Source: Brevundimonas sp.
GTDB taxonomy: Bacteria; Pseudomonadota; Alphaproteobacteria; Caulobacterales; Caulobacteraceae
Direction of reading: 5' to 3'
Length of the DNA: 64,000 nt
Assembly (NCBI RefSeq): GCF_041648055.1
Contig: NZ_JBAZPS010000008.1
Span: 28,742-92,741, forward strand
Part shown: in pieces, positions 1 through 64,000 of the stretch
Layout of the letters: each line of letters begins with the position of its first letter
Numbering within the stretch: position 1 is the first letter of the stretch
Made by a program: the position numbers and the translations under genes
The notes under the pieces: generated by a model
Database searches by the model: none
The model's input: only the letters and a program-made list of their open reading frames with translations
What the model was told of the DNA's origin: nothing

Positions 1-1
1 C

Positions 2-544
2 GCCGGGGTGCTCGGAGCCTTTCTGGGTTCGAGCCTGGGCAAGGCCGTGGATGGTCAGAAGCTGCTGGCCCTTTTCGCCGTCCTGATGCTGGTCGTCGGC
101 GTACTGATGTTGCGGGGCCGCTCCGCCGGCGGAGACCCGAACGTCCAGCTTGATCGGCGCAATGCACCCAAGCTCGTCGGCACGGGCCTGGCCACGGGCG
201 TGATGTCGGGCTTCTTCGGCATCGGCGGCGGCTTCCTTATCGTGCCCAGCCTGATGTTCTCGACCCGCATGCCGATCTACTATGCCGTCGGCTCTTCCTT
301 GGTCGGCGTCACCGCCTTCGGCCTGACCACGGCCTTCAACTACGCCCTTGATGGCTGGGTCGACTGGCCCCTGGCGGCCGTCTTCATCGGCGGCGGCGTG
401 CTGGGCGGTCTGGTCGGCGCACGGCTCGCCAAGGCCCTGTCGGGACAGAAAGGCGTCTTGAATACCGTCTTCGCGGGGCTGATCTTCGTCGTCGCCTTAT
501 ATATGCTTTACCGCAGCGCCGGCGCGCTCGGCTTGATCGGTTGA
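2..544 (+). CDS. TSUP/TauE-SafE family membrane permease (5' end outside window)
   Basis: Frame open to window edge; multi-TM glycine-rich sequence with GFFGIGGGFLIVP motif typical of TauE/SafE-type exporters. Confidence 0.7.
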   Translation, partial: AGVLGAFLGSSLGKAVDGQKLLALFAVLMLVVGVLMLRGRSAGGDPNVQLDRRNAPKLVGTGLATGVMSGFFGIGGGFLIVPSLMFSTRMPIYYAVGSSLVGVTAFGLTTAFNYALDGWVDWPLAAVFIGGGVLGGLVGARLAKALSGQKGVLNTVFAGLIFVVALYMLYRSAGALGLIG

Positions 545-553
545 AACGCTTCC

Positions 554-1981
554 ATGGAACTTGACGCCCTGATCCTGGCTCGGATGCAGTTCGCCTTCAC
601 CGTCGCCTTCCACATCGTCTTCCCGACCTTCTCTATCGGCCTGGCCAGCTATCTGGCCGTGCTGGAGGCCCTGTGGCTGAAGACAGGGCGCGAGCTCTAT
701 CTGAACCTTTTCAAATACTGGCTGAAGATCTTCGCCGTCGCCTTCGGCATGGGCGTCGTCTCGGGTCTGGTGATGTCCTATCAGTTCGGCACCAACTGGT
801 CGGTCTTCTCCGACAAGGCCGGACCCGTCATCGGCCCCCTGATGGCCTATGAGGTGCTCAGCGCCTTCTTCCTCGAGGCGGGCTTCCTGGGCGTGATGCT
901 GTTCGGCCTGAACCGGGTCGGCAAGAAGCTGCACTTCCTGGCCACCCTGATGGTCGCCATCGGCACCTTCGCCTCGGCCTTCTGGATCCTGTCCGTCAAC
1001 AGCTGGATGCAGACGCCGCAAGGCTACGCCATCAACGAGGTCGGCCAGTTCATCCCGGCCGACTGGTTCAAGATCGTCTTCAACCCGTCCTTCCCCTATC
1101 GCCTCGCCCACATGCTGCTGGCGGCCTACCTGACGACCGGTCTGGTGGTCGGCGCGGTCGGCGCCTGGCACCTCATGAAGGAGCGGACCAACAAGGGCGC
1201 GCGCAAGATGTTCGCCATGGCCATGGGCATGATCCTGGTCGCCGCTCCGGTGCAGATCTTCATCGGCGACATGCACGGGTTGAACACCCTGGAGCACCAG
1301 CCCGCCAAGGTCATGGCGATGGAAGGCCACTTCGAAAGCCACCCGGACGGGGCGCCGCTGATCCTGTTCGGCCTGCCCGATCGCGAGGCCGCCACCGTCC
1401 ATGGCGCGGTCGAGGTTCCGAAGCTGTCGTCCCTGATCCTGAAGCATGATCCAAACGCGCCTCTGGCCGGTCTCGACACCGTCGCCCGCGCCGACTGGCC
1501 GCCGGTGGAGATCGTCTTCTGGTCCTTCCGCGTCATGGTGGGACTGGGCATGGCCATGCTGCTGCTGGGGCTATGGGGGTTGTACGCCCGCCTGCGCAGC
1601 CGCCTCTATGACGCCCCCTGGCTGCACCGCTTCGCCCTGATCATGGGACCGATGGGGTTCGTCGCCGTGCTGGCGGGCTGGATCACCACGGAGGTCGGCC
1701 GCCAGCCCTGGACCGTCTACGGCCTGCTGCGCACCGCCGACAGCGCCGCGCCTCTGGCGGCGCCTGCCGTCGCGACTTCCTTGGCCGCTTTCGCCGTGGT
1801 CTATTTCACCGTCTTCGGCGCCGGGGTCTTCTACATCCTGCGTCTGATGAGCCATGCGCCTCATCGCGGCGAGCCGGGCGTGGCGGAAACGCCGATCCGC
1901 ACGGCGGGCATCACGCCTGCCCCCGCCATCGACCCCGACCGTCCCATCCCGACTGGCGAGGAGACTGATCATGAGCGTTGA
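554..1981 (+). CDS. cydA: cytochrome bd-type ubiquinol oxidase subunit I
   Basis: 475-aa ORF; N-terminus MELDALILARMQFAFTVAFHIVFPTFSIGL and GTNWSVFS / EVLSAFFLEAGFLG motifs characteristic of CydA/CioA. Confidence 0.95.
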   Translation: MELDALILARMQFAFTVAFHIVFPTFSIGLASYLAVLEALWLKTGRELYLNLFKYWLKIFAVAFGMGVVSGLVMSYQFGTNWSVFSDKAGPVIGPLMAYEVLSAFFLEAGFLGVMLFGLNRVGKKLHFLATLMVAIGTFASAFWILSVNSWMQTPQGYAINEVGQFIPADWFKIVFNPSFPYRLAHMLLAAYLTTGLVVGAVGAWHLMKERTNKGARKMFAMAMGMILVAAPVQIFIGDMHGLNTLEHQPAKVMAMEGHFESHPDGAPLILFGLPDREAATVHGAVEVPKLSSLILKHDPNAPLAGLDTVARADWPPVEIVFWSFRVMVGLGMAMLLLGLWGLYARLRSRLYDAPWLHRFALIMGPMGFVAVLAGWITTEVGRQPWTVYGLLRTADSAAPLAAPAVATSLAAFAVVYFTVFGAGVFYILRLMSHAPHRGEPGVAETPIRTAGITPAPAIDPDRPIPTGEETDHER

Positions 1982-2972
1982 TCTGACCCTGGTCTGGGCC
2001 GGTCTGCTGGCCTTCGCCGTCTTCGCCTACATCGTCATGGACGGGTTCGACCTGGGTGTCGGCATCCTGTTCCCGACACTGAAGGCCGGCGATCAGCGCG
2101 ACAAGGCGATGAACTCGATCGCCCCGGTGTGGGACGGCAACGAGACCTGGCTGATCCTGGGCGGTGGCGGCCTGTTCGCGGCCTTCCCCCTCGCCTATGC
2201 GGTCCTGATGCCGGCGGTCTACACGCCGATCATCGCCATGCTGCTGGGGCTGGTCTTCCGGGGCGTCGCCTTTGAATACCGCTGGCGCACCGTGCGGGCC
2301 AAGCCCGTCTGGGATGTCGCCTTCTTCGGCGGCTCCCTCCTGGCCGCCTTCTCCCAGGGCGTCACCCTGGGGGCCATCCTGCAGGGGGTCGAAGTGTCCG
2401 GTCGCGCCTATGGCGGCGGCTGGTGGGACTGGCTCAGCCCCTTCAGCCTGCTGACCGGTGTGGCCGTCGTCGTCGGCTACGCCCTTCTCGGCGCCACCTG
2501 GCTGAACATGAAGACGGATGGCGCGCTCCAGACCCACGCCCGGTCCCAGGCCTGGAAGTTGGGGCCGGCGACCTTGCTGATGATCGGCGCGGTCAGCCTG
2601 GCCACCCCGTTCCTCGACGGCGAATACGCCCGCCGGTGGTTCGACTGGCCCGGCGTGCTTCTGACGGCCCAGGTGCCGTTGCTCGTCCTGATCGTCGCGG
2701 CCGCCTTCTTCTGGACCATGCGTCAGAAGCGTGAGGTCTGGCCCTTCCTGCTGTCGCTGGGCCTGTTCGCGGTGACCTTCGCCGGGCTGGGCGTCAGCGT
2801 CTTCCCTTACGCCGTACCCGACGAGATCACCCTCTGGCAGGCCGCAGCTCCCGCCTCCAGCCAGCTGTTCATGCTGGTCGGCGCCCTGATCCTGATCCCG
2901 ATCATCCTAGCCTACACCGCCTACGCCTACTGGGTGTTCCGCGGCAAGGTCGGCGACGACGGTTACCACTGA
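1971..2972 (+). CDS. cydB: cytochrome bd-type ubiquinol oxidase subunit II
   Basis: In-frame ATG at 1971 overlapping the cydA stop; MSVDLTLVWAGLLAFAVFAYIVMDGFDLGVGILFP is the canonical CydB N-terminus; ORF-track start 1854 lies inside cydA and is rejected. Confidence 0.92.
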   Translation: MSVDLTLVWAGLLAFAVFAYIVMDGFDLGVGILFPTLKAGDQRDKAMNSIAPVWDGNETWLILGGGGLFAAFPLAYAVLMPAVYTPIIAMLLGLVFRGVAFEYRWRTVRAKPVWDVAFFGGSLLAAFSQGVTLGAILQGVEVSGRAYGGGWWDWLSPFSLLTGVAVVVGYALLGATWLNMKTDGALQTHARSQAWKLGPATLLMIGAVSLATPFLDGEYARRWFDWPGVLLTAQVPLLVLIVAAAFFWTMRQKREVWPFLLSLGLFAVTFAGLGVSVFPYAVPDEITLWQAAAPASSQLFMLVGALILIPIILAYTAYAYWVFRGKVGDDGYH

Positions 2973-3100
2973 TGCGTCGCGGCTCCACAAACGGGCTCCG
3001 GCAGGGCCTCTGGTTCGTCGCGCTCTGGGCGCTGGGCGTGGGCGTCCTGGGCATCGTCGCCTATCTGCTGCGCGGCGTTCTCAAGCTGGCCGGGGGGTGA
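2972..3100 (+). CDS. small single-TM protein trailing cydB (DUF2474/CydX-like position)
   Basis: Hand-translated 42 aa MRRGSTNGLRQGLWFVALWALGVGVLGIVAYLLRGVLKLAGG; ATG overlaps cydB stop (TGATG) and its TGA overlaps the next GTG start; below ORF-track cutoff. Confidence 0.5.
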   Translation: MRRGSTNGLRQGLWFVALWALGVGVLGIVAYLLRGVLKLAGG

Positions 3101-3582
3101 GCCCGCAGGCGCCGAACCGCTGGCCCTGGCCGCCGCTCATCACGGGCGGCGCCGTCCTTGTCGCGCTCATCACGGCGCGTCTGTGGTCCCCGCCCGCTCT
3201 CTTCCCCGGCGCCTTCGCCGCTGGCGGCCTCCTGGTCGGGCTCGCCCTTGGTTTGGACCTCTGGGCCATGCTGGTGATGCGGCGGTGGCGCGCCAACATC
3301 CTGCCGCACCGGGCGGCGACCGCTCTGGTCACGACCGGTCCGTTCGCCTGGAGCCGCAACCCGATCTATCTCGCCAACGGCCTGCTGCTGCTCGGCCTCG
3401 GCGGCCTGTTCGACAACGCCTGGTTCTTCGTGGCCGCCCCCGTCGCCGCCTTCGCCACCGACCGCCTCGCCATCCGGCGCGAGGAACGACACCTGACGGC
3501 CCTCTTCGGGCCAGCCTGGTCCGCCTACGCCGATCGCGTGGACCGCTGGTTTGGGCGGCGGATGCCGTCGCAATCACCTTAA
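3097..3582 (+). CDS. membrane methyltransferase family protein (ICMT/PEMT-like)
   Basis: 161-aa multi-TM ORF with GPFAWSRNPIYLANGLLLLG motif typical of isoprenylcysteine carboxyl / phospholipid methyltransferase family. Confidence 0.6.
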   Translation: MSPQAPNRWPWPPLITGGAVLVALITARLWSPPALFPGAFAAGGLLVGLALGLDLWAMLVMRRWRANILPHRAATALVTTGPFAWSRNPIYLANGLLLLGLGGLFDNAWFFVAAPVAAFATDRLAIRREERHLTALFGPAWSAYADRVDRWFGRRMPSQSP

Positions 3583-3683
3583 GGCTGGCTTAAGCTTGGC
3601 CCGGCCTGTTGCGACAAAACGCAGCAGGAAACGACGATGGGAGACATCAAGAGGCCCGCGCCAACCACGGGAACGCTTGTCCG

Positions 3684-4995
3684 GTGCTGATGGGCCTCCT
3701 CATGAGCGGTGCGATCGCCGCCGCCGGGCAACCCACGGACGCCCAGGATAGCTGGCGCGTCTCCGGATCGGCGCGCGCGCGGGGAGAGACGCTGTCAGGC
3801 CAGTTTTGTCCGATGGCGGAGCCAAGCGACGCCGTCCTGACGACGCGGCTGACGCTGGCCGTCGAGCGGGATGTGGGTCACGTGACGTTCGGGCGAGGTG
3901 TTCGATTCGCGGGCGTTCGGGCAAGGTCCGCTGTCGTCGGTCGGCGTTGGCGAGGTCAATGCGCTGGAGTTGGTTCAGGCCTACGCCAAGATCCGTCTCG
4001 GCGCGCGACGTGAGCGGACACTGAAACTCGGCCGCTTCACCATGGATCTGGGTTCCAAGCGTTTCGTTTCTCGCCAGAATTTTCGCAACACCACCAACGC
4101 CTATACCGGCGCCCGTTTCGACACGCCCCTGGCCGACGGCGCGCTGACGGCCTTCTGGGTCATGCCGCAGGTGCGGTTGCCGGACGACAGGGCCGCCATC
4201 GAGGACAATCGGATCGCGTGGGATCGAGAGAGTTCCAACCTGCAGTTCGCCGGCCTGTTTTGGACTCGCGACCTCGGCCAGCGGCGGTCGCTCGACCTCT
4301 ATGTCTACGGCCTGACCGAAAGCGATGACGCGGACCAGCAGACCCGAAACCGCCGGCTGGCGACGCCCGGCGTCCGTTGGCGCCATTCGCCGGCGGCCGG
4401 GGCGTGGGATGTCGAGGTCGAGGCGGCGGCCCAGGTCGGTCAGGTCCGGCGCTCGGCCTCGCCCGCAGACACCCAGGATGTGGATGTCAGGGCGGGCTTC
4501 ATTCATCTGGAGGCGGGACGTACCTTCGCCCACGACTGGTCGCCGAGACTCGCCGCCCAGTTCGACAATGTCACGGGCGATGGGGGACGGGGCGACTATG
4601 GCCGGTTCGACACCCTGTACGGCGCACGCCGCTTCGAGTTCGGCCCCGCCGGTCTCTACGGCCCGGTCTCGCGCGCCAACCTCGTGTCGCCCGGCGTTCG
4701 CCTCGAGGTAAAGCCCGACCGCAAGCTGGACGGCTTCGTCGCGGTGCGGGGCCTGTGGTTGGAAGACGCGCGCGACAGTCTGGGCGCGACGGGGGTCATC
4801 GACCCGTCGAGCGACAGCGGCCGCTTTGGCGGAACTCAGATCGAGGCGCGGGTCCGCTACAAGCTGACCCCCGACGTCACTCTGGAGACCGGCGGCGCCC
4901 GGCTCTTCAAGGGCGGCGCCCTGACCGATGCCCCGAACGCGCCGGCGACCGCCGACACCACCTACGGCTATGTGGACGTGACCTATGCCTTCTGA
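3684..4995 (+). pseudogene. alginate-export family outer-membrane porin, apparently frameshifted near 3885-3900
   Basis: N-terminal part (signal-like MGLLMSGAIAAAGQ, WRVSGSARARGETLSGQF) is in the frame of ORF 3609..4013; the remainder (EVFDSRAFGQ..., ends YVDVTYAF) is in the frame of ORF 3898..4995; the second frame only opens after TGA at 3883-3885. Confidence 0.55.
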
Positions 4996-5010
4996 CAGAG
5001 TCCTCGCCCC

Positions 5011-6615
5011 ATGTCGCTGACCATCGGCCTCCTGCTGGCGCTCAGCTTCCTCGTGTCCTTGCTGGCCCTCGCCTTTCTGATCTGGGCGGTGACGAACCGG
5101 CAGCTCCAACTACACCAGGGCCAGGCCTACACCGTCTTCACGCCCGGCGAGGCGGGCACGCCCGACGATGCGACGATGGCCGGCGAGGACACCCAGTCCG
5201 TCGGGCCGCATCACTATGACACCGAGCGCGAGGGCATCGATGCGGTCTCGCGCCGCCCCGTGATGATCCTGATCGGCAGCGGCATCACCTGGCTGGTCAT
5301 CGGCTCCATTTTCGGCCTGATGGCCTCGCTGAAGCTGCACTGGCCGGACTGGCTGACGGACGTCGCGCCGCTGACCTTTGGCCGGGTCCGCACGCTTCAT
5401 CTGAATCTCGTGATCTATGGCTGGCTGTCGATGACCGGCATCGGCGTGGCGCTCTGGATCGCCCCGCGCATCTTTCATACGGAGCTGCGACATCCCCGAC
5501 TGCCTGTGATCGGGGCCGTGCTCTGGAACATCGCCGTGGCCTGCGGCGCTCTGGCGATCGCCTCGGGCTGGACGGATGGCGAGGAATGGCTGGAGATCCC
5601 CTGGCAGATCGATGGGCTGTTGGCCCTGGCCGGGGCCTTCTTCGTCTGGCCGCTTCTCCACACAGCACTACGGCGCAACGTGGACCACATCTATGTGACC
5701 GGTTGGTACTATCTCGGGGCGCTGTGCTGGTTCCCCATTCTGTTCTTCATCGCCAATCTGCCGGGCATCCATTCGGGCGTGCAGGAGGCGACGGTCAACT
5801 GGTGGTTCGCCCACAATGTCCTGGGGCTCTGGCTGACCCCGCTGGGCGTTGGCGCGGCCTATTATTTCATTCCCAAGATCATCGGCAAACCCATCTACTC
5901 CTACAGCCTGTCGCTGCTCGGCTTCTGGGCGCTCGCCTTGTTCTACAGTCAGGTCGGCATCCACCATCTGATCGGCGGTCCGGTGCCGACCTGGGTGGTG
6001 ACCCTGTCGATCGTCCACAGTGTGATGATGTTCGTTCCGGTGATCGCCGTGGCCATCAACCAGCACGTCACGGTCGCCCGCAACCTGTGGGCCTTCAAGG
6101 CCTCGGTCCCTCTGCGGTTCATCTCGCTGGGGGCGGTCATGTATACCCTGGCGTCCTTCCAGGGGTCGATCGAAGCCTTGCGCACGATCAATACCGTGAC
6201 CCACTTCACCCAATACACGGTCGGGCACGCCCATCTCGGCGCCTATGGTTTTGTGTCCTTCATACTGTTCGGCGCGGTCTACCACATGGGCCCGCGACTG
6301 ACGGGACGGCAGTGGCCCGAACCGGCCCTGATCAAGGCCCATTTCTGGCTCGTGGTCATCGGCTTCGCCATCTACTTCTTCGCCCTGACCATCGGCGGCG
6401 TGCTGCAGGGTCTGGCCATGCTGGACGCGACGCGCCCCTTCGCCGACAGCGTCACCGTCCTGGCGCCCTATCTTGAGGCCCGGTCTGTCGGCGGCGGGCT
6501 GATGACCCTGGGTCACCTCATCTTCGCGGGCCATTTCATAGCCCTGCTGGCCAAGGGCCGCGCGCCCCAGGCCGGGGCCGTCCCCACCGACACCGTTCCG
6601 GCGACCACAGCATGA
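5011..6615 (+). CDS. ccoN: cbb3-type cytochrome c oxidase subunit I with N-terminal CcoS/FixS-like segment
   Basis: 534 aa; multi-TM with HLNLVIYGW, WFAHNVLGLWLTP, GHAHLGAYGF haem-copper oxidase motifs; first ~45 aa (LALAFLIWAVTNRQLQ) resemble CcoS; internal Met at 5176. Confidence 0.9.
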   Translation: MSLTIGLLLALSFLVSLLALAFLIWAVTNRQLQLHQGQAYTVFTPGEAGTPDDATMAGEDTQSVGPHHYDTEREGIDAVSRRPVMILIGSGITWLVIGSIFGLMASLKLHWPDWLTDVAPLTFGRVRTLHLNLVIYGWLSMTGIGVALWIAPRIFHTELRHPRLPVIGAVLWNIAVACGALAIASGWTDGEEWLEIPWQIDGLLALAGAFFVWPLLHTALRRNVDHIYVTGWYYLGALCWFPILFFIANLPGIHSGVQEATVNWWFAHNVLGLWLTPLGVGAAYYFIPKIIGKPIYSYSLSLLGFWALALFYSQVGIHHLIGGPVPTWVVTLSIVHSVMMFVPVIAVAINQHVTVARNLWAFKASVPLRFISLGAVMYTLASFQGSIEALRTINTVTHFTQYTVGHAHLGAYGFVSFILFGAVYHMGPRLTGRQWPEPALIKAHFWLVVIGFAIYFFALTIGGVLQGLAMLDATRPFADSVTVLAPYLEARSVGGGLMTLGHLIFAGHFIALLAKGRAPQAGAVPTDTVPATTA

Positions 6616-7232
6616 ACCGCGTCATTCCTCTGGGCGTCCTCGCCCTCGCCATCCTGGCCTTCGCCACCCTGATGCTGGTCATCCTTCCCGGCATCCAGAT
6701 CCGCGAGCAAGCGCCCACGCCGGGTCTGCTGCCCTACACGGAGGCGGAGCTTCGGGGACGGGCGGCCTATGTCTCCGAAGGCTGCGTCTATTGTCACAGC
6801 CAGCAGCCCCGCGCCCTGGACCAGGCGCCGGACAGCGAACGCGGCTGGGGCCGGGCCGCGGTGGCCTCCGACTATTTCTACGACCAGCCCCATCAACTGG
6901 GCACCATGCGCACCGGGCCGGATCTCCAGAATGTGGGCGCGCGACTGCCGAGCGAAGCCTGGCACATGACCCACCTCTATCAGCCGCGCGCGATCTACGA
7001 CTGGAGCATCATGCCGGCCTATCCTTATCTGTTCGAGGTCAAGGACAAGGCGGCGCCGGGCGACGTTGTCGTTGCGCTGCCGGAACGCTATGCGCCCAAG
7101 GGCAAGGTCGTCGTGGCCAGACCGCAGGCGCGCGACCTCGTGGCCTATCTGCGCAGCCTGGACCGGACCTTCCCTGCCCCGCCCACGGCCGTCCGCGACG
7201 ACGGATACAGCGAAAAGGGCGAGCCGAAATGA
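6612..7232 (+). CDS. ccoO: cbb3-type cytochrome c oxidase subunit II (mono-haem)
   Basis: 206 aa, N-terminal TM helix, CVYCHS haem-c site, GPDLQNVG motif; start overlaps ccoN stop. Confidence 0.9.
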   Translation: MNRVIPLGVLALAILAFATLMLVILPGIQIREQAPTPGLLPYTEAELRGRAAYVSEGCVYCHSQQPRALDQAPDSERGWGRAAVASDYFYDQPHQLGTMRTGPDLQNVGARLPSEAWHMTHLYQPRAIYDWSIMPAYPYLFEVKDKAAPGDVVVALPERYAPKGKVVVARPQARDLVAYLRSLDRTFPAPPTAVRDDGYSEKGEPK

Positions 7233-8461
7233 TCCGCAAAAGGCCGCCTGACGCCCCTCGGCCCCGCGAACCGGACGAGGCCTTCGAACCCTACGAGGAA
7301 TTCCGGCGCATTCCGCTGCCGGTCTACTGGATCGCCATCGCCCTGGCGATCTGGGGCGCGGTCACCTTGTGGGACAACGCCCAGGCGGTCAGCGTCGGGC
7401 GAGAAGAACGCGCCGAGCAGATCGAGGACATCCCCGCCCTCGCCTTGAACAGCGGCGCTCAGGTCTTCGAGGCGCGGTGTTCGACCTGCCATCAGCCCAA
7501 CGCCGTGGGCGTGCGCAGCGCCATCCCGCCGCTGGCGGGATCCCGGTTCGTCGCCGCCGATCCGGCCGTCATCGTGCAGATCCTGCTGCATGGGATCGAC
7601 GGCCCGATCGATGTCGGCGGCAAGGTCTTCGACGGCCATATGCCGAGCTTCGCAAGCGTGCTGTCCGACGCCCAATTGGCGCGGGTCGCCACCCATGTCC
7701 GCCAGACCTGGGGCGGCGATGACCAAGAGATCACGCCCGCCTTCGTGACGGCGCAGCGCGACCGCTTCCCCGGCCGCGGGGCCTGGCGCGGAGGCGAGGA
7801 GCTGGCTCGGGTCGTCGATCCCGGATTGGCGCCTCAACCTCCGGTCGGACCTGTCCGGATCTTCAGTTTCGACGATCCTGGCGTGATGCGTCTGGTCACA
7901 GAGGGCCGAGGCGAAGCCTGGGCCTGCGCCTCCTGTCACGGCGCCGCCGGCGAGGGCGGCGCCAACGTGCCCCGACTGGCAGGTCTGCCCGAGGGTTACA
8001 TCGTCAAACAGCTGCAGGACTATGTCTCGGGCCGCCGTCGCAATGAGACCATGCAGACCGTCGCCGGCGCCCTGAGCGACGCCGACCGACGCGGCCTCGC
8101 GCGATACTATTCGGCCCTGCGCACGCCCTCCACAGCGCGGCCGGAGCTTGGCGGCGGACTGAAGCGTGGCGAGCAGCTGGCGCTGTATGGCGACTGGTCC
8201 AAGAACCTTCCCGCCTGTTTCAGTTGCCATGGCCCCTCGGGCTTCGGCGTGGCGCCGAACTTCCCCTCCCTGGCGGCCCAGCATCCCGCCTATACGGCCT
8301 CGCAGCTGGCCGCTTGGGTCGGGGGGCAGCGCGACAACTCTGACGTCCAGCTGATGAACGAGGTCGCACGCAATCTGTCCGACGCGGACCGACGCGCGAT
8401 CGCCGACTATCTGGCGACCCTTCCGCCGGTGCCGGCCGCTTCCGATGATGAAAGGCGATGA
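7229..8461 (+). CDS. membrane-anchored tri-haem c-type cytochrome (in CcoP position)
   Basis: ATG at 7229 overlaps ccoO stop (ATGA); TM helix IPLPVYWIAIALAIWGAVTLW; three CxxCH sites (CSTCH, CASCH, CFSCH); ORF-track start 6791 overlaps ccoO and is rejected. Confidence 0.8.
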   Translation: MIRKRPPDAPRPREPDEAFEPYEEFRRIPLPVYWIAIALAIWGAVTLWDNAQAVSVGREERAEQIEDIPALALNSGAQVFEARCSTCHQPNAVGVRSAIPPLAGSRFVAADPAVIVQILLHGIDGPIDVGGKVFDGHMPSFASVLSDAQLARVATHVRQTWGGDDQEITPAFVTAQRDRFPGRGAWRGGEELARVVDPGLAPQPPVGPVRIFSFDDPGVMRLVTEGRGEAWACASCHGAAGEGGANVPRLAGLPEGYIVKQLQDYVSGRRRNETMQTVAGALSDADRRGLARYYSALRTPSTARPELGGGLKRGEQLALYGDWSKNLPACFSCHGPSGFGVAPNFPSLAAQHPAYTASQLAAWVGGQRDNSDVQLMNEVARNLSDADRRAIADYLATLPPVPAASDDERR

Positions 8462-9489
8462 CCATGGATGACGACGCTCCGCCTCCCGCACCGCAGGATC
8501 GGCCCGCCAAGGGCCGGTTCGCCCGTGACGTGATCTATGCCGTCGGCGGCGGCTTCGCCCTGTTCGCCATCGCCGCCTACGCCTTTGACGCGGGCTGGCT
8601 GCGGGATCGCAAGGCTGGCGAGGCCGACGGCGACAGGAACGTCCACGCAGCCCTGTTCCAGCCGCCGCCGGACAGCGCCATCCCCGACGGGCCGGAAGGC
8701 GATGCGATCCGGCGCGGCCAGGCGATCTTCATGAACACCTCGGCCAATGCCTCGGATTTTGTCGGCAACAATCTTTCGTGCTCGAACTGCCACCTCGACG
8801 GCGGTCGACGGGCCAACTCGGCGCCCATGTGGGCCGCCTGGACCGTCTATCCCAAATACCGTTCCAAGAATAAGCAGATCAACACCATGGAAGATCGGGT
8901 GAAGGGCTGTTTCACCTATTCGATGAACGCCCAGCATTCGCCGACCGGCGGCCCGCCGCCGGCCGGTCACGACGTCTACAAGGACCTGCAAATCTATATG
9001 CACTGGCTCGCCACCGGAGCCCCGACGGGCCAAGACTTGGAGGGCGCCGGCTATCCGGAGCTTGAAAAGACCGCGGCGGGTTACGACCCGGCGCGCGGGA
9101 GCCGGGTCTACGCCGCCAACTGCGCGACCTGCCATGGTGCGGACGGCCAGGGGCAGTACGACCTGAATGGACGGCCGGTCTTCCCGGCGCTCTGGGGCCC
9201 GCGGTCCTATAACTGGGGCGCCGGCATGGCGCGGGTGAACACCGCCGCCGGCTTCATCAAGGCCAATATGCCGCTCGGCCAGAGCGATCGTCTCACAGAC
9301 CAGCAGGCCTGGGACGTCGCCGCCTTCATCAACAGCCACGAGCGCCCCAAGGATCCCCGCCAGACCGGGACAGTGCAGGAGACGGCCCAAAAGAACCACA
9401 GCGGCGAGGAGACGTTTTACGGGCGCACCTACCAGGGCCGTCTGATCGGGGTGGGCACGCCTGAACCGGCCGCTCGCGCCCGGCCTTGA
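8458..9489 (+). CDS. di-haem c-type cytochrome, TsdA/thiosulfate-dehydrogenase-like
   Basis: 343 aa; N-terminal TM/signal; two CxxCH sites (CSNCH, CATCH); KGCFTYSMN and MPLGQSDRLTDQQAWDVAAFI motifs as I recall them from TsdA-type proteins. Confidence 0.65.
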   Translation: MTMDDDAPPPAPQDRPAKGRFARDVIYAVGGGFALFAIAAYAFDAGWLRDRKAGEADGDRNVHAALFQPPPDSAIPDGPEGDAIRRGQAIFMNTSANASDFVGNNLSCSNCHLDGGRRANSAPMWAAWTVYPKYRSKNKQINTMEDRVKGCFTYSMNAQHSPTGGPPPAGHDVYKDLQIYMHWLATGAPTGQDLEGAGYPELEKTAAGYDPARGSRVYAANCATCHGADGQGQYDLNGRPVFPALWGPRSYNWGAGMARVNTAAGFIKANMPLGQSDRLTDQQAWDVAAFINSHERPKDPRQTGTVQETAQKNHSGEETFYGRTYQGRLIGVGTPEPAARARP

Positions 9490-11588
9490 GCGCAGACCCC
9501 CGCCAGCAGCTGTTCGCCGTGGACGGCCTCTTCTGCGGCGGGTGCGCGCGCGGTCTAGAGCGTCGGCTTGGCGAAACCGACGGCGTCCTCCTGGCCCGGG
9601 TCCACCACCTTTCCGCCTCGGCCCTGGTGCGATGGGACACACAGCGCTGCGATACCGCTCATCTTCGCGCCGTCGTCCGTCAGGCCGGCTATCGCCTGAT
9701 CGAGCGCGCCGACCCTCAGGATGCGGTGGACCGGTTCGACGGTCAAATCCGCCAGTTGACGCTCAGGCTCGCCGTGTCGGTGGCCTTCGGCATGTGGGCG
9801 ATGGTCGCAGCGATCGTGATCTATGTGACTCCGAGCCTCGGCGCGAACCTCGGCTGGAGGCTGGCTATCGCCAGCGGTCTGCTGGCCTCGCCGGTGCTTC
9901 TCTATGGCGGTTGGGACATCGGCCGCATGGCGATCCGATCCCTGCGTCTCCGCGCGCCCGGGCTAGACCTCCTGGTCACGCTCGGCGTTCTGGGCGCCGT
10001 GGCGGCCTCGCTCGTTCATCTGGGGGCCGGCGATCGCCACGTCTACTTCGACACGGCGGTCATGCTGATCACCCTGCTGCTGACCGGACGTCTGATCGAG
10101 ACCCATATCCGCCGCAGGGCCGCCCAGGGCGTGGTGGCGATGGGCCGTTTGTTCGACGACACGGCCCTGGTCTGGCGGGAGGCGGACGGCTGGCAGGCGG
10201 CGCCCAGCGCCAGCCTCCGTCTTGGCGATCTCGTGCGGATCCCTGCCGGCGCCGTAGCGACCGTCGATGGCCTGATCTTGACCGGTAAGAGCCGCCTGAA
10301 CTCGGCCGTGCTGAACGGCGAATCCGCGCCGCGCGCCATCACTCCGGGAGACCGCATCAGCGCGGGGGCCGTCAATCTCGACCGGATGATCGAAGTCTCG
10401 GTTGATCGCGAAGCCGGAGATCGCGACGTGGATCGGATGGGGGGACGGGTGGCCCTAGAACTGGCGACGCGCGGCGGTGACGAGGACCGGATCGCGCGCC
10501 TGGCCGGCACGCTGACCCAGGGCCTGATCCTGGCGGCCGTCCTGGTGACGGCAGCGACGCTGGCGGTTATGGCCGACGGGGGCGAGGCGGTGATGCGCGG
10601 CCTGGTCGTGCTCCTGGCGGCCTGCCCCTGCGCCCTGGCCCTGGCCGCGCCCCTGGCGCAGGCGCGGCTCTCGGCCAAGGCCGCCGGGCACGGTCTGCGG
10701 TTTTCCGATCCCGGCGTCGTCGATCGCATGGCCGGGCTGCGCACCGCCTTTCTGGACAAGACCGGGACCCTGACCCTGGGCCGCCTCGAGGTGGTCGCCG
10801 TCGACCCCTGCCCCGGCTGGTCTGTGGCGCAGGTGCTGGACCTGGCGGCGCGTGCGGAGACCGGCATCGCCCATCCCCTTGCGCAGGCCGTCGTCGCCGC
10901 CGCGTCGATCGGCGACGCGGTCGTCGTCGGCGGTCAACGCCTGGATCGCGGCGCCGAGACGACGCTGGCGGACGGAACCCACGTCCATGTCGGCGGCGTC
11001 GCTAGTTTGCAGGGAGAAACCCGTCTTCGGGTCACCGTGGATGGTCTCGCGGTCGGCGACCTTCTGCTCGCCGATGCGCTGGACCCCAGCGCCGCCGACG
11101 GTGTGGCGCAGCTCAAACGGCGAGGATTGCGGGTCGCCATGGCCACCGGCGACGCCGACGGGCCGGCCCTGGCGGTCGCGCAGCGGATCGGCCTGGACGC
11201 CGCTGCGGTCCACTGGGGCTGCACCCCCGCCGACAAGGCCGACAGGATCAGGAACACGAGAGGACCTGTGCTCTTCGTCGGCGACGGCGTGAACGACGCC
11301 CCCGCCCTGACCGCCGCCGCCTGCGGGGTCTCGGTGGCCCGGGCGCATCCGGCCGCCGCGGCCACGGCGGCGATCGTCATCCTCGAAGGGGGTCTTGAAC
11401 AGGTCGACGTGGCGCTAAGCCTGGCCGCCGAGACACGCCGCAAAATCCGCCAGAATGTCGTCCTCGCCCTCGCCTACAACATCATCGTCCTGCCCCTGGC
11501 GGCTTTGGGCCTGCTTTCTCCCTTGGGGGCCGCAATCGCCATGACCGCGAGTTCCCTGCTGGTGCTGCTGAATGCGTTGCGAGATTGA
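9486..11588 (+). CDS. heavy-metal (Cu) translocating P1B-type ATPase, CcoI/FixI-like by context
   Basis: 700 aa; HMA domain CGGC, CPC in TM6, DKTGTLT phosphorylation site, GDGVNDAPAL; TTG start overlaps previous stop (alternative GTG at 9519). Confidence 0.9.
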   Translation: MSADPRQQLFAVDGLFCGGCARGLERRLGETDGVLLARVHHLSASALVRWDTQRCDTAHLRAVVRQAGYRLIERADPQDAVDRFDGQIRQLTLRLAVSVAFGMWAMVAAIVIYVTPSLGANLGWRLAIASGLLASPVLLYGGWDIGRMAIRSLRLRAPGLDLLVTLGVLGAVAASLVHLGAGDRHVYFDTAVMLITLLLTGRLIETHIRRRAAQGVVAMGRLFDDTALVWREADGWQAAPSASLRLGDLVRIPAGAVATVDGLILTGKSRLNSAVLNGESAPRAITPGDRISAGAVNLDRMIEVSVDREAGDRDVDRMGGRVALELATRGGDEDRIARLAGTLTQGLILAAVLVTAATLAVMADGGEAVMRGLVVLLAACPCALALAAPLAQARLSAKAAGHGLRFSDPGVVDRMAGLRTAFLDKTGTLTLGRLEVVAVDPCPGWSVAQVLDLAARAETGIAHPLAQAVVAAASIGDAVVVGGQRLDRGAETTLADGTHVHVGGVASLQGETRLRVTVDGLAVGDLLLADALDPSAADGVAQLKRRGLRVAMATGDADGPALAVAQRIGLDAAAVHWGCTPADKADRIRNTRGPVLFVGDGVNDAPALTAAACGVSVARAHPAAAATAAIVILEGGLEQVDVALSLAAETRRKIRQNVVLALAYNIIVLPLAALGLLSPLGAAIAMTASSLLVLLNALRD

Positions 11589-12117
11589 CCGACGGGGCAG
11601 TCCGGGGGCCATCCGCCCTCGGCGCCGGACGAACACCGACACCTCATGTCTTGCGTTGAGCGCCGGTTTCGACCCAGCACGGCTGTGGGATTTCGATAGA
11701 GGGCCTTTCGCGCGGGCGCTCGGACGACGGGGAACGTCCGGCGATCCTCAGATCTGGAGCCAAGAGACGCCAATGGCTCGGCAGCGATCGCGGGGAAGAT
11801 GTTGAGCGGAGCACGCTTGTTTCTAGCCCGCCGCTACGAACGATCTGATGGCGATTGCCATGGAGTTCCGCTCAGCAGCCTGCGCCAAAAGTCCGTTCTG
11901 CGAATTGGGCGCCCTAAGTCTGATCCGCACGATCCCATCCGCGCATGATGACCCCCTACTCGACGTCAAGATATGCTGATCGCGCATGCCGTCATCCTCC
12001 CGCCGAGCGCAGTCAGGAGGATGTGCCCCGGCTTCTTCGGCGCAGCGGTCAGATTCGCTCCGCCGAAAAGACATATATTCATTGGGCGTCACCCGTGGTT
12101 GTCTCGATCTGCGCCGG

Positions 12118-12939
12118 TTAGGGCGCCGCCTGTCGAGGCGCGACCAGCTTAGGGAAGTAGGGCGGCGGCTTGCAGGGCGCGCCGGCGATCAGCGGATGCA
12201 CCTTGGCGAGTTTCACACCGAGGCATTGCGTTACGAAATCGCCCGCGTCATAGGCCCCTGGCGCGCCTTCAAATGACTGGTGGTGATAGACGGCGTTTCG
12301 CGCATCCCGGATGCGGTCGAGCCAAGTCACCGCGAGTTGCTTCGGAACCATTTGCCCCTTGAAGACGAACTTGGGCGCGAAGAGCGACCAGTGGTCCTCA
12401 ATCAGGAAGACGAGGTGTCCGAAGTCGCAGGCTGTCAGGAGCTCGTTCCCGGTGCGAAAGCTGGTGACCGCGACCTTCTTGTCGATCAGGGACTGCAGGA
12501 TTCGCCCCATTCGGTAGGGAATCTCGCGGTTGATGTCGACGTTGCCGATGCGCGTCACCGACCGGGGATCCCACGCGCTCGACATCAGCCCTTTGAGTAC
12601 AGGGTTCCACCAACCTTGGATGCCGTAGTGGGTCTCCAGCTCGACGGCGAGGCTCGCGCGCAGGGCGGTCTCGACCGTGTGGAACATCGGGAACATCTGA
12701 GCGTGCTCAGCGACCTTGCGATTGTAGATTCGGTAGATCGCGTCGCGGATATCGCCCTCAGCCGGTTCTTCCGGCAGCTTCTTTTTCGCGGTCGCCGCGA
12801 TCTCCTGGATGGCGCCGCTCAAAAGCTGCGAGCTGACGACCGACAGGTCCGTTCGGAGACGGTCGATTACGGCTTGGTCGGGTCGCTGCGGCAGGGCGTC
12901 GATGAGGGCGTTCAGGGATTCTGTGATAGACTTGGTCAC
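12118..12939 (-). CDS. Abi2 (AbiD/AbiF-like) HEPN-family abortive-infection protein
   Basis: 273 aa; FGHLVFLIEDHW ... WLDRIRDARNAVYHHQ matches the Abi_2 pattern FGxL ... RNxxxH (Rx4H HEPN motif). Confidence 0.6.
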   Translation of the reverse strand: MTKSITESLNALIDALPQRPDQAVIDRLRTDLSVVSSQLLSGAIQEIAATAKKKLPEEPAEGDIRDAIYRIYNRKVAEHAQMFPMFHTVETALRASLAVELETHYGIQGWWNPVLKGLMSSAWDPRSVTRIGNVDINREIPYRMGRILQSLIDKKVAVTSFRTGNELLTACDFGHLVFLIEDHWSLFAPKFVFKGQMVPKQLAVTWLDRIRDARNAVYHHQSFEGAPGAYDAGDFVTQCLGVKLAKVHPLIAGAPCKPPPYFPKLVAPRQAAP

Positions 12940-13187
12940 GCGCCGACGCCCCCGCTCCAGCCCGGCGCATTGACGAACCGGGAAACAAACCTCATATTCA
13001 CGGCACTCCAGCCACGTCGTTCCGTGGGTTCGTTACCAGCCGCAAGGCTGGCGTGGAATGAGTCTAAACAGACTTCCAAGGGCCGCCGCGAGGCGGCCCT
13101 TCTACTTTGGGCCTCGATCCGAGCGGTCAGGCCGTCGCCTTCCACCTCGTGCGTCGAGACCGGATCGGTCACGGCTCCACCAAGGGT

Positions 13188-15311
13188 TCAAGTCTTGAGC
13201 GAGAGCTGCAGCTTGTCCTGATAGACCCTGATGCGCTTTTTCGCCCTGGCGACGACGTCGTCGTAGAAGAGGATTTCGGAATAGGTCTCGCCCAGTTGTC
13301 GCCTGGCCACCGGGTCGCGGAGCTCACCTGAGGAAAACCAGCCCGTGCCGGTCGGAAACTGGGTCCAGGTCTCGCCGAGCCGCAGCGGGTTGAGCGTGTC
13401 GCCGATCAGATAGCAGTAGAAACGGTTGAGCTTGCCGCCGGACTTGGCCGCAAGGAGATGGGCGTACTCCCGCAGGTCGCCGGTGTGATCGTCCATCGAC
13501 ACGCCAGGCGCCTTGAACTCGACAATGATCGCCGACCCCTCCTTGCTGAAGAGCGCGATATCGGGGCGTTTCGCGGCATGGTCATTGGAACGCTCGACCA
13601 ACAGCTTGGCGAACTCGCGATCGATATCGTCCTCGAAGACGGTCTCGTCCCCCTCCCAGACGATACTGGCCAGCGGAACATCCGACGCGATGTAGTCGTA
13701 GTACTGGTAATCCTCGCTCAGCAGCCAGATGTCGTGATCGGTGACGTCGGTGCTGTCCCGCCGCATCGGGAAGAAAATGCTGTGAATGATCCGTTCGTCC
13801 TTGCGGCGGACACCATCCGCCAACGACTGCATGGCGAGGTTCTTGCCGCAGGCCAGGGCGAGAATTTCCACGATGGCGGCGCGGCGAACGACGAGCTGGG
13901 ACAGGTTCGCCATGTCGAAATTCTTGAGCGACGAGGTGTACTTCCAGGCCAGCTGGTTGATCTTCGCACGGAACTCCTCGGAATCCGGTTCGGCGCGGAT
14001 GATCTCCTCCTTCAAGTCGAAGATTTCCGCCGTCTCCTCGATGACCCGCTCCTGGTACTTCTTGAGCACGCGCTCGACCACGGACTGCGCCGGCTCGCCA
14101 TAGACGATGCGCGTCGAGGTGTCGGCCAACATGGCTTCGCTCACACCGAACTGGTCGGTGAGCTCCTTGATCACGACCTCCTTCGTCCAATCCGCCGGAA
14201 CGACCATCTCCTCGATCACGGGATCGATGGCGGCATGGATGTCGGCGTAGGAGAGGGGGTCCGAGGCGAAGAGGTCCGTGGTCGGGATCTCGGCGGGAAT
14301 GTCGTCGAAGCCGTCGCGCTGTTCGTTCACCCGTTGGTCGAGGAAGTCGCTCTCCACGAGGACGATGTGGTGAAAGCCGCCGACAGGGTTGTTCTGCTCG
14401 GTCTTCGTACGGAGGTAATAGCCTGTGATGTCCTGCACCGGAGAGGATTTGGCGCAGAAGGCGATCGCATTCCTGGGCAGGCCGAACTCGGCGGCGTCCA
14501 GCTGATAATGCGAGAGCCGGAAGGTCTGATGGACCCCGGTCCCCTCGCCCGTCGACGGATTCCGCTCCTCGACCTCTACCGACCGTGTCGCGGTCACTTT
14601 CGGAAGATCGGCCCGCTTCAGCACTTCTGTGTTGGCGTCGCCGTCGCCATGGCGGGTCACAAAGGCGATGCCGAAATCCCCCAGGCGTTCATCCAGCCCG
14701 ACGAGACGCTGGAGGAAGGCCATGAGCATCTGACGCTTCAGCGCTGCAGCGGAGAAGAGCGTGCTGGGGGCCGCCCCCGCGAAGCGCGGCCGCGCCGTCT
14801 CCTTGAAGGCGCCGAGCGACAGCGCCGTGCCGATAACCGTCTCAGCGCCGGGCGTTTCCGAGAAGTCCTCGAAATCGATCTGCTTGGTCGGCTCGGCATA
14901 ATCCATGCGACGATGGATCGCCTCCCCGCCCCGCCTGAACGTGCTCTCGATCGATAGCGAACCGAAGTAGTGGAAATACTGAATGCGCCCCGCGCCCTTA
15001 CACTTGCCGATCCCGGCGATGTGCAGGTCGTCCTTGTATGACGTGTCCTTGGTGAGGAACGCCTTCAGCTGATCGTCACCGAGCCCGCAACCGTTGTCGC
15101 GACAGCGCACCGACATCACCTCGAGCTCGCCGAACAGATCGCTCGTCCTGAACACCACGTCCACACGGACATCGAGCGCCGGCGCCGAAGGCTCGGCATC
15201 CTTCCGGATCAGGTAGGAGTCGATGGCATTCGAGATCAGTTCCTCGAACACAACATAGGGGTTCGTACTGAGCTTCGTATTCTTGATGCTGCCCCGGATA
15301 TCGAGCGTCAT
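13188..15311 (-). CDS. GHKL (HATPase_c_3/MORC-like) ATPase with C-terminal PD-(D/E)xK, Shedu/DUF4263-like nuclease domain
   Basis: Start set at ATG 15311 (MTLDIRGS); Bergerat-fold motifs EELISNAIDS and CRDNGCGL; C-terminus RPDIALFSKEGSAIIVEFKAP preceded by IIHSIFFP...DIWLLSEDYQYYDY. Confidence 0.75.
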   Translation of the reverse strand: MTLDIRGSIKNTKLSTNPYVVFEELISNAIDSYLIRKDAEPSAPALDVRVDVVFRTSDLFGELEVMSVRCRDNGCGLGDDQLKAFLTKDTSYKDDLHIAGIGKCKGAGRIQYFHYFGSLSIESTFRRGGEAIHRRMDYAEPTKQIDFEDFSETPGAETVIGTALSLGAFKETARPRFAGAAPSTLFSAAALKRQMLMAFLQRLVGLDERLGDFGIAFVTRHGDGDANTEVLKRADLPKVTATRSVEVEERNPSTGEGTGVHQTFRLSHYQLDAAEFGLPRNAIAFCAKSSPVQDITGYYLRTKTEQNNPVGGFHHIVLVESDFLDQRVNEQRDGFDDIPAEIPTTDLFASDPLSYADIHAAIDPVIEEMVVPADWTKEVVIKELTDQFGVSEAMLADTSTRIVYGEPAQSVVERVLKKYQERVIEETAEIFDLKEEIIRAEPDSEEFRAKINQLAWKYTSSLKNFDMANLSQLVVRRAAIVEILALACGKNLAMQSLADGVRRKDERIIHSIFFPMRRDSTDVTDHDIWLLSEDYQYYDYIASDVPLASIVWEGDETVFEDDIDREFAKLLVERSNDHAAKRPDIALFSKEGSAIIVEFKAPGVSMDDHTGDLREYAHLLAAKSGGKLNRFYCYLIGDTLNPLRLGETWTQFPTGTGWFSSGELRDPVARRQLGETYSEILFYDDVVARAKKRIRVYQDKLQLSLKT

Positions 15312-15515
15312 AGTCGTGTCGGCCCGTCTTCGAGGTGTCGCCCTTCCCTCTCCAGACCAGCGCCCAGAGGGCAAGTCAAGACGACTTTCTTCGCTCCACG
15401 AGACGTCCGCGACCGCACCTGGCGCAGGCGAACGACTCTGGAACACTCGCGCAATGCGGGTATCATCGCCCCTCGTTCAAGCCGCTGGAATCACTCCGGC
15501 GGATCGGGGGAAGTC

Positions 15516-17948
15516 TTGACGGCGTTCGAAATCCAGAATGAGAACCGGAACCCGGGCTCCGCTCTTCGGAACGAGGCGGCGAACTACCTCAGCGGTCTCT
15601 ACGGAAACGGCCGCACCGAGATCCTGATCGCTGGAAAGAAGGTCGACGGCGTTTTCGAGCGAGACGACTTCGGAAGCCGCGAGACGATCATCCTTGAGGC
15701 GAAGGACTACGCGCGCCCCCTCCATCGGGACGACCTCAAAGCAATCTGGTCGGACTATGAGACGGTTCTGGATGAAGTGCGGCCGGCCAAGCTTCTGGTC
15801 ATCTCCCGTCACGGTCTGGCTCCCGGCGCACAGGCCTATCTCGATACCCGCCCGCCGATGCGGCACCGCACGATCTGGGAGCTGGAAGACGAGGTGCTGG
15901 GCCTGCGACCTCACACCCAGGCGATGGCGGCCGCCTTTGAGGAGGGCGGGCTCAGCCGGTTCTACATCGAGGCCCGAGCCGCCGAGGTCGCGTATGATGC
16001 CGACATGGCCGAATCCGAAGGCGAGGTCGTCGGTCTGATCGACGAGGTCGTGGCATGGCTGGCTACGGAAGACCCCACGCCGCTGGCGATCCTCGGCGGT
16101 TACGGGGCCGGCAAATCGAGTTTCGCCAAACGCCTCGTGACGCAGCAGGCGGCGCAGGCTCTGACGGATCCCAGCGCTCGCCGTCCGATCCTGATCAAGC
16201 TCGGCGGGCTGTCCCGCTACAGCGATCTGGAGGGCTTCCTCGGCGCGATGCTGACGAGTCAGCACAATGTCCGGGGATACAACTTCACCCGCTTCCTGGA
16301 CTTCAACAGCAAGGGCCGTTTCCTGATCGTCCTCGACGGCTTCGACGAGATGAAGCACGCGATGTCCTTCTCGGAGTTCCGCGCGCAGGTCGGTCAGTTC
16401 AATCAGCTCATCACACCGGGGGCGAAGGTGGTTCTGCTGGGCCGCCCCTCCGCATTCACCACCGACGCCGAACACCACTATGTACTGAAAGGGCGCATCC
16501 CTGCGCAGGATCGCTGGCGCAAGCTGCCGGGCTGGCCCGAGTTCAGGGAGTACCGCCTCGCCGATTTCAGCGACGCGGAGCGCGATCTCTTCATCGCCGG
16601 CTTTCTGGCCTATCAGGCCGGAACCTCGGGCGATGGGGGTGCGGATGCGGAGTGGGTCGACAAGCGTCGCCAGGAGGTGTCCGAACTCGCGGCGGCGGAC
16701 CCTGCGGTTTTCGGACGCCCCGTCCATCTGAAAATCCTCGCCGAAATGGCGGCGGACCGCGAACAGGATCTGACCCGACTGCGCCGAAGCCCGTCGCGCT
16801 GGTCGCTTTATGATGAGTTCTTTCAGTCGCTGGCGCGCCGTGAGGCCGAGAAGCCCGCCCGCACCCCCATCGGCGAGAAAGATCGACTTCGTTTCCTGGC
16901 CGAACTCGCCTTTTGGCTTTGGAGAGATCGGGCCGCAGCAACGAGCTTCGTCGCGGAGGTCATTCCATCGGACCTTCTCGCGGACTTGCCGGATGGAGAC
17001 GCGCACGAGGTCGAACACAAGCGTCGGGAGTATCTCGCCGGGGCCTTCCTGGAGCGGAAAGCCGGCGACATCTATTATTTCCCGCACCGGTCGTTCGCCG
17101 AATTCCTCGTGGCCTCCCGGATGTTGAGCTGCCCGCCGCAGGCAGGCGACCATGTCCTCTACGGGACCCTCGCGCAGGAGGGCGTTCTGGAGTTTCTCCA
17201 GACCCCCGAAAACCAGCCCCGCCTCCGCGCCTGGGCGGAAACCTTCGTCTCGGCGCAGGGCTCGCTCCGGCCGAGTTACATCCGCCTTTTGATCGATGCT
17301 TTCGGCGGACCAAACCCGCTCATCCAGCACATTCCTTCAACCTACTGGACATTGCCGATCCGACTGATCGGCGGATCGTTGAAGATCGATCCGTCGAACC
17401 TGGCGCCTCTGCGGACCGCGATGATGCAGGCTCGCGTTCCCGAGCTGGCGCTCGCACTGCAGTTGCTCGAGCCTCACGGCGTTCTCGCCTCTGAAGACAC
17501 TGTCCGTCAGGCGCTGGAGCCGATGATCGCCGGCGTCCTGATCGAACGAACCCTGGGACACGTCCGAGAGCTGCCGCAGAATGATCGGCTCTCGGTCGAT
17601 GGCGAAGAGGGCGAGCGCATGCGTGCGCTTGCGACCGCGGGGGTAAAGGAAATCGCGGCCGGCCGCACAGGGCGCGTGGTGTCCATGAACTGGCTTGGAC
17701 TGCTTGAAGGGGCCTGGGCGGCGAGCCAGGCGCACGGCGTCGTCCTCAAGACCCACGCCCCTCAACAAGCCTCGGGTTACCCACCCCTCGAACTGCCTCT
17801 CGATGTCGTGCTCTCGACGATCCCGGTGGCATCCCGCCCACGGATTCAAGGGTTTCTGCATAAGCTTTCCGACCTGCGGCACATCATCGTTGTCGCGCGC
17901 CGTAACCCGCGCACGATCGCAGCGGATCGGCCAATCCGGAGGCCCTGA
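15516..17948 (+). CDS. STAND NTPase: N-terminal Mrr-type restriction-endonuclease-fold domain + NACHT ATPase + helical C-terminal region
   Basis: 810 aa; TTG start 5 nt after GGGGGA; VDGVFER...IILEAKDY (D..ExK); Walker A GGYGAGKSSF; Walker B FLIVLDGFDEM typical of NACHT. Confidence 0.8.
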   Translation: MTAFEIQNENRNPGSALRNEAANYLSGLYGNGRTEILIAGKKVDGVFERDDFGSRETIILEAKDYARPLHRDDLKAIWSDYETVLDEVRPAKLLVISRHGLAPGAQAYLDTRPPMRHRTIWELEDEVLGLRPHTQAMAAAFEEGGLSRFYIEARAAEVAYDADMAESEGEVVGLIDEVVAWLATEDPTPLAILGGYGAGKSSFAKRLVTQQAAQALTDPSARRPILIKLGGLSRYSDLEGFLGAMLTSQHNVRGYNFTRFLDFNSKGRFLIVLDGFDEMKHAMSFSEFRAQVGQFNQLITPGAKVVLLGRPSAFTTDAEHHYVLKGRIPAQDRWRKLPGWPEFREYRLADFSDAERDLFIAGFLAYQAGTSGDGGADAEWVDKRRQEVSELAAADPAVFGRPVHLKILAEMAADREQDLTRLRRSPSRWSLYDEFFQSLARREAEKPARTPIGEKDRLRFLAELAFWLWRDRAAATSFVAEVIPSDLLADLPDGDAHEVEHKRREYLAGAFLERKAGDIYYFPHRSFAEFLVASRMLSCPPQAGDHVLYGTLAQEGVLEFLQTPENQPRLRAWAETFVSAQGSLRPSYIRLLIDAFGGPNPLIQHIPSTYWTLPIRLIGGSLKIDPSNLAPLRTAMMQARVPELALALQLLEPHGVLASEDTVRQALEPMIAGVLIERTLGHVRELPQNDRLSVDGEEGERMRALATAGVKEIAAGRTGRVVSMNWLGLLEGAWAASQAHGVVLKTHAPQQASGYPPLELPLDVVLSTIPVASRPRIQGFLHKLSDLRHIIVVARRNPRTIAADRPIRRP

Positions 17949-18130
17949 ATTCCGCTCGCGCGAAGCCCTTCCCGGCGTCGTGCGGCGCGGTTGTGCAGGC
18001 GACGCGCGATCATCGGAGAATGGCCGACCGAGGCCGTGGGTGCGTGGTGAGGTGACGTGGGCGCCGAACGTTTGCACCTGATCGACGGACCGGGACCGCC
18101 GACAGGAGCGGCGCGCCGCCCAGCCGTCAC

Positions 18131-18973
18131 TCAAAAGGGCGAGAGCGCCAGGTCGACCCTCTCGATCAGGGCCCGAAAGAGTTCAGCCGTTTCGGTCACA
18201 TAGGCTTTGGTGAAGACCGTCAGCTTCTCGTTGTTCTTGTCGCGGCCGTTTCGATGGACGCAGTCGTGACGATGCTGAATCGCGACAAACAGCTTCTCCC
18301 TCTGTGTTTGCTCCTTGAGGAGTTCGACCTCCAGAGCGATCCGGTACAGCGTGTCGACCTTCGCGAGGTTGTGGTAGCGGATGTCGGCCAGATAGGCCCC
18401 GACCCTGTCTCGGATCAGGCCGGGATTTTCCTGGATCTCCGCCAGGGTGAACCTTTCCTTCGCCAGTTCCTTGTCGCCGGCGAGAAGCCGCCCCAGACGC
18501 TTCTCGTCGCCCAGCACTTCCTTGAGAAGCGTGTCGCCGAGGAAGGCTTCGAGAGCCGCAACGTGCTGAGAGAAGACCATCCGATTGATCAGGGCGCCGC
18601 CGTCGTCCGAGCCGTGGGCATCGAGATAGGCCTGCGCCTGCTCGAACGACTCCGCCCAGATTGAGAGCGGGTTTTCCGGGAGAGCGTAGTCGGACCAATC
18701 CTCCTCGGGAGAGTAGAAGGCGACATCCGCCGAAACCGCCGTCTCAGGATGGGCGTTGAGCCTGACCTCGCAACTGCCTGCGCTGTTCACGACATAGGCC
18801 TCAAAGACGGTTTCGCAGTGGGGGCATTCGACCTCGGTTTCGCCCTCGGAGTTCAGGTCCGACATGCTTTCGGCTGCGCTCCAGTCCGGCTCGGGCACCT
18901 CCGCGCTCGTGACCGCCAGGGCGTGGCAATCCGGGCATGTGAACTGGATCTGCGTCTCGAAACGTTGGGTCAT
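18131..18973 (-). CDS. zinc-ribbon + HEPN-like (Rx4H) domain protein
   Basis: 280 aa; CPDC ... CPHC pair in first 65 aa; C-terminal helical domain with IQHRHDCVHRNG (R-x4-H). Confidence 0.5.
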   Translation of the reverse strand: MTQRFETQIQFTCPDCHALAVTSAEVPEPDWSAAESMSDLNSEGETEVECPHCETVFEAYVVNSAGSCEVRLNAHPETAVSADVAFYSPEEDWSDYALPENPLSIWAESFEQAQAYLDAHGSDDGGALINRMVFSQHVAALEAFLGDTLLKEVLGDEKRLGRLLAGDKELAKERFTLAEIQENPGLIRDRVGAYLADIRYHNLAKVDTLYRIALEVELLKEQTQREKLFVAIQHRHDCVHRNGRDKNNEKLTVFTKAYVTETAELFRALIERVDLALSPF

Positions 18974-19295
18974 GCGGGCGCGGTCCTCTTGAATGGGCGG
19001 GGGTCGGCATTGGGCCGACCGCGCGAACGCCAGATATCGCGGAACAGGACCGACTTCGCCCCCCAGTTGCTGTCTCTGGACAGACTATCACACGACCGGA
19101 GTAGAACGACGCCCTCCGAAGCTCCCAATACGCAAGAAGTTCGGTGATCGTCCGCAAAAAAGTTGCGGGTCACACGCAATCTATTGGCGGTCAAAATATA
19201 ACCTTGCATTGCATCAAATATATCTGCACTAACTTGTGTAATCGGATCGGCCTCCCCCCGTTTCCCGGTCCGCCCATTGTTCAGTCGAGGGCGTC

Positions 19296-19898
19296 ATGCA
19301 GACTTCCGAACCACGAGACCCCTATGGAGCGGCTCTGGGTGCTCTAAAGCGGTTCGCCGAGGCGGGCCGGTTTGTTCCGGGCGAGCCGATCGTGGTGACG
19401 GAGCTGGCGGCGGAGGTGGGATTGAGCGCCACGCCGGTCCGGGAAGCCCTGGCCTGTCTCGCGGGACAAGGGCTCATCGAGCGCAGACGCGGACGCGGCT
19501 ACTTCTACCCGTCGCTGAGCCCGGCGGAGATCATCGACCTGTTCGAACTCCAGCTCGCCTATCTCCACGCCGCGCTGACCCTCTACCCCCGCGGGCTCAC
19601 ACCTTTGCGCAAGGCGGCCGTTGCGGTCGATCCGCTCGACGGCGTTCAGGCCCTTTTCGACGCGATCATCAACCAGTCGACCAACGCCGCGCTTGTGCTG
19701 GCCCATCAACGTGTCGTCGACCGGCTCAAGGCCGTTCTCAAGGCCGAGCGCATCCATGAAGAAACTGACGGCGCGACCGTAAGGACCATGGTGGAGGTGA
19801 TCGTCGACGGGCGGATCCCGGCGCTCCTGGGTCTGCTGGAATCCTATCACGAGCGCCGCTGCTCACGCACAACGATCCTGGTGATCGAGGCCGCCTGA
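19296..19898 (+). CDS. GntR-family transcriptional regulator
   Basis: 200 aa; wHTH VTELAAEVGLSATPVREALACLAGQGLIERRRGRGYF. Confidence 0.8.
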   Translation: MQTSEPRDPYGAALGALKRFAEAGRFVPGEPIVVTELAAEVGLSATPVREALACLAGQGLIERRRGRGYFYPSLSPAEIIDLFELQLAYLHAALTLYPRGLTPLRKAAVAVDPLDGVQALFDAIINQSTNAALVLAHQRVVDRLKAVLKAERIHEETDGATVRTMVEVIVDGRIPALLGLLESYHERRCSRTTILVIEAA

Positions 19899-19903
19899 TC
19901 CCC

Positions 19904-20554
19904 TCACTCCGTCCCACTTCGCGCCACCTCTTCCCGAGGCCCGACGCCGGCGAAGACCAGAGCGGCCAGTGCGCCAGCCGCCCCGATGCGCCGGTCATGG
20001 TAGCGCCCGACGGTCGCAGCGAACGCGGGCGCGGCCTCCTCATTGTAGGCGGTATAGAGCCCTATCGCCTCGTCACAGAGATCGTCAAACAGGGTCGCCT
20101 CATGGCGGCGCACCAGATCGAGCTGTCCGCTCACCTTCTGAAATCCGTCCCACAAGGCCTGATTGCCGGCGCTGCAGACGATGGTCGCGAACAGCCGGTT
20201 CACGGCCGCTATGGGACGACCGTGTTCGTAAGCGGGCGCCGGCGGACGCACGGCTCCGAGGGCGCGCAGGTTCACCTCGACGGCGATGCGGACGTAGTGG
20301 CCATGCATCGCCCAACGGTCACGGGCTGCGGTGGCGTCCAGCCGCAGGGTGACATAACCGCCGGTCGACGCACGCTCGACCAGTCCTTCTCCGCTCAGCC
20401 GAGCAAGAGCCTCTCGGATCGGCGTGGTCGACAGGCGCAGCCGCCGGGCCTCGTCCTGAACAATGACCGGCGACCCGCCGGCCAGGGCTCCCGAATGAAT
20501 ACGCTCACGCAAAGACGACAGCGCCTGGGTGAACGGGTCGCGATTACGCGCCAT
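19904..20554 (-). CDS. GntR-family transcriptional regulator
   Basis: Start set at ATG 20554 (MARNRDPF); wHTH EARRLRLSTTPIREALARLSGEGLVERASTGGY; upstream part of the 468-aa track ORF is low-complexity. Confidence 0.8.
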   Translation of the reverse strand: MARNRDPFTQALSSLRERIHSGALAGGSPVIVQDEARRLRLSTTPIREALARLSGEGLVERASTGGYVTLRLDATAARDRWAMHGHYVRIAVEVNLRALGAVRPPAPAYEHGRPIAAVNRLFATIVCSAGNQALWDGFQKVSGQLDLVRRHEATLFDDLCDEAIGLYTAYNEEAAPAFAATVGRYHDRRIGAAGALAALVFAGVGPREEVARSGTE

Positions 20555-20800
20555 GTTCAGATTCCGATCTGCTCGGACCCCGGTCCGCCCCCTGATCGTC
20601 CACCCAAGCATCGTTCCCCAGACCGGCGAGTTCGTCTGCGAAAATCTTCTTCGGACAGGCCGCCATGCTCTGGCGCGCGCCCCGCCGATTTCTTGCGGGT
20701 TCTTCGTCTCGCTCCGGAACCATTCAAAAAAGTCGCACACGCCTGCATTGATTCGACACACCCAACACAGCACCTTCAGTGGTGAAAGGTCGAATCGCCT

Positions 20801-21289
20801 ATGCTTTCCGATCCACCAGAAAAGTTGAGTGATGCACGGCTGATCGGTCTGGCGGCGCGGACGGTGCGGCGTGCCCGAAACATGACCGCCCAGCAGGTGG
20901 CGACCGCCATGAACCTGCCGCTTCGCACCTACGAATACTTTGAAGCCGGCGCTGGCCGGGTGAACCTCGACTACGTTCACCGGTTCGCCGTCGCGACGAA
21001 CTGCGACCCGTGGTCGCTCTTGCTCGGCCCTTCGCTCGGCTCGATCGAGTTCGCGCGTCAGACGGCTGACAGCAAGCTCATGCTGATCTTCCTCATCGCC
21101 CTGGGCGAGTTCGTCCGGAAGATGGGAGACCGGCTTTTGACGCTCGATCCCCGCGCCCTGATCGAGGCCTTCACCGAGACCTTCCGCAAGCTGGAGGAAG
21201 AGAACCGGGCCAAGAGCGAGGAAACCGAGTCCTGGCTCGACGCGGGCCGCGACCGTCTGGCGGGCAAACCGCCGGAAGATGAGGTCTGA
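20801..21289 (+). CDS. XRE-family helix-turn-helix regulator
   Basis: 162 aa; RRARNMTAQQVATAMNLPLRTYEYFEAG HTH_3-like. Confidence 0.75.
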   Translation: MLSDPPEKLSDARLIGLAARTVRRARNMTAQQVATAMNLPLRTYEYFEAGAGRVNLDYVHRFAVATNCDPWSLLLGPSLGSIEFARQTADSKLMLIFLIALGEFVRKMGDRLLTLDPRALIEAFTETFRKLEEENRAKSEETESWLDAGRDRLAGKPPEDEV

Positions 21290-21302
21290 GCCGCAGCAGT
21301 TG

Positions 21303-21326
21303 AAATACACGACAGATATAGATTGC
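21303..21326 (+). promoter_or_regulatory. conserved 24-nt element AAATACACGACAGATATAGATTGC, copy 1, 91 nt upstream of precursor A1
   Basis: Identical 24-mer at 21632-21655, the same 91-nt distance from the A2 ATG; A/T-rich in a GC-rich context. Confidence 0.45.
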
Positions 21327-21393
21327 CGCTGGGGTCACCGCGGGCGCTCCATGACCTGCCGCAATCCGCGGCGACTTGCGAATGGAGGCTACC

Positions 21394-21513
21394 ATGACCA
21401 GCACCGTTCAGATCCGACTGATCGGCTTCGGACCCGTCACCGCCCTCACCCGGGGCGCCATCGTCGGGCCGCCGCTGGAGATCGAAGAGACGCCGTTCGA
21501 CGGCGTGGCCTGA
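21394..21513 (+). CDS. lasso peptide precursor A1 (39 aa)
   Basis: Hand translation MTSTVQIRLIGFGPVTALTRGAIVGPPLEIEETPFDGVA; GGAGG 5 nt upstream; Thr at -2, Gly1 and Glu9 of putative core; directly upstream of B/C genes. Confidence 0.8.
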   Translation: MTSTVQIRLIGFGPVTALTRGAIVGPPLEIEETPFDGVA

Positions 21514-21521
21514 TCGCCCGG

Positions 21522-21547
21522 GACGAGCGTCGTTCGCGGCGCTCGTC
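21522..21547 (+). terminator. stem-loop after precursor A1 (possible attenuator)
   Basis: GACGAGCG (21522-21529) pairs with CGCTCGTC (21540-21547), 10-nt loop; no long U tract. Confidence 0.45.
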
Positions 21548-21631
21548 TTGCCCCACATTGAGGATGACCGGTCGCCCGACAGCCGTCGCGGCGACGTTTG
21601 TGCATTCGCTCCTGTCCGATCGACAAGGCTC

Positions 21632-21655
21632 AAATACACGACAGATATAGATTGC
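21632..21655 (+). promoter_or_regulatory. conserved 24-nt element, copy 2, 91 nt upstream of precursor A2
   Basis: Identical to 21303-21326. Confidence 0.45.
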
Positions 21656-21722
21656 GACCGCCGGCTTCGGAGCGGCTCCATAGGCTGCCGCAATCCTGCG
21701 GCCTCACAACCTGGAGGCTCTC

Positions 21723-21842
21723 ATGACTGGCATCGCTCAGATCCGACTGATCGACCTCGGTCCCGTCACTGTTCTGACGAGGGGCGCGGTGATCGGCCCG
21801 CCCCTCGAACACGAGGAAATGCCGTACGACGGCGGGGCCTGA
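21723..21842 (+). CDS. lasso peptide precursor A2 (39 aa)
   Basis: Hand translation MTGIAQIRLIDLGPVTVLTRGAVIGPPLEHEEMPYDGGA; GGAGG 5 nt upstream; same leader/core logic as A1. Confidence 0.8.
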   Translation: MTGIAQIRLIDLGPVTVLTRGAVIGPPLEHEEMPYDGGA

Positions 21843-21849
21843 CGGCCTC

Positions 21850-21881
21850 GGGGACGAACGCCTTTTGCGGCGCTCGTCCCC
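21850..21881 (+). terminator. stem-loop between precursor A2 and the B gene (possible attenuator)
   Basis: GGGGACGA (21850-21857) pairs with TCGTCCCC (21874-21881); inner CGCC/GGCG pairing; TTTTGC loop. Confidence 0.45.
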
Positions 21882-21901
21882 AGCCGCCGCGCGCGTGCCT
21901 C

Positions 21902-22588
21902 ATGGAGAACCAGACCTTCGATTCCCCCACGCCCTTCGTCGCCGAGCCGGGGAGCGCTCTCGCCCACCTTTGGGAGCATCTGCATTTTGCTGTCGTCGAT
22001 GAAGACGTCATTGTGCTCGATGAACGGACGGACGCTTACAGCTGCCTGCCCGGCGCCGGAACGGTGATACAAGTCCGTGGCGACCTTATCGTCGCCCCCG
22101 AACCCGTGCTGGAGCAACTTCGGGACGGCGGGTTTCTCGGCCCCTCGGGTGAGACCCGGGCCGTCGCGCCGCCGGCGCCGACCCGAGCCCTTCCCCTGCC
22201 GCCGTCGCCTGCGATCGATGTGGTTGCGACCACGCGGTTCTGGTGGTCCTGGTGGCGCGAGGGACGGAATTTCGAATCCCGATCCCTCGCGAGTCTGCTC
22301 GCCACGCACCGCCGGCGCTCCCCCTCCTCGAGCCTGTCCGAAGAGGAGGTCGCCCGTCTGACGGCGGCCTTCGTGCGCCTCCTGCCTTGGGCGCCGGGAC
22401 AGGGCGCCTGCCTCTACCGGGCGCACCTGCTGAGGACCTTGATCCGGGACGCAGGCGGAGACGTGCGATGGGTGTTCGGGGTTCGCACCTGGCCATTTTC
22501 CGCCCACTGCTGGCTGCAGGTCGGCGACGCGGTGCTCGACGACGAGCCGGACCGGGTCGCCGTCTACACCCCGATCATGGTCGTCTGA
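21902..22588 (+). CDS. lasso peptide maturation protein B (PqqD-like RRE fused to transglutaminase-like Cys protease)
   Basis: Start at ATG 21902 (MENQTFD); N-terminal FAVVDEDVIVLDERTDAYSCL (PqqD-like); C-terminal GACLYRAH ... FSAHCWLQVGDAVLDDEPD (Cys/His/Asp); the track ORF start 21548 reads through A2 in another frame. Confidence 0.85.
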   Translation: MENQTFDSPTPFVAEPGSALAHLWEHLHFAVVDEDVIVLDERTDAYSCLPGAGTVIQVRGDLIVAPEPVLEQLRDGGFLGPSGETRAVAPPAPTRALPLPPSPAIDVVATTRFWWSWWREGRNFESRSLASLLATHRRRSPSSSLSEEEVARLTAAFVRLLPWAPGQGACLYRAHLLRTLIRDAGGDVRWVFGVRTWPFSAHCWLQVGDAVLDDEPDRVAVYTPIMVV

Positions 22589-22589
22589 G

Positions 22590-24350
22590 GTGGGGCATTT
22601 TCTGCATCTCGCCTGGTCCGACACCAGCAACCTTGCTCTCGCCGAAGGCCTTGTGGCTGAAGCCCAGGCCCGAGGGTTTGTCCCGGTCCAGGTCATGGAG
22701 CAGGCGTGGCTCGGCACGAAGGGGCCGAGGCCCCTGGCGGTCCACCATCCCGCCGGCGAGCATCTGCTCGTCCTCGGCGACCTGTTCGATGCCCTCGACG
22801 GGGATCGAACCCCTATCCCGACGCACGGCGACGACGCCGACCGCGCACGCGCCCTGATCCGGCGGTACTGGGGGCGGTACATCGGGATGTTCAGGACGCC
22901 GCGAGGCCAGGTCCGCCAGATCCTGCGGGACCCTTCCGGCGCCCATGAATGCGCGGCCTGGCGGTACGAAGGTGTCCAGGTCGTCACCTCCGAACTCTCC
23001 GACTGGCTGCTGGAAAGCGCCGCGCCGCCGGTCCAGATCGACTGGGACGTGGTGGGCGGTCTGCTGCGCGACCCCATCAATGCGACCGCGGCCAGTCCGT
23101 TGATCGGGATCAGGGTCGCCGAGGCCGGCGACCTGACCGATCTCAACGCCCGGCGAACGACTCCGCTGTGGCGTCCGGTAGACTTCACCGCCTCGGTCAC
23201 CTCCGATCCCCGCGAAGCCGCAGCCTGGCTGAGAGGCCGGATCGACGGCTGCCTCGCCGCCTTCGCCAAGGTCATCGAACGGCCGGGCGTCGAAGTGTCC
23301 GGCGGGCTCGATTCTGCGATTGTCGCCGGCGGCTTTCAGGCTGGGGGAGCGACCCCGCACCTCTGGTTCAACATGTTCGGCCCGTTCGCCGAAGGCGACG
23401 AGCGTCGGTTCGTTCGAACCCTCGGAGATCGCCTCGGCTTCGAACCGCACTGCGTTCAACGCGCGATCAGGCCGATGACGACGGAAGGGTTCGAGGTCAC
23501 CGCTCGAGGTCCCAGACCCGGAGTGAATGGAAGAGATTACTCGTTCGACACGGCCGTCGCGGAAGCCTGCCGGGAGGCCGGCGTCGACGCCCTCCTGACC
23601 GGGAAGGGTGGCGACGGGGTCTTCTTCCAGATGGGGGTTCCGGACATCTTCACCGACGTCCTTCGCGAGCGGGGTCTCGGCGCTGTGTTCAGCCCCGCAC
23701 TACCGCAACTGGCGCGGTGGACACGCCGATCGACCTGGTCCCTTCTGCGCACCGCCCTGAGCACACCGCGACGCGCTCCGCTCGACCGGTCGGCACGCAG
23801 ACTGTCCATCTTCAATCCGGAGAGCGTTTCGCACGATGCAGAAAGGGATCTGCATCCGTGGCTACGCGGGCTGGAAACGGTCCCGCCGGCCAAACGTCTC
23901 CAGATCGAATCCGTGGCGGCGGGCCTGGCCTATCAGAGCCAGTGCCGCCGAACGGAGGCTGCCGACCTGATCCATCCGCTTCTGGCTCAGCCCGTTGTCG
24001 AACTGGCGCTCGGACTGTCCGTTCCCCTCCTCACCGACGACGGTCGGGCCGATCGAAGGCTGGCGCGCGCGGCCTTCGCCGACAGACTGCCGCCCGAAAT
24101 CCTGCACAGGCGATCCAAGGGTGAGATGACCGCCTACTTCGGGCGCCAGGCGGCCGCGAGCATTCCGTTCCTGAGAGACCACCTGCTCGGGGGTCGCCTC
24201 GCTGCGCGCGGACTTATCGACCGGGGTCGTACGGAAGCCCTCCTCGACCCTGACCGTCTGCTCTGGAAAGGCAGCGTCCCGGACTTCACGATGGCGGCAG
24301 TGATGGAGAGCTGGGTCCGGCGCTGGGAGGCGATCGGGGCTGGGGTCTGA
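22590..24350 (+). CDS. lasso peptide cyclase C (asparagine synthetase B-like)
   Basis: 586 aa; PP-loop VEVSGGLDSAIVAG; position immediately after B. Confidence 0.88.
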   Translation: MGHFLHLAWSDTSNLALAEGLVAEAQARGFVPVQVMEQAWLGTKGPRPLAVHHPAGEHLLVLGDLFDALDGDRTPIPTHGDDADRARALIRRYWGRYIGMFRTPRGQVRQILRDPSGAHECAAWRYEGVQVVTSELSDWLLESAAPPVQIDWDVVGGLLRDPINATAASPLIGIRVAEAGDLTDLNARRTTPLWRPVDFTASVTSDPREAAAWLRGRIDGCLAAFAKVIERPGVEVSGGLDSAIVAGGFQAGGATPHLWFNMFGPFAEGDERRFVRTLGDRLGFEPHCVQRAIRPMTTEGFEVTARGPRPGVNGRDYSFDTAVAEACREAGVDALLTGKGGDGVFFQMGVPDIFTDVLRERGLGAVFSPALPQLARWTRRSTWSLLRTALSTPRRAPLDRSARRLSIFNPESVSHDAERDLHPWLRGLETVPPAKRLQIESVAAGLAYQSQCRRTEAADLIHPLLAQPVVELALGLSVPLLTDDGRADRRLARAAFADRLPPEILHRRSKGEMTAYFGRQAAASIPFLRDHLLGGRLAARGLIDRGRTEALLDPDRLLWKGSVPDFTMAAVMESWVRRWEAIGAGV

Positions 24351-26889
24351 GTACCGGCGGGACCTCGCCCGAGCTGAGGGTGCGGTCGAGGAAGGCCACG
24401 ATCTCCGTGTAAAGATCCCGGATATTGTCCGGGCTCCAGAGGTGATGGCCCTCGCCCCAGTAGGTGAGAAGCCGTGCATCCTTGTTCTGTCGCCAGAGCG
24501 CCGAGAACATGATCTCGGACTGGGTGCTCGGCAGAAGATCGCGGTCACCGTGGACGAGAAGAACCGGTGCCGAGATCCGGTCCGCGCCGAACAGGGGACT
24601 GTTCCGGACATAGAGGTCAGGCGCGGTCCAGGGCGGCGCGCGCATTCGCCCCTGGCTTTCCTCGGCCCATCCGATGCGCTGGCGCAAGGAGAGTCCGAAC
24701 TCCGGATTGTCCCGGTTGGCGGGAGAAAACTCGCCCCAGGCGGTCGCAAGATCTGACAGGCCCGCAACGGAGATGATGGCCTTGAACCGGTCCGTCTGCG
24801 TGGCGGCGACCAACCCAGCATAGCCGCCGAAACTGTGTCCCCAGTGCGCGACGCGGTCCGGATCCAGATCCGGGTACTGCGCGAGGGCGGCGTCGACCAC
24901 CGCCAGGACATCCTCAGCGTAGTCCTCCGCGGGCTCCTTCTCCCGGTCGAGAGGCACGATCGGGATCAGCACTGCATATCCGCCGGAGACGACAAGCTGG
25001 GGGTTGGCCCAGGCGTTGAGCGCGGCGGGTTCCGACGGCGCGGCCGCAGGGCCGCCTGGGTAGGAGAGAACGACCAGAGGCGTCTTCTCCCCCCGCCACT
25101 GCCGGGGGCGATAGAGCCAACTGAACCGCTCTACGCCGTCCGCCCCCCGATGGCGGACCCGTTCGGGCTCGGGGAAGTCGATCTCTCCCATCCATGCGTT
25201 GATCATCGACAGTGTCCGGTCGGGGCGACCCGGCTGCTGAAGGCGCAAGGTCTGGACCCCGTTTTCCACGGTGCGGACGATGACGCCGTCGGCGCCGGCG
25301 TAGACGCCGGAGACGAAGGCGTCGCCCGTCGCCATCACGTCAGGATCGAGGTCCGGGCGGGCGATCGCACCATCGGACAGGCGCACCGCCATCCAGCCCC
25401 GCCGGGGTGGAGAGTTCCGCTGGCGTCGCTGCGACTCCAGATAGCCTGCGCCGTCGAAGCCGGTCACGACGCCGGTCGGAGCGACCATCGGCGCGGCTTC
25501 GCCAGAGACGGTCACGGCCCAAGGGCGGCCTCCGGCGACCAGCAATAGCCGCTCCCCGTCGATGGCCCCGATGTCGACGGACGGCGGACTGAGCGCCGCC
25601 GTCAGGTTGACGGCGCCCTGGCGTCCGAGCCGGTGCCAGTCGTTGCGCTCGCCCGTCGCGGTGTGGGCGAAGAGGACAGGCCAGTCTCCCAGCCAGTCCG
25701 CATAGACGCTGTTGAATGTGGCCACCCCGCCGCCGGTGTAGGGCCTGAGACCGCCGAGATCGTAGCGCTGCACGGCGTCACCGTCCGGGTCGACGCCGAG
25801 AAGGTCGCCGGCCTCCCATCCTTCGGCGCCGCGCGCCCACACCAGCAGACGATCCGAGGCCGGCGACCAGGCCAGCAGGCTCGGGGCGATATCGGCGTCG
25901 CCCAGCGGCGAGGTCACGGCGCCCGTCCGCAGGTCGGCAATGCGAAGCCTTCGCTCCCGATCAATGGCCTGCGGCTCGAACGCTGTTGTCGGGTCGAAGG
26001 TCGCCGCCGTGGCGGTCTCGACCAGCGCCAGGCGATCTCCGTCCGGGGAGAGTTCGAGGTCGTAGAACCAGCCTGCGGCGAGCGGGGTGGCGATGCCTGA
26101 ACGAACGTCGAGTCTGACCGCCTGGTTCTGCGGAGGCTGGGGCATGTCGCCGGCGAAGGCGCCGCTGCCGAGGGAGGTCCGCTGCGCCGGTCCACCGGCG
26201 TCCGTCGCACGCCAGCGCGCCTCGAGCGCTCGCCTGCCTCGCGCACCGCTGGCCAACCATTGCGGCAACGATCCATCGGGTCTCACCAGCAGCAGGAGCT
26301 CGTCGTCCGAACGCCATTGCGCCGCCTCCCCGAAGACAGAGAGCTCCGGCGACAGGGAAAACCAGTGGACCGTCCGATCCGACATTTCCACGACCCCGGC
26401 CTGCCACCGGTGATCTCTGAGACGGAAGATCAGGAGTCTGCGCCCGGACGGCGACCAGGGCCCCAGGACGTGGCCGTCTCTCTCCTCCGGCCGAAGGAGG
26501 CTCTCAGCAGGCCGGCCCGAGGCCAGATCCACCACTTTCAGACGGCTCACGGTCCATGGGTTGCGGAGACCGAACTCGAACGACGTCGCCTGGTCGTAGG
26601 GCGCGCGTTGTTCAAACACCGCCCACCGCCCCGTCGGATCGATGGTGGCGTTGCCGAAGGACTCCGCCGCGAGCATGTCATCCGTGCGATAGGGACGACC
26701 CGGTGTTGCGGGCGAGGGAGATCCGGTGGCGACCTCAACTCCCGCCGGAGCGTTCTGTGGGATCTGCGCGGCAGCACCCCATCCCGCGCCCGACAGTAGG
26801 ATGAAGGCCGAGGCGGCGACAAATGCGCGCGAACGCGCGCGGCGTCCTGCGGACGCCGTCTGGCGTACGCTCGAAGCAGCTCGGGGCAT
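24286..26889 (-). CDS. S9 prolyl-oligopeptidase-family serine peptidase, lasso-peptide isopeptidase-like by context
   Basis: 867 aa; signal peptide; beta-propeller-like N-half; HWGHSFGGYAG nucleophile elbow, HGDRDLL, GEGHHLW; 3' end overlaps the cyclase 3' end by 65 nt. Confidence 0.8.
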   Translation of the reverse strand: MPRAASSVRQTASAGRRARSRAFVAASAFILLSGAGWGAAAQIPQNAPAGVEVATGSPSPATPGRPYRTDDMLAAESFGNATIDPTGRWAVFEQRAPYDQATSFEFGLRNPWTVSRLKVVDLASGRPAESLLRPEERDGHVLGPWSPSGRRLLIFRLRDHRWQAGVVEMSDRTVHWFSLSPELSVFGEAAQWRSDDELLLLVRPDGSLPQWLASGARGRRALEARWRATDAGGPAQRTSLGSGAFAGDMPQPPQNQAVRLDVRSGIATPLAAGWFYDLELSPDGDRLALVETATAATFDPTTAFEPQAIDRERRLRIADLRTGAVTSPLGDADIAPSLLAWSPASDRLLVWARGAEGWEAGDLLGVDPDGDAVQRYDLGGLRPYTGGGVATFNSVYADWLGDWPVLFAHTATGERNDWHRLGRQGAVNLTAALSPPSVDIGAIDGERLLLVAGGRPWAVTVSGEAAPMVAPTGVVTGFDGAGYLESQRRQRNSPPRRGWMAVRLSDGAIARPDLDPDVMATGDAFVSGVYAGADGVIVRTVENGVQTLRLQQPGRPDRTLSMINAWMGEIDFPEPERVRHRGADGVERFSWLYRPRQWRGEKTPLVVLSYPGGPAAAPSEPAALNAWANPQLVVSGGYAVLIPIVPLDREKEPAEDYAEDVLAVVDAALAQYPDLDPDRVAHWGHSFGGYAGLVAATQTDRFKAIISVAGLSDLATAWGEFSPANRDNPEFGLSLRQRIGWAEESQGRMRAPPWTAPDLYVRNSPLFGADRISAPVLLVHGDRDLLPSTQSEIMFSALWRQNKDARLLTYWGEGHHLWSPDNIRDLYTEIVAFLDRTLSSGEVPPVLRPQPRSPPSAGPSSPSLPPS

Positions 26890-26895
26890 GACGGC

Positions 26896-29847
26896 CTACC
26901 AGCGCTTGATCAGCTGGAACGCCGCGACCCGGCCAAGCGGACCCGCCTGCCCCGGATCGAAGCCGAAGCCTTGCGGGGAGTCATAGAAGGGCGGGTCCGC
27001 GTCGAAGACGTTCTGGATCGTCAGGGCCACCTCGACGCCCTCGGCCAATCCGGTTCCGACCCCCGCCCAGCGCAGCTGAAGATCGGCGGTCGTGAAGGCG
27101 TCGATGGTCCGCCCCGCCGCGTCGCGGTAGTCGGCGGCATGGTTGACGCCGATCCGCGTCGACCAGTCCCCGCGCGTCCAGGTTGCGGCGGCCTGGGCGC
27201 GGAGATCGACGGGGAAGCCCACCAACCCGAGAACGTCCTCGCGAACGGCCACCGGGGTCACCCGACGGCTGTAGTCCAGCAGGTAGGATGCCGAGAGGGA
27301 GAGACCGAAAGCGTTGTCTCCTACGTCGAAGTCGTAGCTGCCCGCCAGATCGATCCCCTCGACGTTCAGTTCGCCGGTGTTGGCCCATCGGCCGTCGAGG
27401 ATCACCGAGTAGGACGACGCCGGATAAAGGGTTGGCGAGACGAAGCGCGGGTCGGCGAGGAAAGCCTGGACGCGAGCCAGATCGGCCGCATTCCCGGGCG
27501 TGAGACGGGTGACGAACGGCGACAGGCTCGGATCGACGAGGATGCTGGTGATGTTCTCCAGCGCCGGTCGACCGATCTTGTTCTCGAAACGGATGTCAAA
27601 ATAGCCCGCGCTGAACCGCATGCCGGGCCGGGGCGCCCATTCGACCCCGAGGGTGAGGCTATCGGCCGTTTCCGGTTCGAGGTCGGTATTCCCGCCGGAC
27701 TGCAGGATCGCCACGCGGCTGACCCCGGAGTCGGACACGGTCAGGGGACCGAGCTGGACCCGATCGAAGACTTCGGTGAGGGCGGGGGCGCGAAAGGACG
27801 TCCCCCAGCTGGCGCGAACCGTGAACGGGTCCGAGGGCTGCCAGATCAGGCCGATCTTGGGATTGGAGGTCGTGCCGACGTCGTCATAGTCCTCGGCGCG
27901 CCCCGCCAGGGTAAGCTCCAGACGCTTGATCCCGGGCATTGCATTGGCCTCGCCCACCAGCGGCGCCCGCACCTCCATGAAGACGGCGCCGATGTCGCGG
28001 ACCTGGGGGTCGCCGATGGTGATGACCGGAGCCACGCCCGAAGCGAAGTTCTGGCTGCGACGGTTGAACTCCTCGCGCCGGAACGACGCGCCGATCGCAA
28101 TCCGGAGGTCCCCGCCCGGCAGTCTCAGGGGTGAGCCGTCCAGCATCAGATTGGCGGAGCTGATACGGCTGCGGTAGCGGGACCAGGTGTAGCCCTGCGA
28201 GATAAAATCCAGAACCGCGTCGCCGTTGGCCCCGCCCGACCCGAAGGGATTGAAGTATCCGTCCCGGGCTGCGTTGTAGGAGGTCGCCGGATTGTCGACG
28301 GCGTTGCCCAGCGCTTCGGCGAGGAAGGTGCTGTTAAGCTGGTTGTTCGTGCCGCCTTCGCTGAGCTCCTCGGCGAAGGCGCCGTAGGCTTCCAGCGTCC
28401 AGTCCCTCGGCAGCGCGATCTCGATCCCGGCGGTCCCGCCGAGGCTGCGCGACATGCCGTAGCTCTCGGTCGGACCGAGGTCGCCGATGAAATTGTAGGC
28501 GATCAGGTGGGAGGCCGAACCGGTCGGCGATACGAAGAAGGGGTTGTTGCGTCCGATGGTGAGAATGCTCACGGGCGCGAGGTTGGCGTATTCGAACGTC
28601 CGCCGGCTGAAGCGGGCGTCGGCGGACACTTCGATGTGCGAACCGAGGTCTTGGCGGACGCTCGCATAAGCGCTGTGGCGCTCCTGGAGCGGGAGGATGT
28701 CGACGTCGGCCCGCCGGTTGCCGAGGTTGGCGCCGCCTGCCTCGAAGTCCGACGGCGTGCGCGCCGTGCCGTCGGGACCGGGTCGGATCGCATAGGTGCT
28801 GCGATAGGCGCCGCGAGACGCGTCGAACACAACGATGCTGCCGGGCGGCCCGTAGAAGCTGCGGCGATCCGTGCCGCCCCAGGGCCTCAGATCGCCGGTG
28901 GCGGTGTAGTCGCGGTCCGCCGAGTTGAGCGCCGATTGATGCTGATACTCGTAGGACAGGAGCGCCGAGCCGGTCTCCCACCGCGTCCCGAACAGGTGGG
29001 ACGCCAGCAGGTCCTCGCCCCCGCCTTGCGCCGCAGAGGCGCGCAGCCGGGTTTCCTGACCCTCATAGCTCCGCCGCAGGATGACGTTCACCACGCCGGC
29101 CACCGCGTCAGATCCATACAGGGCCGAGGCGCCGTCGAGCAGCACGTCCACGCGCTCGACCGCTCCACCCGGGATCGCCGAGACATCGGCGAACTCCCCC
29201 TTCATTCCGGTCCCCGCCAGGCGCCGCCCATTGACCAGAACGAGCGTCGCGTCCGCCCCGAGCCCTCGGAGGTTCACGCCCGTCGCCGTCGAGGTGTTGC
29301 TTCCTAGCGAGTCGGCGCCCAGCAGCAGGCTGTTGGGTGTCGCGTTGCCCGAATAGGACTGAGGCAGCCGAACGAGGGCGTCGGCGACCGTGGCGTCGCC
29401 GCGCCGGTCGAGGTCCGAGCGCGAGATCACGGTCACGGGGGACGGCGATTCCCCGGGGCCTCTCAAAAGCGTCCCAGTGACGACAACCTCGTCGATGACG
29501 GTGGCGTCGTCGGTCGCCGCCTGCTGCGCCGAAGCCCGGCGCAGAACTATCACGCCCGGCCGACTGCGCGACCAGACGACGCCGCTTCCGGCGAGCAGGC
29601 GATCCAGCGCCGTGTCCGGCGCATGCCGTCCGCTCAGTCCCGGTGTCCGAAGGCCGGCCACGAGGTCGGCGGTATAGAGCATCTGCACATTGGCCTGCCG
29701 GGCGTAGGCGATGAGCGCCGCGTCCAGCGAGCCGCTGGAAATATTGAACTCGCGGGCCTCTTGGGCCTGCACGTCGGTGGCGAAGGCCACGGCGGCGATG
29801 GGCACGAGCGCGACGCCGGCAAGCAGGCTTCGGGTGCAGATGGTCAT
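26896..29847 (-). CDS. TonB-dependent receptor with N-terminal STN signalling domain (FecA-type transducer)
   Basis: 983 aa; signal peptide, FNISSGSLDAALIAYARQANVQMLY STN domain, plug, beta-barrel ending ...AAFQLIKRW. Confidence 0.92.
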   Translation of the reverse strand: MTICTRSLLAGVALVPIAAVAFATDVQAQEAREFNISSGSLDAALIAYARQANVQMLYTADLVAGLRTPGLSGRHAPDTALDRLLAGSGVVWSRSRPGVIVLRRASAQQAATDDATVIDEVVVTGTLLRGPGESPSPVTVISRSDLDRRGDATVADALVRLPQSYSGNATPNSLLLGADSLGSNTSTATGVNLRGLGADATLVLVNGRRLAGTGMKGEFADVSAIPGGAVERVDVLLDGASALYGSDAVAGVVNVILRRSYEGQETRLRASAAQGGGEDLLASHLFGTRWETGSALLSYEYQHQSALNSADRDYTATGDLRPWGGTDRRSFYGPPGSIVVFDASRGAYRSTYAIRPGPDGTARTPSDFEAGGANLGNRRADVDILPLQERHSAYASVRQDLGSHIEVSADARFSRRTFEYANLAPVSILTIGRNNPFFVSPTGSASHLIAYNFIGDLGPTESYGMSRSLGGTAGIEIALPRDWTLEAYGAFAEELSEGGTNNQLNSTFLAEALGNAVDNPATSYNAARDGYFNPFGSGGANGDAVLDFISQGYTWSRYRSRISSANLMLDGSPLRLPGGDLRIAIGASFRREEFNRRSQNFASGVAPVITIGDPQVRDIGAVFMEVRAPLVGEANAMPGIKRLELTLAGRAEDYDDVGTTSNPKIGLIWQPSDPFTVRASWGTSFRAPALTEVFDRVQLGPLTVSDSGVSRVAILQSGGNTDLEPETADSLTLGVEWAPRPGMRFSAGYFDIRFENKIGRPALENITSILVDPSLSPFVTRLTPGNAADLARVQAFLADPRFVSPTLYPASSYSVILDGRWANTGELNVEGIDLAGSYDFDVGDNAFGLSLSASYLLDYSRRVTPVAVREDVLGLVGFPVDLRAQAAATWTRGDWSTRIGVNHAADYRDAAGRTIDAFTTADLQLRWAGVGTGLAEGVEVALTIQNVFDADPPFYDSPQGFGFDPGQAGPLGRVAAFQLIKRW

Positions 29848-29929
29848 GAGTTAGGTCCTCTCTGACGCAACGGCGCGTCGAACAGGAGACGCAGGGCCGT
29901 CATCTCATCTGAGTTGGAGCCTGAAATTT

Positions 29930-30925
29930 TTATCCGCCGACGGATCGCGCGGTGAGGCGGACGCCGCCGTCGGCCTGCGGCTGGGCGGTCAGACCGAAGA
30001 GATCCGAGACGGCCGCGACGAAGGCGTCCCTGTCACCCGTGGCGAAGGAGCCGTTGACCGCGACCTCCGATGCAGGCCCGGCCGCCAGGACAATCTTGTC
30101 CGGAAGGTAGCGATTGACCTCGGCGACGGCGTCGCGCAGCGGCGTGCCCCGGAAGACCAGGTGACCCTGCGACCAACTCGTCTCGACCGTCGCATCGACA
30201 GCAACCGGCGCAGGGTCACGACGCGATGTCTGGACCTGTTGCCCCGGGGTCAGGCGCCAGTTGCGGGTCTCGGCCTGGACATCGGTGACCGCGACCGATC
30301 CCTCGACGAGGGTCACACGCGCCCCGGTGGATTCGCGCCGGACGTCGAAGACGGTGCCCAGGGCCGTGACCTCCGTGCCCCCGGCCTCGACCCTGAAGGG
30401 GCGGGTCGCATCGTGGGCGACGGTGAACAACGCCTGACCCTGTTCGAGCACGATCCGCCGTTCGCCAGAGGCGAACCGCACCCTGATCCGCGTGTCCGTA
30501 TCCAGCCGGACCTGGGTCCCGTCGTCGAGCGCGACGACCCGTTGGCCGCCGATCTCCGTTTCGTACAGGCCTCGCGTGGGCAACCAGAAGACCAGCGCTA
30601 GCGCCAGGGCGGCCACGGGGACGAGGACGACCGCGACCGGGAAGAGCCGTCTGGACCATTCGCGTTTCGTCCTTGGCCTTGAGGTCCGCAAGGTGGCCTG
30701 GGTCAGGTTCTGGATGTCGCCATCCGACGAGAGGGATCCCGTGCTCCGCCAAAGACGCTCGACCTTGTGATAGGCCTCCACGTTGCCAGCGGTCTCGCGC
30801 CACGTCTTGAACGCATGGAGCGTGTCGGCGGACACGGGGCGTTCCCCGAGTCGGACATGCCACTCGACCGCTTCACGGTCCGCAACGCCTGTCGCGCTCT
30901 GCGGGTCGCTCATGGCGTTCCCCAT
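29930..30925 (-). CDS. FecR-family anti-sigma/transmembrane sensor
   Basis: 331 aa; EAVEWHVRL ... FKTWRE N-terminal pattern, central TM helix, FecR periplasmic domain. Confidence 0.85.
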   Translation of the reverse strand: MGNAMSDPQSATGVADREAVEWHVRLGERPVSADTLHAFKTWRETAGNVEAYHKVERLWRSTGSLSSDGDIQNLTQATLRTSRPRTKREWSRRLFPVAVVLVPVAALALALVFWLPTRGLYETEIGGQRVVALDDGTQVRLDTDTRIRVRFASGERRIVLEQGQALFTVAHDATRPFRVEAGGTEVTALGTVFDVRRESTGARVTLVEGSVAVTDVQAETRNWRLTPGQQVQTSRRDPAPVAVDATVETSWSQGHLVFRGTPLRDAVAEVNRYLPDKIVLAAGPASEVAVNGSFATGDRDAFVAAVSDLFGLTAQPQADGGVRLTARSVGG

Positions 30926-30928
30926 CGG

Positions 30929-31429
30929 CTACAGCCGCAACTGGGCTGCGCAGTACTCGAGCGCCTTGATCATCCGCCATTGGACCGTGGTCACGGGGAT
31001 GTTCAGCCGCTCGCCTATCTCTTGATACTCCAGATGCGCGAAACGGCTCAAGACGAACACGTCCCTTAGTCGGGGCGGCATCGTCATAACGATCTGCTTG
31101 AGAAGGACCATGTCGATCTGAGAGGCGGGATCCACGAGCGGATCAGGGTCCAGCCGATCGTTGGCCCCGAGAGGCGCTGGCCCCCGCCGCCTGGCCTTAT
31201 CAATGATCAGGTTGTCGACGATCTTCAAAAGCAGCGCCTTGGGATGCTCGATCAGACCCTTGCGACTGTATGGCGCGGCCCGGATCCAGGCCTCCTGGGC
31301 GAGGTCCTCGGTTTCGTCGCCGAAGCGCTGCCTCAGCCGCGCCGTGAGCCAACCGGAATAGGCGCGATAGAGATCGTGAAGGCCGTGATCGGCCTCCTTG
31401 TCTCCCACACCTCCAGTTCGATCCGACAC
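30929..31429 (-). CDS. ECF (FecI-type) RNA polymerase sigma factor
   Basis: Start set at GTG 31429 (GGAGG 7 nt upstream); sigma-70 region 2 (DLAQEAWIR) and region 4 (EIGERLNIPVTTVQWRM); longer track start 31558 possible. Confidence 0.85.
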   Translation of the reverse strand: MSDRTGGVGDKEADHGLHDLYRAYSGWLTARLRQRFGDETEDLAQEAWIRAAPYSRKGLIEHPKALLLKIVDNLIIDKARRRGPAPLGANDRLDPDPLVDPASQIDMVLLKQIVMTMPPRLRDVFVLSRFAHLEYQEIGERLNIPVTTVQWRMIKALEYCAAQLRL

Positions 31430-31787
31430 GGGCTCGCCTCCAGATGATGAGGCGAGCCCGGCCGAAGCACCGGGTGTTGAGACCATGCTTGAGGCATGCG
31501 CCGACGCCTTTAGCCCCCAAGTCGTTGTCCGAGGGGCCTGGACATACGCGCCAGCCACACCGCTGCCGCGGAGCGAAGATGTAGAATGATCGTCTCAAGC
31601 GAGGTTCTCACGCCTCGGCGCCGCCCGAAGGCGACGCACTCAAAGCTTGAATCATGGCGGCGGGGTTTGCAAGCGGTGGCGCATTGGGTGCGCATGTCAT
31701 CCACGACAAGCCAGCCGCGCGAGCCTCACCGCGCCTAAGCGCCCCATCGGGACACGCGCGTCTTGTCTGAATTCGCTGTCGCGGTCT

Positions 31788-32378
31788 TCAGGCGGTGAAC
31801 GGTCTCATCGATGCGACCTTGCGTATCCGATCGACGACCTCCTTCGCCGCTCGCTTGGCCTCCCCTCGTTTCATGCCCTTTCGGCGCAGCTTCAGGGCGG
31901 TGTGGGCGAGGAAGAGCCGGTCCCAGGTCGCCTTGAAGCCCGTGTCCGCCACCTCGACGATGATCTTCGGCTTCTGTGGATCGTCCTTGAGACGATCCCC
32001 TGGCCGGCCAGGTTGCACATAGAGGCCGCGATTCTGGAGGATCTGCTCCACGATGACCCCATGGTTCTTGTTGAGATCGAATTCCACCATCACCACTGCT
32101 TCCACCGGGCGAAGAAGGGTCAGGATGAGGGTCACCGTCTCCTCACGGTGCGGAAGCCTACCCCACTGGACCCGGACGTCTCCCGGCGGCCCATGGTCGT
32201 GAGCTGCGATCGCCGCGTCGATATCGGGACGCTCCGTGGTGTCGAGGATGACCAGGGGAAACATCCGACCGTCGCCCACCCCCACGGTGGCGAGCGATCC
32301 GTCGGCGATGATCGGCGCGATCAGCTTCTCGTGGCTATGGTTCAGGGCGATCATCGCCTTGCGGAACGCTCCGATCAT
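31788..32378 (-). CDS. hypothetical protein (196 aa), third gene of coupled operon
   Basis: ATG 32378 overlaps upstream stop (ATGA); no motif recognised; basic helical C-terminus. Confidence 0.6.
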   Translation of the reverse strand: MIGAFRKAMIALNHSHEKLIAPIIADGSLATVGVGDGRMFPLVILDTTERPDIDAAIAAHDHGPPGDVRVQWGRLPHREETVTLILTLLRPVEAVVMVEFDLNKNHGVIVEQILQNRGLYVQPGRPGDRLKDDPQKPKIIVEVADTGFKATWDRLFLAHTALKLRRKGMKRGEAKRAAKEVVDRIRKVASMRPFTA

Positions 32379-32896
32379 CGGAGACTCCAGGTCAGCATGT
32401 GGGTCTCGAGCGTCGTCTTCTCCTGATGCGTATCGGTCGCGACCAGCTCGTAGCCCTCGATGGTCGAGCCCTTCAAAAGGTCGGCGGCGACCGCGAACCG
32501 CACCCAACCTTCGACGGTGTGATGGGCGTCGATGCGCAACGGCATCAGGAGCATCGGCACGCTCTCGTCGGCATTGGGGATCGCCGGCGCCAACAAGGTC
32601 AACGGAATCTCGCGGCGGTGGCGGATGCACAGTTCCAGCCCGGCGACACTGTTGGCTGTGTCGGTTGGGTTGGCGATCTGGAGGTGGATGGCGAACGATC
32701 TCTTCCCGTCGATGTCGGAGACCTTGGAGTCGATGAGGCGGAGATCCAGCCGGGGCGCGCGACGGGCTTCCTGCCGCTCCGCCAGTCGCTGAGCGCGGTG
32801 CGCAGTGATCCAGCTCATGATCGCAACGACAAAGGCGGCGAGGGAGACGAGACCGGTCGCGATGGCGATCACGTCAGACGAGGTGAGACCTTTCAT
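32375..32896 (-). CDS. hypothetical single-pass membrane protein (173 aa)
   Basis: N-terminal TM helix VIAIATGLVSLAAFVVAIMSWI followed by a probably beta-rich domain; ATGA overlaps at both ends. Confidence 0.6.
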   Translation of the reverse strand: MKGLTSSDVIAIATGLVSLAAFVVAIMSWITAHRAQRLAERQEARRAPRLDLRLIDSKVSDIDGKRSFAIHLQIANPTDTANSVAGLELCIRHRREIPLTLLAPAIPNADESVPMLLMPLRIDAHHTVEGWVRFAVAADLLKGSTIEGYELVATDTHQEKTTLETHMLTWSLR

Positions 32897-33756
32897 CCGA
32901 TCGCCTCGCGCTTGCGGGCGATGCGCACTTCGGCAGCCGCATCCTGTGACGCCCTGAAAGGCCCATAGTCGGCCGAGATTTCCCCGAGGCGAGTGTTGTT
33001 CTCCTCATCGCCGACGATCTGGGTGAAGGCGACTCCCAGGGCGATCCCGATCATCAGGATGCGATCGAGCGTGTCGGCGATCCGCTCGGGATCCTCGGGA
33101 CCGACCAGATAGCCGTTCCAGCTCTCACCGTCGTCAGCCATCCTCATGTGCCGCTGCAGGGACTTGCCGGAGGGGTGAACGGCATCGTCCGACATCACGC
33201 GATAAAGGAGGTACAGGTGTCCCAGAGGGCCGAGCTCCGCGAGCTTCGAGATGTTCAGGTTCGACACGGATCCGATGCTGTCCACAACATCCTGAAGCAT
33301 CGCGGCGTCCGCGGACATACCGCTGCGGAGGATCGTTTTCGCCTGCCCCTTCTTGGCGGCGGCGGCATCCTCGATCATCACCGCGCGCGCCTTGTCCGGA
33401 TTGTCGTGAAGCGCGGCCATCAGCAGGGTGTTCTCCAGCAGTCCGCGCGCCAGTGTCCGCGCCTCAACATCCATGCCGCGTTCGGCCATCAGCACCGCTC
33501 CCTGCAACTGGGCGCAGGACCGATGCAGGAGAAGCAGGGCCATCGGCTCGCGGTCGAACGGCATGCCCCGCACGGTTTCGCAGGCCGCGGTGGCGGCCTT
33601 CTGAAGGCAGGCATTGAGGGCTTCGACGAGTTCGAACCCGAGGGCGTTGCCGTTCCGCCTGGCCTGGATGCGGTCCGAGATCGCCGTCGACAGAAAGCCT
33701 GCTTCGTTGAAAGTCGTCATGCTGCGGATAACACGGTCGTCCCGTCTTGAAGGCAA
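32893..33756 (-). CDS. hypothetical all-helical protein (DUF5677/AbiV-like impression only)
   Basis: TTG 33756 has GGGAGAG 7 nt upstream; alternative ATG 33720; helical sequence with ARGLLENTLLMAAL and SDDAVHPSG; family assignment from memory and weak. Confidence 0.55.
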   Translation of the reverse strand: MPSRRDDRVIRSMTTFNEAGFLSTAISDRIQARRNGNALGFELVEALNACLQKAATAACETVRGMPFDREPMALLLLHRSCAQLQGAVLMAERGMDVEARTLARGLLENTLLMAALHDNPDKARAVMIEDAAAAKKGQAKTILRSGMSADAAMLQDVVDSIGSVSNLNISKLAELGPLGHLYLLYRVMSDDAVHPSGKSLQRHMRMADDGESWNGYLVGPEDPERIADTLDRILMIGIALGVAFTQIVGDEENNTRLGEISADYGPFRASQDAAAEVRIARKREAIG

Positions 33757-33818
33757 GGGTCGTCTCTCCCTACCTAGGATTCACGCCCAGGGCGCACGGG
33801 GAGGGACTATTCGGCGGG

Positions 33819-36800
33819 ATGACGCAGCAAGGGTTCAGCGCGAAGGACATGGTCGGGGCCCGCGCCTTGTTGGCGTGGTCGCAAGCTGACCTGGCCAAGG
33901 CGGCGAATATTCACCCCAGCGAGGTCGCTGACTTCGAGCTCGATCGGCGTGAGGTCAGGCCTGCCGCCATCGAGGCCATGACTGAGGCGATCGCAGACGC
34001 CGGCGTCCGGAACGACGATCAAGGCCTCAGCCTCATTGAAGATCCCGCTGCGCCGACCCCCTTCTCCGGCGGGAACCCGACCCGCTTGATCGAGGCTTCC
34101 GACCTCGTCGTCTGGGCCGACAGCCGCGACGGCCAGGCTGGCATGCCCGAGCTTCTGAGCCGTTTGATCCGCGCCGAGCGCGGGGTCGCCGCCAGAGTTC
34201 GATTCCCGTCCGGCGACAGCGTCGCTCAACATGGCTGGGACGGCGAGGTCCGCGTTGTCGGCGCGTCGGTCAGGATTCCGGATGGCCAGTCGGGGTGGGA
34301 AACCGGGACCGACCAGAACAAGAAGTCAAAAGCCGATGGAGACATAGAGGCCCGAACGACGGATCACGGCGACCTCGACCCGGCGGATACGACGTTCGTC
34401 TTCGTAACGCCCCGTCGTTGGGCAAAGCAGAAGGACGTCTGGGCCAAGGCGCAGCGCGCCAAGCGCATCTGGAAGAACGTCCTGGCCTATGACGCCGACG
34501 ACCTGGTGGACTGGATCGAGTGCCATCCCGGCGTCGGCCAGTGGCTCGCAGTCCGCCTTGGCAAGCGCCCTAGAGATCTGAAGTCACTCGCGGACCTCTG
34601 GGCGGACTGGTCGGGCGCGACCCAGGTTCCGTTGAGCGGAGAGCTTACATGCATCGGACGCGACGAGGATGCTGCGGTCGTCCTGCGGTGGCTTTCGGCC
34701 CCCGCCTCAGAGCCGCTGTTCGTTCAGGCCGAGTCCGTCGAAGAGGCGGCGGCCTTTTTCCATGCGACGATCGAGATGTTGCCTGATCGGTACTATCGCG
34801 CCGTGGAAACCCGCGTCCTGGCGCCGGAAACATCGGCAGCGGCGGCGGAGCTTGCCGACGGCCTGACGCCGCTCATCCTCATCCTCAACGAGACGGAAGC
34901 CGGCGTCGCTCAGCGGCTCTCTCGAAAGGGCCATTATATCTACGTCGCCCTGGGCCCGAACTCGGAGGCGCCTGACTCAGCGCGTCGGTTGGCGAAGCCG
35001 ACCCGGAACCAGCTGCAGCAAGTGTTGGAGCGGATGGGCCTCGAGTACGGCCAGGCGCAGAATCTCTCGCTCGACGCCGGCCGTAGCCTCGCCGTCCTTC
35101 GCCGTCTCATGCCTGCGGCACCGGGCAGCCGTCCATCCTGGTCGATCCCGCAGCCGCCTCGTCCGATGCTGGGTGCGCTTCTCGCCGGCGGATGGCTCGA
35201 GACGCTGGACGGCGACAAGGCCGTCATCGAACAGCTGGCCGGCGTCCCGTACGAAGAGGCCGTCAGAGCGCTCGGGCCATACGCGACCGCTCTGGACGGG
35301 CCTCTGCGCAAGCGCGAAGACGCGTGGCGACTGAAATCGCCTCGCGACGCCTGGACCCTCCTCGCGCATAGTCTGACGGCTCCGGACATCGACCGCTTCC
35401 TGTCCGTCTATTGCGAAGTCTGCGCCGAGATCGATCCGACATGGGACATGGCGCCGGACGAGCGCTGGCTGGCTCCCATTCGGAACATCCACCCGCGTTT
35501 CTCGTCATTCCTGAAACAGTCGATGACGGAAACGATGGCGCTTCTGTCGTTGTACGGCGACCGGGCGGGTCTGGTGGACGGCGTCGAGGCGAAAGTCGCC
35601 AGGTCCCTCACCACAATTCTGGACGGCGCCACGGAGGCGATCTGGTGGTCCCTCGGACCCGTCCTGCCGAAGCTGGCGGAGGTCGCGCCTTCGGCCTTCC
35701 TTGGCGGCATCGAACGTGCGCTCGGCCCGACGCCCAGCCCACTGATCGCCTTCTTCGAGCCCGAGACGTCGACCCACACCGTCACGCGGCTTCCCCAGCT
35801 GATGTGGGCCTTGGAAAGACTGGCCTGGGATCCGGCTCTTCTGCCTCGGGTCGCCGACGTCCTGGCGCGGCTCGATGCGCTGGATGGGGGCGGCAACAAC
35901 GTCGCCCGTCCGAAGCAGGTTCTCACCACGATCTTCCTGTCGTGGTCTCCTCAAACCCACGCGACGCTGAAGCAGCGGCTGGCCGTCATCGACGGCCTGC
36001 GCAAACGACATGGAGACATCGCCTGGGATCTCATGATCTCACTCCTGCCGCGCTCGCACGCGATCACGATGCCGACGTCGTCTCCGCATTGGCGCAAGGC
36101 CGCGCCAACCGACCGCGAGGCGTCGCCTGAGACGGTCGTCCACGACTGCGTCGTAGAGGTCTCAGACCGGCTGATCGAGGATGTCGGCAATCGGCCAAAG
36201 CGTTGGAAGGCTCTGCTCAAGGCCATGGAGCTCCTTCTGCCCGACGCTCGGGCTGGGATCGGCCAGAAGTTGCTGGAGGCGGAGCCGACGATCATCGGCG
36301 AAGAGGATCGCGACTTCACGCGCACGGCCCTTCGGAAGGTCCTGGCTCGCCACCTGGAATTCCAGGACGCGGACTGGTCGATCCCGGCGGATGAATTGAC
36401 GGTCTTCCAGACCACCCTCGAGCGGTTCAAACCCGAGGATGTCCTCTGGAGGCATGCCTGGCTGTTTTCCAACGGCACCGGCTGGATGGGTTCCGTGCGC
36501 GAGTGGCGTCAGTCGCTGGACGAAGCGACCGCCGCCCGTGCGGCGGCCTTCGAGGAGATCGTCGAGGTGCGCGGAATCGACGGCGCGCTGGCCCTCCTCG
36601 ACCGATGCGATCAACCCCGGTGGGTGGGAGAGGCGGTAGCGCACTCGCCCGCCGCAGCGTCCTGGCGGTCAGACTTCATCGAACGCGGACTGGCCTCCGA
36701 TGACGGGCCGCTCTGGCAGGCCGCAGCCGAAGCGATCGGCCTTCTACGCGAGAAGGAAGGCGGCGCCGATTTCGTCACCCGCCTGCTGCCGGCGCCGGCC

Positions 36801-37871
36801 CCCCAACTGGACGAACGCGTGGTCGGACGCCTGCTCCACTTCCTCCCGGCGCGCCCCGAGACCTGGTCGGCGGTCGCGGCCTACGGCCTCTCGTCAGAAG
36901 ATCGCTACTGGCGTACTCTCGCGGGGTGGGCGGTGGCTGAGACCAAAGAGGAAACCGAGCACGCGATCCGGCGCTTCAACGTCGTCGATCGCGCTCGTGA
37001 CTCTCTCCATCTGATCGGAAGCCGCCTTGAAGTCGACCTCGATCCAAAGCTGATCGTCGAGACGCTCCACTTGGCGCTGAAGACGATGAACCAGGCGAGC
37101 GAGGACACGAACGAGCCGGTGATGCGGCTCCACTACCTCACGCGGATCCTCGCCCACCTCGAAAACCATCCCGAGGTGTCGGACGAAACCTTGGTCCTGC
37201 TCGAGTGGTACTACTTCCACATGCTGCGGTACTCCGAGCGACCCAGCCCGGCTTTACACCGCGAACTGGCGAGGAACCCGGACTTCTTCCTCCAGGTGCT
37301 GACCATGGTCTTCCTGCGGGACGACGACGGCGGCGGCGCAGACGAGGACCTCCCGGGCGGACCCGCGACGCCGGAACAGCGGGCCGCCATGGCCCGGCAC
37401 GGCTACGATGTGCTGGATGCTTGGAACCGCATCCCCGGCGCAGACGACAAGGGGCGGATCGACGGCGCCGAACTCGAGCGGTGGGTCACGGAAGTGCGCC
37501 GCCGCGCGTCGGAACTGGGACGCAGCCTGCCGGCTGACCTCCGGATCGGCCGCATCCTCGGGATGAGCGCAAAACCAGCCGGCGAGGTTTGGCCTCCCAT
37601 CGCCATCCGCGAGATTCTCGAGAGCGCAGGATCAGAGACCCTGGAGGATGCTTTCGTCTCGGGTGCGTATTCATCGCGCGGAGTGATCACCCGTGACCTG
37701 AGGGAAGGCGGTCGCAAGGAGCGGACGCTGTCTGACCGCTACAGAGATCACTCGTCGGCGATGGCGTCAGACTACCCCGTCACCGCCCGGCTACTGAATG
37801 ACATCGCCGATATCTACGACGGGCGGGCGAAGCGCGAAGATGACGAGGTCGAGGAGCGGAGCTGGCACTGA
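33819..37871 (+). CDS. very large (1350 aa) HTH-domain protein of unknown function
   Basis: Start set at ATG 33819; N-terminal XRE-like HTH ([27 protein letters not shown]); no Walker A seen by eye; long helical remainder. Confidence 0.75.
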
Positions 37872-37889
37872 GATGCCAGCCGAGCGTGA

Positions 37890-38813
37890 TCAGCTTGCTG
37901 CGCCTCGAAGCTGATTGAGGCGCTCGCGGCAGACTTCGGCGACGACGGCCCCGAGGCGGCGGGCCGAAATCGCCAGCATTTCGAGGTCTTCCCGGCTGAC
38001 ATCGTACTGGTCCGAATAGCGGGCCTCGACATAGGCGCGCTTCAGCGTCTCGAACCGCCGCCGTTCGGCCCGCTGCTCACGCGGCCACGCCTCGACAAGG
38101 CGCTTGTCGATGTCCTCGGCCAGCGACCTCAGGAACTTGATGTTGTGGGACCGCGGGAAATAGAACGTGTGGACGAGCAGGAAACAGATGTAAGCCGCCT
38201 CCACAGTCTGGTGGAGTTGGAACGCTGCGTTCTTACGCCTCGAAAGCGTCGACTCCTGCGCCAGCAGGTGCGCGACGGTGTCGAGCCAGACTTCAATGTC
38301 CGCCTGCTTCGTATCGAAGTACCGCTGCGCCATCTCCAAGGCGTCAGCCGGCGTCATCGGCTTGGGAGTCGCCAACGGATGGCCCGGCAGCTCGTAGAGC
38401 ATGACCCCGTCGCGGGCGATGTCGGTCCAGAAGTATTCGCCGCGTCCGAGAGCCTGGTTCACCTCGGCGAGGTCGTGCACGATGATGTTGACGATCCGGC
38501 CAACCGACGGGTCGTGGAGGATCTTATTCTCGGCCTCCCACCAGTAGTCGGCGATGTCGGTCAGCTTGGGGTGGCTGACGATGACCAGCAGATCAAAGTC
38601 CGAGAGGTAGCCGTTGTCCGGTTCGTCCACCCAGTCGGTGCGGGCGTAGCTGCCGAACAGGATGATCTTGAGGACCTTGCCGCCCTTGCGCCAATCCGAC
38701 GTGCCGCCCGCGCCTTTCCGGAGCGCCGCTTCGAACTCCGTCAGCAGGGTCGCGCGGACGTGCGCCAGCTCCTGCTGCTGACGTTCGGGGAGATGGTCGA
38801 GGGTCGTTTTCAT
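37890..38813 (-). CDS. fused minimal nucleotidyltransferase (MNT) + HEPN domain protein
   Basis: 307 aa; LFGSYARTDW ... SDFDLLVIV (GS..DxD NTase motifs); C-terminal helical HEPN-like domain with AYVEARY. Confidence 0.75.
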   Translation of the reverse strand: MKTTLDHLPERQQQELAHVRATLLTEFEAALRKGAGGTSDWRKGGKVLKIILFGSYARTDWVDEPDNGYLSDFDLLVIVSHPKLTDIADYWWEAENKILHDPSVGRIVNIIVHDLAEVNQALGRGEYFWTDIARDGVMLYELPGHPLATPKPMTPADALEMAQRYFDTKQADIEVWLDTVAHLLAQESTLSRRKNAAFQLHQTVEAAYICFLLVHTFYFPRSHNIKFLRSLAEDIDKRLVEAWPREQRAERRRFETLKRAYVEARYSDQYDVSREDLEMLAISARRLGAVVAEVCRERLNQLRGAAS

Positions 38814-39165
38814 CGCGATGACTCTAGCGAGAAATTCGCGTTCTGCCGGATATATTTTGGCCGACCGGCACAGATACCCACGAAGCTAGGCTGGAGGCCG
38901 CACAACCGTTAGTCTCACTCCGAGAGCGGCGGTCACGCCGGTGGGATCATCGCTGAAAACCACCCTAGAACCTGCCCCTCGCGCCACAGAGGCCGTCGCC
39001 AGGGAGCCGCGCATTCTTCGAGTCTTCGCCCACCTCGCCAACCTCACCCAAGGACTGGCCGCACTTCGAAAGCCGTCGCTCCAGCGGATCACGACACGGC
39101 TCCACCGCGAGCATCTCCGGCGGAACGTCGCGTCCGCCGGGCTGCGGCATGGATCGGGCCGTCGC

Positions 39166-42100
39166 ATGCTCGCGTTCGTCCGTCGACACTGGCGGGTGTC
39201 GCTCCTTGTGGCGATCGCCCTCTACGGCGTTGTCGGCACGATCACCGCCCTTGTGCCGCCCACCGATTACGGACCGCAAATACCGGGCGATCTGGCCGAC
39301 TATTTCCGCGATCTCCAGACCATCAACCTGGCCCTGCTGGGCGCGCAGGCGACCTTGCTGGGCCTGGTCTATCCCCTGGTGATCGCCTTGGTCGGAATGC
39401 TGTTTGAGACGCGGTCCTCGACCGGCCACCGGCTTCAGATCTATTTCTCCGAGACCGAGGCGGCTTCCGTAGGCGGCCTGGCGCTGACCTACATCGCCTT
39501 CGTGGCCCTGCAGTCGCTCCTCTACGCCCAGCTCGAGCTCAAGGTCGTCGGCGCGATCACCGTGCTCAACGTGATCTGGTTCGCCATCAATCTCCTGGGC
39601 CTGGCCTTCTTTGTTCTGAGAAGCCTGGATTTCATCCAGCCGACCCGCCGCGTTCGACTGACGCGGAGCTACATCGCCAACATCGCCTGGCGCGATCAGT
39701 TGCGCGGCCTGATGCTCGCGAACCGCTGGGTGAACGCCGCGAGGTACAAATATCTGCCCGAGGACGCGGCCGAGTCCGAGTTCACCATCACGCCTTTCAT
39801 CAGCGACGCCGACCTCGTCGCCCGCGAATTCTCCAGCCCACGCCGGCTGCGTGACATCCGCTTCGGCGTACTGTCCGTGGCCCTCAAAGCCAGAACGAAG
39901 CGCGCTTCGGCCGAGGACAAGGAAATCCGCACGACGTTAGCGGGATGGCCCGGTCAGGACTACGCCAGCCGCGCGGTCCTGGTTCGAGGCGTGGGTGAAG
40001 CGAGCTGGTCCGAACGCCGGCTATTCCTCGCCGCCTTCCGGTTCGGTCCCGTCTCACACGCGGACCCAATCCCGACGACCGAGGGCCTTCTGGCGGAGGG
40101 CGCCGCCGATCTCGTCTCGCTGTTCGATGCTGGTCGGCTCGATGATTTCAAGGCGCGCCTGAGGGAACTGCTCGAACAGCACGCGCTCTACTATCAGCTG
40201 GCGCAAACGCCCCAGAACCCCGGCGACCCACCCTTCAACTACGGCGCCATGGACGCCGGTTTCCAATCGCTCGCGATGGAATGGGTGCGCGCCTACATCC
40301 CCTTGCTGGACCGTCTTGCGGAACGGCTGAGCAGCGACCCCAAGTTTCTGGAGAGCGCGGCCTCGCTTGCCGCCCGGCTTCAGCACCGTGTTGGGAGCGC
40401 TCCGCACGAAGCGACCCGCGCATTGTTCTTCCCGACCATGTATCTGGTGCGCGGCCTGCTCCTCACCGCGACGCGCAGTCGAACCCTGTCGCCAGGGACG
40501 ACGCCCGAGCCGACCTTCGCGTTCTCGGGTCCGAAGGCGGACGCCTATACCCGCGCCTGGCAAGATGTTGTCGGGGGCTGGGAGACCTTCGCCGAAGCTC
40601 TCGCTCCGCTCGGGACCAGCAAGCCGGCGCCAGGATGGCCCCAGATCCGGGCCCTGGCGCCGGGTTTGGCGCGACATCTGCGCGACACGGCGATGATGGT
40701 CGCCGTGGCGGCTCAATCCGGCGAGACCATCGCCATCCGCTGGACCATCGATCTCATGCTCAAATGGGACGAGCGCAATCGGCGGATCTGGCCGACGTCA
40801 AGCCAGGGTTGGGCCGTCGGGCGCGCACTGCCTACTCTGGAGCTGACGTCCCGGGAATGGGAGGCCGTGCCCGCCTCTCTCTACCGTCACGACGATCGCC
40901 CCGCAGAACCGATCGATGTCTTCGACGCGGCGATCGAGAACGCCTGGCGAGACACCCTTCTGGTGCTCGTCTGCAGCCTGATCGGACGCTCCGTTTCTCC
41001 CGCTCCCGGCGTGGTGAATGACGGCGCGGCCATGGCCGCCTGCGCCCTGTTCCAGAATCGGGAGTTCGACGCCGGCGCCTCCTATCACCCGCGTTCCGCC
41101 CCGCTGGTCACGGAGGAAATCCTGCGCTCGATCCTCCGCCTCGTCGGCGAGTCCGGTCGTGACGACGCAGCCTACGGGCGGTCCATCGAGGAGCTCGCCG
41201 AGCAAATCAGCCGCCTGGAGGGGCCGAACTACATCTCCGGTCGGGTCTATGGGTGGTCGGGAGAGGCGTCTCTCTGGGGTCAGAACACGACCCATGGCCT
41301 GCTGATCGCCGCCAGCCTGAATACACTGCCCGCCGGAAGAACGGGCAAGATCGGCGTGTCGGGCACGATCAGAACCCTTCTTCTGCCAGCCTCCGATGAA
41401 GCGCGACGAGCGATCATCCGGCATCTGGAGGGAATCCGCGATGCATTGCCCGGGATCGATCGTGTCCACGGAGCGGGGATAGCGTCCGCACTGACCGCAT
41501 CCGTGATCGATGTGCCCGAGCTCGAGACACGTCTGGACCGGGTGCGGGAGTGGTTGGAGGAATGCCTTTCGCTCATCCACGTCGCGCGTGAGCAGGTCCT
41601 GTTGTCCGCTCCAGTCGACACCGCCGCGCTGAGGGCGATTTCCGACGCCGCCCAAACCAAGGGCTTCTCCAAGGCAGAAGGGGCCTTCCCGGTATCGGCC
41701 TTCGCCGTGATCGATCAATCCTCCGACGCTCTGAAGCCTAGGGTCTATCGCCAGACGCACGTCCGCCGAGGAAGCTACGTCTTGCCCCCGATGGACGACC
41801 GGATGGGCAGCGAGGGAGAGTGGTGGGCGCACGAACTCGTGGGTCGCGTGGGCGAGATCGTGCTTCTCGATGTGCTCGAGGCCTCCACCCCGTCGCGACG
41901 ATCCCCGCGCAGCGCAGCGACCTATTGGAAGGCTCTGTCCGAAGCGCTCGAGGCCGTGCGCGCGACCGGGCAATCACCCGTGGTGATCCGGCCTCATCGG
42001 CAGGACCCTAAATGTCTCTGGGACTGGACCCACGGCAGCGGCGATCGCCCATCGGACTTCGCCTTCGTGCGCCAGCCGAATGAAGACGACAGCTACGACT

Positions 42101-42345
42101 TCCATCTCAACGGTACGCCCGTCTACTCGTCGAGAGCCGCGAACGGAGCCACATGGGTGTTCGGCGTGGAGCGGCTGGATCGGCTGACGTTCCAATCCTT
42201 CGGCGAAGAGGGTCTGACGAAACTGACGCTGGAGCCGGATGCGGCGAATCCGTGGTCGGCCTCCCTGCGTCTTGAGTGGGCACGCAGGGTCCGCCTGTCC
42301 GACGGCCCGGCGTTCCGCATCTCGCACCCCAAGCCATCGTCGTGA
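39166..42345 (+). CDS. large membrane-anchored protein (about 1059 aa; four predicted N-terminal TM helices) of unknown function
   Basis: Start uncertain (ATG 39166; track GTG 38941); hydrophobic segments SLLVAIALYGVVGTITALV, LALLGAQATLLGLVYPLVIALVGML, VGGLALTYIAFVALQSLLY, ITVLNVIWFAINLLGLAFFVL; no catalytic motif recognised. Confidence 0.7.
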   Translation: MLAFVRRHWRVSLLVAIALYGVVGTITALVPPTDYGPQIPGDLADYFRDLQTINLALLGAQATLLGLVYPLVIALVGMLFETRSSTGHRLQIYFSETEAASVGGLALTYIAFVALQSLLYAQLELKVVGAITVLNVIWFAINLLGLAFFVLRSLDFIQPTRRVRLTRSYIANIAWRDQLRGLMLANRWVNAARYKYLPEDAAESEFTITPFISDADLVAREFSSPRRLRDIRFGVLSVALKARTKRASAEDKEIRTTLAGWPGQDYASRAVLVRGVGEASWSERRLFLAAFRFGPVSHADPIPTTEGLLAEGAADLVSLFDAGRLDDFKARLRELLEQHALYYQLAQTPQNPGDPPFNYGAMDAGFQSLAMEWVRAYIPLLDRLAERLSSDPKFLESAASLAARLQHRVGSAPHEATRALFFPTMYLVRGLLLTATRSRTLSPGTTPEPTFAFSGPKADAYTRAWQDVVGGWETFAEALAPLGTSKPAPGWPQIRALAPGLARHLRDTAMMVAVAAQSGETIAIRWTIDLMLKWDERNRRIWPTSSQGWAVGRALPTLELTSREWEAVPASLYRHDDRPAEPIDVFDAAIENAWRDTLLVLVCSLIGRSVSPAPGVVNDGAAMAACALFQNREFDAGASYHPRSAPLVTEEILRSILRLVGESGRDDAAYGRSIEELAEQISRLEGPNYISGRVYGWSGEASLWGQNTTHGLLIAASLNTLPAGRTGKIGVSGTIRTLLLPASDEARRAIIRHLEGIRDALPGIDRVHGAGIASALTASVIDVPELETRLDRVREWLEECLSLIHVAREQVLLSAPVDTAALRAISDAAQTKGFSKAEGAFPVSAFAVIDQSSDALKPRVYRQTHVRRGSYVLPPMDDRMGSEGEWWAHELVGRVGEIVLLDVLEASTPSRRSPRSAATYWKALSEALEAVRATGQSPVVIRPHRQDPKCLWDWTHGSGDRPSDFAFVRQPNEDDSYDFHLNGTPVYSSRAANGATWVFGVERLDRLTFQSFGEEGLTKLTLEPDAANPWSASLRLEWARRVRLSDGPAFRISHPKPSS

Positions 42346-42430
42346 CAGCCCGGCGATCGCGTTCCCGCCATGGACGGCGCTCGGCCGTGTTCCTACAGTT
42401 GCCCCACCTGAATGTTCGGAAGGTCACGCA

Positions 42431-43108
42431 GTGACAGAGGCGCTCCTCAATCAACTGGTCGAAACGGTAGAGGCGCACTACGCCGCCCCCGAGGCGCCGC
42501 CGCTGCTCGCATCGCGCTTTGGGCATAGCAACAAGGCCCTCCTGAACGACCTGAAGGGCGCCTATGGCGGACTGCTGGCTGCCGTCCGGGCCGCCGGCGA
42601 GGACCGCCTCAGGATCGCCGACACCCGCCCCGGGCGGGAGGTCATCGCGCCGGCGGACCGGGCCGCCGATATCGGCAATGAGGTGCAGCAACTGTCTGCG
42701 ACGGCGCGGGCGGCCGGCTCCAGTTTCGACAGTCTTCCGAAGTCCGTTCAGATCGCCTTCTGTGTTCGGACCGAGGCCGGGGAAGTCGTCACCCTTCGTG
42801 TGACCTCGCCCTACGACTACAAACGCATCAAGGCCGGTGAAATGGTTCGGCCCGGCTTCCGCATCATCGCGGAAGAATATCGCAAGCCCGGTCTCGCCCT
42901 CGCTTCAGCCACCGTCCAGGACAAGCAGGCTTTGTGGCGACAGTTCCTCGCCTGGGCCCAGCAGGAGCAGCTCGACCCTGCGACCTTCCAGGCCGCCAAG
43001 AAAGACAGCAACGCCCTGGCCCGGTTCCTCGCCGCCCAGCCTTCGGACATTATCGGCCGCATCGTCATTCCGGCCGATATCGCAGAGATGCTTCTTCGGC
43101 GGAGCTAG
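42431..43108 (+). CDS. hypothetical protein (225 aa)
   Basis: GTG 42431 with GGAAGG 7 nt upstream; the track start 42239 overlaps the preceding gene. Confidence 0.6.
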   Translation: MTEALLNQLVETVEAHYAAPEAPPLLASRFGHSNKALLNDLKGAYGGLLAAVRAAGEDRLRIADTRPGREVIAPADRAADIGNEVQQLSATARAAGSSFDSLPKSVQIAFCVRTEAGEVVTLRVTSPYDYKRIKAGEMVRPGFRIIAEEYRKPGLALASATVQDKQALWRQFLAWAQQEQLDPATFQAAKKDSNALARFLAAQPSDIIGRIVIPADIAEMLLRRS

Positions 43109-43110
43109 GC

Positions 43111-44148
43111 GTGGCGGGGAAGGTCAAGACCAAGGCGAAGCCTGTTTCGCGAGCGAAGACACGCGGCGTCGCCGGCCGAGCGCCGCTGCTTGTGCTCGCG
43201 GGCTTGCCGCAAGCCAGCGCCGCCGCCGCCGCGAACACGATCAACAACGACGGAAGGACGCCGTGGCGGGCGACTACGGTCGCCTTCCCGGATCGCGACC
43301 CCGTTTACGACGTCGCAGCCGTCGAGGAGCTCGCTGCTCAGGTTCTCGCCTATGCCAGGGAGAACTATCAGGGCGAAGAGAACCCGGTGAACCCGACCCG
43401 CATCGTTCTCGCCTATGTCGACGATGAGTGGACCCAACCGTTATGGGAGGTCTTCGGCAGCGCCGTCTTCCCGATACGCATGGCGGACCCTGGCTGGGAG
43501 TGGCCGGACGGTCGCCCATGGCGTTTTGACGCTGATGCCGTGCATGCAGCCGTGAACCGCGCACGCGTCACCGCCGAAAGTGAGGAGGTGAACGGCACCC
43601 GGCGAAGGCTCGAAGCCCATCGTCGCGACGATCCGTTGCTTCTGCCGGCCCGAAACTTCGAGCTGGCCCGAAATGCGGTGTTTCATGACCGCTTCCTCGC
43701 CCTGCTGGAGAGCGGGATCGCACCTGCGGACATCGCCGCGATCGACGAGGACGTCGAGCGCCGCAAGTTCCCGTTCAAGCATCTGCCGAAATTCTACGCC
43801 AAGACAGGCGGGCAGAATAAGAGCTTCGCAATCGACCGACGCGACCTCGTCTTTGCGAAGGCTCATGTGGGCCAGGACGGAGGGGTCCACGATATCCCTG
43901 CGGACGCCGAAGAGGACCTGACCGCGGCCAGGCTGCGTCGGGAACTTGAAAGCCGCTTCCGGTTCGGGACCCCGCTTCAGCCCCCCGGCTTTCAGCACGA
44001 TGTTCAGAGGGAGTTCGGCACCCCTCTGGTCCGGGAGCGCATGTTCTGCATCGATCGCGGCCCGGTGCATGTGTTTGGGGATCACGCCAACGTCTTCGGC
44101 AGCGACATGATCACCGCACACCGGATCGAAGACGCCCAGAATGAGTAA
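43111..44148 (+). CDS. hypothetical protein (345 aa)
   Basis: GTG 43111 two nt after the preceding TAG, GGAG 6 nt upstream; lysine/arginine-rich N-terminus; no motif recognised. Confidence 0.6.
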   Translation: MAGKVKTKAKPVSRAKTRGVAGRAPLLVLAGLPQASAAAAANTINNDGRTPWRATTVAFPDRDPVYDVAAVEELAAQVLAYARENYQGEENPVNPTRIVLAYVDDEWTQPLWEVFGSAVFPIRMADPGWEWPDGRPWRFDADAVHAAVNRARVTAESEEVNGTRRRLEAHRRDDPLLLPARNFELARNAVFHDRFLALLESGIAPADIAAIDEDVERRKFPFKHLPKFYAKTGGQNKSFAIDRRDLVFAKAHVGQDGGVHDIPADAEEDLTAARLRRELESRFRFGTPLQPPGFQHDVQREFGTPLVRERMFCIDRGPVHVFGDHANVFGSDMITAHRIEDAQNE

Positions 44149-44149
44149 A

Positions 44150-44173
44150 GGGCGGGTGCTGGTGCACCCGCCC
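44150..44173 (+). terminator. perfect 10-bp GC-rich stem-loop directly after the operon stop
   Basis: GGGCGGGTGC tggt GCACCCGCCC starting 2 nt after TAA 44146-44148; no U tract. Confidence 0.5.
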
Positions 44174-44591
44174 GATACATAGTCGCGTTATCTTCGTTTA
44201 CCGCCGATTCAGTTGAGGTCTCAACTGCGTCGGCCCCAAAGCTCCAAGGCCCTATGTCCCCAGTGCCCGGTTTCAACGGATCCAAGATCCTCGGCGACGG
44301 CGAGAGAGGTGTTATCCCCTCGTCAGTCCCGTGCACTTCCACCAAAAATGGCTCAGGTGCGAATTAGGATAACGCAAAAACCTGCGTACTATTTAGGCGC
44401 AAACCGCCTTCACGACAAGCCGCACGCTTTAAAGCGCGCTGTGGAGGTGCGCCGGGCGTTGAGAACATGTGAGATTCGCATGCGCTCACGCCTTTAGCCG
44501 AAGCCTGTACATACGCGTGAGCCGCACCGGGCGGCGCCATTCTAACGTAGAGACAGGCCGACAGGTAGGTCGCGGCGATCGTGAACCGTCG

Positions 44592-45257
44592 TCAGGCCAA
44601 GAGCACAGCGGCAGCCTCGGCCGGCGTATGGACCATGTAGTCCGGCACGGCGGCGCTGAGAGCCGAGGCCGCTCCGTATCCCCAGGACACGGCCATGGCG
44701 GCCACATGAACGTGGTGCGCCGCTTCGATGTCCCGCACCTCGTCGCCGACGGCGCAGACGCGGGCCGGTTCGACATCCAGTTTACGGATCAGGGAAGAGA
44801 AGCGCGCCCCCTTGCCGAACAGCGACGCGCCGCAGCTAAAGGCGGAGATCAACGCCGCCGATGGCCCGAGCACCGCGCGGACGTTCTCTTCGCTGTTGGA
44901 GCTGACCACGGCAGACCGGACGCCGCCGTCATGCAGCCGCCGCAGAAGATCGGGGACGCCTTCGAACAGCGCGATCTGGTGCGCCTCATCGGCCATTCGC
45001 TTGCGCAAATCGGCGGCGATCCCCGGCAGGCGGAGCGGCGACACGCCCAACGCCTTGACGACGTCTCGGGTCGGCAGGCCCCGAAGACGTTCGATCTCCG
45101 CCACATCGGGAGACCGGAAACGATGAGCCTCGGCGAGGCTCGGCAGCTGGGCGATGAACCATGCCGCGCTGTCGGCGAGCACGCCGTCGAAGTCGAACAG
45201 GACGAGTTTGTATTGGGCCATTCGGATCGCCATAGCGGGAATACGGTCGGCGGGCAC
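44592..45257 (-). CDS. HAD-superfamily hydrolase (phosphoglycolate-phosphatase-like)
   Basis: LVLFDFDGVLADS motif I; start ambiguous (45257, 45233 or 45221). Confidence 0.85.
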   Translation of the reverse strand: MPADRIPAMAIRMAQYKLVLFDFDGVLADSAAWFIAQLPSLAEAHRFRSPDVAEIERLRGLPTRDVVKALGVSPLRLPGIAADLRKRMADEAHQIALFEGVPDLLRRLHDGGVRSAVVSSNSEENVRAVLGPSAALISAFSCGASLFGKGARFSSLIRKLDVEPARVCAVGDEVRDIEAAHHVHVAAMAVSWGYGAASALSAAVPDYMVHTPAEAAAVLLA

Positions 45258-45354
45258 GGGGTCCCGCCCCGCTACGTCCCGCTGGCGATAAGAAACAGGG
45301 TGAATGGGGCCGTTAACGGCGACGCTTAAACGAGCCTTCAGCGCCTCGCACTAG

Positions 45355-45663
45355 GTGTCGGGAATGAGCTTCCCCGTCGCCAGACCCGATCGCCGCATTC
45401 TCGCGCGCCGCCGGTGCGCCGAACAGTGCGTCATCGAGTACGGCCAGGGAGAGACAGCGCCCGGGGTGCTGCGCCAGCTCGATCTGCACGGCGCTCGCGT
45501 CAGATTGCTCCAACGGGGCGCCTCGCTCTCGGGCGATGTCCGCATCCTCACGCAGGCCGGCGACGAGGTTTTCGGCGCGACGGCCTGGCGCATCGGCGAC
45601 GTGCTCGGCGTGCGGCGGCACTCCCGATCCGAAGCCAGGATCAGGGCGCTCGGGGCAAGCTGA
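45355..45663 (+). CDS. small PilZ-domain-like protein
   Basis: Strong third-position GC bias in this frame; DRRILARRR (RxxxR) and VLRQLDLHGARVRL (D-x-S/H-x-x-G-like); preferred over antisense ORF 45313..45717. Confidence 0.45.
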   Translation: MSGMSFPVARPDRRILARRRCAEQCVIEYGQGETAPGVLRQLDLHGARVRLLQRGASLSGDVRILTQAGDEVFGATAWRIGDVLGVRRHSRSEARIRALGAS

Positions 45664-45685
45664 ACCCCGCACTAGACCCAAGGCG

Positions 45686-46069
45686 CTAGAAGTCGAAGCC
45701 AAGCTGACCCTCTGCAATGACAGGGCCGCTCCGACGCCGGGGGCGCGACTTCGGCTTGCTTCCTCGCGGTGACGGCGACGGGTTCGGCTTTGCCGTCGGC
45801 GTCGCGATGACGCGGTCTTCGCGAGGACGGGGCGGCGTCGGCCTGATCGGTCGTGTCGCCGGCTGGGGTTCCGGTGCCGTGGAACCGCGGCTCTCGTTCC
45901 AGCGGGCGATATCGCGCTCGCGCCAGGCCACCCGTCCGGGCGAGATCGACACCGGCTCCGGAAAGTCTCCGGCCTGACGCATGCGCCAGGCGGTCGTGCG
46001 GCCGAGGCCCGTCAGGTCCCGGACCTGCCGCCAGCCCAGGAACCGCTCGAGCCCGTCGTCATGGGCCAT
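45686..46069 (-). CDS. AlpA-family (phage/ICE) HTH transcriptional regulator with Pro-rich basic tail
   Basis: Start ATG 46069; FLGWRQVRDLTGLGRTTAWRMRQAGDFPEPVSISPGRVAWRERDIARW. Confidence 0.75.
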   Translation of the reverse strand: MAHDDGLERFLGWRQVRDLTGLGRTTAWRMRQAGDFPEPVSISPGRVAWRERDIARWNESRGSTAPEPQPATRPIRPTPPRPREDRVIATPTAKPNPSPSPRGSKPKSRPRRRSGPVIAEGQLGFDF

Positions 46070-46244
46070 GACGCTGCTCCAGAAGCGCCGTCGCGCGATC
46101 CCCCATGACCGAGGCGAGCGCCGCCGCATCGTTGGCCGCGTCCAGGGGATCCCGGCTCCACCAGACCAGCAGCACGGCCTTGAGCGGATAGCTGACCGTC
46201 GGATCGTTCATCAGGGTCTCGAGACTGGGGCGGGTGGTCGTCAT
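46059..46244 (-). CDS. small hypothetical protein (61 aa)
   Basis: ATG 46244 with GGGAGG 6 nt upstream, ATGA overlap with the upstream gene. Confidence 0.5.
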   Translation of the reverse strand: MTTTRPSLETLMNDPTVSYPLKAVLLVWWSRDPLDAANDAAALASVMGDRATALLEQRHGP

Positions 46245-46552
46245 GGGGTCGCCTCCCGACGCCGGGCCTCCCGCCGCAGCCGCTGGCGCTCGCTGGATGA
46301 GGCGGCGGGCGCCGTGATCTGGGCCTCGGCCCAGGTCTCCAGCAAGTCCAGCGGGTAGTAGGGCTTGTTTCGGATGTGCCGGCACGGCGGGCCGCCCGAC
46401 CCGGTCGAATAGGCGCGCGCCAGGGTCGTCGGCTTCATCCGGATGCCTTTGCCCTCCAGGAATACGGACGCCTCCGCGCGGGTCAGGAGCGTCTCCCGGG
46501 GCGACGACGCGGCCGCCTCCGCGCCGTCATGAGGGGCCGTCGCGAAGGTCAC
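46241..46552 (-). CDS. HTH_17/excisionase-like DNA-binding protein
   Basis: GTG 46552 overlaps SLT stop (GTGA), GGAGG 7 nt upstream; LLTRAEASVFLEGKGIRMKPTTLARAYSTGSGGP. Confidence 0.65.
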   Translation of the reverse strand: MTFATAPHDGAEAAASSPRETLLTRAEASVFLEGKGIRMKPTTLARAYSTGSGGPPCRHIRNKPYYPLDLLETWAEAQITAPAASSSERQRLRREARRREATP

Positions 46553-47157
46553 AGCCCGGCCTCCGCCGGGACGCATTCCCGCGACGATCGCACCCCGCGC
46601 CCCGCCGTGAGCGCCAGGTAGCAGTTGATCACCGAGACGACGTAATTCTGGGTCTCGGTGATGTTCGGGATCCGGCCCAGCCGGGCGACCCGATCCGGTC
46701 CCGAATTATAGGCCGCGAGGGCAAGGCGGAGGTCGCCGAAGCGGAGGATCTGCCGGGCCAGATAGTCGGCCCCTCCCCGCAGATTCTCATAGGGATCGAA
46801 ACGGTCGCGCACGTCGAGATCCGCGGCGGTGCCCGGCATCAGCTGGGTCAGGCCGCAGGCGCCGGCGTGAGAGCAGGCCTGGGCGCGATAGGCGCTTTCC
46901 ACCACGACCAGGGCATGGAGCAGCTTGCGATCCAGACCATGCCGGTCGGCCGCTTCGGCGATGGCGTCGGCGAAGGGCTGGTCAAGGTCCGCCAGACGAA
47001 CGGCCTCGAGGCCAGCGGCCTCCGGTGCGGGTGCTTCCGGAACGACGCCCACGAACAGGTCGCCGCCGGCCGGACGCCAGTCGACGCGGGTCTGGGCCGC
47101 GACCGGCGTCGCCGCCATGGCGATGACGGCGGCAAGAGGAAGAAGGTGGCTCACCAT
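46549..47157 (-). CDS. lytic transglycosylase (SLT domain, VirB1-like)
   Basis: Signal peptide; ESAYRAQACSHAGACGLTQLMPGTA ... AYNSGP. Confidence 0.85.
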   Translation of the reverse strand: MVSHLLPLAAVIAMAATPVAAQTRVDWRPAGGDLFVGVVPEAPAPEAAGLEAVRLADLDQPFADAIAEAADRHGLDRKLLHALVVVESAYRAQACSHAGACGLTQLMPGTAADLDVRDRFDPYENLRGGADYLARQILRFGDLRLALAAYNSGPDRVARLGRIPNITETQNYVVSVINCYLALTAGRGVRSSRECVPAEAGL

Positions 47158-47654
47158 GTCAGGGTCTCCCGATAGACGCCCTCGATCTGGGCGGTCCTCA
47201 CCGGCCCGAAGTACCGGCTGTCCAGGCTGGACGGCGTATCGCCGAGCAGAAGTCGTTCGTCGGCGGCGAGCCTGCGACAGCCTCGCCAGGCCGGAAGCGC
47301 GACGCCCGCGCTATCCCGGGCGTGGATGCGGACGGTGCGCATCGGCGCGATCAGCCACCGGCCGTCCGAACACACCATCTCGCCGCCCGTCGCCGCCACC
47401 CGTTTGATCAGCCGCACCTCGCCGGGCATCCCCTGGCGCGAGAGATAGGGCCGCACGATCTCGGGCTGACGAATGGCGACCACCGCGCCGCGCTCGATGT
47501 CCCGGGCGTCGGCGCGGACATAGACGCCCCGAGGCAGGCTCGGGCTCTCATTGATCAGGGCGACGGCGGGCCGCTGCGCCGCGACCCCGCCGACGGCGAA
47601 GAGGCCGACGGCGGGCGCGACGGCCGCCACGAGAAGACAACGAAGACGGGTCAT
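47151..47654 (-). CDS. traF: conjugative-transfer signal peptidase TraF (S26 family)
   Basis: 167 aa; SPSLPRGVY ... IKRVAATGGEMV ... LDSRYFGPV. Confidence 0.8.
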   Translation of the reverse strand: MTRLRCLLVAAVAPAVGLFAVGGVAAQRPAVALINESPSLPRGVYVRADARDIERGAVVAIRQPEIVRPYLSRQGMPGEVRLIKRVAATGGEMVCSDGRWLIAPMRTVRIHARDSAGVALPAWRGCRRLAADERLLLGDTPSSLDSRYFGPVRTAQIEGVYRETLTW

Positions 47655-48829
47655 CGGCGGTACGGCTCCAGAATGAGGTCGCGGGTGATCATCACCCGAA
47701 CCGGAGCCCCCGCCCGGACCCTTATGGACGGCTGGACGCCGAGCTCGCGATCGACGAGCCGTCCGCCGACCTGGGAGGCCTCGATCGAGGCTGCGCTCCC
47801 CGCACTGGCGGCGAACGAGCGGTCCTCGGATCCGCCGCGCGCCAGTTCGCCCAGGGTCGTGATGGCGCCCGCGAACAGGGTCGCCACGCCGAGCGGCAGA
47901 AGCCTTCGATCCACCTCTCCCCGCACGCCGACCGCGCCCTGCGCGTCCACGCCCGGTTCTTCGGACAGGATCAGGCTCTTGCCGTTGGGAAGGATCAGCC
48001 GATCCCAGACCAGGAAGGCCCGACGGTCGCCGTGGGCGCTCTCGCCTTCGTGGCGTCCGATCAGGCGCGTCCCCTGCGGGACGACGAGATGGCGACCGGT
48101 GATGGAGTCGAACACATTCTGGCTGACCGTGGCCACGACCGGGCCGGGACGCGAGGTGTCCACGGCCGTCAGCAGCACGCCCGGGATGATGGCGCCGGCC
48201 TTCAGCTCATAGGGGGAAACCGGCGCCAGGAGGCCGTGGGGACTGTAGATCGCGCCATAGTCCCGCATCGCCGGGGACGGCGGCGCATCCGATCGCCCGC
48301 CTCCGGCCGGAGCGGCGGCCCCGCTCGACGGGCCTCCGAAGAACAGCCCGGACGCCGCCGCCTGCTCCACCGGTCGCGGCCCTCTGGGCGTCGCGGCGTA
48401 TGAGGGCGCCGGCACGCGAGCGGGCGGCGGCGAGGCGACGGGAGGTTCATCTTCCGGCGTGGCGCCCCGGCGCTCCGGCAAGGCGTCCGCCCGGGCGAGC
48501 CGGTCATAGCTCGCGGGCTGGTCGGTCACCCGCTCCGAGGGTCGAACGCTGCCCCGGGCCTCGCCCGCGCCACCGGCCTCGGCGGCGTCCCGGGCCTGAC
48601 GCGTCATCTGCGGCTGGACGACGAAGGCCCAGGCGAGCGAGCCGGACACAAGCAGGGCGGCGACCATCACCGCGCCCTGGACGACGAGCTTGCGGATGCG
48701 GACGGCGCCCGGCCGCGGCGCCCGGCCCATCAGGGGCGGCGGAGGCGCCTTGGGCGTCGCTGTCGGGGTGGACGGAGGCGGGGCGACGTCGTCGCGAGGG
48801 GTGTCTGGAGAGAGATTGGGATCGGTCAT
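47651..48829 (-). CDS. trbI: conjugal transfer protein TrbI (VirB10 family)
   Basis: 392 aa; Pro-rich N-terminus, TM helix, conserved C-terminal VirB10 domain; operon position. Confidence 0.9.
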   Translation of the reverse strand: MTDPNLSPDTPRDDVAPPPSTPTATPKAPPPPLMGRAPRPGAVRIRKLVVQGAVMVAALLVSGSLAWAFVVQPQMTRQARDAAEAGGAGEARGSVRPSERVTDQPASYDRLARADALPERRGATPEDEPPVASPPPARVPAPSYAATPRGPRPVEQAAASGLFFGGPSSGAAAPAGGGRSDAPPSPAMRDYGAIYSPHGLLAPVSPYELKAGAIIPGVLLTAVDTSRPGPVVATVSQNVFDSITGRHLVVPQGTRLIGRHEGESAHGDRRAFLVWDRLILPNGKSLILSEEPGVDAQGAVGVRGEVDRRLLPLGVATLFAGAITTLGELARGGSEDRSFAASAGSAASIEASQVGGRLVDRELGVQPSIRVRAGAPVRVMITRDLILEPYRR

Positions 48830-49875
48830 CGGGCGGCTCCCGGAATGCGACGGATGCGGACGATTTGCGGACGACGGTCTCCGAGCCGGAGCTCGGCTTC
48901 GTCGAACAGCCTGTCGACGATCAGGACGCCGTCTGCCTGCCGGTAGTTGACCAGCTGGAGTTCCTCGCCGGCCCGGACGAAGAGGGCCGGCGCCTCATCG
49001 ATCGAGGCTCCCGGCGACAGGGTGATGAAGGTCCGTGCGCCGTCATTGAAGACGGCGGTCGGAGCCCAGCGCGGGGAGCGGCCTCGCGCCTCGATCCTGT
49101 AGCGGGCGTCGAGGGGCCCCTGAGGCGTCGCCGCCTGCACATCGACCGGCGGCAGGCCCGACAGCGGGTCGGCGACCGGGCGGCTCGAGGCGGCGAAGCC
49201 ATAATCCCAGGCGATGGCGGCGTTGAAGGCGTCGGCGGCGCCGCTGCGCAAGGTCAGGAGATAGACCCGCTGGCTGGTGGTCAGGACGAGGTTGGTCTCC
49301 AGACCCGCCTGCAGGGGTTTGATCAGGACATGGGTCCGGGCGGAGGCGCCGGCGCCCGACTGGCTCTCGCCGATCTGCCAGCGCACCGTATCCCCGGCCG
49401 CCTTGGCCGTGACCGTCTCGCCCGGCGCCAGGGTGAGGGTCGTGACCCGCAGGGGGGCGGTCCAGACCTCGTAGACCCGACCGTCGGACCAGCCGAACAC
49501 CTGGACTCCGCCCACGAAGCCGTCGGCGCTGGAGGCGGCGCGAGCGGATCGATTGGCTTGTGCGATCGCGGCGCGTCCGGACGGCGTCTCCGGCGGCGGC
49601 GTCTCGGCACGACGTCGACGCGGCGGCTCCGCCTGGGCGACCGCCTCGAGGTAGGGTCGTGCGGTGGAGTCCGGCTCTACGGGAGGCGGAGCCGGGTCCG
49701 CCTCAGACGAAAGGACGGGCTCGGGCGCGACTTCGGGGGTCGGGACCTCGGGCGTGATCGCCTCGGCCAAAATGACGGGGTCGGCGTCCGGCCCTCGCAG
49801 CAGGGCGCAGCCGGAGAGCGCGATAGCGGCGAACGCCGAAAGGGCGGTCACGCTCAGGAAGCGTCGGGGGTCCAT
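48826..49875 (-). CDS. trbG: P-type conjugative transfer protein TrbG (VirB9 family)
   Basis: Start ATG 49875 gives lipoprotein-type signal MDPRRFLSVTALSAFAAIALSGC; VRWQIGESQSG ... HVLIKP. Confidence 0.9.
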   Translation of the reverse strand: MDPRRFLSVTALSAFAAIALSGCALLRGPDADPVILAEAITPEVPTPEVAPEPVLSSEADPAPPPVEPDSTARPYLEAVAQAEPPRRRRAETPPPETPSGRAAIAQANRSARAASSADGFVGGVQVFGWSDGRVYEVWTAPLRVTTLTLAPGETVTAKAAGDTVRWQIGESQSGAGASARTHVLIKPLQAGLETNLVLTTSQRVYLLTLRSGAADAFNAAIAWDYGFAASSRPVADPLSGLPPVDVQAATPQGPLDARYRIEARGRSPRWAPTAVFNDGARTFITLSPGASIDEAPALFVRAGEELQLVNYRQADGVLIVDRLFDEAELRLGDRRPQIVRIRRIPGAAR

Positions 49876-50543
49876 GAGACATCCTCGATCTTGAGGCCAA
49901 GGGGATTGCGCATCAGCTCGGCCTCGTTGCGCGGCGGCTGATGGGCGACGGTGATCAGGGCGCGCCAACGCTCGGCCCCGGCCTGCTGGCCGTTCACGAA
50001 CCGGGTCTCACGCCATTGCAGGTCGAAGGTGCGGTCGCTGCGGCGGACCACGTTCAGCACCTCGACATTGACCGCCTCGCGGCCGGCCTCCGCGAACGGA
50101 TCATTGGCCTGGGCCCAGTCGTTCAGAAAGGCCGAGGCCTTCGGCGTGAGGAGGTCGTAGGCGCGCAGCCAGTTCTGCCGGATCACGATCGGATCGATCG
50201 ATTTCGACCGAACGTCCCGGATCCATTGCGCGAGGGCATAACCGGTCTGGGCCTCGGTCGGTTCGTACCGGCCGTCCAGGGCCGTGATCCTCTGGGTCTG
50301 CCCCCAGTCGGACACCTCCACGACGAAGGGCCGCACCACCGCCCGATCGGCCTGGACCCACCAGCCGGCGCCGAGAAAGGCCGCCAGCGCGAGGTTGGCC
50401 AGGGCGATACGGCGCCAGTTGCGGGCATGGGCGATGGAGAGCCCCATCCGGTCGTCCCAGACCTGGCCTGCCCTCTGGTAGGGAGTGGCCTCGGGCGACG
50501 CAGTCAGGGCGCGCTTGGGCTTGAAGAAGGGATGCATGCTCAA
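49854..50543 (-). CDS. trbF: conjugal transfer protein TrbF (VirB8 family)
   Basis: 229 aa; YQRAGQVWDDRMGLSIAHARNWRRIA, TM helix. Confidence 0.9.
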   Translation of the reverse strand: MSMHPFFKPKRALTASPEATPYQRAGQVWDDRMGLSIAHARNWRRIALANLALAAFLGAGWWVQADRAVVRPFVVEVSDWGQTQRITALDGRYEPTEAQTGYALAQWIRDVRSKSIDPIVIRQNWLRAYDLLTPKASAFLNDWAQANDPFAEAGREAVNVEVLNVVRRSDRTFDLQWRETRFVNGQQAGAERWRALITVAHQPPRNEAELMRNPLGLKIEDVSWTPDAS

Positions 50544-51925
50544 TCCTCGGATCTGACGGTGGGCTTGAGGGCGCCGCTGTTCTCGCCGGCCGGCATCAGG
50601 GCGCGACCGGAGTTGGCGATAAAGAAGGCCTGGAGGGCGGCGGATCGGCCGGCGGCGCGTCCCCCCTTCGCGCCCCCGCCCAACGACCGGTCCTCGGACA
50701 GGGACGGCCGGGAACGGGTCTCAGCCTGGGGCCCGGCCTGGCCCGGAGGCGGCCCGGACGAATCCGGCTGAGGGGGCGGCGCCTCCGACGGCGCCGGGGT
50801 GGGAGAACTCGGGGCCGCCGCAGCGCCCGAGGTCGGCGCGGCGCCGCCGGTGGAGGGCGCCGGATCTCGCGTGCGCCCGGCGGGCCCCAATCCGGGTCCA
50901 GGGCCCGGTGATGGCCGCGGTCCGCCGCCCGAGGGCGCGCCTCCCGAGGAAGGGCCGGGTCCCGATGGTCGCGCCGCGGACGCGGCCCCGGCGGCGGATC
51001 GCGACGACCCGCCGATCGCCGCGGCCCGTCCGGCCATGGCGCCGACGCCCGCGACCCCGCCGGCGACGAGGGCTCCCGCCCCGGCGACGGCGAGCCCGCT
51101 GGTCAGGGCCGCGCCCGCCCCGAGGGCGGGGCCGCCGGTCACCAGGGCCGAGGCCAGGTTGGGGATGAAGATCGCCAACATCGCCAGCAGCAGGGCAGCG
51201 ACCAGGATCGTGAGGGCTTCATAGATGTCGGGATTGGCGGAGGGCTGAAGCTGGTCGAAGATCGTCCGCGCGCCGGAGACGACGATGGCCAGGGCCAGCA
51301 CCTTGAGCCCCGAGGAGACGACATAGCCGAGCGGTCGTTCGGCCAGGAAGGCGGTCTTGTTCCAGATGCCGAACGGCAGGAGGACGAAGCCGCCCAGGGT
51401 GACGATCTTGAACTCGAGCAGGGAGACGATGATCTGCAGGGCCAGGATGGCGAAGGCCAGCATGATGCCGATCATCGCCAGACCGAGAATCAGGGCGTCG
51501 GCCATATTGCCCATGACGTCGAGCGGGTTCTCGACCGGGGCCGGCGTCTCTCCCAGGGCCTTCACGATCTCCCAGCCCTGCTGAAGGATGGCTCCAGGGT
51601 TGAGGAACTCCTCGCGCGACAGCGAGCCTCCCCCGGCCGTCAGACCCAGCTCCAGAAACCCGGCGTAGAGGGTCTCGGACAGGGCCTGCCAGTCGTTGAT
51701 GATCCAGGCGAAGGCGCCGATCAGCAGGACCTTTCCGAAGCCGGACGCCAGGACCTCCCTGTTGGGCGAGAGCGCCCACTGGATCCCTGTCAGGGCCACG
51801 ACGAGCGCGATCAGCAGACCGAAGACACCGTTGACCGACCCGGACAGGGCGTCGAAGCCGGCGGTGACGGTGTTGGAAAACACCACCATCAGCTCGTTCG
51901 GGGTCTCCATTCCGGGGCCGGCCAT
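50540..51925 (-). CDS. trbL: P-type conjugative transfer protein TrbL (VirB6 family)
   Basis: 461 aa multi-TM with Gly/Pro/Ala-rich C-terminal tail. Confidence 0.9.
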   Translation of the reverse strand: MAGPGMETPNELMVVFSNTVTAGFDALSGSVNGVFGLLIALVVALTGIQWALSPNREVLASGFGKVLLIGAFAWIINDWQALSETLYAGFLELGLTAGGGSLSREEFLNPGAILQQGWEIVKALGETPAPVENPLDVMGNMADALILGLAMIGIMLAFAILALQIIVSLLEFKIVTLGGFVLLPFGIWNKTAFLAERPLGYVVSSGLKVLALAIVVSGARTIFDQLQPSANPDIYEALTILVAALLLAMLAIFIPNLASALVTGGPALGAGAALTSGLAVAGAGALVAGGVAGVGAMAGRAAAIGGSSRSAAGAASAARPSGPGPSSGGAPSGGGPRPSPGPGPGLGPAGRTRDPAPSTGGAAPTSGAAAAPSSPTPAPSEAPPPQPDSSGPPPGQAGPQAETRSRPSLSEDRSLGGGAKGGRAAGRSAALQAFFIANSGRALMPAGENSGALKPTVRSED

Positions 51926-51936
51926 GACAGCGCTCC

Positions 51937-52710
51937 TCAGTCCCGGGCGTGGGGCAAGGGGTTGAAGGACGGAGCGGCCGGCGTGGCGGTCCCCCGTTCC
52001 CAGAAGCGGCGGCGCGCCTCGATCGCGGCTTCGCGGTCGGCGGCCTGACGCGCCGCGCCCTCGGCCATCAGCCGGGACTGGGCCAGAAGCACGGTCCGCA
52101 TGCTGGCCAGATCCTCGGCCAGAACGGACAGCATCTGGGTCGAGGACTGGATCGCGGCCGTCTCGCCCTCCGCCGCCTCGCTCGCGGCCATGGCCCCGCG
52201 CAGGCGGCCGTCGCGGCTCTGGGCCAGTCGCTCCAGCTCGGCCGCCGTGCGCGCCAGGTCCTCGGCGGTCCGGCGCGCGGTCGTGGACCGATCGGCGCCG
52301 AGGGCCGTGAGGTCCGAGAGGGAGAGATCGTCCGGATACAGATCCGCGAACTGCCGCTGAACGCCATCGAGGGTCGAGGCCGTCCCCCGGACCGTGCGCG
52401 CCAGCTCGCCGATGTCGCGCAGGGTCTCAGACGATCCCGCGAGATGGCTGTAGGGCGAAGCGGCGAGGCTGCGGGCCTGATTGGCCAGAGTGCGAGCCTC
52501 ATTGGCGAGGCTCTCGATCTGCCTGGCGGCCGAGAGCATCGCCTCGACATCGGCCTTGGCGTCATACACCGCCCATTGCGCGCTCGCCGGCTGGGGCGCC
52601 GCCGCAAGGGTCAGCGAAAGCGCTGCAAGCCCGCAGAGCCAGCGTCGGCTATTCGGCCGCGAGACGATGGGCGACGGCCGGATCGAAGCTGTCGAAGACG
52701 TTGTCGACAT
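51937..52710 (-). CDS. trbJ: P-type conjugative transfer protein TrbJ (VirB5-like)
   Basis: Signal peptide then coiled-coil AQWAVYDAKADVEAMLSAARQIESLANEARTLANQARSL; start overlaps the trbE 3' end by 62 nt, exact start uncertain. Confidence 0.8.
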   Translation of the reverse strand: MSTTSSTASIRPSPIVSRPNSRRWLCGLAALSLTLAAAPQPASAQWAVYDAKADVEAMLSAARQIESLANEARTLANQARSLAASPYSHLAGSSETLRDIGELARTVRGTASTLDGVQRQFADLYPDDLSLSDLTALGADRSTTARRTAEDLARTAAELERLAQSRDGRLRGAMAASEAAEGETAAIQSSTQMLSVLAEDLASMRTVLLAQSRLMAEGAARQAADREAAIEARRRFWERGTATPAAPSFNPLPHARD

Positions 52711-55102
52711 GATGGACTCCCTTGGCTTTGAGGAATTCGCGGGCGAAGCGGTCAGGCCGCGGATCGGCCGGATCGAGAGCCGCCAGCACGCTCTCGATGA
52801 GAGTCTGGTCCTCGGGAGACGAGGCGCCGCAGAGGGCGAGCCCGGCTCCGCTGAGCTTGAGGTCGAAAAGCCGCCGCCCTTCGGGCTGACGCAGGTAGTA
52901 GGTGCGCTTGGGGGTGGCCCAGGCGATCAGCTCCAGCTGGCGGCGGTTGAGACCGAACATCCGGTAGAGGTCCGCCGAGGCCGGCTCGAGCGCGCGGGGG
53001 TTGGGCAGGAAGATCTGGGTCGGGCAGCTTTCGATCAGGGCCGAGGCGATCGACGAGCGCACGACGTCGTCGAGCGACTGGGTGGCGAAGACCACCGCCA
53101 CGCCCTTCTTGCGGAGCGTCTTCAGCCACTCGCGGATACGGGCGGCGAACGCCGTCTCGCCGAGGAACAGCCAGGCCTCGTCGAGGATCAACAGGGTCGG
53201 CCGGCCGTCGAAGCCGCGCTCGATCTCGTGGAACAGCGCCGCGAGTACAGGCGCGACCGCCGACGGGGTCGCCATCAGGCTCTCGAGCTCGAAGCATTCG
53301 AAGGCGGCGAGCGTCTCGTCTTCCGGAGCGACGCCGTCGATCAGGGCGCCATGAGGCCCCTTGAGCGTCAGGGGCTCGAGAGCCGCGGCCACGGCCTTGT
53401 CCTGGACCAGGGCCGTGAAGACGGTCAGCGTCCGCTGCGCCACGGGGGCCTGGGCCAGGGCGCCGAGCGCGGCCCAGATCTCCTCGCGAATGCGCGGCGT
53501 CGGCTCGAGGCCCGCGAGCCGGACGGCATCCGCCAGCCACTCCGAGGCCCAGGCCCGTTCGCCGTCATCCTCGATGCGCGCCAGGGGCTGGAGGGTGAAC
53601 GCGCCGCCGGGCTGGAGCGGATGCCAGCGCCCGCCGACCGCCAGGGCCGCGGCCCGCGCGCTGCGGCCCTTGTCGAAAACCACGACCCGCCCCTCGGGAT
53701 AGCGGAACCATTGAAGGGCGAGGAAGGCGAGCAGCGCGCTCTTGCCCGAGCCGGTCGGCCCAACGACCATCGCATGGCCGACGTCGCCCACATGCAGGGC
53801 CAGCCGGAACGGCGTCGATCCACTGGTCCTCGCGACCGCGAGCGGCGGCCCCTGCAGGCGCGGGTCCGATGTCGGTCCGGCCCAGACCGCCGAGACCGGC
53901 AGGAGGTCGGCGAGGTTCAGGGTGGAGACCAGAGGCCGACGCACATCCGCATAGGGCTCGCCCGGCAGGGAGCCCAGCCAGGCCTCCACGGCGTTCAGGT
54001 CCTCGGTGCGGGCGACGAAACCCTGGGCGTTGAGCGTCGCCTCGATCGCCCGGGCCTGTTCCGCCGCCCGTTCGGGATCGCGCGCCATCACCGTGATCGT
54101 CGTGGTCAGATAGCCGTAGGCGCAGGCGTCCGAGCCGAGGGCTTCGAGCGCGCCGTCGCACTCGTCGGTCTTGGCCGCCGCATCCGTATCGAGGAGCGGG
54201 ACCTCCTCCTTGGTGATGGCCTCGCGCAGGAGAACCCCGACCCCCTTGCGCTTGGCGAACCAGCGCTTGCGCAACTTGACGAGCTCCACCTCGGCGTCCG
54301 CCTTGTCCAGACCGATCCAGCGCGCGCTCCAGCGATAGGGGAAGGGCAAGGCCCCGAGGGCGTCGAGCAGTCCCGGCCGCGTGCTCGCCGGAAGCCCCCG
54401 CACCGAGACCACCTTGAGCGTCTGGCCGTCCAGTGTCGGAGACACGCCGCCGAGCAGGGGCGCGTCCGCCAGCCAGGCGTCGAGGAACATCGGCGTCGCG
54501 GGCAGCGCGAGCCGGACCGACCTCGGAGACACGCAGTCGTGCAGCCAGGTCAGGATCTCCACGTCGTCGAGCATCGCGACTTCCGGAAGGGCGTCGGCCA
54601 GAAGGTCGACGATCTGCGCGGTCTCGCGGGCGAAGGCGTCCAGGGCGGTGCGCCAGTCCCGGCTCGCCGGATCTGCGCCGTCGAACAGGACGCGCTCCAC
54701 CCGGCGGGTCTGGTCCGCCGGCGGAAGCCAGGTCAGGGCCGCCCGATAGTCGGTCTCGTAGGCCGGCTCGCTGGTCTCGAAGAGGGAGCGGCGCTCGGCG
54801 TCGACCAGCCAGGCCGCGGCGATCTCGAACTCACTCGTGGGATAGGGCTGGGCGGGGCGGCGACGGGCCTCGACATGGAGGCACCATCCGCTGCCCAGAC
54901 GCTTCAGGGCGTTGTTGAGCCGCGCTCGAACCGACATCAGCTCCAGGTCGGAGGCTGACTCCAGATCCGGCCCCCGGAACCGCAGGCCGCAGGTGAAGGA
55001 GCCGTCCTTGTTCAGCACCACCCCGGGAGCGACCATGGCCGCCCAGGGCAGATGATCGGCCAGAAGCGCGGGCCGGCGGCGATGTTCATCCAGAAAGCGC
55101 AT
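52649..55102 (-). CDS. trbE: conjugal transfer ATPase TrbE (VirB4 family)
   Basis: 817 aa; MRFLDEHRRRPALLADHLPW N-terminus, Walker A GPTGSGKS, Walker B LLILDEAW. Confidence 0.95.
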   Translation of the reverse strand: MRFLDEHRRRPALLADHLPWAAMVAPGVVLNKDGSFTCGLRFRGPDLESASDLELMSVRARLNNALKRLGSGWCLHVEARRRPAQPYPTSEFEIAAAWLVDAERRSLFETSEPAYETDYRAALTWLPPADQTRRVERVLFDGADPASRDWRTALDAFARETAQIVDLLADALPEVAMLDDVEILTWLHDCVSPRSVRLALPATPMFLDAWLADAPLLGGVSPTLDGQTLKVVSVRGLPASTRPGLLDALGALPFPYRWSARWIGLDKADAEVELVKLRKRWFAKRKGVGVLLREAITKEEVPLLDTDAAAKTDECDGALEALGSDACAYGYLTTTITVMARDPERAAEQARAIEATLNAQGFVARTEDLNAVEAWLGSLPGEPYADVRRPLVSTLNLADLLPVSAVWAGPTSDPRLQGPPLAVARTSGSTPFRLALHVGDVGHAMVVGPTGSGKSALLAFLALQWFRYPEGRVVVFDKGRSARAAALAVGGRWHPLQPGGAFTLQPLARIEDDGERAWASEWLADAVRLAGLEPTPRIREEIWAALGALAQAPVAQRTLTVFTALVQDKAVAAALEPLTLKGPHGALIDGVAPEDETLAAFECFELESLMATPSAVAPVLAALFHEIERGFDGRPTLLILDEAWLFLGETAFAARIREWLKTLRKKGVAVVFATQSLDDVVRSSIASALIESCPTQIFLPNPRALEPASADLYRMFGLNRRQLELIAWATPKRTYYLRQPEGRRLFDLKLSGAGLALCGASSPEDQTLIESVLAALDPADPRPDRFAREFLKAKGVHHVDNVFDSFDPAVAHRLAAE

Positions 55103-55111
55103 GCTCAGGTC

Positions 55112-55390
55112 TCACGCATCGAGATGGCCCGGCAGGGCCAGATGGCGGCGAAGGACGTCGAAGAACCGCTTGTCAGCCCGTGCGGCGTAGAGTCCGATCG
55201 CGTGGGCGACCGCCCACCACAGGAGGCCCAGCCACCAGATCCGCAGCGCCAGCCCCAACACAACCGCCACGGTGCCCATCAGGATGGCGTAGTCGCGAGG
55301 CATCCCCGCCAGGGTGACCGGCTCGGTCAGGGCTGCCGCGACCGGAAGATCCCAGCCTGGCGGGCGGTGATCGGACGACGTCTCGGACAT
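55112..55390 (-). CDS. trbD: conjugal transfer protein TrbD (VirB3 family)
   Basis: Start ATG 55390 (92 aa), two TM helices; ATGA overlap with the trbC stop. Confidence 0.85.
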   Translation of the reverse strand: MSETSSDHRPPGWDLPVAAALTEPVTLAGMPRDYAILMGTVAVVLGLALRIWWLGLLWWAVAHAIGLYAARADKRFFDVLRRHLALPGHLDA

Positions 55391-55710
55391 CAGGCGATCT
55401 CCGCCCCGCCGGCGAAGCCGAAGAACTGCAGGAAGAAGGTCGAGGCGGCGAAGGCGATCGAGAGGCCGAAGAGTATCCCGAGCCCTCGCCGCATGGACGA
55501 TCCGTTCTCGCTCATGGCGACCCCGGCGCCGAACAACACCACCGCCACGACGGCGGCGGCCTGGACGACCGGCCCGGTGATCGATTCCACGATCTGCTGG
55601 AGCGGTCCCTCCCAGGGCATCCCGGATCCGCCCGCCAGGGCCTGTCCGGCAAAGAACAGGCCGCAAGTCACCGTCGCGGCCGAAAGGCCACGTTGAAGTA
55701 AACGTCGCAT
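55390..55710 (-). CDS. trbC: TrbC/VirB2-family pilin precursor
   Basis: Start ATG 55710 (106 aa); signal-like N-terminus, two hydrophobic helices. Confidence 0.85.
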   Translation of the reverse strand: MRRLLQRGLSAATVTCGLFFAGQALAGGSGMPWEGPLQQIVESITGPVVQAAAVVAVVLFGAGVAMSENGSSMRRGLGILFGLSIAFAASTFFLQFFGFAGGAEIA

Positions 55711-55743
55711 GGTTTGAGTTCCTGTGGTCGGGCCGGAAGGTCG

Positions 55744-55790
55744 GCGTTGACGATCCACAGCAAGCAAAACCATCCACAGCCTGTCAACGC
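55744..55790 (-). promoter_or_regulatory. inverted repeat GCGTTGAC/GTCAACGC enclosing two direct ATCCACAGC repeats, 34-80 nt upstream of trbC
   Basis: Read directly; the minus-strand arm contains TTGACA; lies at the junction between the inserted cargo and trbC. Confidence 0.4.
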
Positions 55791-56223
55791 GGCCTGTGAA
55801 TATATTTTTACGGCGGAGTCTTGCTTCTAGATCGCCCTCGAAATCCAGCGACCGTTCATCAAAGTCTTGCAACGGCGCAAGTCGTCCGCGACTTTCTTCG
55901 ATTCACCCGGAGGGCCCGTCATCATTGACTTCAGACCTCAATGCGTCCGGATTTCGCCGGAATGCGCGACAGGGCGCCGACGAGAGAATCGGATCGACGC
56001 CAGGCCTCCCGAAAGCGCGAAGCGCATGACGTCAGAAGCTTGTCGGACCGCCGAATATTGTCGGGCGTGGCCTGCGACGGATCAGCATGGGACCGGCGGA
56101 TGCCGGCGGCCCCTTAAACAGGGGCCCGCCAAGACGTCCGCGACCGCCTGGAAGACGGCGGACACGCGGTCGAGGCGGTCGTCCATCGATGTCGACGATC
56201 GCGCCGACAGTCTCTGAGCCGAG

Positions 56224-58065
56224 TCAGGCGGTCTCGCGCAGGAAGTCGTCCTCGTCCTCGACCTGCGCCTCCTCCCCCTGTCGGTTGGGACGGAACTGAC
56301 GCCCCATGCTTCGACGGGCGCTCTGGATGGAGTCGTAGAAATCGTCGGCCGCCAGGCTCAGGCTTTCCGGCGCGAGGGCGTGACGCACGGCGTCGGGATC
56401 CCATTCCTTGTTGAGCTGCTTGGCCAGGGCGAACACCACCGCCCGACCGACGCGCAGGACCATGCTCTTCTCCGCCTGTCTAACGGCGGCTTCACGCATG
56501 GTGTCGAGGTCGGCGACGGTCGCATAGGAGGCCTCGAGCGCATCCTTCATCTCGCCGATCGACGGATAGAGCATGTTGAGAAACAGCTGGCCGTTCTCAT
56601 AATACCGACCGGCCCGCCCCTTCAGCTGCTTCTCCTCGATCTCCTCGGCTGTCCTCAGCAGGACGATCTCGGGCGCGCGTTCGCGGTCTTTCCAGAGATC
56701 GGCCGCCTTCGACCCCTGCGGGGCAAGGTTCAGATCGATATGCTTTGTCTTCGGCCTGGAGGCCCCGCCGGCTCCGCCCTCGCCGTCACGCTGGGGTTGG
56801 GCGCCCACGCCGCTCGCTGTATCGACCAGACGGATTCCCGTGGTCGTCGGCCTCGGGGAGACCCGGCGAACCCGCAGGTCGTCGAGCAGCTTCTGAAGTT
56901 CGTCACGGATGTCGTCGCTGGAGGTGCTCTCCGGCGCGAACGACCGAATGACGTCGATGAGCCACTGGGGGCGATGCTGGGCGACGAGGTCGCCGAAATG
57001 GGCGGCTTGAACGGTGTCCTGCTCACCAGCCTGGTATCGCAGGAACTGACGGTAGGCCTCCGGCAGCACGTCTGCGTCGTCCGGCAGTTCGATATGGACA
57101 GAGATGTGCTTCGATCCGAAGGGGATGCCGAACAGGGGGGCGTTGATGGACCAGCCGCGCCCGGTTTTCACATCATAAAGCTCGTCGCGATAGACGACGC
57201 CGGCGAGACTCAGGGCCGACTGGATGGCGCCGCTGATCGAGCGGTTATGGCTCGGCGACTTCTCATAGGGCGGGTCGTAGAAATAGTGAATCTTCACGCC
57301 GCCCGGCGCCTCGACCGTCTCGGTCCGCTCAAAGGCTCCGGCGGCGGCGCGTCGCGGCAGGGGCTCGAAAGCCCGGGTCCCGTCTCCGAGCTTGTGCGTT
57401 CCAGCCAGCAGGGTCACGCGCACGCCTTCAGGCAGGCGGTAGAACCGGTGATACAAGTAGGTGGCCAGCCACTGCGCATCGACCACCGGATCGCCGTTGT
57501 AAGGCGCACGGGCGGTCTCCTGATCCGCCTCGTTCCCCAGCAGGCGAACTTCCGTCCAGTCCTCCGTCAGGTCGTATCCTTCCTCGGCGGCCAGCTCGGT
57601 CACATCGATGACCTCGACGAGGTCGCCGTTCTCCAGCGTTCGCCGAAGACGCCCGTACCGCCCGTCGCGCTCGCAGAGGATCACCTCATTGACCGCGCCG
57701 GATTTGCAGGAGCGATAGACCATCCCCAGTCGGTTGGACGGCAGGGACGCCACCTTCGCGCCCATCCCGAAGTTCGCGTCCAGGCCCTTCTGCTTGCGGA
57801 TGGACGAGGCTAGATCGCACATCCGGTAGAGCTCGGCGGCGTCCATCCCCGGTCCGGTGTTCCAGATCGCAAGCTTGGGCGTGTCGTTGAACGTCACAGT
57901 GCGGAAGATGACCTGACGACTGCCTTCGGGCGCGAGGGACGCGGCCTCCATTGCGTTCTTGGCCAACTCCCGCACCATCATGGTGCGCGGGCAACGCTCG
58001 ATGGTGGTCGAGACGAGGAAATCGACATCGTCGATAAGGATCGGGGTGATGCTGGACTGGGTCAT
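56224..58065 (-). CDS. GHKL (HATPase_c_3-like) ATPase, 613 aa, cargo inside the trb operon
   Basis: MVRELAKNAMEA (N box), IWNTGPGMD (G1), NFGMGAKVAS (G2); remainder unrecognised. Confidence 0.75.
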   Translation of the reverse strand: MTQSSITPILIDDVDFLVSTTIERCPRTMMVRELAKNAMEAASLAPEGSRQVIFRTVTFNDTPKLAIWNTGPGMDAAELYRMCDLASSIRKQKGLDANFGMGAKVASLPSNRLGMVYRSCKSGAVNEVILCERDGRYGRLRRTLENGDLVEVIDVTELAAEEGYDLTEDWTEVRLLGNEADQETARAPYNGDPVVDAQWLATYLYHRFYRLPEGVRVTLLAGTHKLGDGTRAFEPLPRRAAAGAFERTETVEAPGGVKIHYFYDPPYEKSPSHNRSISGAIQSALSLAGVVYRDELYDVKTGRGWSINAPLFGIPFGSKHISVHIELPDDADVLPEAYRQFLRYQAGEQDTVQAAHFGDLVAQHRPQWLIDVIRSFAPESTSSDDIRDELQKLLDDLRVRRVSPRPTTTGIRLVDTASGVGAQPQRDGEGGAGGASRPKTKHIDLNLAPQGSKAADLWKDRERAPEIVLLRTAEEIEEKQLKGRAGRYYENGQLFLNMLYPSIGEMKDALEASYATVADLDTMREAAVRQAEKSMVLRVGRAVVFALAKQLNKEWDPDAVRHALAPESLSLAADDFYDSIQSARRSMGRQFRPNRQGEEAQVEDEDDFLRETA

Positions 58066-58071
58066 GGCGGC

Positions 58072-58290
58072 CTACAGCTTGAAGCCGGACTTGCGGGTCC
58101 GGGGAGCCTCGAAGCGGGCCTCGACCTCCGCGACGGCGTCACGCAGCGCCCGCATGATCTTCTTCACCTCCACGTCCTCGTACTCATAGACCTGCCGGTT
58201 CGACAGGTTGCCGATCCGGGCGATCGCATCGAGCGCCTTGGTGGTGCGACCTTCCGCCAGTTCACGGAATTTTTCGCGTTTCTGAGTCAC
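58072..58290 (-). CDS. small helical protein (72 aa) preceding the GHKL ATPase
   Basis: GTG 58290 with AAGGA 9 nt upstream; the alternative GTG 58344 would force the palindrome to be coding (RIRRKYRRIRS). Confidence 0.5.
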   Translation of the reverse strand: MTQKREKFRELAEGRTTKALDAIARIGNLSNRQVYEYEDVEVKKIMRALRDAVAEVEARFEAPRTRKSGFKL

Positions 58291-58309
58291 GAATGAGCAT
58301 CCTTGTGAT

Positions 58310-58338
58310 CGTATTCGTCGATATTTTCGTCGAATACG
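58310..58338. promoter_or_regulatory. 29-bp near-perfect palindrome CGTATTCGTCGATATTTTCGTCGAATACG (operator-like)
   Basis: 12 of 14 arm positions pair; located 20-48 nt upstream of the proposed start of the small gene in an A/T-rich spacer. Confidence 0.5.
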
Positions 58339-58425
58339 AACCACACATCCGCACGATTTGCAATCACGCGGATATTTCAGGCCTATGGGGGAGCTGCCTC
58401 TCAGCTCCAGCGCGCGGTACCCTCG

Positions 58426-59346
58426 TCAGCTTTCAAGGGGCAGCAGGTCATCGACGACCCGGCCCGTCCGGGTCCGGCGGATGTGGACGATGATGTCGAT
58501 GGACTGGGTGATCATACGGTGCGGGATCGCTGGCCCGACCTCGGCGATCAGATCCTCGATCCGGGACACAGCCTCGCGGGCGGAATTCGCGTGGATCGTC
58601 GAAAGGCCGCCCGGATGCCCGGTGTTCCAGGCCTTGAGGGTTTCGAGCGCCGCCGACCCTTCGCGCATTTCTCCAACGACGATCCGATCAGGTCGCATGC
58701 GCAAAGCGTCACGGACCAGGTCGACGACCCCGATCGGCACAGGGTGGCGGCGTGTGAGGGTGGCGACGAGATCCCACGCGGAACATTGAAGTTCGGGCGT
58801 ATCTTCAATCAGGAAGACACGGTCGTTCGCAAACGCCGGCTCTGCGAGCAGCGCATTGGCCAGCGTCGTCTTCCCCGAACCCGTACCGCCCGAGATCAGC
58901 AGATTCCGGCGATCCCGCACCGCGGCGCGCAGGACCTCGGCCTGCCCCTCCGTCACCACGCCGTCACGGACATAGTCATCCAGGGTCCAGATCACGGCGG
59001 GTCGTTTCCGGATCGAAAAGGCAGGCGCGGCGGTTACCGGCGGGAGAAACCCCTGGAACCGCTCCCCGGTGACCGGAAGTACCCCTGCCAGACGTGGATT
59101 CTCCCGGGTGACCGGATCCCCGACATAGTCCGCGATCAACCGGATGACCCGTTCCCGGGCTTCTGACTCCAACTCGTGGCCGGTATCGGCGCGCCCGGTC
59201 CCGACGCGATCCAGGACCAGGCGCCCATCCGGGTTGACGAGGACTTCGACCACAAGCGGATCGGTGAGCGCCTCCAGGATGTCGGGCCCCAGCGCGTGGC
59301 GAAGCGCCTCCAGCTTCCGTTCGCCGACGATAGGATGGACGCTCAT
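58426..59346 (-). CDS. trbB: P-type conjugative transfer ATPase TrbB (VirB11 family)
   Basis: 306 aa; Walker A SGGTGSGKTT; IVVGEMR; His-box region. Confidence 0.93.
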   Translation of the reverse strand: MSVHPIVGERKLEALRHALGPDILEALTDPLVVEVLVNPDGRLVLDRVGTGRADTGHELESEARERVIRLIADYVGDPVTRENPRLAGVLPVTGERFQGFLPPVTAAPAFSIRKRPAVIWTLDDYVRDGVVTEGQAEVLRAAVRDRRNLLISGGTGSGKTTLANALLAEPAFANDRVFLIEDTPELQCSAWDLVATLTRRHPVPIGVVDLVRDALRMRPDRIVVGEMREGSAALETLKAWNTGHPGGLSTIHANSAREAVSRIEDLIAEVGPAIPHRMITQSIDIIVHIRRTRTGRVVDDLLPLES

Positions 59347-59756
59347 TCGGCCGTCCCGCGCTGCGGCCTGCCGCCCGAGATCAACCGGGCGGCCGTGTCA
59401 TCGAGAAGCTGTTCGATCCGGCGGTCCACTGCGGCGCGGGCGACAGGATCCTGATCCGTGACGGCGTCCGGCAAACGCATGAAGAAGGCGCGGGCGACCT
59501 CGATGACCAGCTCCTGGATGATTTGCACGTCTCGCGCCGTCGACCGCATGTGGTCTCTTAGCGCGCGGTCGAGCTGAAGCAGACGGTCGTCCGGATCGGC
59601 GGGGAGGCTTCTGGCCAGGCCCTTCGCAAGCGAGCGTCCGGCGGCCTGGCTGATCGGAATATTGGCCGAGCGCGCTTCCCGCTGCAGGGCGGCGACCACG
59701 CGGGGGTCGGTGAGATAGACCTGAACCCGCGTCGCCCCGGTCTCACGCCCGCCCAT
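59343..59756 (-). CDS. CopG/ribbon-helix-helix-like protein between traG and trbB
   Basis: Start ATG 59756 (MGGRETGATRVQVYLTDPRVVAALQREA); the upstream part of the track ORF lies inside traG. Confidence 0.6.
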   Translation of the reverse strand: MGGRETGATRVQVYLTDPRVVAALQREARSANIPISQAAGRSLAKGLARSLPADPDDRLLQLDRALRDHMRSTARDVQIIQELVIEVARAFFMRLPDAVTDQDPVARAAVDRRIEQLLDDTAARLISGGRPQRGTAE

Positions 59757-61644
59757 CCCCGCCTCCCTGCAACCCGTCAAGCACCGCCTGTTCCGCCGCG
59801 AAGGCGGTCGAAATCCGCTCGTAGGTCTCGGCCGCCCTGGCGGCGACGCGTCGGTCATGGATCGCCGCCTCCACCTCTTTGAACAGCGGCAGGGCCGCCT
59901 CCGGATCCTCGCCCAGCCCCCGTCGTCCCGCCCATGGGTGAACCGGTGCGCCAGGCGTGTCGACGCCAGCCGCCTGATCCGGCGGCGGCAGGTCCGCGCG
60001 CGTCCGGAAGGGCCGCTCCCTGTCGTAGAGGACCTTGCGTGTCCGCAGCGGTCTGTGCCCTGCCGCAAAGGTCAGCTGCACCTCGTCCGGCAGCGCCCGG
60101 ACTTCGCCCGGCTCCAGCAGGGGCCGTTCGATCTCGGAGCGGGACACCGAGCTCCGGCCGGCGCCCAGCCCCGCCGGACCGCTGCGGCTGGTCTTCCGCT
60201 CCAGCACGGTGCCGGTGAGCTTGGACACCTTGTCCTGTGTTAGCGGATCGAGAGCGCTGAAGGCGGTGTAGACATGGCAGTTGTCGAGGATGGTGTTGTT
60301 GGCCCCATAGGTCTCGACGATGTCGTTCAGGGACTGGGCGACGAACATTGTCTTGATGCCGTAGCCGCTCATCAGGCGCAGGGACTTCTCGAAGAAGGCC
60401 AGTCGGCCCAGCAGCGGGAACTCGTCCATGAGCATCAAAAGGCGCCGGCGCTTCTCGCGGCCCGCGTCGTCGGCGTGCTCTGCGGCGGTCAGGGCCTGGG
60501 CCGCCGCGTAGAAGAGAAGCCGGATCACCGGTCGCAAGGCGACGGCGTCGGCCGGAGCGACCTGCACATAGAGGGAGACCGGCGCCTCGGCGCACATCAG
60601 ATCGCCGAGCGCGAAATCCGATGCCGACATCGCCCGAACCAGATCGTCGCCGGCCAGCCATTTGAGATAGCTGCGCGCCGTGCCCTGCACCGAGGTGCGA
60701 AAGCGGTCGTGCATCGCCGCGTAGCCCTTCACCGCCGTGGAGATGAACGGATGGACCTCGGGGACGCCCTCGGGACCCAGACGATGAAGGGTCCGGACCA
60801 TGACGTCGGCGGCGGCGTCCAGATCGGCGAGGATCGTTCTCACCGTCAACAACGTCTTGTCCGCGTCCGGCGCCGTGTAGAGGACGTGCAGGATCACGGC
60901 TTCGAGAATCTCGGACGCCGCCTTGTCCCAGATGGCCTCGTCGTCCCGTGCGCCTCCCGGATCGCTGAGGATGGCGACCAGCCGCTGGACCTGCGCCAGT
61001 TCCTGGGGCCCCGGTCTGATCTCCGCCAGAGGATTGAAGCGCGCGGACGCCGGGTCTCGCGGGTTGAAGTAGAGCGCATGACTGTGCTGGGCGCGCCAAC
61101 CGGCGGTCACCCGCCACAGCTCCCCCTTGGGATCATGGACCAGGACGCTGTCGGTCCAGCTCAACAGGGTGGGGACGACATGGCCCCGTCCCTTCCCCGC
61201 GCGGGTCCCGCCCGTCACGAGCGTCGGGCGCAGGTCGGTCGTCGCCAGAAGACGGCCCTGCAACCGCCCGAGGACGCACCCCGCGTCGTGCCTCAGGCCC
61301 GCACGGCGAGCCTCCGCCAGGCCGCCCCACCCGCGCGTTCGCTTCACGGCGCCGCCGTCGAACAGAAGCAGGCCCCCGGCGCCCGCGGCCATCACGAGCA
61401 TGAAGACCGAGAGCGGCAGGGCGAAGGCGTCCCCCTCCGCCGCCCCGAACCTCTGGCGCCAGACGAGGATCATCCAGGGCCAGTAGACGCCTGTCTCGTC
61501 CAGCCGGAGCGCCGGCCCCAGCGTCACATGATAGCGATAAAGCCAGGCGAAGGTCTGGGTGGACGCCTGAAGCGCGACTAGTAGTGCGGCGACAAGACCG
61601 GCGAGGCGTGCTGGCGGCATGACGACCATCCGTTCGAAGACCAT
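59743..61644 (-). CDS. traG: type IV secretion coupling protein TraG (VirD4 family)
   Basis: 633 aa; two N-terminal TM helices; TGGTRAGKGRGHVVPTLL Walker A; LLMLMDEFP Walker B. Confidence 0.92.
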   Translation of the reverse strand: MVFERMVVMPPARLAGLVAALLVALQASTQTFAWLYRYHVTLGPALRLDETGVYWPWMILVWRQRFGAAEGDAFALPLSVFMLVMAAGAGGLLLFDGGAVKRTRGWGGLAEARRAGLRHDAGCVLGRLQGRLLATTDLRPTLVTGGTRAGKGRGHVVPTLLSWTDSVLVHDPKGELWRVTAGWRAQHSHALYFNPRDPASARFNPLAEIRPGPQELAQVQRLVAILSDPGGARDDEAIWDKAASEILEAVILHVLYTAPDADKTLLTVRTILADLDAAADVMVRTLHRLGPEGVPEVHPFISTAVKGYAAMHDRFRTSVQGTARSYLKWLAGDDLVRAMSASDFALGDLMCAEAPVSLYVQVAPADAVALRPVIRLLFYAAAQALTAAEHADDAGREKRRRLLMLMDEFPLLGRLAFFEKSLRLMSGYGIKTMFVAQSLNDIVETYGANNTILDNCHVYTAFSALDPLTQDKVSKLTGTVLERKTSRSGPAGLGAGRSSVSRSEIERPLLEPGEVRALPDEVQLTFAAGHRPLRTRKVLYDRERPFRTRADLPPPDQAAGVDTPGAPVHPWAGRRGLGEDPEAALPLFKEVEAAIHDRRVAARAAETYERISTAFAAEQAVLDGLQGGGDGRA

Positions 61645-61813
61645 CGAGACTTCGAGGGAGAGGGCCGTTTGAGGCGACTTTCTGGCCGCAAATCCGGTCC
61701 TCGGGCGCCGTCGACGCCGATATAGAGGCGTGTCACGCGGGTGAGCCGTTTTGCCCGATCCGGCCGGACCGCAATATATTCTCGCTGTCGGCTCGTCTCC
61801 GAGCCGTGACGGG

Positions 61814-62218
61814 TCAGTTGCCGCCTTCGCGCACCCCGGCGGCCCTCAGGAGGTCGCCGACACGACGACCGTCGAGCCGGCAGGTCGCGATCACCCGATC
61901 ATAGACGATCACCCGGCCGCTACGTCCTCGCGTCGCCACGCATTCGAGGCGTCGGCCCATCACCAGACGGCGCAACTGGTCCCGGGCGGCGCGTCCGCCC
62001 GGTGCGTTGAGCTCCGGGGCATTGAAGTCCGCGAGCCTCACCTCGATCCAGGTGGAGGGGTTCGTGCTGTCGCCGACGCAGAGCCCGTCGCCATCGCCGA
62101 CATAGCGGGTTTGCCCCGAGAAAACCTGTCCGGCGCGATCTGGCAGTCGCCCCTCGCACGGATCGGCATGGGCGATCGCGGGCGCGGCGAGGAGCGGGAG
62201 GATGAGCCACCATTTCAT
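61814..62218 (-). CDS. secreted thermonuclease (SNase)-family protein
   Basis: Start ATG 62218 gives signal peptide MKWWLILPLLAAPAIAHA; VRLADFNAPE ... typical SNase-like core. Confidence 0.7.
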   Translation of the reverse strand: MKWWLILPLLAAPAIAHADPCEGRLPDRAGQVFSGQTRYVGDGDGLCVGDSTNPSTWIEVRLADFNAPELNAPGGRAARDQLRRLVMGRRLECVATRGRSGRVIVYDRVIATCRLDGRRVGDLLRAAGVREGGN

Positions 62219-62286
62219 CGGATCAACCTGGGCCGATCCGGTCGGATCGAAAAGCGCGATCGGGAAGAAAGGAAGGGCGGCCGGGA

Positions 62287-63000
62287 ATGCTCCGCTTGGG
62301 AGCCTTGCTGGAGACCGCCATGCGCCCGCTTCCTGACCTCGAACCCGCGATCGCCGCGGCTGGGCGTTCGCCCGACACGAGTTCCCTCGCCAACCTCGAC
62401 GACCGCGCCCTCCTCGCGCTTCTGCTGGGCCGCAGCATGCGACAGACATCAATGCCCGCCGTGGACGCCCTGTTCGACCGGTTCGGCGACATCGCCGCCA
62501 TTGCTTCCGCCGATGTGCCGGAACTGGCGCGCGCCAGCGGACTGGGACCAGCGGCTCTCACCGACCTGAAACTGCTTCGTGTGCTCAGCGAACGGCTGGT
62601 CCGCGCCGAGGCTTCGAGACGGCCCGTCATCACCAGCTGGACGGCCTTGCTCGCCTATGTTCGGGTCGCATTGGCCGAGGAACCCCGCGAGCAGTTCCGG
62701 GCCCTGTTCCTCGACAAGCGCAACCGGCTCCTGAGCGACGAACTGGTCGCCCAGGGCACGATCGACCATGCCCCCGTCTATCCGCGCGAGGTCGTGCGGC
62801 GGGCGCTGGAGGGGTCGGCCGCGTCCATCATCCTCGTGCACAATCACCCTTCGGGCGATCCCGAGCCGTCCCGCGCCGACATCGAGATGACGCGGAAGAT
62901 CGTCGACGCCGCCAAGGTCTTCGACATCCAGGTTCACGATCATCTGGTCGTCGGGAGGGACGGTACGGCCAGCCTGCGCACCCTCGGGCACTTCCGGTGA
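62287..63000 (+). CDS. radC: RadC-family JAB-domain protein
   Basis: 237 aa; ILVHNHPSGDPEPSRADIEMT JAMM motif. Confidence 0.9.
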   Translation: MLRLGALLETAMRPLPDLEPAIAAAGRSPDTSSLANLDDRALLALLLGRSMRQTSMPAVDALFDRFGDIAAIASADVPELARASGLGPAALTDLKLLRVLSERLVRAEASRRPVITSWTALLAYVRVALAEEPREQFRALFLDKRNRLLSDELVAQGTIDHAPVYPREVVRRALEGSAASIILVHNHPSGDPEPSRADIEMTRKIVDAAKVFDIQVHDHLVVGRDGTASLRTLGHFR

Positions 63001-63908
63001 GCCTGCGCCAGATCGTGGCGATCCTCGGCGGAGACCTCTACCAGAACGGCTTGCGCGCCAATGTGCCGGCGCCCGGCCATGGGAAGGCGGACCGTTCCGT
63101 CTCGCTCCTGCTCGATGGCGGCCGTGTCGTCATCCACACCTTCGGCGCGGCCGATTGGCGGGAGGTGCGCGACGACCTGCGGCGTCGCGGACTGGTCGAT
63201 CACGGCGGTCGGCTCATGGGTGTCGCGGACACGCCGGACAGGCCCGTGATCGACCACCCCCGACGGCGGGCGGTCGCGGGTGCGCTCTGGCAGGATGGGG
63301 TAAGGCCCGCCCGGACCGGCGTGGTCGCACGTCACCTCGCCGTGCGCGGCGTCGCTTGGCGGGAAGACCTCGACGACCTGCTCGAACATCCCCGCGCGCC
63401 CCTCTCGGTCTACCGGCCGGGGCGGCGCGTCGGACGCGCGATGATGACCGGGATCCGGTCGCCCTCGGGGGATCTCACGGCCGTCGAGCTCACCTATCTC
63501 GCGACCAACGGGCAGGTCGCATCGGGTCTGAGCGTTCCCCGCAAGACCGTGGGCCAAGTCCCGCCGGGATCGGCCGTACGGCTGCGTCCCGCGGCGGCGC
63601 GGATGCTGGTGGCCGAAGGCGTCGTCACCACCCTGTCCGCCATGGTCCGCTTCGACCTGCCGGGCTGGGCGCTCATGTCAGCCGGAAACCTCTCGCGGTG
63701 GCATGCACCCCACCATGTTTCGACGGTTCTAATCGCCGGAGACCGGGGCGAAGCCGGGGAGATCGCCGCGATGCGGCTGGCCAGGCGGCTCGAGCGCGAT
63801 GGCGTGGAAGCGATCGTCGCCTTTCCCCCAGCCCCGTTCGGCGACTGGAACGAGGCCGCTCGAGACCATCAGAAAGCGGGAAAGGAAGGGCGCGGACGGG
63901 CGCCGTAA
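62997..63908 (+). CDS. toprim-domain protein (ICE-associated, DUF7146-like)
   Basis: 303 aa; C-terminal MLVAEGVVT ... VLIAGDRGEAG ... toprim-like E and DxD motifs; overlaps radC stop. Confidence 0.55.
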   Translation: MSLRQIVAILGGDLYQNGLRANVPAPGHGKADRSVSLLLDGGRVVIHTFGAADWREVRDDLRRRGLVDHGGRLMGVADTPDRPVIDHPRRRAVAGALWQDGVRPARTGVVARHLAVRGVAWREDLDDLLEHPRAPLSVYRPGRRVGRAMMTGIRSPSGDLTAVELTYLATNGQVASGLSVPRKTVGQVPPGSAVRLRPAAARMLVAEGVVTTLSAMVRFDLPGWALMSAGNLSRWHAPHHVSTVLIAGDRGEAGEIAAMRLARRLERDGVEAIVAFPPAPFGDWNEAARDHQKAGKEGRGRAP

Positions 63909-63946
63909 AGGCGGGGATGGACCTCGCCTACGGCAGGAGAGCCCTC

Positions 63947-64000
63947 ATGTCCCGTTCCACCGCCGTCGCCGTCGTCGCCACCCCCTTCCAGGTCGCGTCG
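63947..64000 (+). CDS. 5' end of an unidentified gene (truncated by window)
   Basis: ATG 63947 with AGGAGA 6 nt upstream; MSRSTAVAVVATPFQVAS. Confidence 0.3.
   Translation, partial: MSRSTAVAVVATPFQVAS

Follow-up and report, generated by a model that had tools for sequence, protein, structure and literature searches.

The window analysed here, a 64,000-nucleotide stretch of Brevundimonas sp. DNA, carries three closely spaced genes on the forward strand, g1, g2 and g3 (Table 1). Their coordinates and spacing, as given in the original prediction, were reproduced, apart from the 5′ end of g1, where two starts (38941 and 39166) come into question. GC3 is 0.75–0.80 in each of the three, and homologues were found at 35–94% identity; hence these are genuine genes and not chance ORFs. 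The GGAAGG reported ahead of g2 is present 7 nt upstream of its GTG, and the g2 stop codon, TAG, ends 2 nt upstream of the GTG of g3. The perfect 10-bp GC hairpin described at the end of the cluster was also found (GGGCGGGTGC-TGGT-GCACCCGCCC). Its folding energy (–25.3 kcal/mol, z = –4.0) was equalled by 1 of 200 shuffled sequences. No T-tract follows it, which explains why it was missed by the terminator scan; it likely marks the end of the g2–g3 transcript or stabilises it. The 85-nt gap between g1 and g2 is devoid of terminator-like structure (folding z = +2.0), and read-through from g1 into g2 is therefore possible. The three genes may form an operon, as proposed, in agreement with the tight spacing and with this gap, but the gap is also a recombination junction (see below). 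Co-transcription, and a lineage-specific functional tie of g1 to g2–g3 in this element, are possible. No sigma-70-like promoter was detected when the region was scanned, a result that is uninformative for an alphaproteobacterium of 66% GC.

Table 1. Features of the locus and its surroundings (positions in the window).
Feature	Position	Strand	Evidence or remarks
MNT-HEPN neighbour, fused single protein, divergent	37890–38813	–	nucleotidyltransferase and HEPN domains
g1, 1134 aa from GTG	38941–42345	+	ORF, conserved N-terminal extension, family profile search, AF2 model
Predicted four-TM module of g1, residues 84–232	39190–39636	+	hydropathy, charge counts, model helices, conservation
C-terminal alpha/beta domain of g1, about residues 858–1134 (inferred limits)	41512–42342	+	Foldseek
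Recombination junction, variable cargo (left)/conserved ICE edge (right)	42215–42363	.	blastn of L015 and L031 against the window
Conserved ICE block with g2–g3	42363–54155	.	blastn to L031 and L015, L031 gene table, Pfam
g2, 225 aa, GTG start, own GGAAGG ribosome-binding site, first of pair	42431–43108	+	ORF, homologue clusters, synteny
g3, 345 aa, GTG start, second of pair	43111–44148	+	ORF, alignment, AF2 model
Hairpin, 10 bp, 4-nt loop	44150–44173	+	immediately 3′ of g3 stop; no U-tract
HAD hydrolase	44592–45257	–	conserved ICE block
AlpA	45686–46129	–	Pfam match, conserved ICE block

The start of g1 had been placed at ATG 39166, probably 225 nt too far downstream. No further in-frame ATG, GTG or TTG lies between the two positions, and in the alignment the 75 added residues match the N-terminus conserved among homologues; hence, judging from the reading frame and the alignment, GTG 38941 is most likely the start. 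The predicted protein is composed of N-terminal cytoplasmic helices, four transmembrane (TM) helices, a small alpha/beta domain (residues ∼281–370), an all-helical region (∼380–905) and a C-terminal alpha/beta domain (AF2 model, pLDDT 83, pTM 0.71). A homologue from Paracoccus is split at the border between the TM and soluble domains, consistent with two functional modules.

Close relatives of g1 form 25 clusters, and profile search extended the family to 918 clusters (50% identity) among 1.84 billion representatives. Its members are mostly ∼1,100 aa long and keep a constant architecture; when 185,579 species genomes were searched with strict patterns, a single locus was returned. None of the three proteins matched Pfam, NCBIfam (20.0), PADLOC (PADLOC-DB 2.0) or PHROGs, and sequence and profile searches against PDB gave only chance-level matches (hemerythrin DcrH with E 0.04 and a capsid protein with E 0.02 for g3, among others). 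Eight distant g1 relatives likewise had no match in Pfam or PADLOC except two chance-level ones in a single protein. The original prediction is thus borne out in calling all three proteins undescribed and in recognising no catalytic motif in g1. A viral origin is not supported either: no relatives of g1 or g3 were found in IMG/VR contigs or in 50,697 phage genomes.

g2 and g3 form a conserved, always-adjacent pair that is separate from g1. Homologues of g2 fall into 26 clusters, with g2 always directly upstream of g3. The adjacency, with order and strand kept, was found in 10 independent loci (L015–L019, L021 and L023–L025 by tblastn, L031 from its gene table) down to 35% identity. In agreement with this, contigs of matching length recur in the separate homologue lists of the two genes. 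The two genes are separated by 0–24 nt or overlap by 4 nt among homologues, and they are probably translationally coupled. The beginning of g2 had been speculatively likened to OST-HTH/LOTUS domains. Hydrophobic and Gly residues at positions ∼20–70 are spaced in a superficially similar way, but none of 24 g2 family members matches PF12872 even at E ≤ 1, so this assignment is not supported; in Pfam, DUF7012 alone appears, below threshold, in 2 of the 24. The Lys/Arg-rich N-terminal tail ascribed to g3 is real and corresponds to a disordered segment of the model (residues 1–21), followed by a flavodoxin-like alpha/beta domain (26–124), a helical middle part and a C-terminal beta-sheet (AF2, pLDDT 83, pTM 0.83). 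As the original prediction had it, g3 contains no motif known to the family libraries. The family alignment reveals invariant motifs LLLPxRNF, DxRxLVFAK, RFRFGTP, GFQHDVQ and DHxN. Foldseek comparison of the g3 model with PDB returned only generic flavodoxin-like or alpha/beta-hydrolase pieces (best E 0.09, TM 0.25).

No conserved third gene was found beside g2–g3; only the ICE backbone is common. The pair adjoins AlpA at the conserved ICE edge in the window, L015, L031 and L024, and is found elsewhere on a ParA/resolvase plasmid (L023), by an integrase (L025), by HigA (L018), and also beside MmeI-type and type I restriction-modification (R-M) genes. In this ICE family the pair is part of the conserved block by AlpA and the type IV secretion system (T4SS), and elsewhere it moves independently. 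The left limit of the block can be mapped by comparison with two sister ICEs. Homology of L015 to the window starts at 42215, leaving a 43-codon 3′ remnant of g1 in L015 (blastn, tblastn), and that of L031 starts at 42363, 18 nt past the g1 stop (blastn). Nucleotide identity of the block to both sisters is 91%, extending across 11.8 kb in L031 and 8.1 kb in L015. In addition to the genes listed in Table 1, it encodes SLT, signal peptidase S26/TraF, TrbI/VirB10, CagX/VirB9, VirB8 and further T4SS proteins. Both sisters keep g2-g3-HAD-AlpA-T4SS and have other cargo in the g1 slot, which in L031 consists of nSTAND3, AAA_13 and a type ISP R-M system. Variable defence hotspots are described for other ICEs, e.g. 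hotspot 5 of the SXT ICEs of Vibrio cholerae (bioRxiv 10.1101/2020.12.16.423150). In both cases, a conserved conjugative backbone bears a slot with differing defence cargo among sisters (here, g1, MNT-HEPN and others versus the L031 genes). However, the present ICE belongs to a different, alphaproteobacterial family with a VirB/Trb-type T4SS, and its cargo gene g1 has no assigned function.

These data bear directly on the original proposal that the three genes constitute one system, a three-component sensor/effector, exclusion or secretion-related machinery in which the soluble pair would partner the membrane giant. Such a system would agree with the shared strand, the tight spacing and the lack of a terminator-like structure between g1 and g2, and the trio is intact in three metagenomic copies (L002–L004). 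However, these copies are 99–100% identical and therefore represent the same element, and beyond copies at least 99% identical the trio was not seen. In 25 loci searched by tblastn, g1 is found without g2 or g3 in L001, L005, L006, L008–L012 and L014, and g2–g3 are adjacent without g1 in L017, L018, L021 and L023–L025. None of the 14 independent loci with g1 homologues has g2 and g3 following, not even the nearest one at 62% identity (L010); conversely, ten independent g2–g3 loci lack g1, and the sister ICEs break right at the g1/g2 boundary. Lack of co-occurrence elsewhere is the very outcome that the original prediction had named as refuting it. We therefore consider a three-gene system highly improbable. 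As for the pair itself, we suggest that g2–g3 would be an independent two-protein accessory module, in which the invariant D/E/H/R/Q set of g3 appears enzyme-like and g2 may be a regulator or partner. A role in addiction (toxin-antitoxin-like) or in ICE or plasmid maintenance and regulation, rather than defence, is conceivable though doubtful. The 2-nt gap or 4-nt overlap is typical for coupled pairs, and the position by AlpA at the ICE edge and the occurrences on the L023 plasmid and near the L025 integrase and HigA would all fit. However, proteins of 225 and 345 aa are far larger than classical toxin-antitoxin components, neither matches a toxin or antitoxin family, the fold of g3 is unmatched in PDB, and MmeI-type and type I R-M neighbours suit defence cargo equally well. 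The likeness to type II toxin-antitoxin systems is thus confined to tight gene coupling; the family match and the small size are absent.

Overall, we think it probable, if well short of certain, that the locus is a meeting point of a variable ICE cargo hotspot and the conserved edge of the element and not one system, with g1 as a defence or exclusion protein that acts at the membrane as one polypeptide and g2–g3 as a separate accessory module.

g1 homologues at 20–62% identity are present in 14 other independent loci. By a qualitative count over the 14 annotated contexts, 11 are integrase, ICE, plasmid or transposon-borne islands beside known defence genes, with an integrase, relaxase or transposase as mobility genes and TIR, HEPN, AbiE, RES, R-M, AAA_15 or NACHT on the defence side. 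Examples are TIR with an integrase; MNT-HEPN with DUF2726 (Brevundimonas naejangsanensis); AAA_15/21 with HEPN_AbiV (L006); RES/Mrr; EcoRII-Vsr-Dcm with an integrase; RES, CHAT, HNH and a relaxase; AbiEi/AbiEii with GIY-YIG; an Abi protein on a Megaera plasmid; and type I R-M with a Tn7-like element in Paracoccus. The island of the window itself contains NACHT-Mrr, HEPN proteins and DUF5677, which confirms the predicted setting beside MNT-HEPN and near an ICE as a defence-rich ICE cargo region. In three contexts (L014, L026 and L027; L026 is from Lysobacter) g1 stands alone among housekeeping genes with no defence genes. All-versus-all BLAST of neighbours, together with scans of the directly adjacent genes against Pfam and PADLOC, identified no conserved partner of g1. 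g1 is a self-contained, horizontally mobile single-gene unit.

The four hydrophobic helices predicted near the N-terminus of g1 were recovered by hydropathy and are also helices in the AF2 model. Hydropathy and positive-inside charge counts suggest an N-in topology, which would place the C-terminal 870 aa on the cytoplasmic side. TM1 shows little conservation and resembles an anchor; by per-domain conservation, TM2–TM4 are the best-conserved part of the protein. TM2 has 90% majority identity with 15 of 37 columns invariant. The motifs DYFRD, GLVYPLVIALVG, YFxETEA and FFVxRSLDF characterise TM2–TM4, where conserved polar residues are D120, R123, D124, Q136, E171, E173, N217 and S228. We compared the TM region of g1 and eight relatives with the RexB, Kiwa KwaA and ZorA families and found no Pfam or PADLOC match; the number of TM helices is all that g1 has in common with four-TM defence effectors.

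At the other end of the protein, a long helix precedes a beta-sheet in the modelled C-terminal domain, and one strand of the sheet spans 14 residues. When the g1 model was compared with PDB by Foldseek, the sole specific high-probability matches were phage major capsid proteins (8zdk, 8f2o and 7f38), all weak (E 3e–3 to 8e–2). In BFVD, the top 50 matches were mostly major capsid or head proteins (probability 0.97–1.0, 220–300 columns, TM 0.3–0.48). Over both libraries, the capsid matches are weak (E 6e–4 to 0.1, TM 0.24–0.48), with aligned residues not shown. The domain may thus have an HK97 capsid-like fold, as far as model comparison can tell. g1 did not match Pfam Phage_capsid, encapsulin or PHROG capsid families, and tblastn of the isolated domain against the 50,697 phage genomes returned nothing even at E ≤ 10. 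The HK97 fold is recognised by a spine helix, a P-domain sheet and an A-domain. Known cellular recruits of HK97-fold major capsid proteins are encapsulins, gene transfer agents and satellite capsid-remodelling homologues (PMC8987985). The C-terminal ∼250 aa of the g1 model consistently match HK97-fold capsid proteins in PDB and BFVD (Foldseek; E weak, TM < 0.5), but g1 has no sequence similarity to any phage or capsid Pfam family, and it joins the domain to a membrane anchor and a ∼500-aa helical region, a combination not found among known recruits in the literature searched. Nor did a literature search reveal, as a precedent, any defence or membrane protein with a capsid-fold domain. It is a long shot that the g1 family comprises single-protein, membrane-tethered immune receptors built on a domesticated HK97 capsid-like domain, which would sense or co-assemble with phage capsid proteins or procapsids, or form a capsomer-like ring, and so gate TM2–TM4 into a lethal ion leak.

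Our best guess, from sequence and model, is that g1 may be a single-protein, membrane-acting defence gene. Its N-terminus and 870-aa C-terminal part would be cytoplasmic; the helical region and the capsid-like C-terminal domain would serve in sensing, oligomerisation or both, and the conserved polar TM2–TM4 bundle as effector, for example as a gated ion leak that aborts infection. RexA/RexB of phage lambda is a sensor-channel pair, and abortive-infection systems with transmembrane effectors are known. g1 would resemble RexA/RexB merged into one chain, with a four-TM membrane effector under a presumed cytoplasmic sensor, and shares with abortive-infection TM systems a location on mobile elements among defence genes and the proposed membrane damage. 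In contrast to RexA/RexB, it is a single 1134-aa chain; its sequence matches neither RexB, KwaA and ZorA nor any other PADLOC model, and its channel activity and phage sensing are putative. Against a defence role, no known defence family matches any effector or sensor domain of g1, and the three ordinary chromosomal contexts would suit a housekeeping role too.

Alternatively, g1 could have no immune role and belong to the accessory or housekeeping proteins of the envelope, for example as a membrane scaffold, a stress sensor or a transporter-associated protein, with mobile elements carrying it at times. The family is large and of constant length, lacks a known defence domain, and has distant members alone between ordinary genes (Lysobacter L026, L027, L014). 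However, we regard this as unlikely given the patchy distribution (a single strict-pattern locus, 918 clusters in all), the 11 of 14 contexts that are mobile islands beside known defence genes, and the exchange of g1 for nSTAND3 and R-M cargo within one ICE family. Even less probable is a two-gene system in which the membrane protein senses and a neighbouring HEPN RNase executes. The MNT-HEPN gene of the window is 127 nt upstream of g1, in B. naejangsanensis its homologue (43% identity) is the next gene downstream of g1, and in L006 HEPN_AbiV takes this position. However, at least 10 other g1 loci have no HEPN neighbour, orientation and HEPN subtype vary over the three cases, and the same MNT-HEPN family recurs not only near g1 (L005) but near g2–g3 without g1 (L024). 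A HEPN protein as a rule-bound partner of g1 was rejected, being seen in only 3 of ∼14 loci. HepT/MntA (MNT-HEPN) is a type VII toxin-antitoxin system, a complete unit by itself. The neighbour has the same nucleotidyltransferase and HEPN domains, fused into one protein; we treat it as separate island cargo and as a conserved partner of neither module.

With the three-gene system dissolved, we take g1 alone and g2–g3 alone as the relevant units; cloning the trio would be cloning the wrong unit. Both are undescribed modules. The model of g3 is confident (pLDDT 83), and no solved structure could be matched to it. In addition, an ICE family of alphaproteobacteria is shown to have a hotspot for defence cargo, the breakpoints of which are mapped here. 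If the capsid-like domain of g1 is real, cells have recruited the HK97 fold for something besides shell-making; were the receptor hypothesis true, this would be the first known use of a capsid-fold domain for immune sensing, and encapsulins and gene transfer agents would be joined by a third kind of HK97-fold cellular recruit. The g1 family, ∼900 clusters of ∼1,100-aa membrane proteins unannotated in every library searched, recurs in defence islands and ICE hotspots of Alpha- and Gammaproteobacteria, and if g1 is immune, it would contribute a single-gene type that acts at the membrane and whose sensor architecture is new.

We found that the three neighbouring + strand genes of the window, namely g1 (which encodes a giant protein with four transmembrane segments), g2 and g3, very probably constitute two independent modules, g1 and g2-g3. 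Loci with g1 homologues were gathered by exact-protein look-ups, a species-genome scan and a plasmid search, loci with g3 homologues by a metagenome scan and one look-up, and all were probed by tblastn with g1, g2, g3 and two neighbours. Neither g2 nor g3 ever follows g1 homologues of 37-62% identity (L001, L005, L006/7, L008, L009, L010, L011, L012/13 and L014), and the same is true for more distant g1 members in Lysobacter (L026), in L027 and on Megaera (L029) and Paracoccus (L032) plasmids. A Ciceribacter replicon (L028) also bears a g1 family member; its flanks lie outside this count. Wherever g2 and g3 both occur they directly adjoin each other (L015-L019, L021/22 and L023-L025 by tblastn, L031 by its gene table), down to 35% identity, and g1 is absent within up to 9 kb of flank around these loci. 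Intact trios were found only in L002-L004, which represent the same element as the window because they are 99-100% identical to it. An all-versus-all comparison of the neighbours at 12 g1 loci revealed no recurrent partner of g1. The occurrence of g1 without g2/g3, and of g2-g3 without g1, in independent loci refutes, by its own criterion, the original prediction of one conserved three-gene system.

Two sister ICEs, L015 and L031, are ~91% identical to the window over g2, g3 and the genes for HAD hydrolase, AlpA, SLT, TraF, VirB10, VirB9, VirB8 and onward. Homology to L015 begins at window position 42215, so that g1 is reduced to its final 43 codons; this 3' remnant (= window 42215-42345), joined in frame with the sequence that precedes g2, is a scar of g1 loss or replacement by recombination inside its 3' end. 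Homology to L031 begins at 42363, 18 nt past the g1 stop, and the slot upstream of this breakpoint holds nSTAND3, AAA_13 and a type ISP restriction enzyme in place of g1. Together, the breakpoints and the replacement cargo show that g1 is interchangeable hotspot cargo and that g2-g3 is part of the conserved edge in this family of ICEs. GC content is 0.71-0.73 in the VirB/Trb-type T4SS and coupling-protein block versus 0.62-0.67 in the cargo region, which marks the block as ICE backbone. Both modules are undescribed and lie in an ICE defence hotspot.

The three open reading frames of the original prediction are present where they had been placed, and all have high GC3, as expected for real genes in this 66% GC DNA. 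The g1 gene is borne out, but not its proposed start, ATG 39166; GTG 38941 is the likelier one. Counted from this GTG, the g1 product most likely has 1134 aa, since no in-frame ATG, GTG or TTG lies between the two positions and the 75 extra residues encoded by 38941-39166 align with conserved N-termini of g1 homologues. The spacer to the divergent MNT-HEPN gene is 127 nt. As described from the sequence, g2 has its own GGAAGG, 7 nt before its GTG start, and the GTG of g3 lies 2 nt past the TAG stop of g2. The 10-bp hairpin reported immediately 3' of the g3 stop was likewise recovered (GGGCGGGTGC-TGGT-GCACCCGCCC; –25.3 kcal/mol, z = –4.0 versus shuffles) and is without a U-tract. Read-through from g1 into g2 may occur in the window element, because the 85-nt gap between them contains no structure resembling a terminator. 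In L017 and L031, g2-g3 is likely to have its own promoter, as the pair is divergent from the upstream gene.

Features of the window and of related loci (window positions unless a locus is named)
Feature	Position	Strand	Remark
HEPN_Swt1-like protein	12118-12939	-	defence-type cargo, same lower-GC region
HATPase_c protein, 752 aa	13188-15446	-	defence-type cargo, same lower-GC region
Mrr_cat + NACHT protein, 810 aa	15516-17948	+	defence-type cargo, same lower-GC region
Asparagine-synthase-like protein	22590-24350	+	defence-type cargo, same lower-GC region
DUF5677 protein	32893-33756	-	
1374-aa HTH protein	33747-37871	+	N-terminal HTH_3/HTH_31 domain
MNT-HEPN protein	37890-38813	-	fused nucleotidyltransferase-HEPN, divergent from g1
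g1	38941-42345	+	
g2	42431-43108	+	GTG start
g3	43111-44148	+	GTG start
Hairpin	44150-44173		
T4SS and coupling-protein block	46549-61644		SLT, S26 peptidase/TraF, TrbI/VirB10, CagX/VirB9, VirB8, further genes
DUF5677-like protein (weak)	L005 2673-3476		upstream of g1 homologue
g1 3' remnant, ~43 codons	L015 9105-9232		
Region with g3 relative	L030 7001-9532		Agrobacterium leguminum plasmid p1
Split g1 homologue	L032 8088-11286		Paracoccus seriniphilus plasmid p420573

The 1374-aa HTH protein matches PHROG 18693, a family of unknown function, over nearly its whole length (E 2e-150), weakly matches PADLOC PD-Lambda-4_A (E 2e-7) and has a 35%-identical homologue near the g1 homologue in L009. 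Homologues of the MNT-HEPN protein are encoded immediately downstream of g1 in L005 (Brevundimonas naejangsanensis; 43% identity) and, at a distance of 3.8 kb, near g2-g3 in L024 (73% identity); MNT-HEPN recurs in such islands as a fixed partner of neither module. With a DUF5677 protein in the window's island and a weak DUF5677-like one in L005, two Brevundimonas-type islands share DUF5677, MNT-HEPN and g1, in differing orders.

For g2 and g3 we found ~25-30 homologous clusters each, several of them on the same contigs. No domain match was obtained for g2, and the LOTUS resemblance once suggested for it failed the profile test in 24 of 24 family members. The g3 model is confident (pLDDT 83, pTM 0.83) and comprises a basic tail that is disordered, a flavodoxin-like domain at residues 26-124, a helical central part and a C-terminal sheet; no solved structure matched it better than E 0.09. 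Invariant g3 residues (R166, N182, D242, R244, Q255, E280, R284, Q295, H296, D297, Q299, H325 and N327) constitute an enzyme-like set. Outside the ICE, the g2-g3 pair adjoins an MmeI-type enzyme in L017 and, in L021, lies a few kb away from genes for a type I HsdR and AAA_13; it is downstream of an integrase in L025 and of HigA in L018, and L023 has it on a ParA/resolvase replicon. These contexts would fit a role in defence, addiction or ICE maintenance alike. The only g3 relative in the plasmid database (L030) stops after ~200 codons and is apparently disrupted; an IS110 transposase gene lies ~0.5 kb downstream.

A word-indexed search with g1 retrieved only 25 clusters; a profile search retrieved 918 at E ≤ 1e-3 and 474 at E ≤ 1e-30 among 1.84 billion representatives. 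Nearly all members are ~1,100 aa long and alignable end to end. In agreement with the earlier reading of g1 as having no recognisable catalytic motif, it has no match in Pfam, NCBIfam, PADLOC, PHROGs or PDB sequences and profiles, and eight distant members have none in Pfam or PADLOC. The four predicted transmembrane segments were recovered by hydropathy analysis. The AlphaFold2 model is confident (pLDDT 83, pTM 0.71) and comprises N-terminal helices (residues 15-82), four TM helices (84-104, 120-156, 163-197 and 200-232), a juxtamembrane helix (234-264), a small alpha/beta domain (281-370), an all-helical region (about 380-905) and an alpha/beta C-terminal domain up to residue 1134. Because the N-terminus carries 18 K/R and an Arg-rich stretch follows TM4, the predicted topology is N-in, with the C-terminal 870 aa cytoplasmic. 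The best-conserved region is TM2-TM4 and not the soluble portion: majority identity is 90% in TM2 (15 of 37 columns invariant) and only 49% in TM1, and the invariant TM2-TM4 positions include the polar or charged D120, R123, D124, Q136, E171, T172, E173, N217 and S228. This pattern suggests that the membrane module has a specific task, e.g. as a channel or pore, beyond anchoring. In L032 the g1 homologue is split at the TM-proximal/soluble border into two ORFs with an 8-nt overlap (303 aa and 764 aa, HMM positions 105-353 and 357-1115); a type I R-M operon follows immediately downstream, and Tn7-like tniQ/tniB genes are nearby. The split may reflect a genuine two-gene form or a frameshift, and lends support to a putative two-module design of g1.

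Foldseek comparison of the full g1 model with the PDB gave nothing below E 1e-3. Specific matches of high probability were confined to the HK97-fold major capsid proteins of three phages (gp8 of mycobacteriophage Douge, gp8 of phi29 and that of cyanophage A-1(L); 197-248 columns), the others being generic alpha-solenoids, mostly of low probability, with some designed repeat proteins as exceptions. Among the best 50 matches in BFVD, major capsid or head proteins likewise predominate (probability 0.97-1.0, 220-300 columns, target-normalised TM 0.3-0.48, E 6e-4 to 0.1); this enrichment far exceeds chance expectation from the library share of capsid proteins, but each match by itself is weak. Because of the match size, the capsid-like region is probably the alpha/beta domain at the C-terminus (residues ~858-1134), modelled as a 32-residue helix followed by a sheet with one 14-residue strand. 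We found no sequence similarity of g1 to any phage and no g1 relative on IMG/VR contigs. We provisionally favour an HK97-like assignment of this domain, by a modest degree. Encapsulins, gene transfer agents and satellites are among the HK97-fold recruits (PMC8987985); the searchable literature yielded no membrane-anchored or defence-associated case.

Of the 14 annotated g1 contexts, 11 are elements with an integrase, relaxase, resolvase or transposase in which g1 adjoins recognised defence genes: TIR; MNT-HEPN and DUF2726; AAA_15/21 and HEPN_AbiV; RES/Mrr; a homologue of the 1374-aa HTH protein with TumE and ArdC (L009); EcoRII-Vsr-Dcm; RES, CHAT and HNH; AbiEi/AbiEii; an Abi protein; type I R-M; and, in the window island, the NACHT-Mrr protein, HEPN proteins and DUF5677. 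The other three are plain chromosomal neighbourhoods, and in L014 a lone g1 stands between two housekeeping gene blocks. A defence function for g1 is a real possibility that we place slightly short of an even chance. On our favoured reading, g1 would serve in defence or exclusion as a single protein acting at the membrane, its cytoplasmic part sensing and its TM bundle executing; our confidence in the sensor-plus-channel mechanism specifically is low. Overall, we consider the g1 family the more interesting module: it is large, wholly unannotated and associated with defence islands, with a strongly conserved TM core and possibly a capsid-like C-terminus.

Follow-up and report, generated by a model that had tools for sequence, protein, structure and literature searches.

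MORC and SMCHD1 act in plants and animals as silencers of transposons and viruses. Among prokaryotes, the MORC and paraMORC proteins are GHKL-S5 ATPases of restriction-type conflict systems (PMC2292703). The GHKL-Shedu protein VcSduA, or paraMORC3 (type I-D Shedu), is encoded by a single gene and carries a DUF4263 PD-(D/E)xK nuclease at its C-terminus (PMC12137116). A third described system pairs CapK, an anti-sigma-factor-type kinase, with CapS, a STAS-domain protein (PMC13373217). As for mobile elements with conjugation genes of the trb type, Tn4371-family integrative and conjugative elements (ICEs) have a described hotspot between the relaxase gene and traR/traG, and trbBCDEJLFGI has been reported to be contiguous in all Tn4371-like elements (PMC2789088). 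This report examines a Brevundimonas sp. locus in which the genes for a 613-aa GHKL-like ATPase and a 72-aa partner lie between trbB and trbC. The pair is best explained as a self-contained mobile cassette in a trbB-trbC slot and, at about even confidence, as an uncharacterised conflict/defence-type module that would act on DNA. The literature on GHKL/MORC defence systems, paraMORC and DUF6339 yielded no description of the pair, and that on trbB/trbC hotspots no description of a trbB-trbC slot.

The window, i.e. the whole stretch of 64,000 nt that was analysed, carries the locus on its minus strand. The left flank of the insert is trbB (58426..59346; TIGR02782, 353 bits vs a cutoff of 304.55), which encodes the P-type conjugative ATPase, and the right flank is trbC (55390..55710; PF04956 at 7.8e-18, with support from the ORF map and tblastn synteny), which encodes the pilin precursor and is followed in the ORF map by trbD, trbE, trbJ, trbL and trbF, also on the minus strand. 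An earlier note on this DNA had described ~2.7 kb between trbB and trbC, filled by a 72-aa gene (58072-58290), a 613-aa gene (56224-58065) and 512 bp of non-coding DNA (55711-56222), with all of the genes in the orientation of the operon, and this layout is confirmed. The operon is tightly packed, but it is not, as that note held, chained by 4-nt overlaps throughout, since trbD and trbE are separated by 9 nt and trbJ and trbL by 11 nt. Both ORFs of the insert are real genes, and chance can be discounted for them. The 613-aa protein has at least 836 matches (E<=1e-3) among 8000 candidates scored, is 57-100% identical to the 120 matches listed, and finds matches in 1067 clusters at the 50% level, most of them alphaproteobacterial. 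The 72-aa ORF starts at a GTG that is preceded by AAGGA at 9 nt, and its homologues begin at the same residue. A second GHKL ATPase is present in the window as a 752-aa ORF (13188-15446; ELISNAID, DNGCGL), but it shows no homology to the 613-aa protein.

The pair is a later insertion of autonomous cargo and not a Trb component, as had been suspected. The comparison with related trb operons that the earlier note had proposed came out in favour of this reading. It found the pair at not one of 80 related trbB loci, 13 of which belong to close relatives whose junctions could be read, and the pair is likewise absent from the annotated trb regions of the related Caulobacter and Phenylobacterium plasmids examined; the conserved presence and position of a core Trb component are therefore lacking. 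Seen from the side of the cassette, a survey of 185,579 species genomes gave 172 loci with GHKL homologues. The flanks were examined at the 80 best, of which 78 have no trb genes within 10 kb, while the two that do (L001 and L002) are near-identical MAG copies of this element. DNA homology to a copy in the Brevundimonas diminuta chromosome (L007, 86%) spans exactly 58365 to 56223, and Brevundimonas, Mesorhizobium and Agrobacterium carry the cassette, 78-93% identical, in unrelated contexts. On the left, the DNA homology of trbB to its relatives stops at 58451-58478, and its 306-aa product is 11-12 residues shorter at the C-terminus than in eight relatives; on the right, homology to the closest insert-free relative (L098) resumes at 55808, leaving a native region 5' of trbC (55711..55808). 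Against that relative, identity drops from 92-96% to 73-87% in the genes on either side, the copG-like gene/trbB and trbC/trbD, and the divergent tract around the insert, defined by the sliding identity of the window against L098, extends over 55200..59700. The cassette entered a permissive cargo slot of a Tn4371/ICEMlSym-type conjugative element, a slot that lies between the 3' end of trbB and a conserved promoter-like element 5' of trbC. Its probable route was homologous recombination in the conserved trb genes on either side.

The same comparisons bear on whether the pair is a conjugation accessory, concerned with entry exclusion, DNA processing or pilus regulation, or an anti-defence factor of the ICE upon host entry, roles of which several had been put forward in the earlier note. 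Its place inside the Mpf operon in the same orientation is what such a role would predict, a pattern scan found no strong terminator between trbB and the cassette, and one distant homologue lies directly 3' of a relaxase and coupling-protein pair on a Dinoroseobacter plasmid. Trb-accessory roles are nevertheless very unlikely, given that non-conjugative contexts are the rule for the pair (78 of the 80 best loci) and that it is missing from every one of the 80 related trbB loci. Moreover, the cassette has its own promoter region, and no homologue was found in 50,697 phage records.

The premise that trbB is normally followed directly by trbC proved untrue of this ICE clade, whose empty state is a ~300-bp spacer with a promoter-like element. 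The empty trbB-trbC gap measures ~250-330 bp in the closest ICE relatives (296-329 bp in five close relatives), and a gap with other cargo measures 455-2882 bp in seven more. A conserved TTGACA (55782-55787) lies in the native region upstream of trbC, with two CTGTGGAT repeats in direct orientation after it (55750-55780). The TTGACA element is kept in 11 of 12 close relatives regardless of gap size, and it lies on the trbC side of every insert. The trbB-trbC gap is therefore a cargo hotspot 5' of a conserved trbC promoter-like element. One relative (L101) has a complete Azaca system there, with matches to ZacA, ZacB and ZacC at E 1e-88 to 1e-281, and the cargo of others comprises a MazE-like antitoxin, an IS481 element with a pentapeptide protein, or an XRE regulator. 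Caulobacter and Phenylobacterium plasmids have HipA/XRE genes 3' of trbB, and the Caulobacter plasmid has, in addition, an AAA ATPase with a restriction endonuclease, as well as AbiEii. Since the slot of sister elements holds known anti-phage and toxin-antitoxin genes, the cassette is, by analogy, a reasonable candidate for a new bacterial defence system. The arrangement, a conserved backbone with a slot of interchangeable and unrelated adaptive or defence genes, resembles that of the variable regions of Tn4371-family elements (PMC2789088) and of defence systems on integrated mobile elements (PMC10201445), but the hotspot of Tn4371-like ICEs lies at relaxase-traR/traG, whereas the present slot lies within the Mpf operon. 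An essential conjugation operon can hence host a cargo slot, occupied in sister elements by Azaca, toxin-antitoxin genes, an IS element or the present cassette, and this matters both for ICE annotation and for the mining of ICEs for new systems.

The large protein (56224..58065) was assigned from its motifs, an AlphaFold model and Foldseek. In the model (pLDDT 78.7), residues ~1-398 form a Bergerat ATP-binding domain and an S5-like transducer, residues 399-460 a disordered linker, and residues 461-593 a C-terminal domain. Foldseek gave a probability of 1.00 to many GHKL structures and matched MORC3, SMCHD1, MutL, ParE/GyrB and Hsp90 (E 2e-10 to 1e-8), and the alignments, which include the transducer after the ATP-binding domain that marks a GHL or MORC-type module, span 395-440 columns with MutL LN40 (TMt 0.55), MORC4 (0.54), MORC3, SMCHD1 and GyrB 43K, the high RMSD (7-10 A) making the domain arrangement only approximate. 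The protein thus models as a MORC/SMCHD1/MutL/GyrB-type ATPase of an undescribed family. It does not belong to the MORC family proper, in that there is no PF13589 (HATPase_c_3) match at E<=0.01 and weak precomputed PF13589 matches exist in only some homologues. That it is a GHKL ATPase, as first read from the letters, is upheld by the motifs and the predicted fold, on which the assignment rests because Pfam HATPase_c scores 17.9 bits, under the gathering cutoff of 26.4. The three motifs named in the earlier note (ELAKNAMEA, NTGPGMD and FGMGAKVA) were all found in the ORF. Motif I (ExxxNxxD/E) is present as RELAKNAMEA, with E33 and N37 invariant in 75 sequences, and motif III, the glycine-rich ATP lid, as NFGMGAKV, with G100 and G102 invariant in an overall fold of the expected kind; N69 and G71 are also among the invariant residues. 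Motif II (DxGxG) departs from the consensus. In WNTGPGM, the register of which was fixed by HMM alignment to TRAP1 (IQDTGIGM), both glycines are present, but 215 of 217 family members have Asn where the Asp is expected. The Asp of motif II contacts adenine in all characterised GHKL ATPases, and in Hsp90 the same Asp-to-Asn change abolishes ATP binding. With Asn at the adenine-contact position, ATPase activity cannot be assumed, and the Asn-for-Asp pocket, invariant across the family, raises the question of which nucleotide, if any, the protein uses.

The C-terminal part, for which a structural search had been proposed, was searched as the 461-593 domain model (pLDDT 89), and neither the PDB (best E 0.84) nor BFVD (best E 0.25) gave a match. 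Its reading as a nuclease or a known dimerisation domain was accordingly dropped. No effector domain (nuclease, TIR, protease or pore) is recognisable in either protein, and neither scores above threshold against PADLOC, Pfam, NCBIfam or PHROGs models; with PADLOC-DB v2.0, the large protein matched only DpdH, at E 0.026, and the small protein matched nothing. Some relatives of the large protein carry C-terminal TPR fusions or have split TPR partners.

The small partner gene (58072..58290) ends 6 nt upstream of the large gene, and at 43 of the 80 best loci it is immediately 5' of the GHKL gene. Its product is a predicted helical, basic protein whose C-terminal tail, G-x-F-K-L, is conserved. It has at least 6229 relatives. 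A fold or profile search had been suggested for it as well; profile and sequence searches were run and found no match in Pfam, NCBIfam, PADLOC, PHROGs or PDB sequences. It is a member of a large family that has no name and that, in Gram-positive defence islands, also stands at the head of GHKL operons: its homologues stand first in four-gene GHKL-like operons beside Dcm-Vsr-REase, Shedu and MutH/Sau3AI genes on Priestia, Arthrobacter and Deinococcus plasmids. The GHKL family of these four-gene operons, which contain DUF6339 and occur in Bacillota, Actinomycetota and Deinococcota, is a second one that shares the small partner. Homology between the 613-aa protein and the Gram-positive 629-aa GHKL-like proteins was considered and rejected (hhalign probability <1%), and only the small partner is clearly shared. 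Being common to both families, it may be a reusable adaptor that databases have yet to name.

The cassette has an A/T-rich control region of its own that moves with it, as had been claimed, although this is the segment 5' of the small gene (58291..58365), bounded by the start of homology at 58365, and not the 512-bp spacer. An inverted repeat of 13 nt (58309-58321 / 58327-58339) lies in it, 18 nt 5' of the small gene. At 40 homologous loci, the median GC is 0.44 in the upstream 150 nt and 0.61 for the locus, and ATATT boxes recur there around TTGAC. This arrangement, a small upstream gene coupled to a larger one with a putative operator at the promoter, is the classic type II toxin-antitoxin layout, and an addiction module, in which the small protein would counteract a GHKL protein that arrests growth and would also repress its own promoter, so that the ICE is stabilised after transfer and phage are not the target, has to be weighed. 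Tight linkage across loci, the inverted repeat or ATATT boxes, a sporadic, single-copy distribution over chromosomes and mobile elements, and the MazE-like and HipA/XRE genes in the same slot of sister elements all agree with it. Yet known type II toxins do not look like a 613-aa protein that keeps its catalytic Glu/Asn and has a transducer; the small gene is absent from ~28 loci of an Acetobacteraceae-type clade and from nine of the main clade, where the large gene shows no obvious decay; and the small protein is the better conserved of the two (55-70% vs 49-60%), the opposite of usual antitoxins. An addiction module is, on balance, unlikely, and it overlaps with abortive-infection defence, such that it is not cleanly separable from the conflict/defence reading.

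The genomic company of the cassette is mixed. Neighbours in homologous loci include McrBC, HNH and DpnII genes and, elsewhere, a relaxase followed by AAA_21 and DUF4238 genes, HNH_2, and a PIN toxin-antitoxin pair. One copy resides in an ICE with HipA, ParB and ArdC, and plasmid copies lie near a Gabija-like ATPase with a UvrD helicase, RES-Xre, a caspase and a restriction endonuclease. In a raw tally of 100 neighbour genes, no families recur except AAA_15/AAA_21/DUF2813 (GajA/PtuA/AriA/Old-like) and helicases, most genes being metabolic, and a tblastn search of the 80 loci with a panel of 30 mobile-element and defence proteins, a narrow one, gave matches in only 13. All-against-all clustering of the ORFs of these loci found no conserved third gene in the main clade. 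Many copies lie between ordinary housekeeping genes, and in Acetobacteraceae the homologue keeps a conserved position beside a ~610-aa upstream ORF that looks like an adenine-deaminase-type housekeeping neighbour. Such surroundings would suit an ordinary cellular role of the MutL/Hsp90 kind (DNA repair, chromosome organisation or chaperone), with the ICE copy as incidental cargo. That role is improbable, given how patchy the distribution is (172 loci among the 185,579 species genomes), the 78-93% identity of cassettes in unrelated contexts, and the copies on plasmids and ICEs beside restriction and Gabija-like genes.

Since GHKL kinase/substrate pairs are documented upstream of immune operons (PMC13373217), the pair could be a regulatory sensor, with the GHKL protein as a kinase or switch acting on a small DNA-binding protein and so controlling downstream genes, here trbC-trbI. 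The cassette is upstream of trbC in this element, and several copies lie on the same strand directly 5' of AAA_21/DUF4238 or Gabija-like operons. A regulatory pair is, however, distinctly improbable: the gene 3' of the pair is convergent in 14 of 25 loci, relatives without the pair still have the conserved promoter-like element of trbC, and neither a STAS domain nor any other known domain for DNA binding is present in the small protein. CapK/CapS (PMC13373217) share with the present pair the combination of a GHKL-superfamily protein with a small partner, and some copies of the cassette are upstream of defence operons, but identity with them is excluded by the domains, as the large protein has a GHL fold with an S5-like transducer and not the compact anti-sigma-kinase type, and the small, helical protein is unrelated to CapS and has no Pfam domain.

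Like the paraMORCs (PMC2292703), the large protein has an N-terminal GHKL domain and then an S5-type transducer, with MORC3, SMCHD1 and MutL as its best structural matches, and the cassette is sporadic and laterally mobile, some copies adjoining HNH, methylase or restriction genes. The architecture is compatible with that of paraMORC1 (Iyer, Abhiman & Aravind 2008, PMC2292703) and HNH genes adjoin some loci, in a comparison made by description only. The cassette differs in having no conserved helicase, methylase or nuclease partner and, instead, a 72-aa protein unmentioned in PMC2292703; by description only, it also differs in motif II, where paraMORCs are described with intact motifs and the present family has Asn in place of Asp. 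With VcSduA (PMC12137116), an anti-phage protein on mobile islands whose regulatory head is a GHKL ATPase with a clamp-like middle domain, the likeness ends at the C-terminus, where the present protein shows no DUF4263 nuclease (no Pfam hit; best PDB E 0.84), and at the small partner, of which VcSduA has none.

Defence had been named as one possible role, and it gains support as part of the autonomous-cargo reading. In favour of a conflict/defence module are the cargo of the slot in sister elements, the fold class with its invariant residues, the restriction, toxin-antitoxin and Gabija-like neighbours, and the variants with TPR parts or Gram-positive operons; against it are the lack of a recognisable effector domain, the Asn in the nucleotide pocket and the many copies in housekeeping surroundings. 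As a conflict/defence module, the large protein would be a MORC/MutL-like, nucleotide-driven dimeric clamp, the N-terminal gate of which closes upon nucleotide binding, and the new-fold C-terminal domain would serve to keep the two subunits joined or to touch the target. The small basic partner may gate the ATPase, tether it, or repress the cassette promoter, and relatives may swap or extend this partner logic with TPR sensor arrays. Should the cassette prove to be a defence system, bacterial immunity would gain a MORC-type ATPase system in which no nuclease is visible. More tentatively, and with well under even confidence, the cassette could be the founding example of a widespread undescribed immune system (at least 1000 clusters at the 50% level), consisting of a MORC-like clamp with an Asn pocket and a new-fold C-terminal domain plus a cross-phylum small adaptor, and working with no recognisable nuclease, e.g. 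by entrapping or silencing invading DNA; the trbB-trbC gap would then be a dedicated defence slot of an alphaproteobacterial ICE lineage. Were this true, nuclease-less entrapment or silencing would be a bacterial counterpart of eukaryotic MORC/SMCHD1 silencing, and a bacterial system with a similar clamp would make the mechanistic origin of MORC/SMCHD1 testable in a simple host.

The remainder of the interval is non-coding. Its 512 bp (55711-56222) contain no conserved ORF and no Rfam match in a scan at E<=1, and the part that arrived with the insert (~414 bp; 55809..56223) has homology only in L001 and L002, the two MAG copies of this element. A pattern scan for terminators after trbB and after the GHKL gene stayed at background (three found vs 1.6 expected, none in the intergenic spacers). 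Within the 414-bp spacer, a G+C-rich hairpin lies ~100 nt past the GHKL stop codon, and the spacer folds slightly better than shuffled sequence (z-score -2.5), although the hairpin is not conserved even in L001 and L002. An origin of the spacer (55809-56222) as a remnant of the original trbB 3' end was tried and rejected, as Smith-Waterman scores against 12 relatives and the element's own trbB stayed at shuffle level (z <=2.3). As a separate observation, a 14-nt repeat, CATCCGCCGGNCCC, is present in both the 414-bp spacer and trbB.

The P-type transfer region lies on the minus strand at 50-62 kb of the window and runs from traG (59743-61644), through a small gene overlapping the trbB start by 4 nt, to trbB (58426-59346; TIGR02782, 353 bits against a cutoff of 304.55) and, after an interval of 2.7 kb, to trbC (55390-55710), trbD, trbE (52649-55102), trbJ, trbL, trbF and, further on, trbI. 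Within this minus-strand operon, the interval contains a 72-aa ORF (small72; 58072-58290, with a GTG start and AAGGA 9 nt upstream) and a 613-aa ORF (56224-58065) that starts 6 nt past the small72 stop codon, both on the minus strand, as well as a 512-bp spacer 3' of the large gene without a conserved ORF. The GHKL motifs that an earlier note had read in the 613-aa ORF are present, and the match of the large protein to Pfam HATPase_c is weak (E 0.0044, 17.9 bits, under the 26.4 cutoff); profile searches of NCBIfam, PADLOC and PHROGs gave a match to neither protein. Both ORFs are real genes, as their numerous relatives show. For the large protein, 836 were scored, the best 120 being 57-100 % identical, and at the 50 % level it matches 1067 representative clusters, of which 207 have E<=1e-30. 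The small72 profile matched at least 6229 proteins among 8000 candidates scored, all unnamed and none with a Pfam domain. Beyond traG are RadC (JAB domain) and Toprim/DUF7146 genes (61814-63908), which are likewise found beside the copies in L001 and L002, two Caulobacterales MAG contigs.

According to the published account, trbBCDEJLFGI are contiguous in Tn4371-type ICEs, and the variable region is placed between the relaxase gene and traR/traG (PMC2789088); an account of a cargo slot between trbB and trbC was not found in the literature. Of the 80 loci recovered from metagenomes with TrbB as the query, none has the pair. In 13 of the 17 closest (TrbB 68-84 %, TrbC 63-95 %) the junction was readable, with the trbB-trbC gap measured between the ends of tblastn alignments. 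The slot is empty in five (L103, L105, L106, L107 and L112; 296-329 bp), and the gap is 455-477 bp in two more (L110 and L113). The others contain an XRE-family regulator (L108, 815 bp), a MazE-type antitoxin (L109, 1268 bp), a 116-aa membrane ORF (L098, 1400 bp), an IS481 transposase with a pentapeptide-repeat protein (L102, 2771 bp), small ORFs (L104, 2882 bp) or, across >7 kb in L101, whose TrbB is 75 % identical to that of the window, a complete Azaca system (L101:8229-14379) directly 3' of trbB (ZacA 1.7e-88, ZacB 1.3e-113 and ZacC 5.6e-281 by PADLOC). More distant relatives (TrbB 51-58 %) have gaps of 42-205 bp. Annotated plasmids of Caulobacter and Phenylobacterium (TrbB ~60 % identical) repeat this pattern: both have HipA/XRE directly after trbB, followed in the Caulobacter plasmid by an AAA ATPase accompanied by a restriction endonuclease and, beyond them, by AbiEii. 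A Rhizorhabdus plasmid has trbB, 145 bp and trbC. Thus, the same slot in sister elements holds bona fide defence systems and toxin-antitoxin genes.

The pair itself is seldom found in such a setting. Among the best 80 of the 172 loci from a one-genome-per-species scan for large-protein relatives, examined with 10-kb flanks by tblastn with the window's TraG, TrbB, TrbC, TrbD, TrbE, TrbJ and TrbL, the GHKL gene lies between trbB and trbC only in L001 and L002, the DNA of which is 93-96 % identical to the window, so that they represent the same element. In a third locus, L030, the GHKL homologue is 6.5 kb away from a distant trbB and traG, and the remaining 77 of the 80 have no trb genes within reach of these flanks. 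A conjugation accessory or an anti-defence factor is one rival reading of a pair lodged in an Mpf operon; of the rivals, however, the conjugation-accessory reading is the least compatible with this distribution. The small gene is directly 5' of the large gene in 43 of the 80 loci, amounting to 43 of ~52 in the clade with >=48 % identity to the large protein and 0 of ~28 in the Acetobacteraceae-type clade (41-46 % identity), and no third gene is conserved with the pair across the best 80 of 172 loci. The closest DNA copy outside the element, 86 % identical, is in a Brevundimonas diminuta chromosome (L007), where the match extends from window position 58365, 75 bp upstream of the small gene, to the large-gene stop codon at 56223 and so delimits a unit of ~2.14 kb; its protein identity (93-94 %) exceeds its DNA identity, as expected under purifying selection. 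That this copy ends at the cassette limits, and that none of the 80 TrbB-scan loci has the pair, upholds the earlier view of a later insertion within the trb operon. The same note had also proposed an A/T-rich control region belonging to the insert. Median GC in the 150 nt that precede the small gene is 0.44 across 40 homologous loci, compared to 0.61 for the locus, and this stretch contains repeated (A/C)ATATT boxes around TTGAC, the window counterpart of which is a 13-nt inverted repeat at 58309-58339; this A/T-rich, boxed region 5' of the small gene agrees with that proposal, and thus the cassette carries its own control region. The pair is, therefore, a cassette that is autonomous and moves laterally, and it was inserted into a slot of the ICE Mpf operon that takes up cargo recurrently.

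The limits of the insert can be placed by homology on both sides. On the trbB side, homology to relatives stops at 58451-58478, within the last trbB codons; on the trbC side, DNA homology to the nearest relative, L098, restarts at 55808. Hence, the inserted DNA spans ~58445 to 55809 and comprises a junction of ~60-80 bp, the 2.14-kb cassette and ~414 bp of non-coding DNA that is limited to the window element and its two MAG copies. The C-terminus of the window TrbB is 11-12 residues short of that of eight relatives, with all conserved motifs intact, and its last ~50 residues are unusually divergent (3' end, 58426-58460); it seems that the insertion or recombination junction took the place of the trbB 3' end. 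In 11 of 12 close relatives, whatever the content farther upstream, trbC is preceded by a common element composed of an A/T-rich stretch, TTGACA, CTGTGGAT and TTTGCTTGC; the window has TTGACA at 55782-55787 and two copies of CTGTGGAT at 55750-55780. Given its conservation and TTGACA box, this element may act as a promoter, and a position upstream of such an internal promoter-like element would account for the tolerance of cargo in the slot. As to the route of entry, window and L098 DNA are 92-96 % identical over traG and over trbE-trbL, 86-87 % in trbC and trbD, and 73-82 % over the copG-like gene and trbB, with no identity over the insert; a divergent tract centred on the slot would fit exchange by homologous recombination via the conserved flanks. 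The insert has no recombinase, transposase or flanking repeat, the sole 14-nt repeat found being at chance level. In L102-L113, relatives with an empty slot or a small gap, several GACTTG / AAGTC boxes lie 5' of TTGACA, 60-140 nt upstream of trbC, and could be operators recognised by a Trb regulator; insert DNA has taken the place of this stretch in the window.

An AlphaFold model of the large protein (75-sequence alignment, mean pLDDT 78.7) consists of a confident N-terminal region to ~residue 398, a disordered linker (399-460) and a confident C-terminal domain (461-593). Foldseek searches of the PDB matched MORC3 (6o1e, E 2e-10), SMCHD1, MutL LN40 (TMt 0.55), MORC2 and MORC4, as well as ParE and GyrB 43K fragments and Hsp90, in alignments of ~395-440 columns, and the predicted N-terminal region is a Bergerat ATP-binding domain with a transducer, i.e. 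a 'GHL' module. Invariant in the 75 sequences are E33, which is the catalytic Glu, N37, which is the Asn that binds Mg, and the motif II and III glycines. The position of the adenine-contacting Asp of characterised GHKL enzymes is Asn69 here, being Asn in 75 of 75 aligned sequences and in 215 of the 217 family members with a locatable motif, down to ~26-30 % identity. The modelled protein thus combines a GHL ATPase fold and intact catalytic Glu and Asn with an unusual Asn at the base-binding position. In yeast Hsp90, the corresponding Asp-to-Asn change (D79N) abolishes ATP binding, and this precedent puts the family's nucleotide specificity in question. Modelled separately (pLDDT 89.2), the C-terminal domain has a small sheet of three strands and, after it, a long helical bundle; it gave no structural match in the PDB (best E 0.84, TM <0.3) or among viral models (best E 0.25), and no nuclease motif is recognisable in it. 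By analogy with MutL, Hsp90 and the MORCs, the simplest guess would be a role in constitutive dimerisation. The large protein could be a nucleotide-gated dimeric clamp, probably acting on DNA, as do MORC, MutL, SMCHD1 and type II topoisomerases, with the small protein regulating or targeting it. Among described proteins, the nearest are the prokaryotic GHKL-S5 ATPases of the MORC/paraMORC group, which are linked to restriction systems (PMC2292703; paraMORC1 was compared by description), and, within that group, the GHKL-headed Shedu VcSduA (PMC12137116). The architecture is common to all up to the transducer; however, the window family differs in its Asn pocket, in having a C-terminal domain of unassigned fold instead of a nuclease, in its conserved small partner and in its TPR variants.

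As to those variants, some large-protein relatives, of 730-1394 aa, terminate in long TPR arrays. A separate TPR protein is encoded 3' of the GHKL gene in an Acidisoma plasmid and at least five Acetobacteraceae loci; in the Acetobacteraceae (L183:6989-11059; L055, L068, L070, L073 and L079), the GHKL homologue has no small partner and is followed by a TPR protein of ~750 aa; in other family members, 200-800 aa of TPR repeats are fused at the C-terminus. The TPR variants might sense proteins.

Small72 is basic and strikingly conserved in the alignment of its homologues, with the pattern K-F-R-x-L-A-E-x-R-T-N-K-A-[LI]-E-A-I-x-R-I-G-N-L-S-N-R-Q-x-Y ... V-E-A-R-F ... and G-x-F-K-L at the C-terminus; profile and sequence searches detected no relative of known structure or function. 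Its relatives range wider than those of the large protein. In Priestia, Arthrobacter and Deinococcus plasmids (Bacillota, Actinomycetota and Deinococcota; L185:4992-8745, L187:4989-8734 and L186:4974-8783), a 40-46 %-identical small gene is the first in a conserved four-gene operon, followed by genes for a GHKL-like protein of ~629 aa (REIPQNTVDA, SFGIGKAA), a ~285-aa protein and a DUF6339 protein, a domain of which no mention was found in the literature searched. By hhalign, homology between these ~629-aa proteins and the window GHKL was not detectable, which makes the small protein a partner common to two GHKL-like families. The operon adjoins Dcm-Vsr-restriction genes, a Shedu nuclease and a MutH/Sau3AI endonuclease, and it too appears to be a candidate defence system, one not described before. 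Directly 3' of the small72-GHKL pair of one Caulobacterales MAG is a second GHKL-like gene, of the Priestia/Arthrobacter type (L010:3492-4214; tblastn E 5.6e-9).

The genomic company of the pair was read from gene calls and Pfam annotation. One locus (L086) has McrB, McrC, HNH and DpnII/MboI beside a VapE-type primase, another (L088) a relaxase upstream with AAA_21 and DUF4238 downstream, and three Mesorhizobium loci a conserved convergent HNH_2 gene, while one ICE context includes TraG, HipA, DUF4268, ParB, SSB and ArdC. At L178:7256-7924 and L179:7146-7928, the small gene is replaced by an MT-A70 adenine methyltransferase in one and by a RhuM-family protein in the other. In Agrobacterium and Dinoroseobacter plasmids, the small gene and a 37 %-identical large gene precede genes annotated as an ATP-binding protein and a UvrD-type helicase, which together have a Gabija-like layout; these follow immediately in Agrobacterium, and in Dinoroseobacter one hypothetical gene intervenes. 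A rival reading of such arrangements is a pair that regulates downstream operons. Also near on those plasmids are RES-Xre, a caspase-family protein and a restriction endonuclease, and one further context has a PIN toxin-antitoxin pair. A second rival is that the small and large genes are themselves a toxin-antitoxin or addiction module, a reading that overlaps abortive infection. Other contexts are plain housekeeping surroundings, and a cellular repair or chaperone function is a further alternative. In a census of the two nearest genes to either side at 25 non-redundant loci (100 ORFs), the Pfam families that recurred were limited to AAA_15 (4), AAA_21 (4), DUF2813 (3), DEAD/ResIII (3) and UvrD (2), and the recurrent PADLOC matches were to PtuA, AriA, GajA and Old models (3-4 ORFs), the remainder being diverse and mostly metabolic; these raw counts, which have no genome-wide background, suggest an association with defence islands. 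The pair is, then, repeatedly near restriction-type and OLD/ABC-ATPase defence genes; a homologue was absent from 50,697 phage records. We infer that the pair is a conflict or defence module, with a confidence held near one half because neither protein has a recognisable effector domain. For now, it is one more uncharacterised candidate, of interest to the fields of bacterial immunity and MORC-type ATPases and directly testable.

The window has other features of note. A canonical GHKL protein, with ELISNAID (residue 69) and DNGCGL (residue 117), is encoded by a 752-aa ORF on the minus strand (13188-15446), upstream of which are closely spaced ORFs of 617, 265 and 280 aa on the same strand. The four ORFs (13188-18973) have no Pfam match at E<=1e-3, and the two searched against PADLOC gave no match; they may form a second GHKL operon, unrelated and uncharacterised, beyond the ICE portion of the window. 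The regions 33747-42345 and 37890-38813 contain two very large, almost unannotated ORFs and, between these, a HEPN plus nucleotidyltransferase gene. One ORF, of 1374 aa, has an HTH at its N-terminus and matches PD-Lambda-4_A weakly (2.4e-7), and the other, of 1134 aa, has a hydrophobic N-terminal region and no match. All are probably further cargo of the same element. The first 32 kb (1-32 kb) are ordinary chromosome, with genes for cytochrome bd and a cbb3-type oxidase, for a P-type ATPase, and for a TonB receptor accompanied by FecR and an ECF sigma factor.
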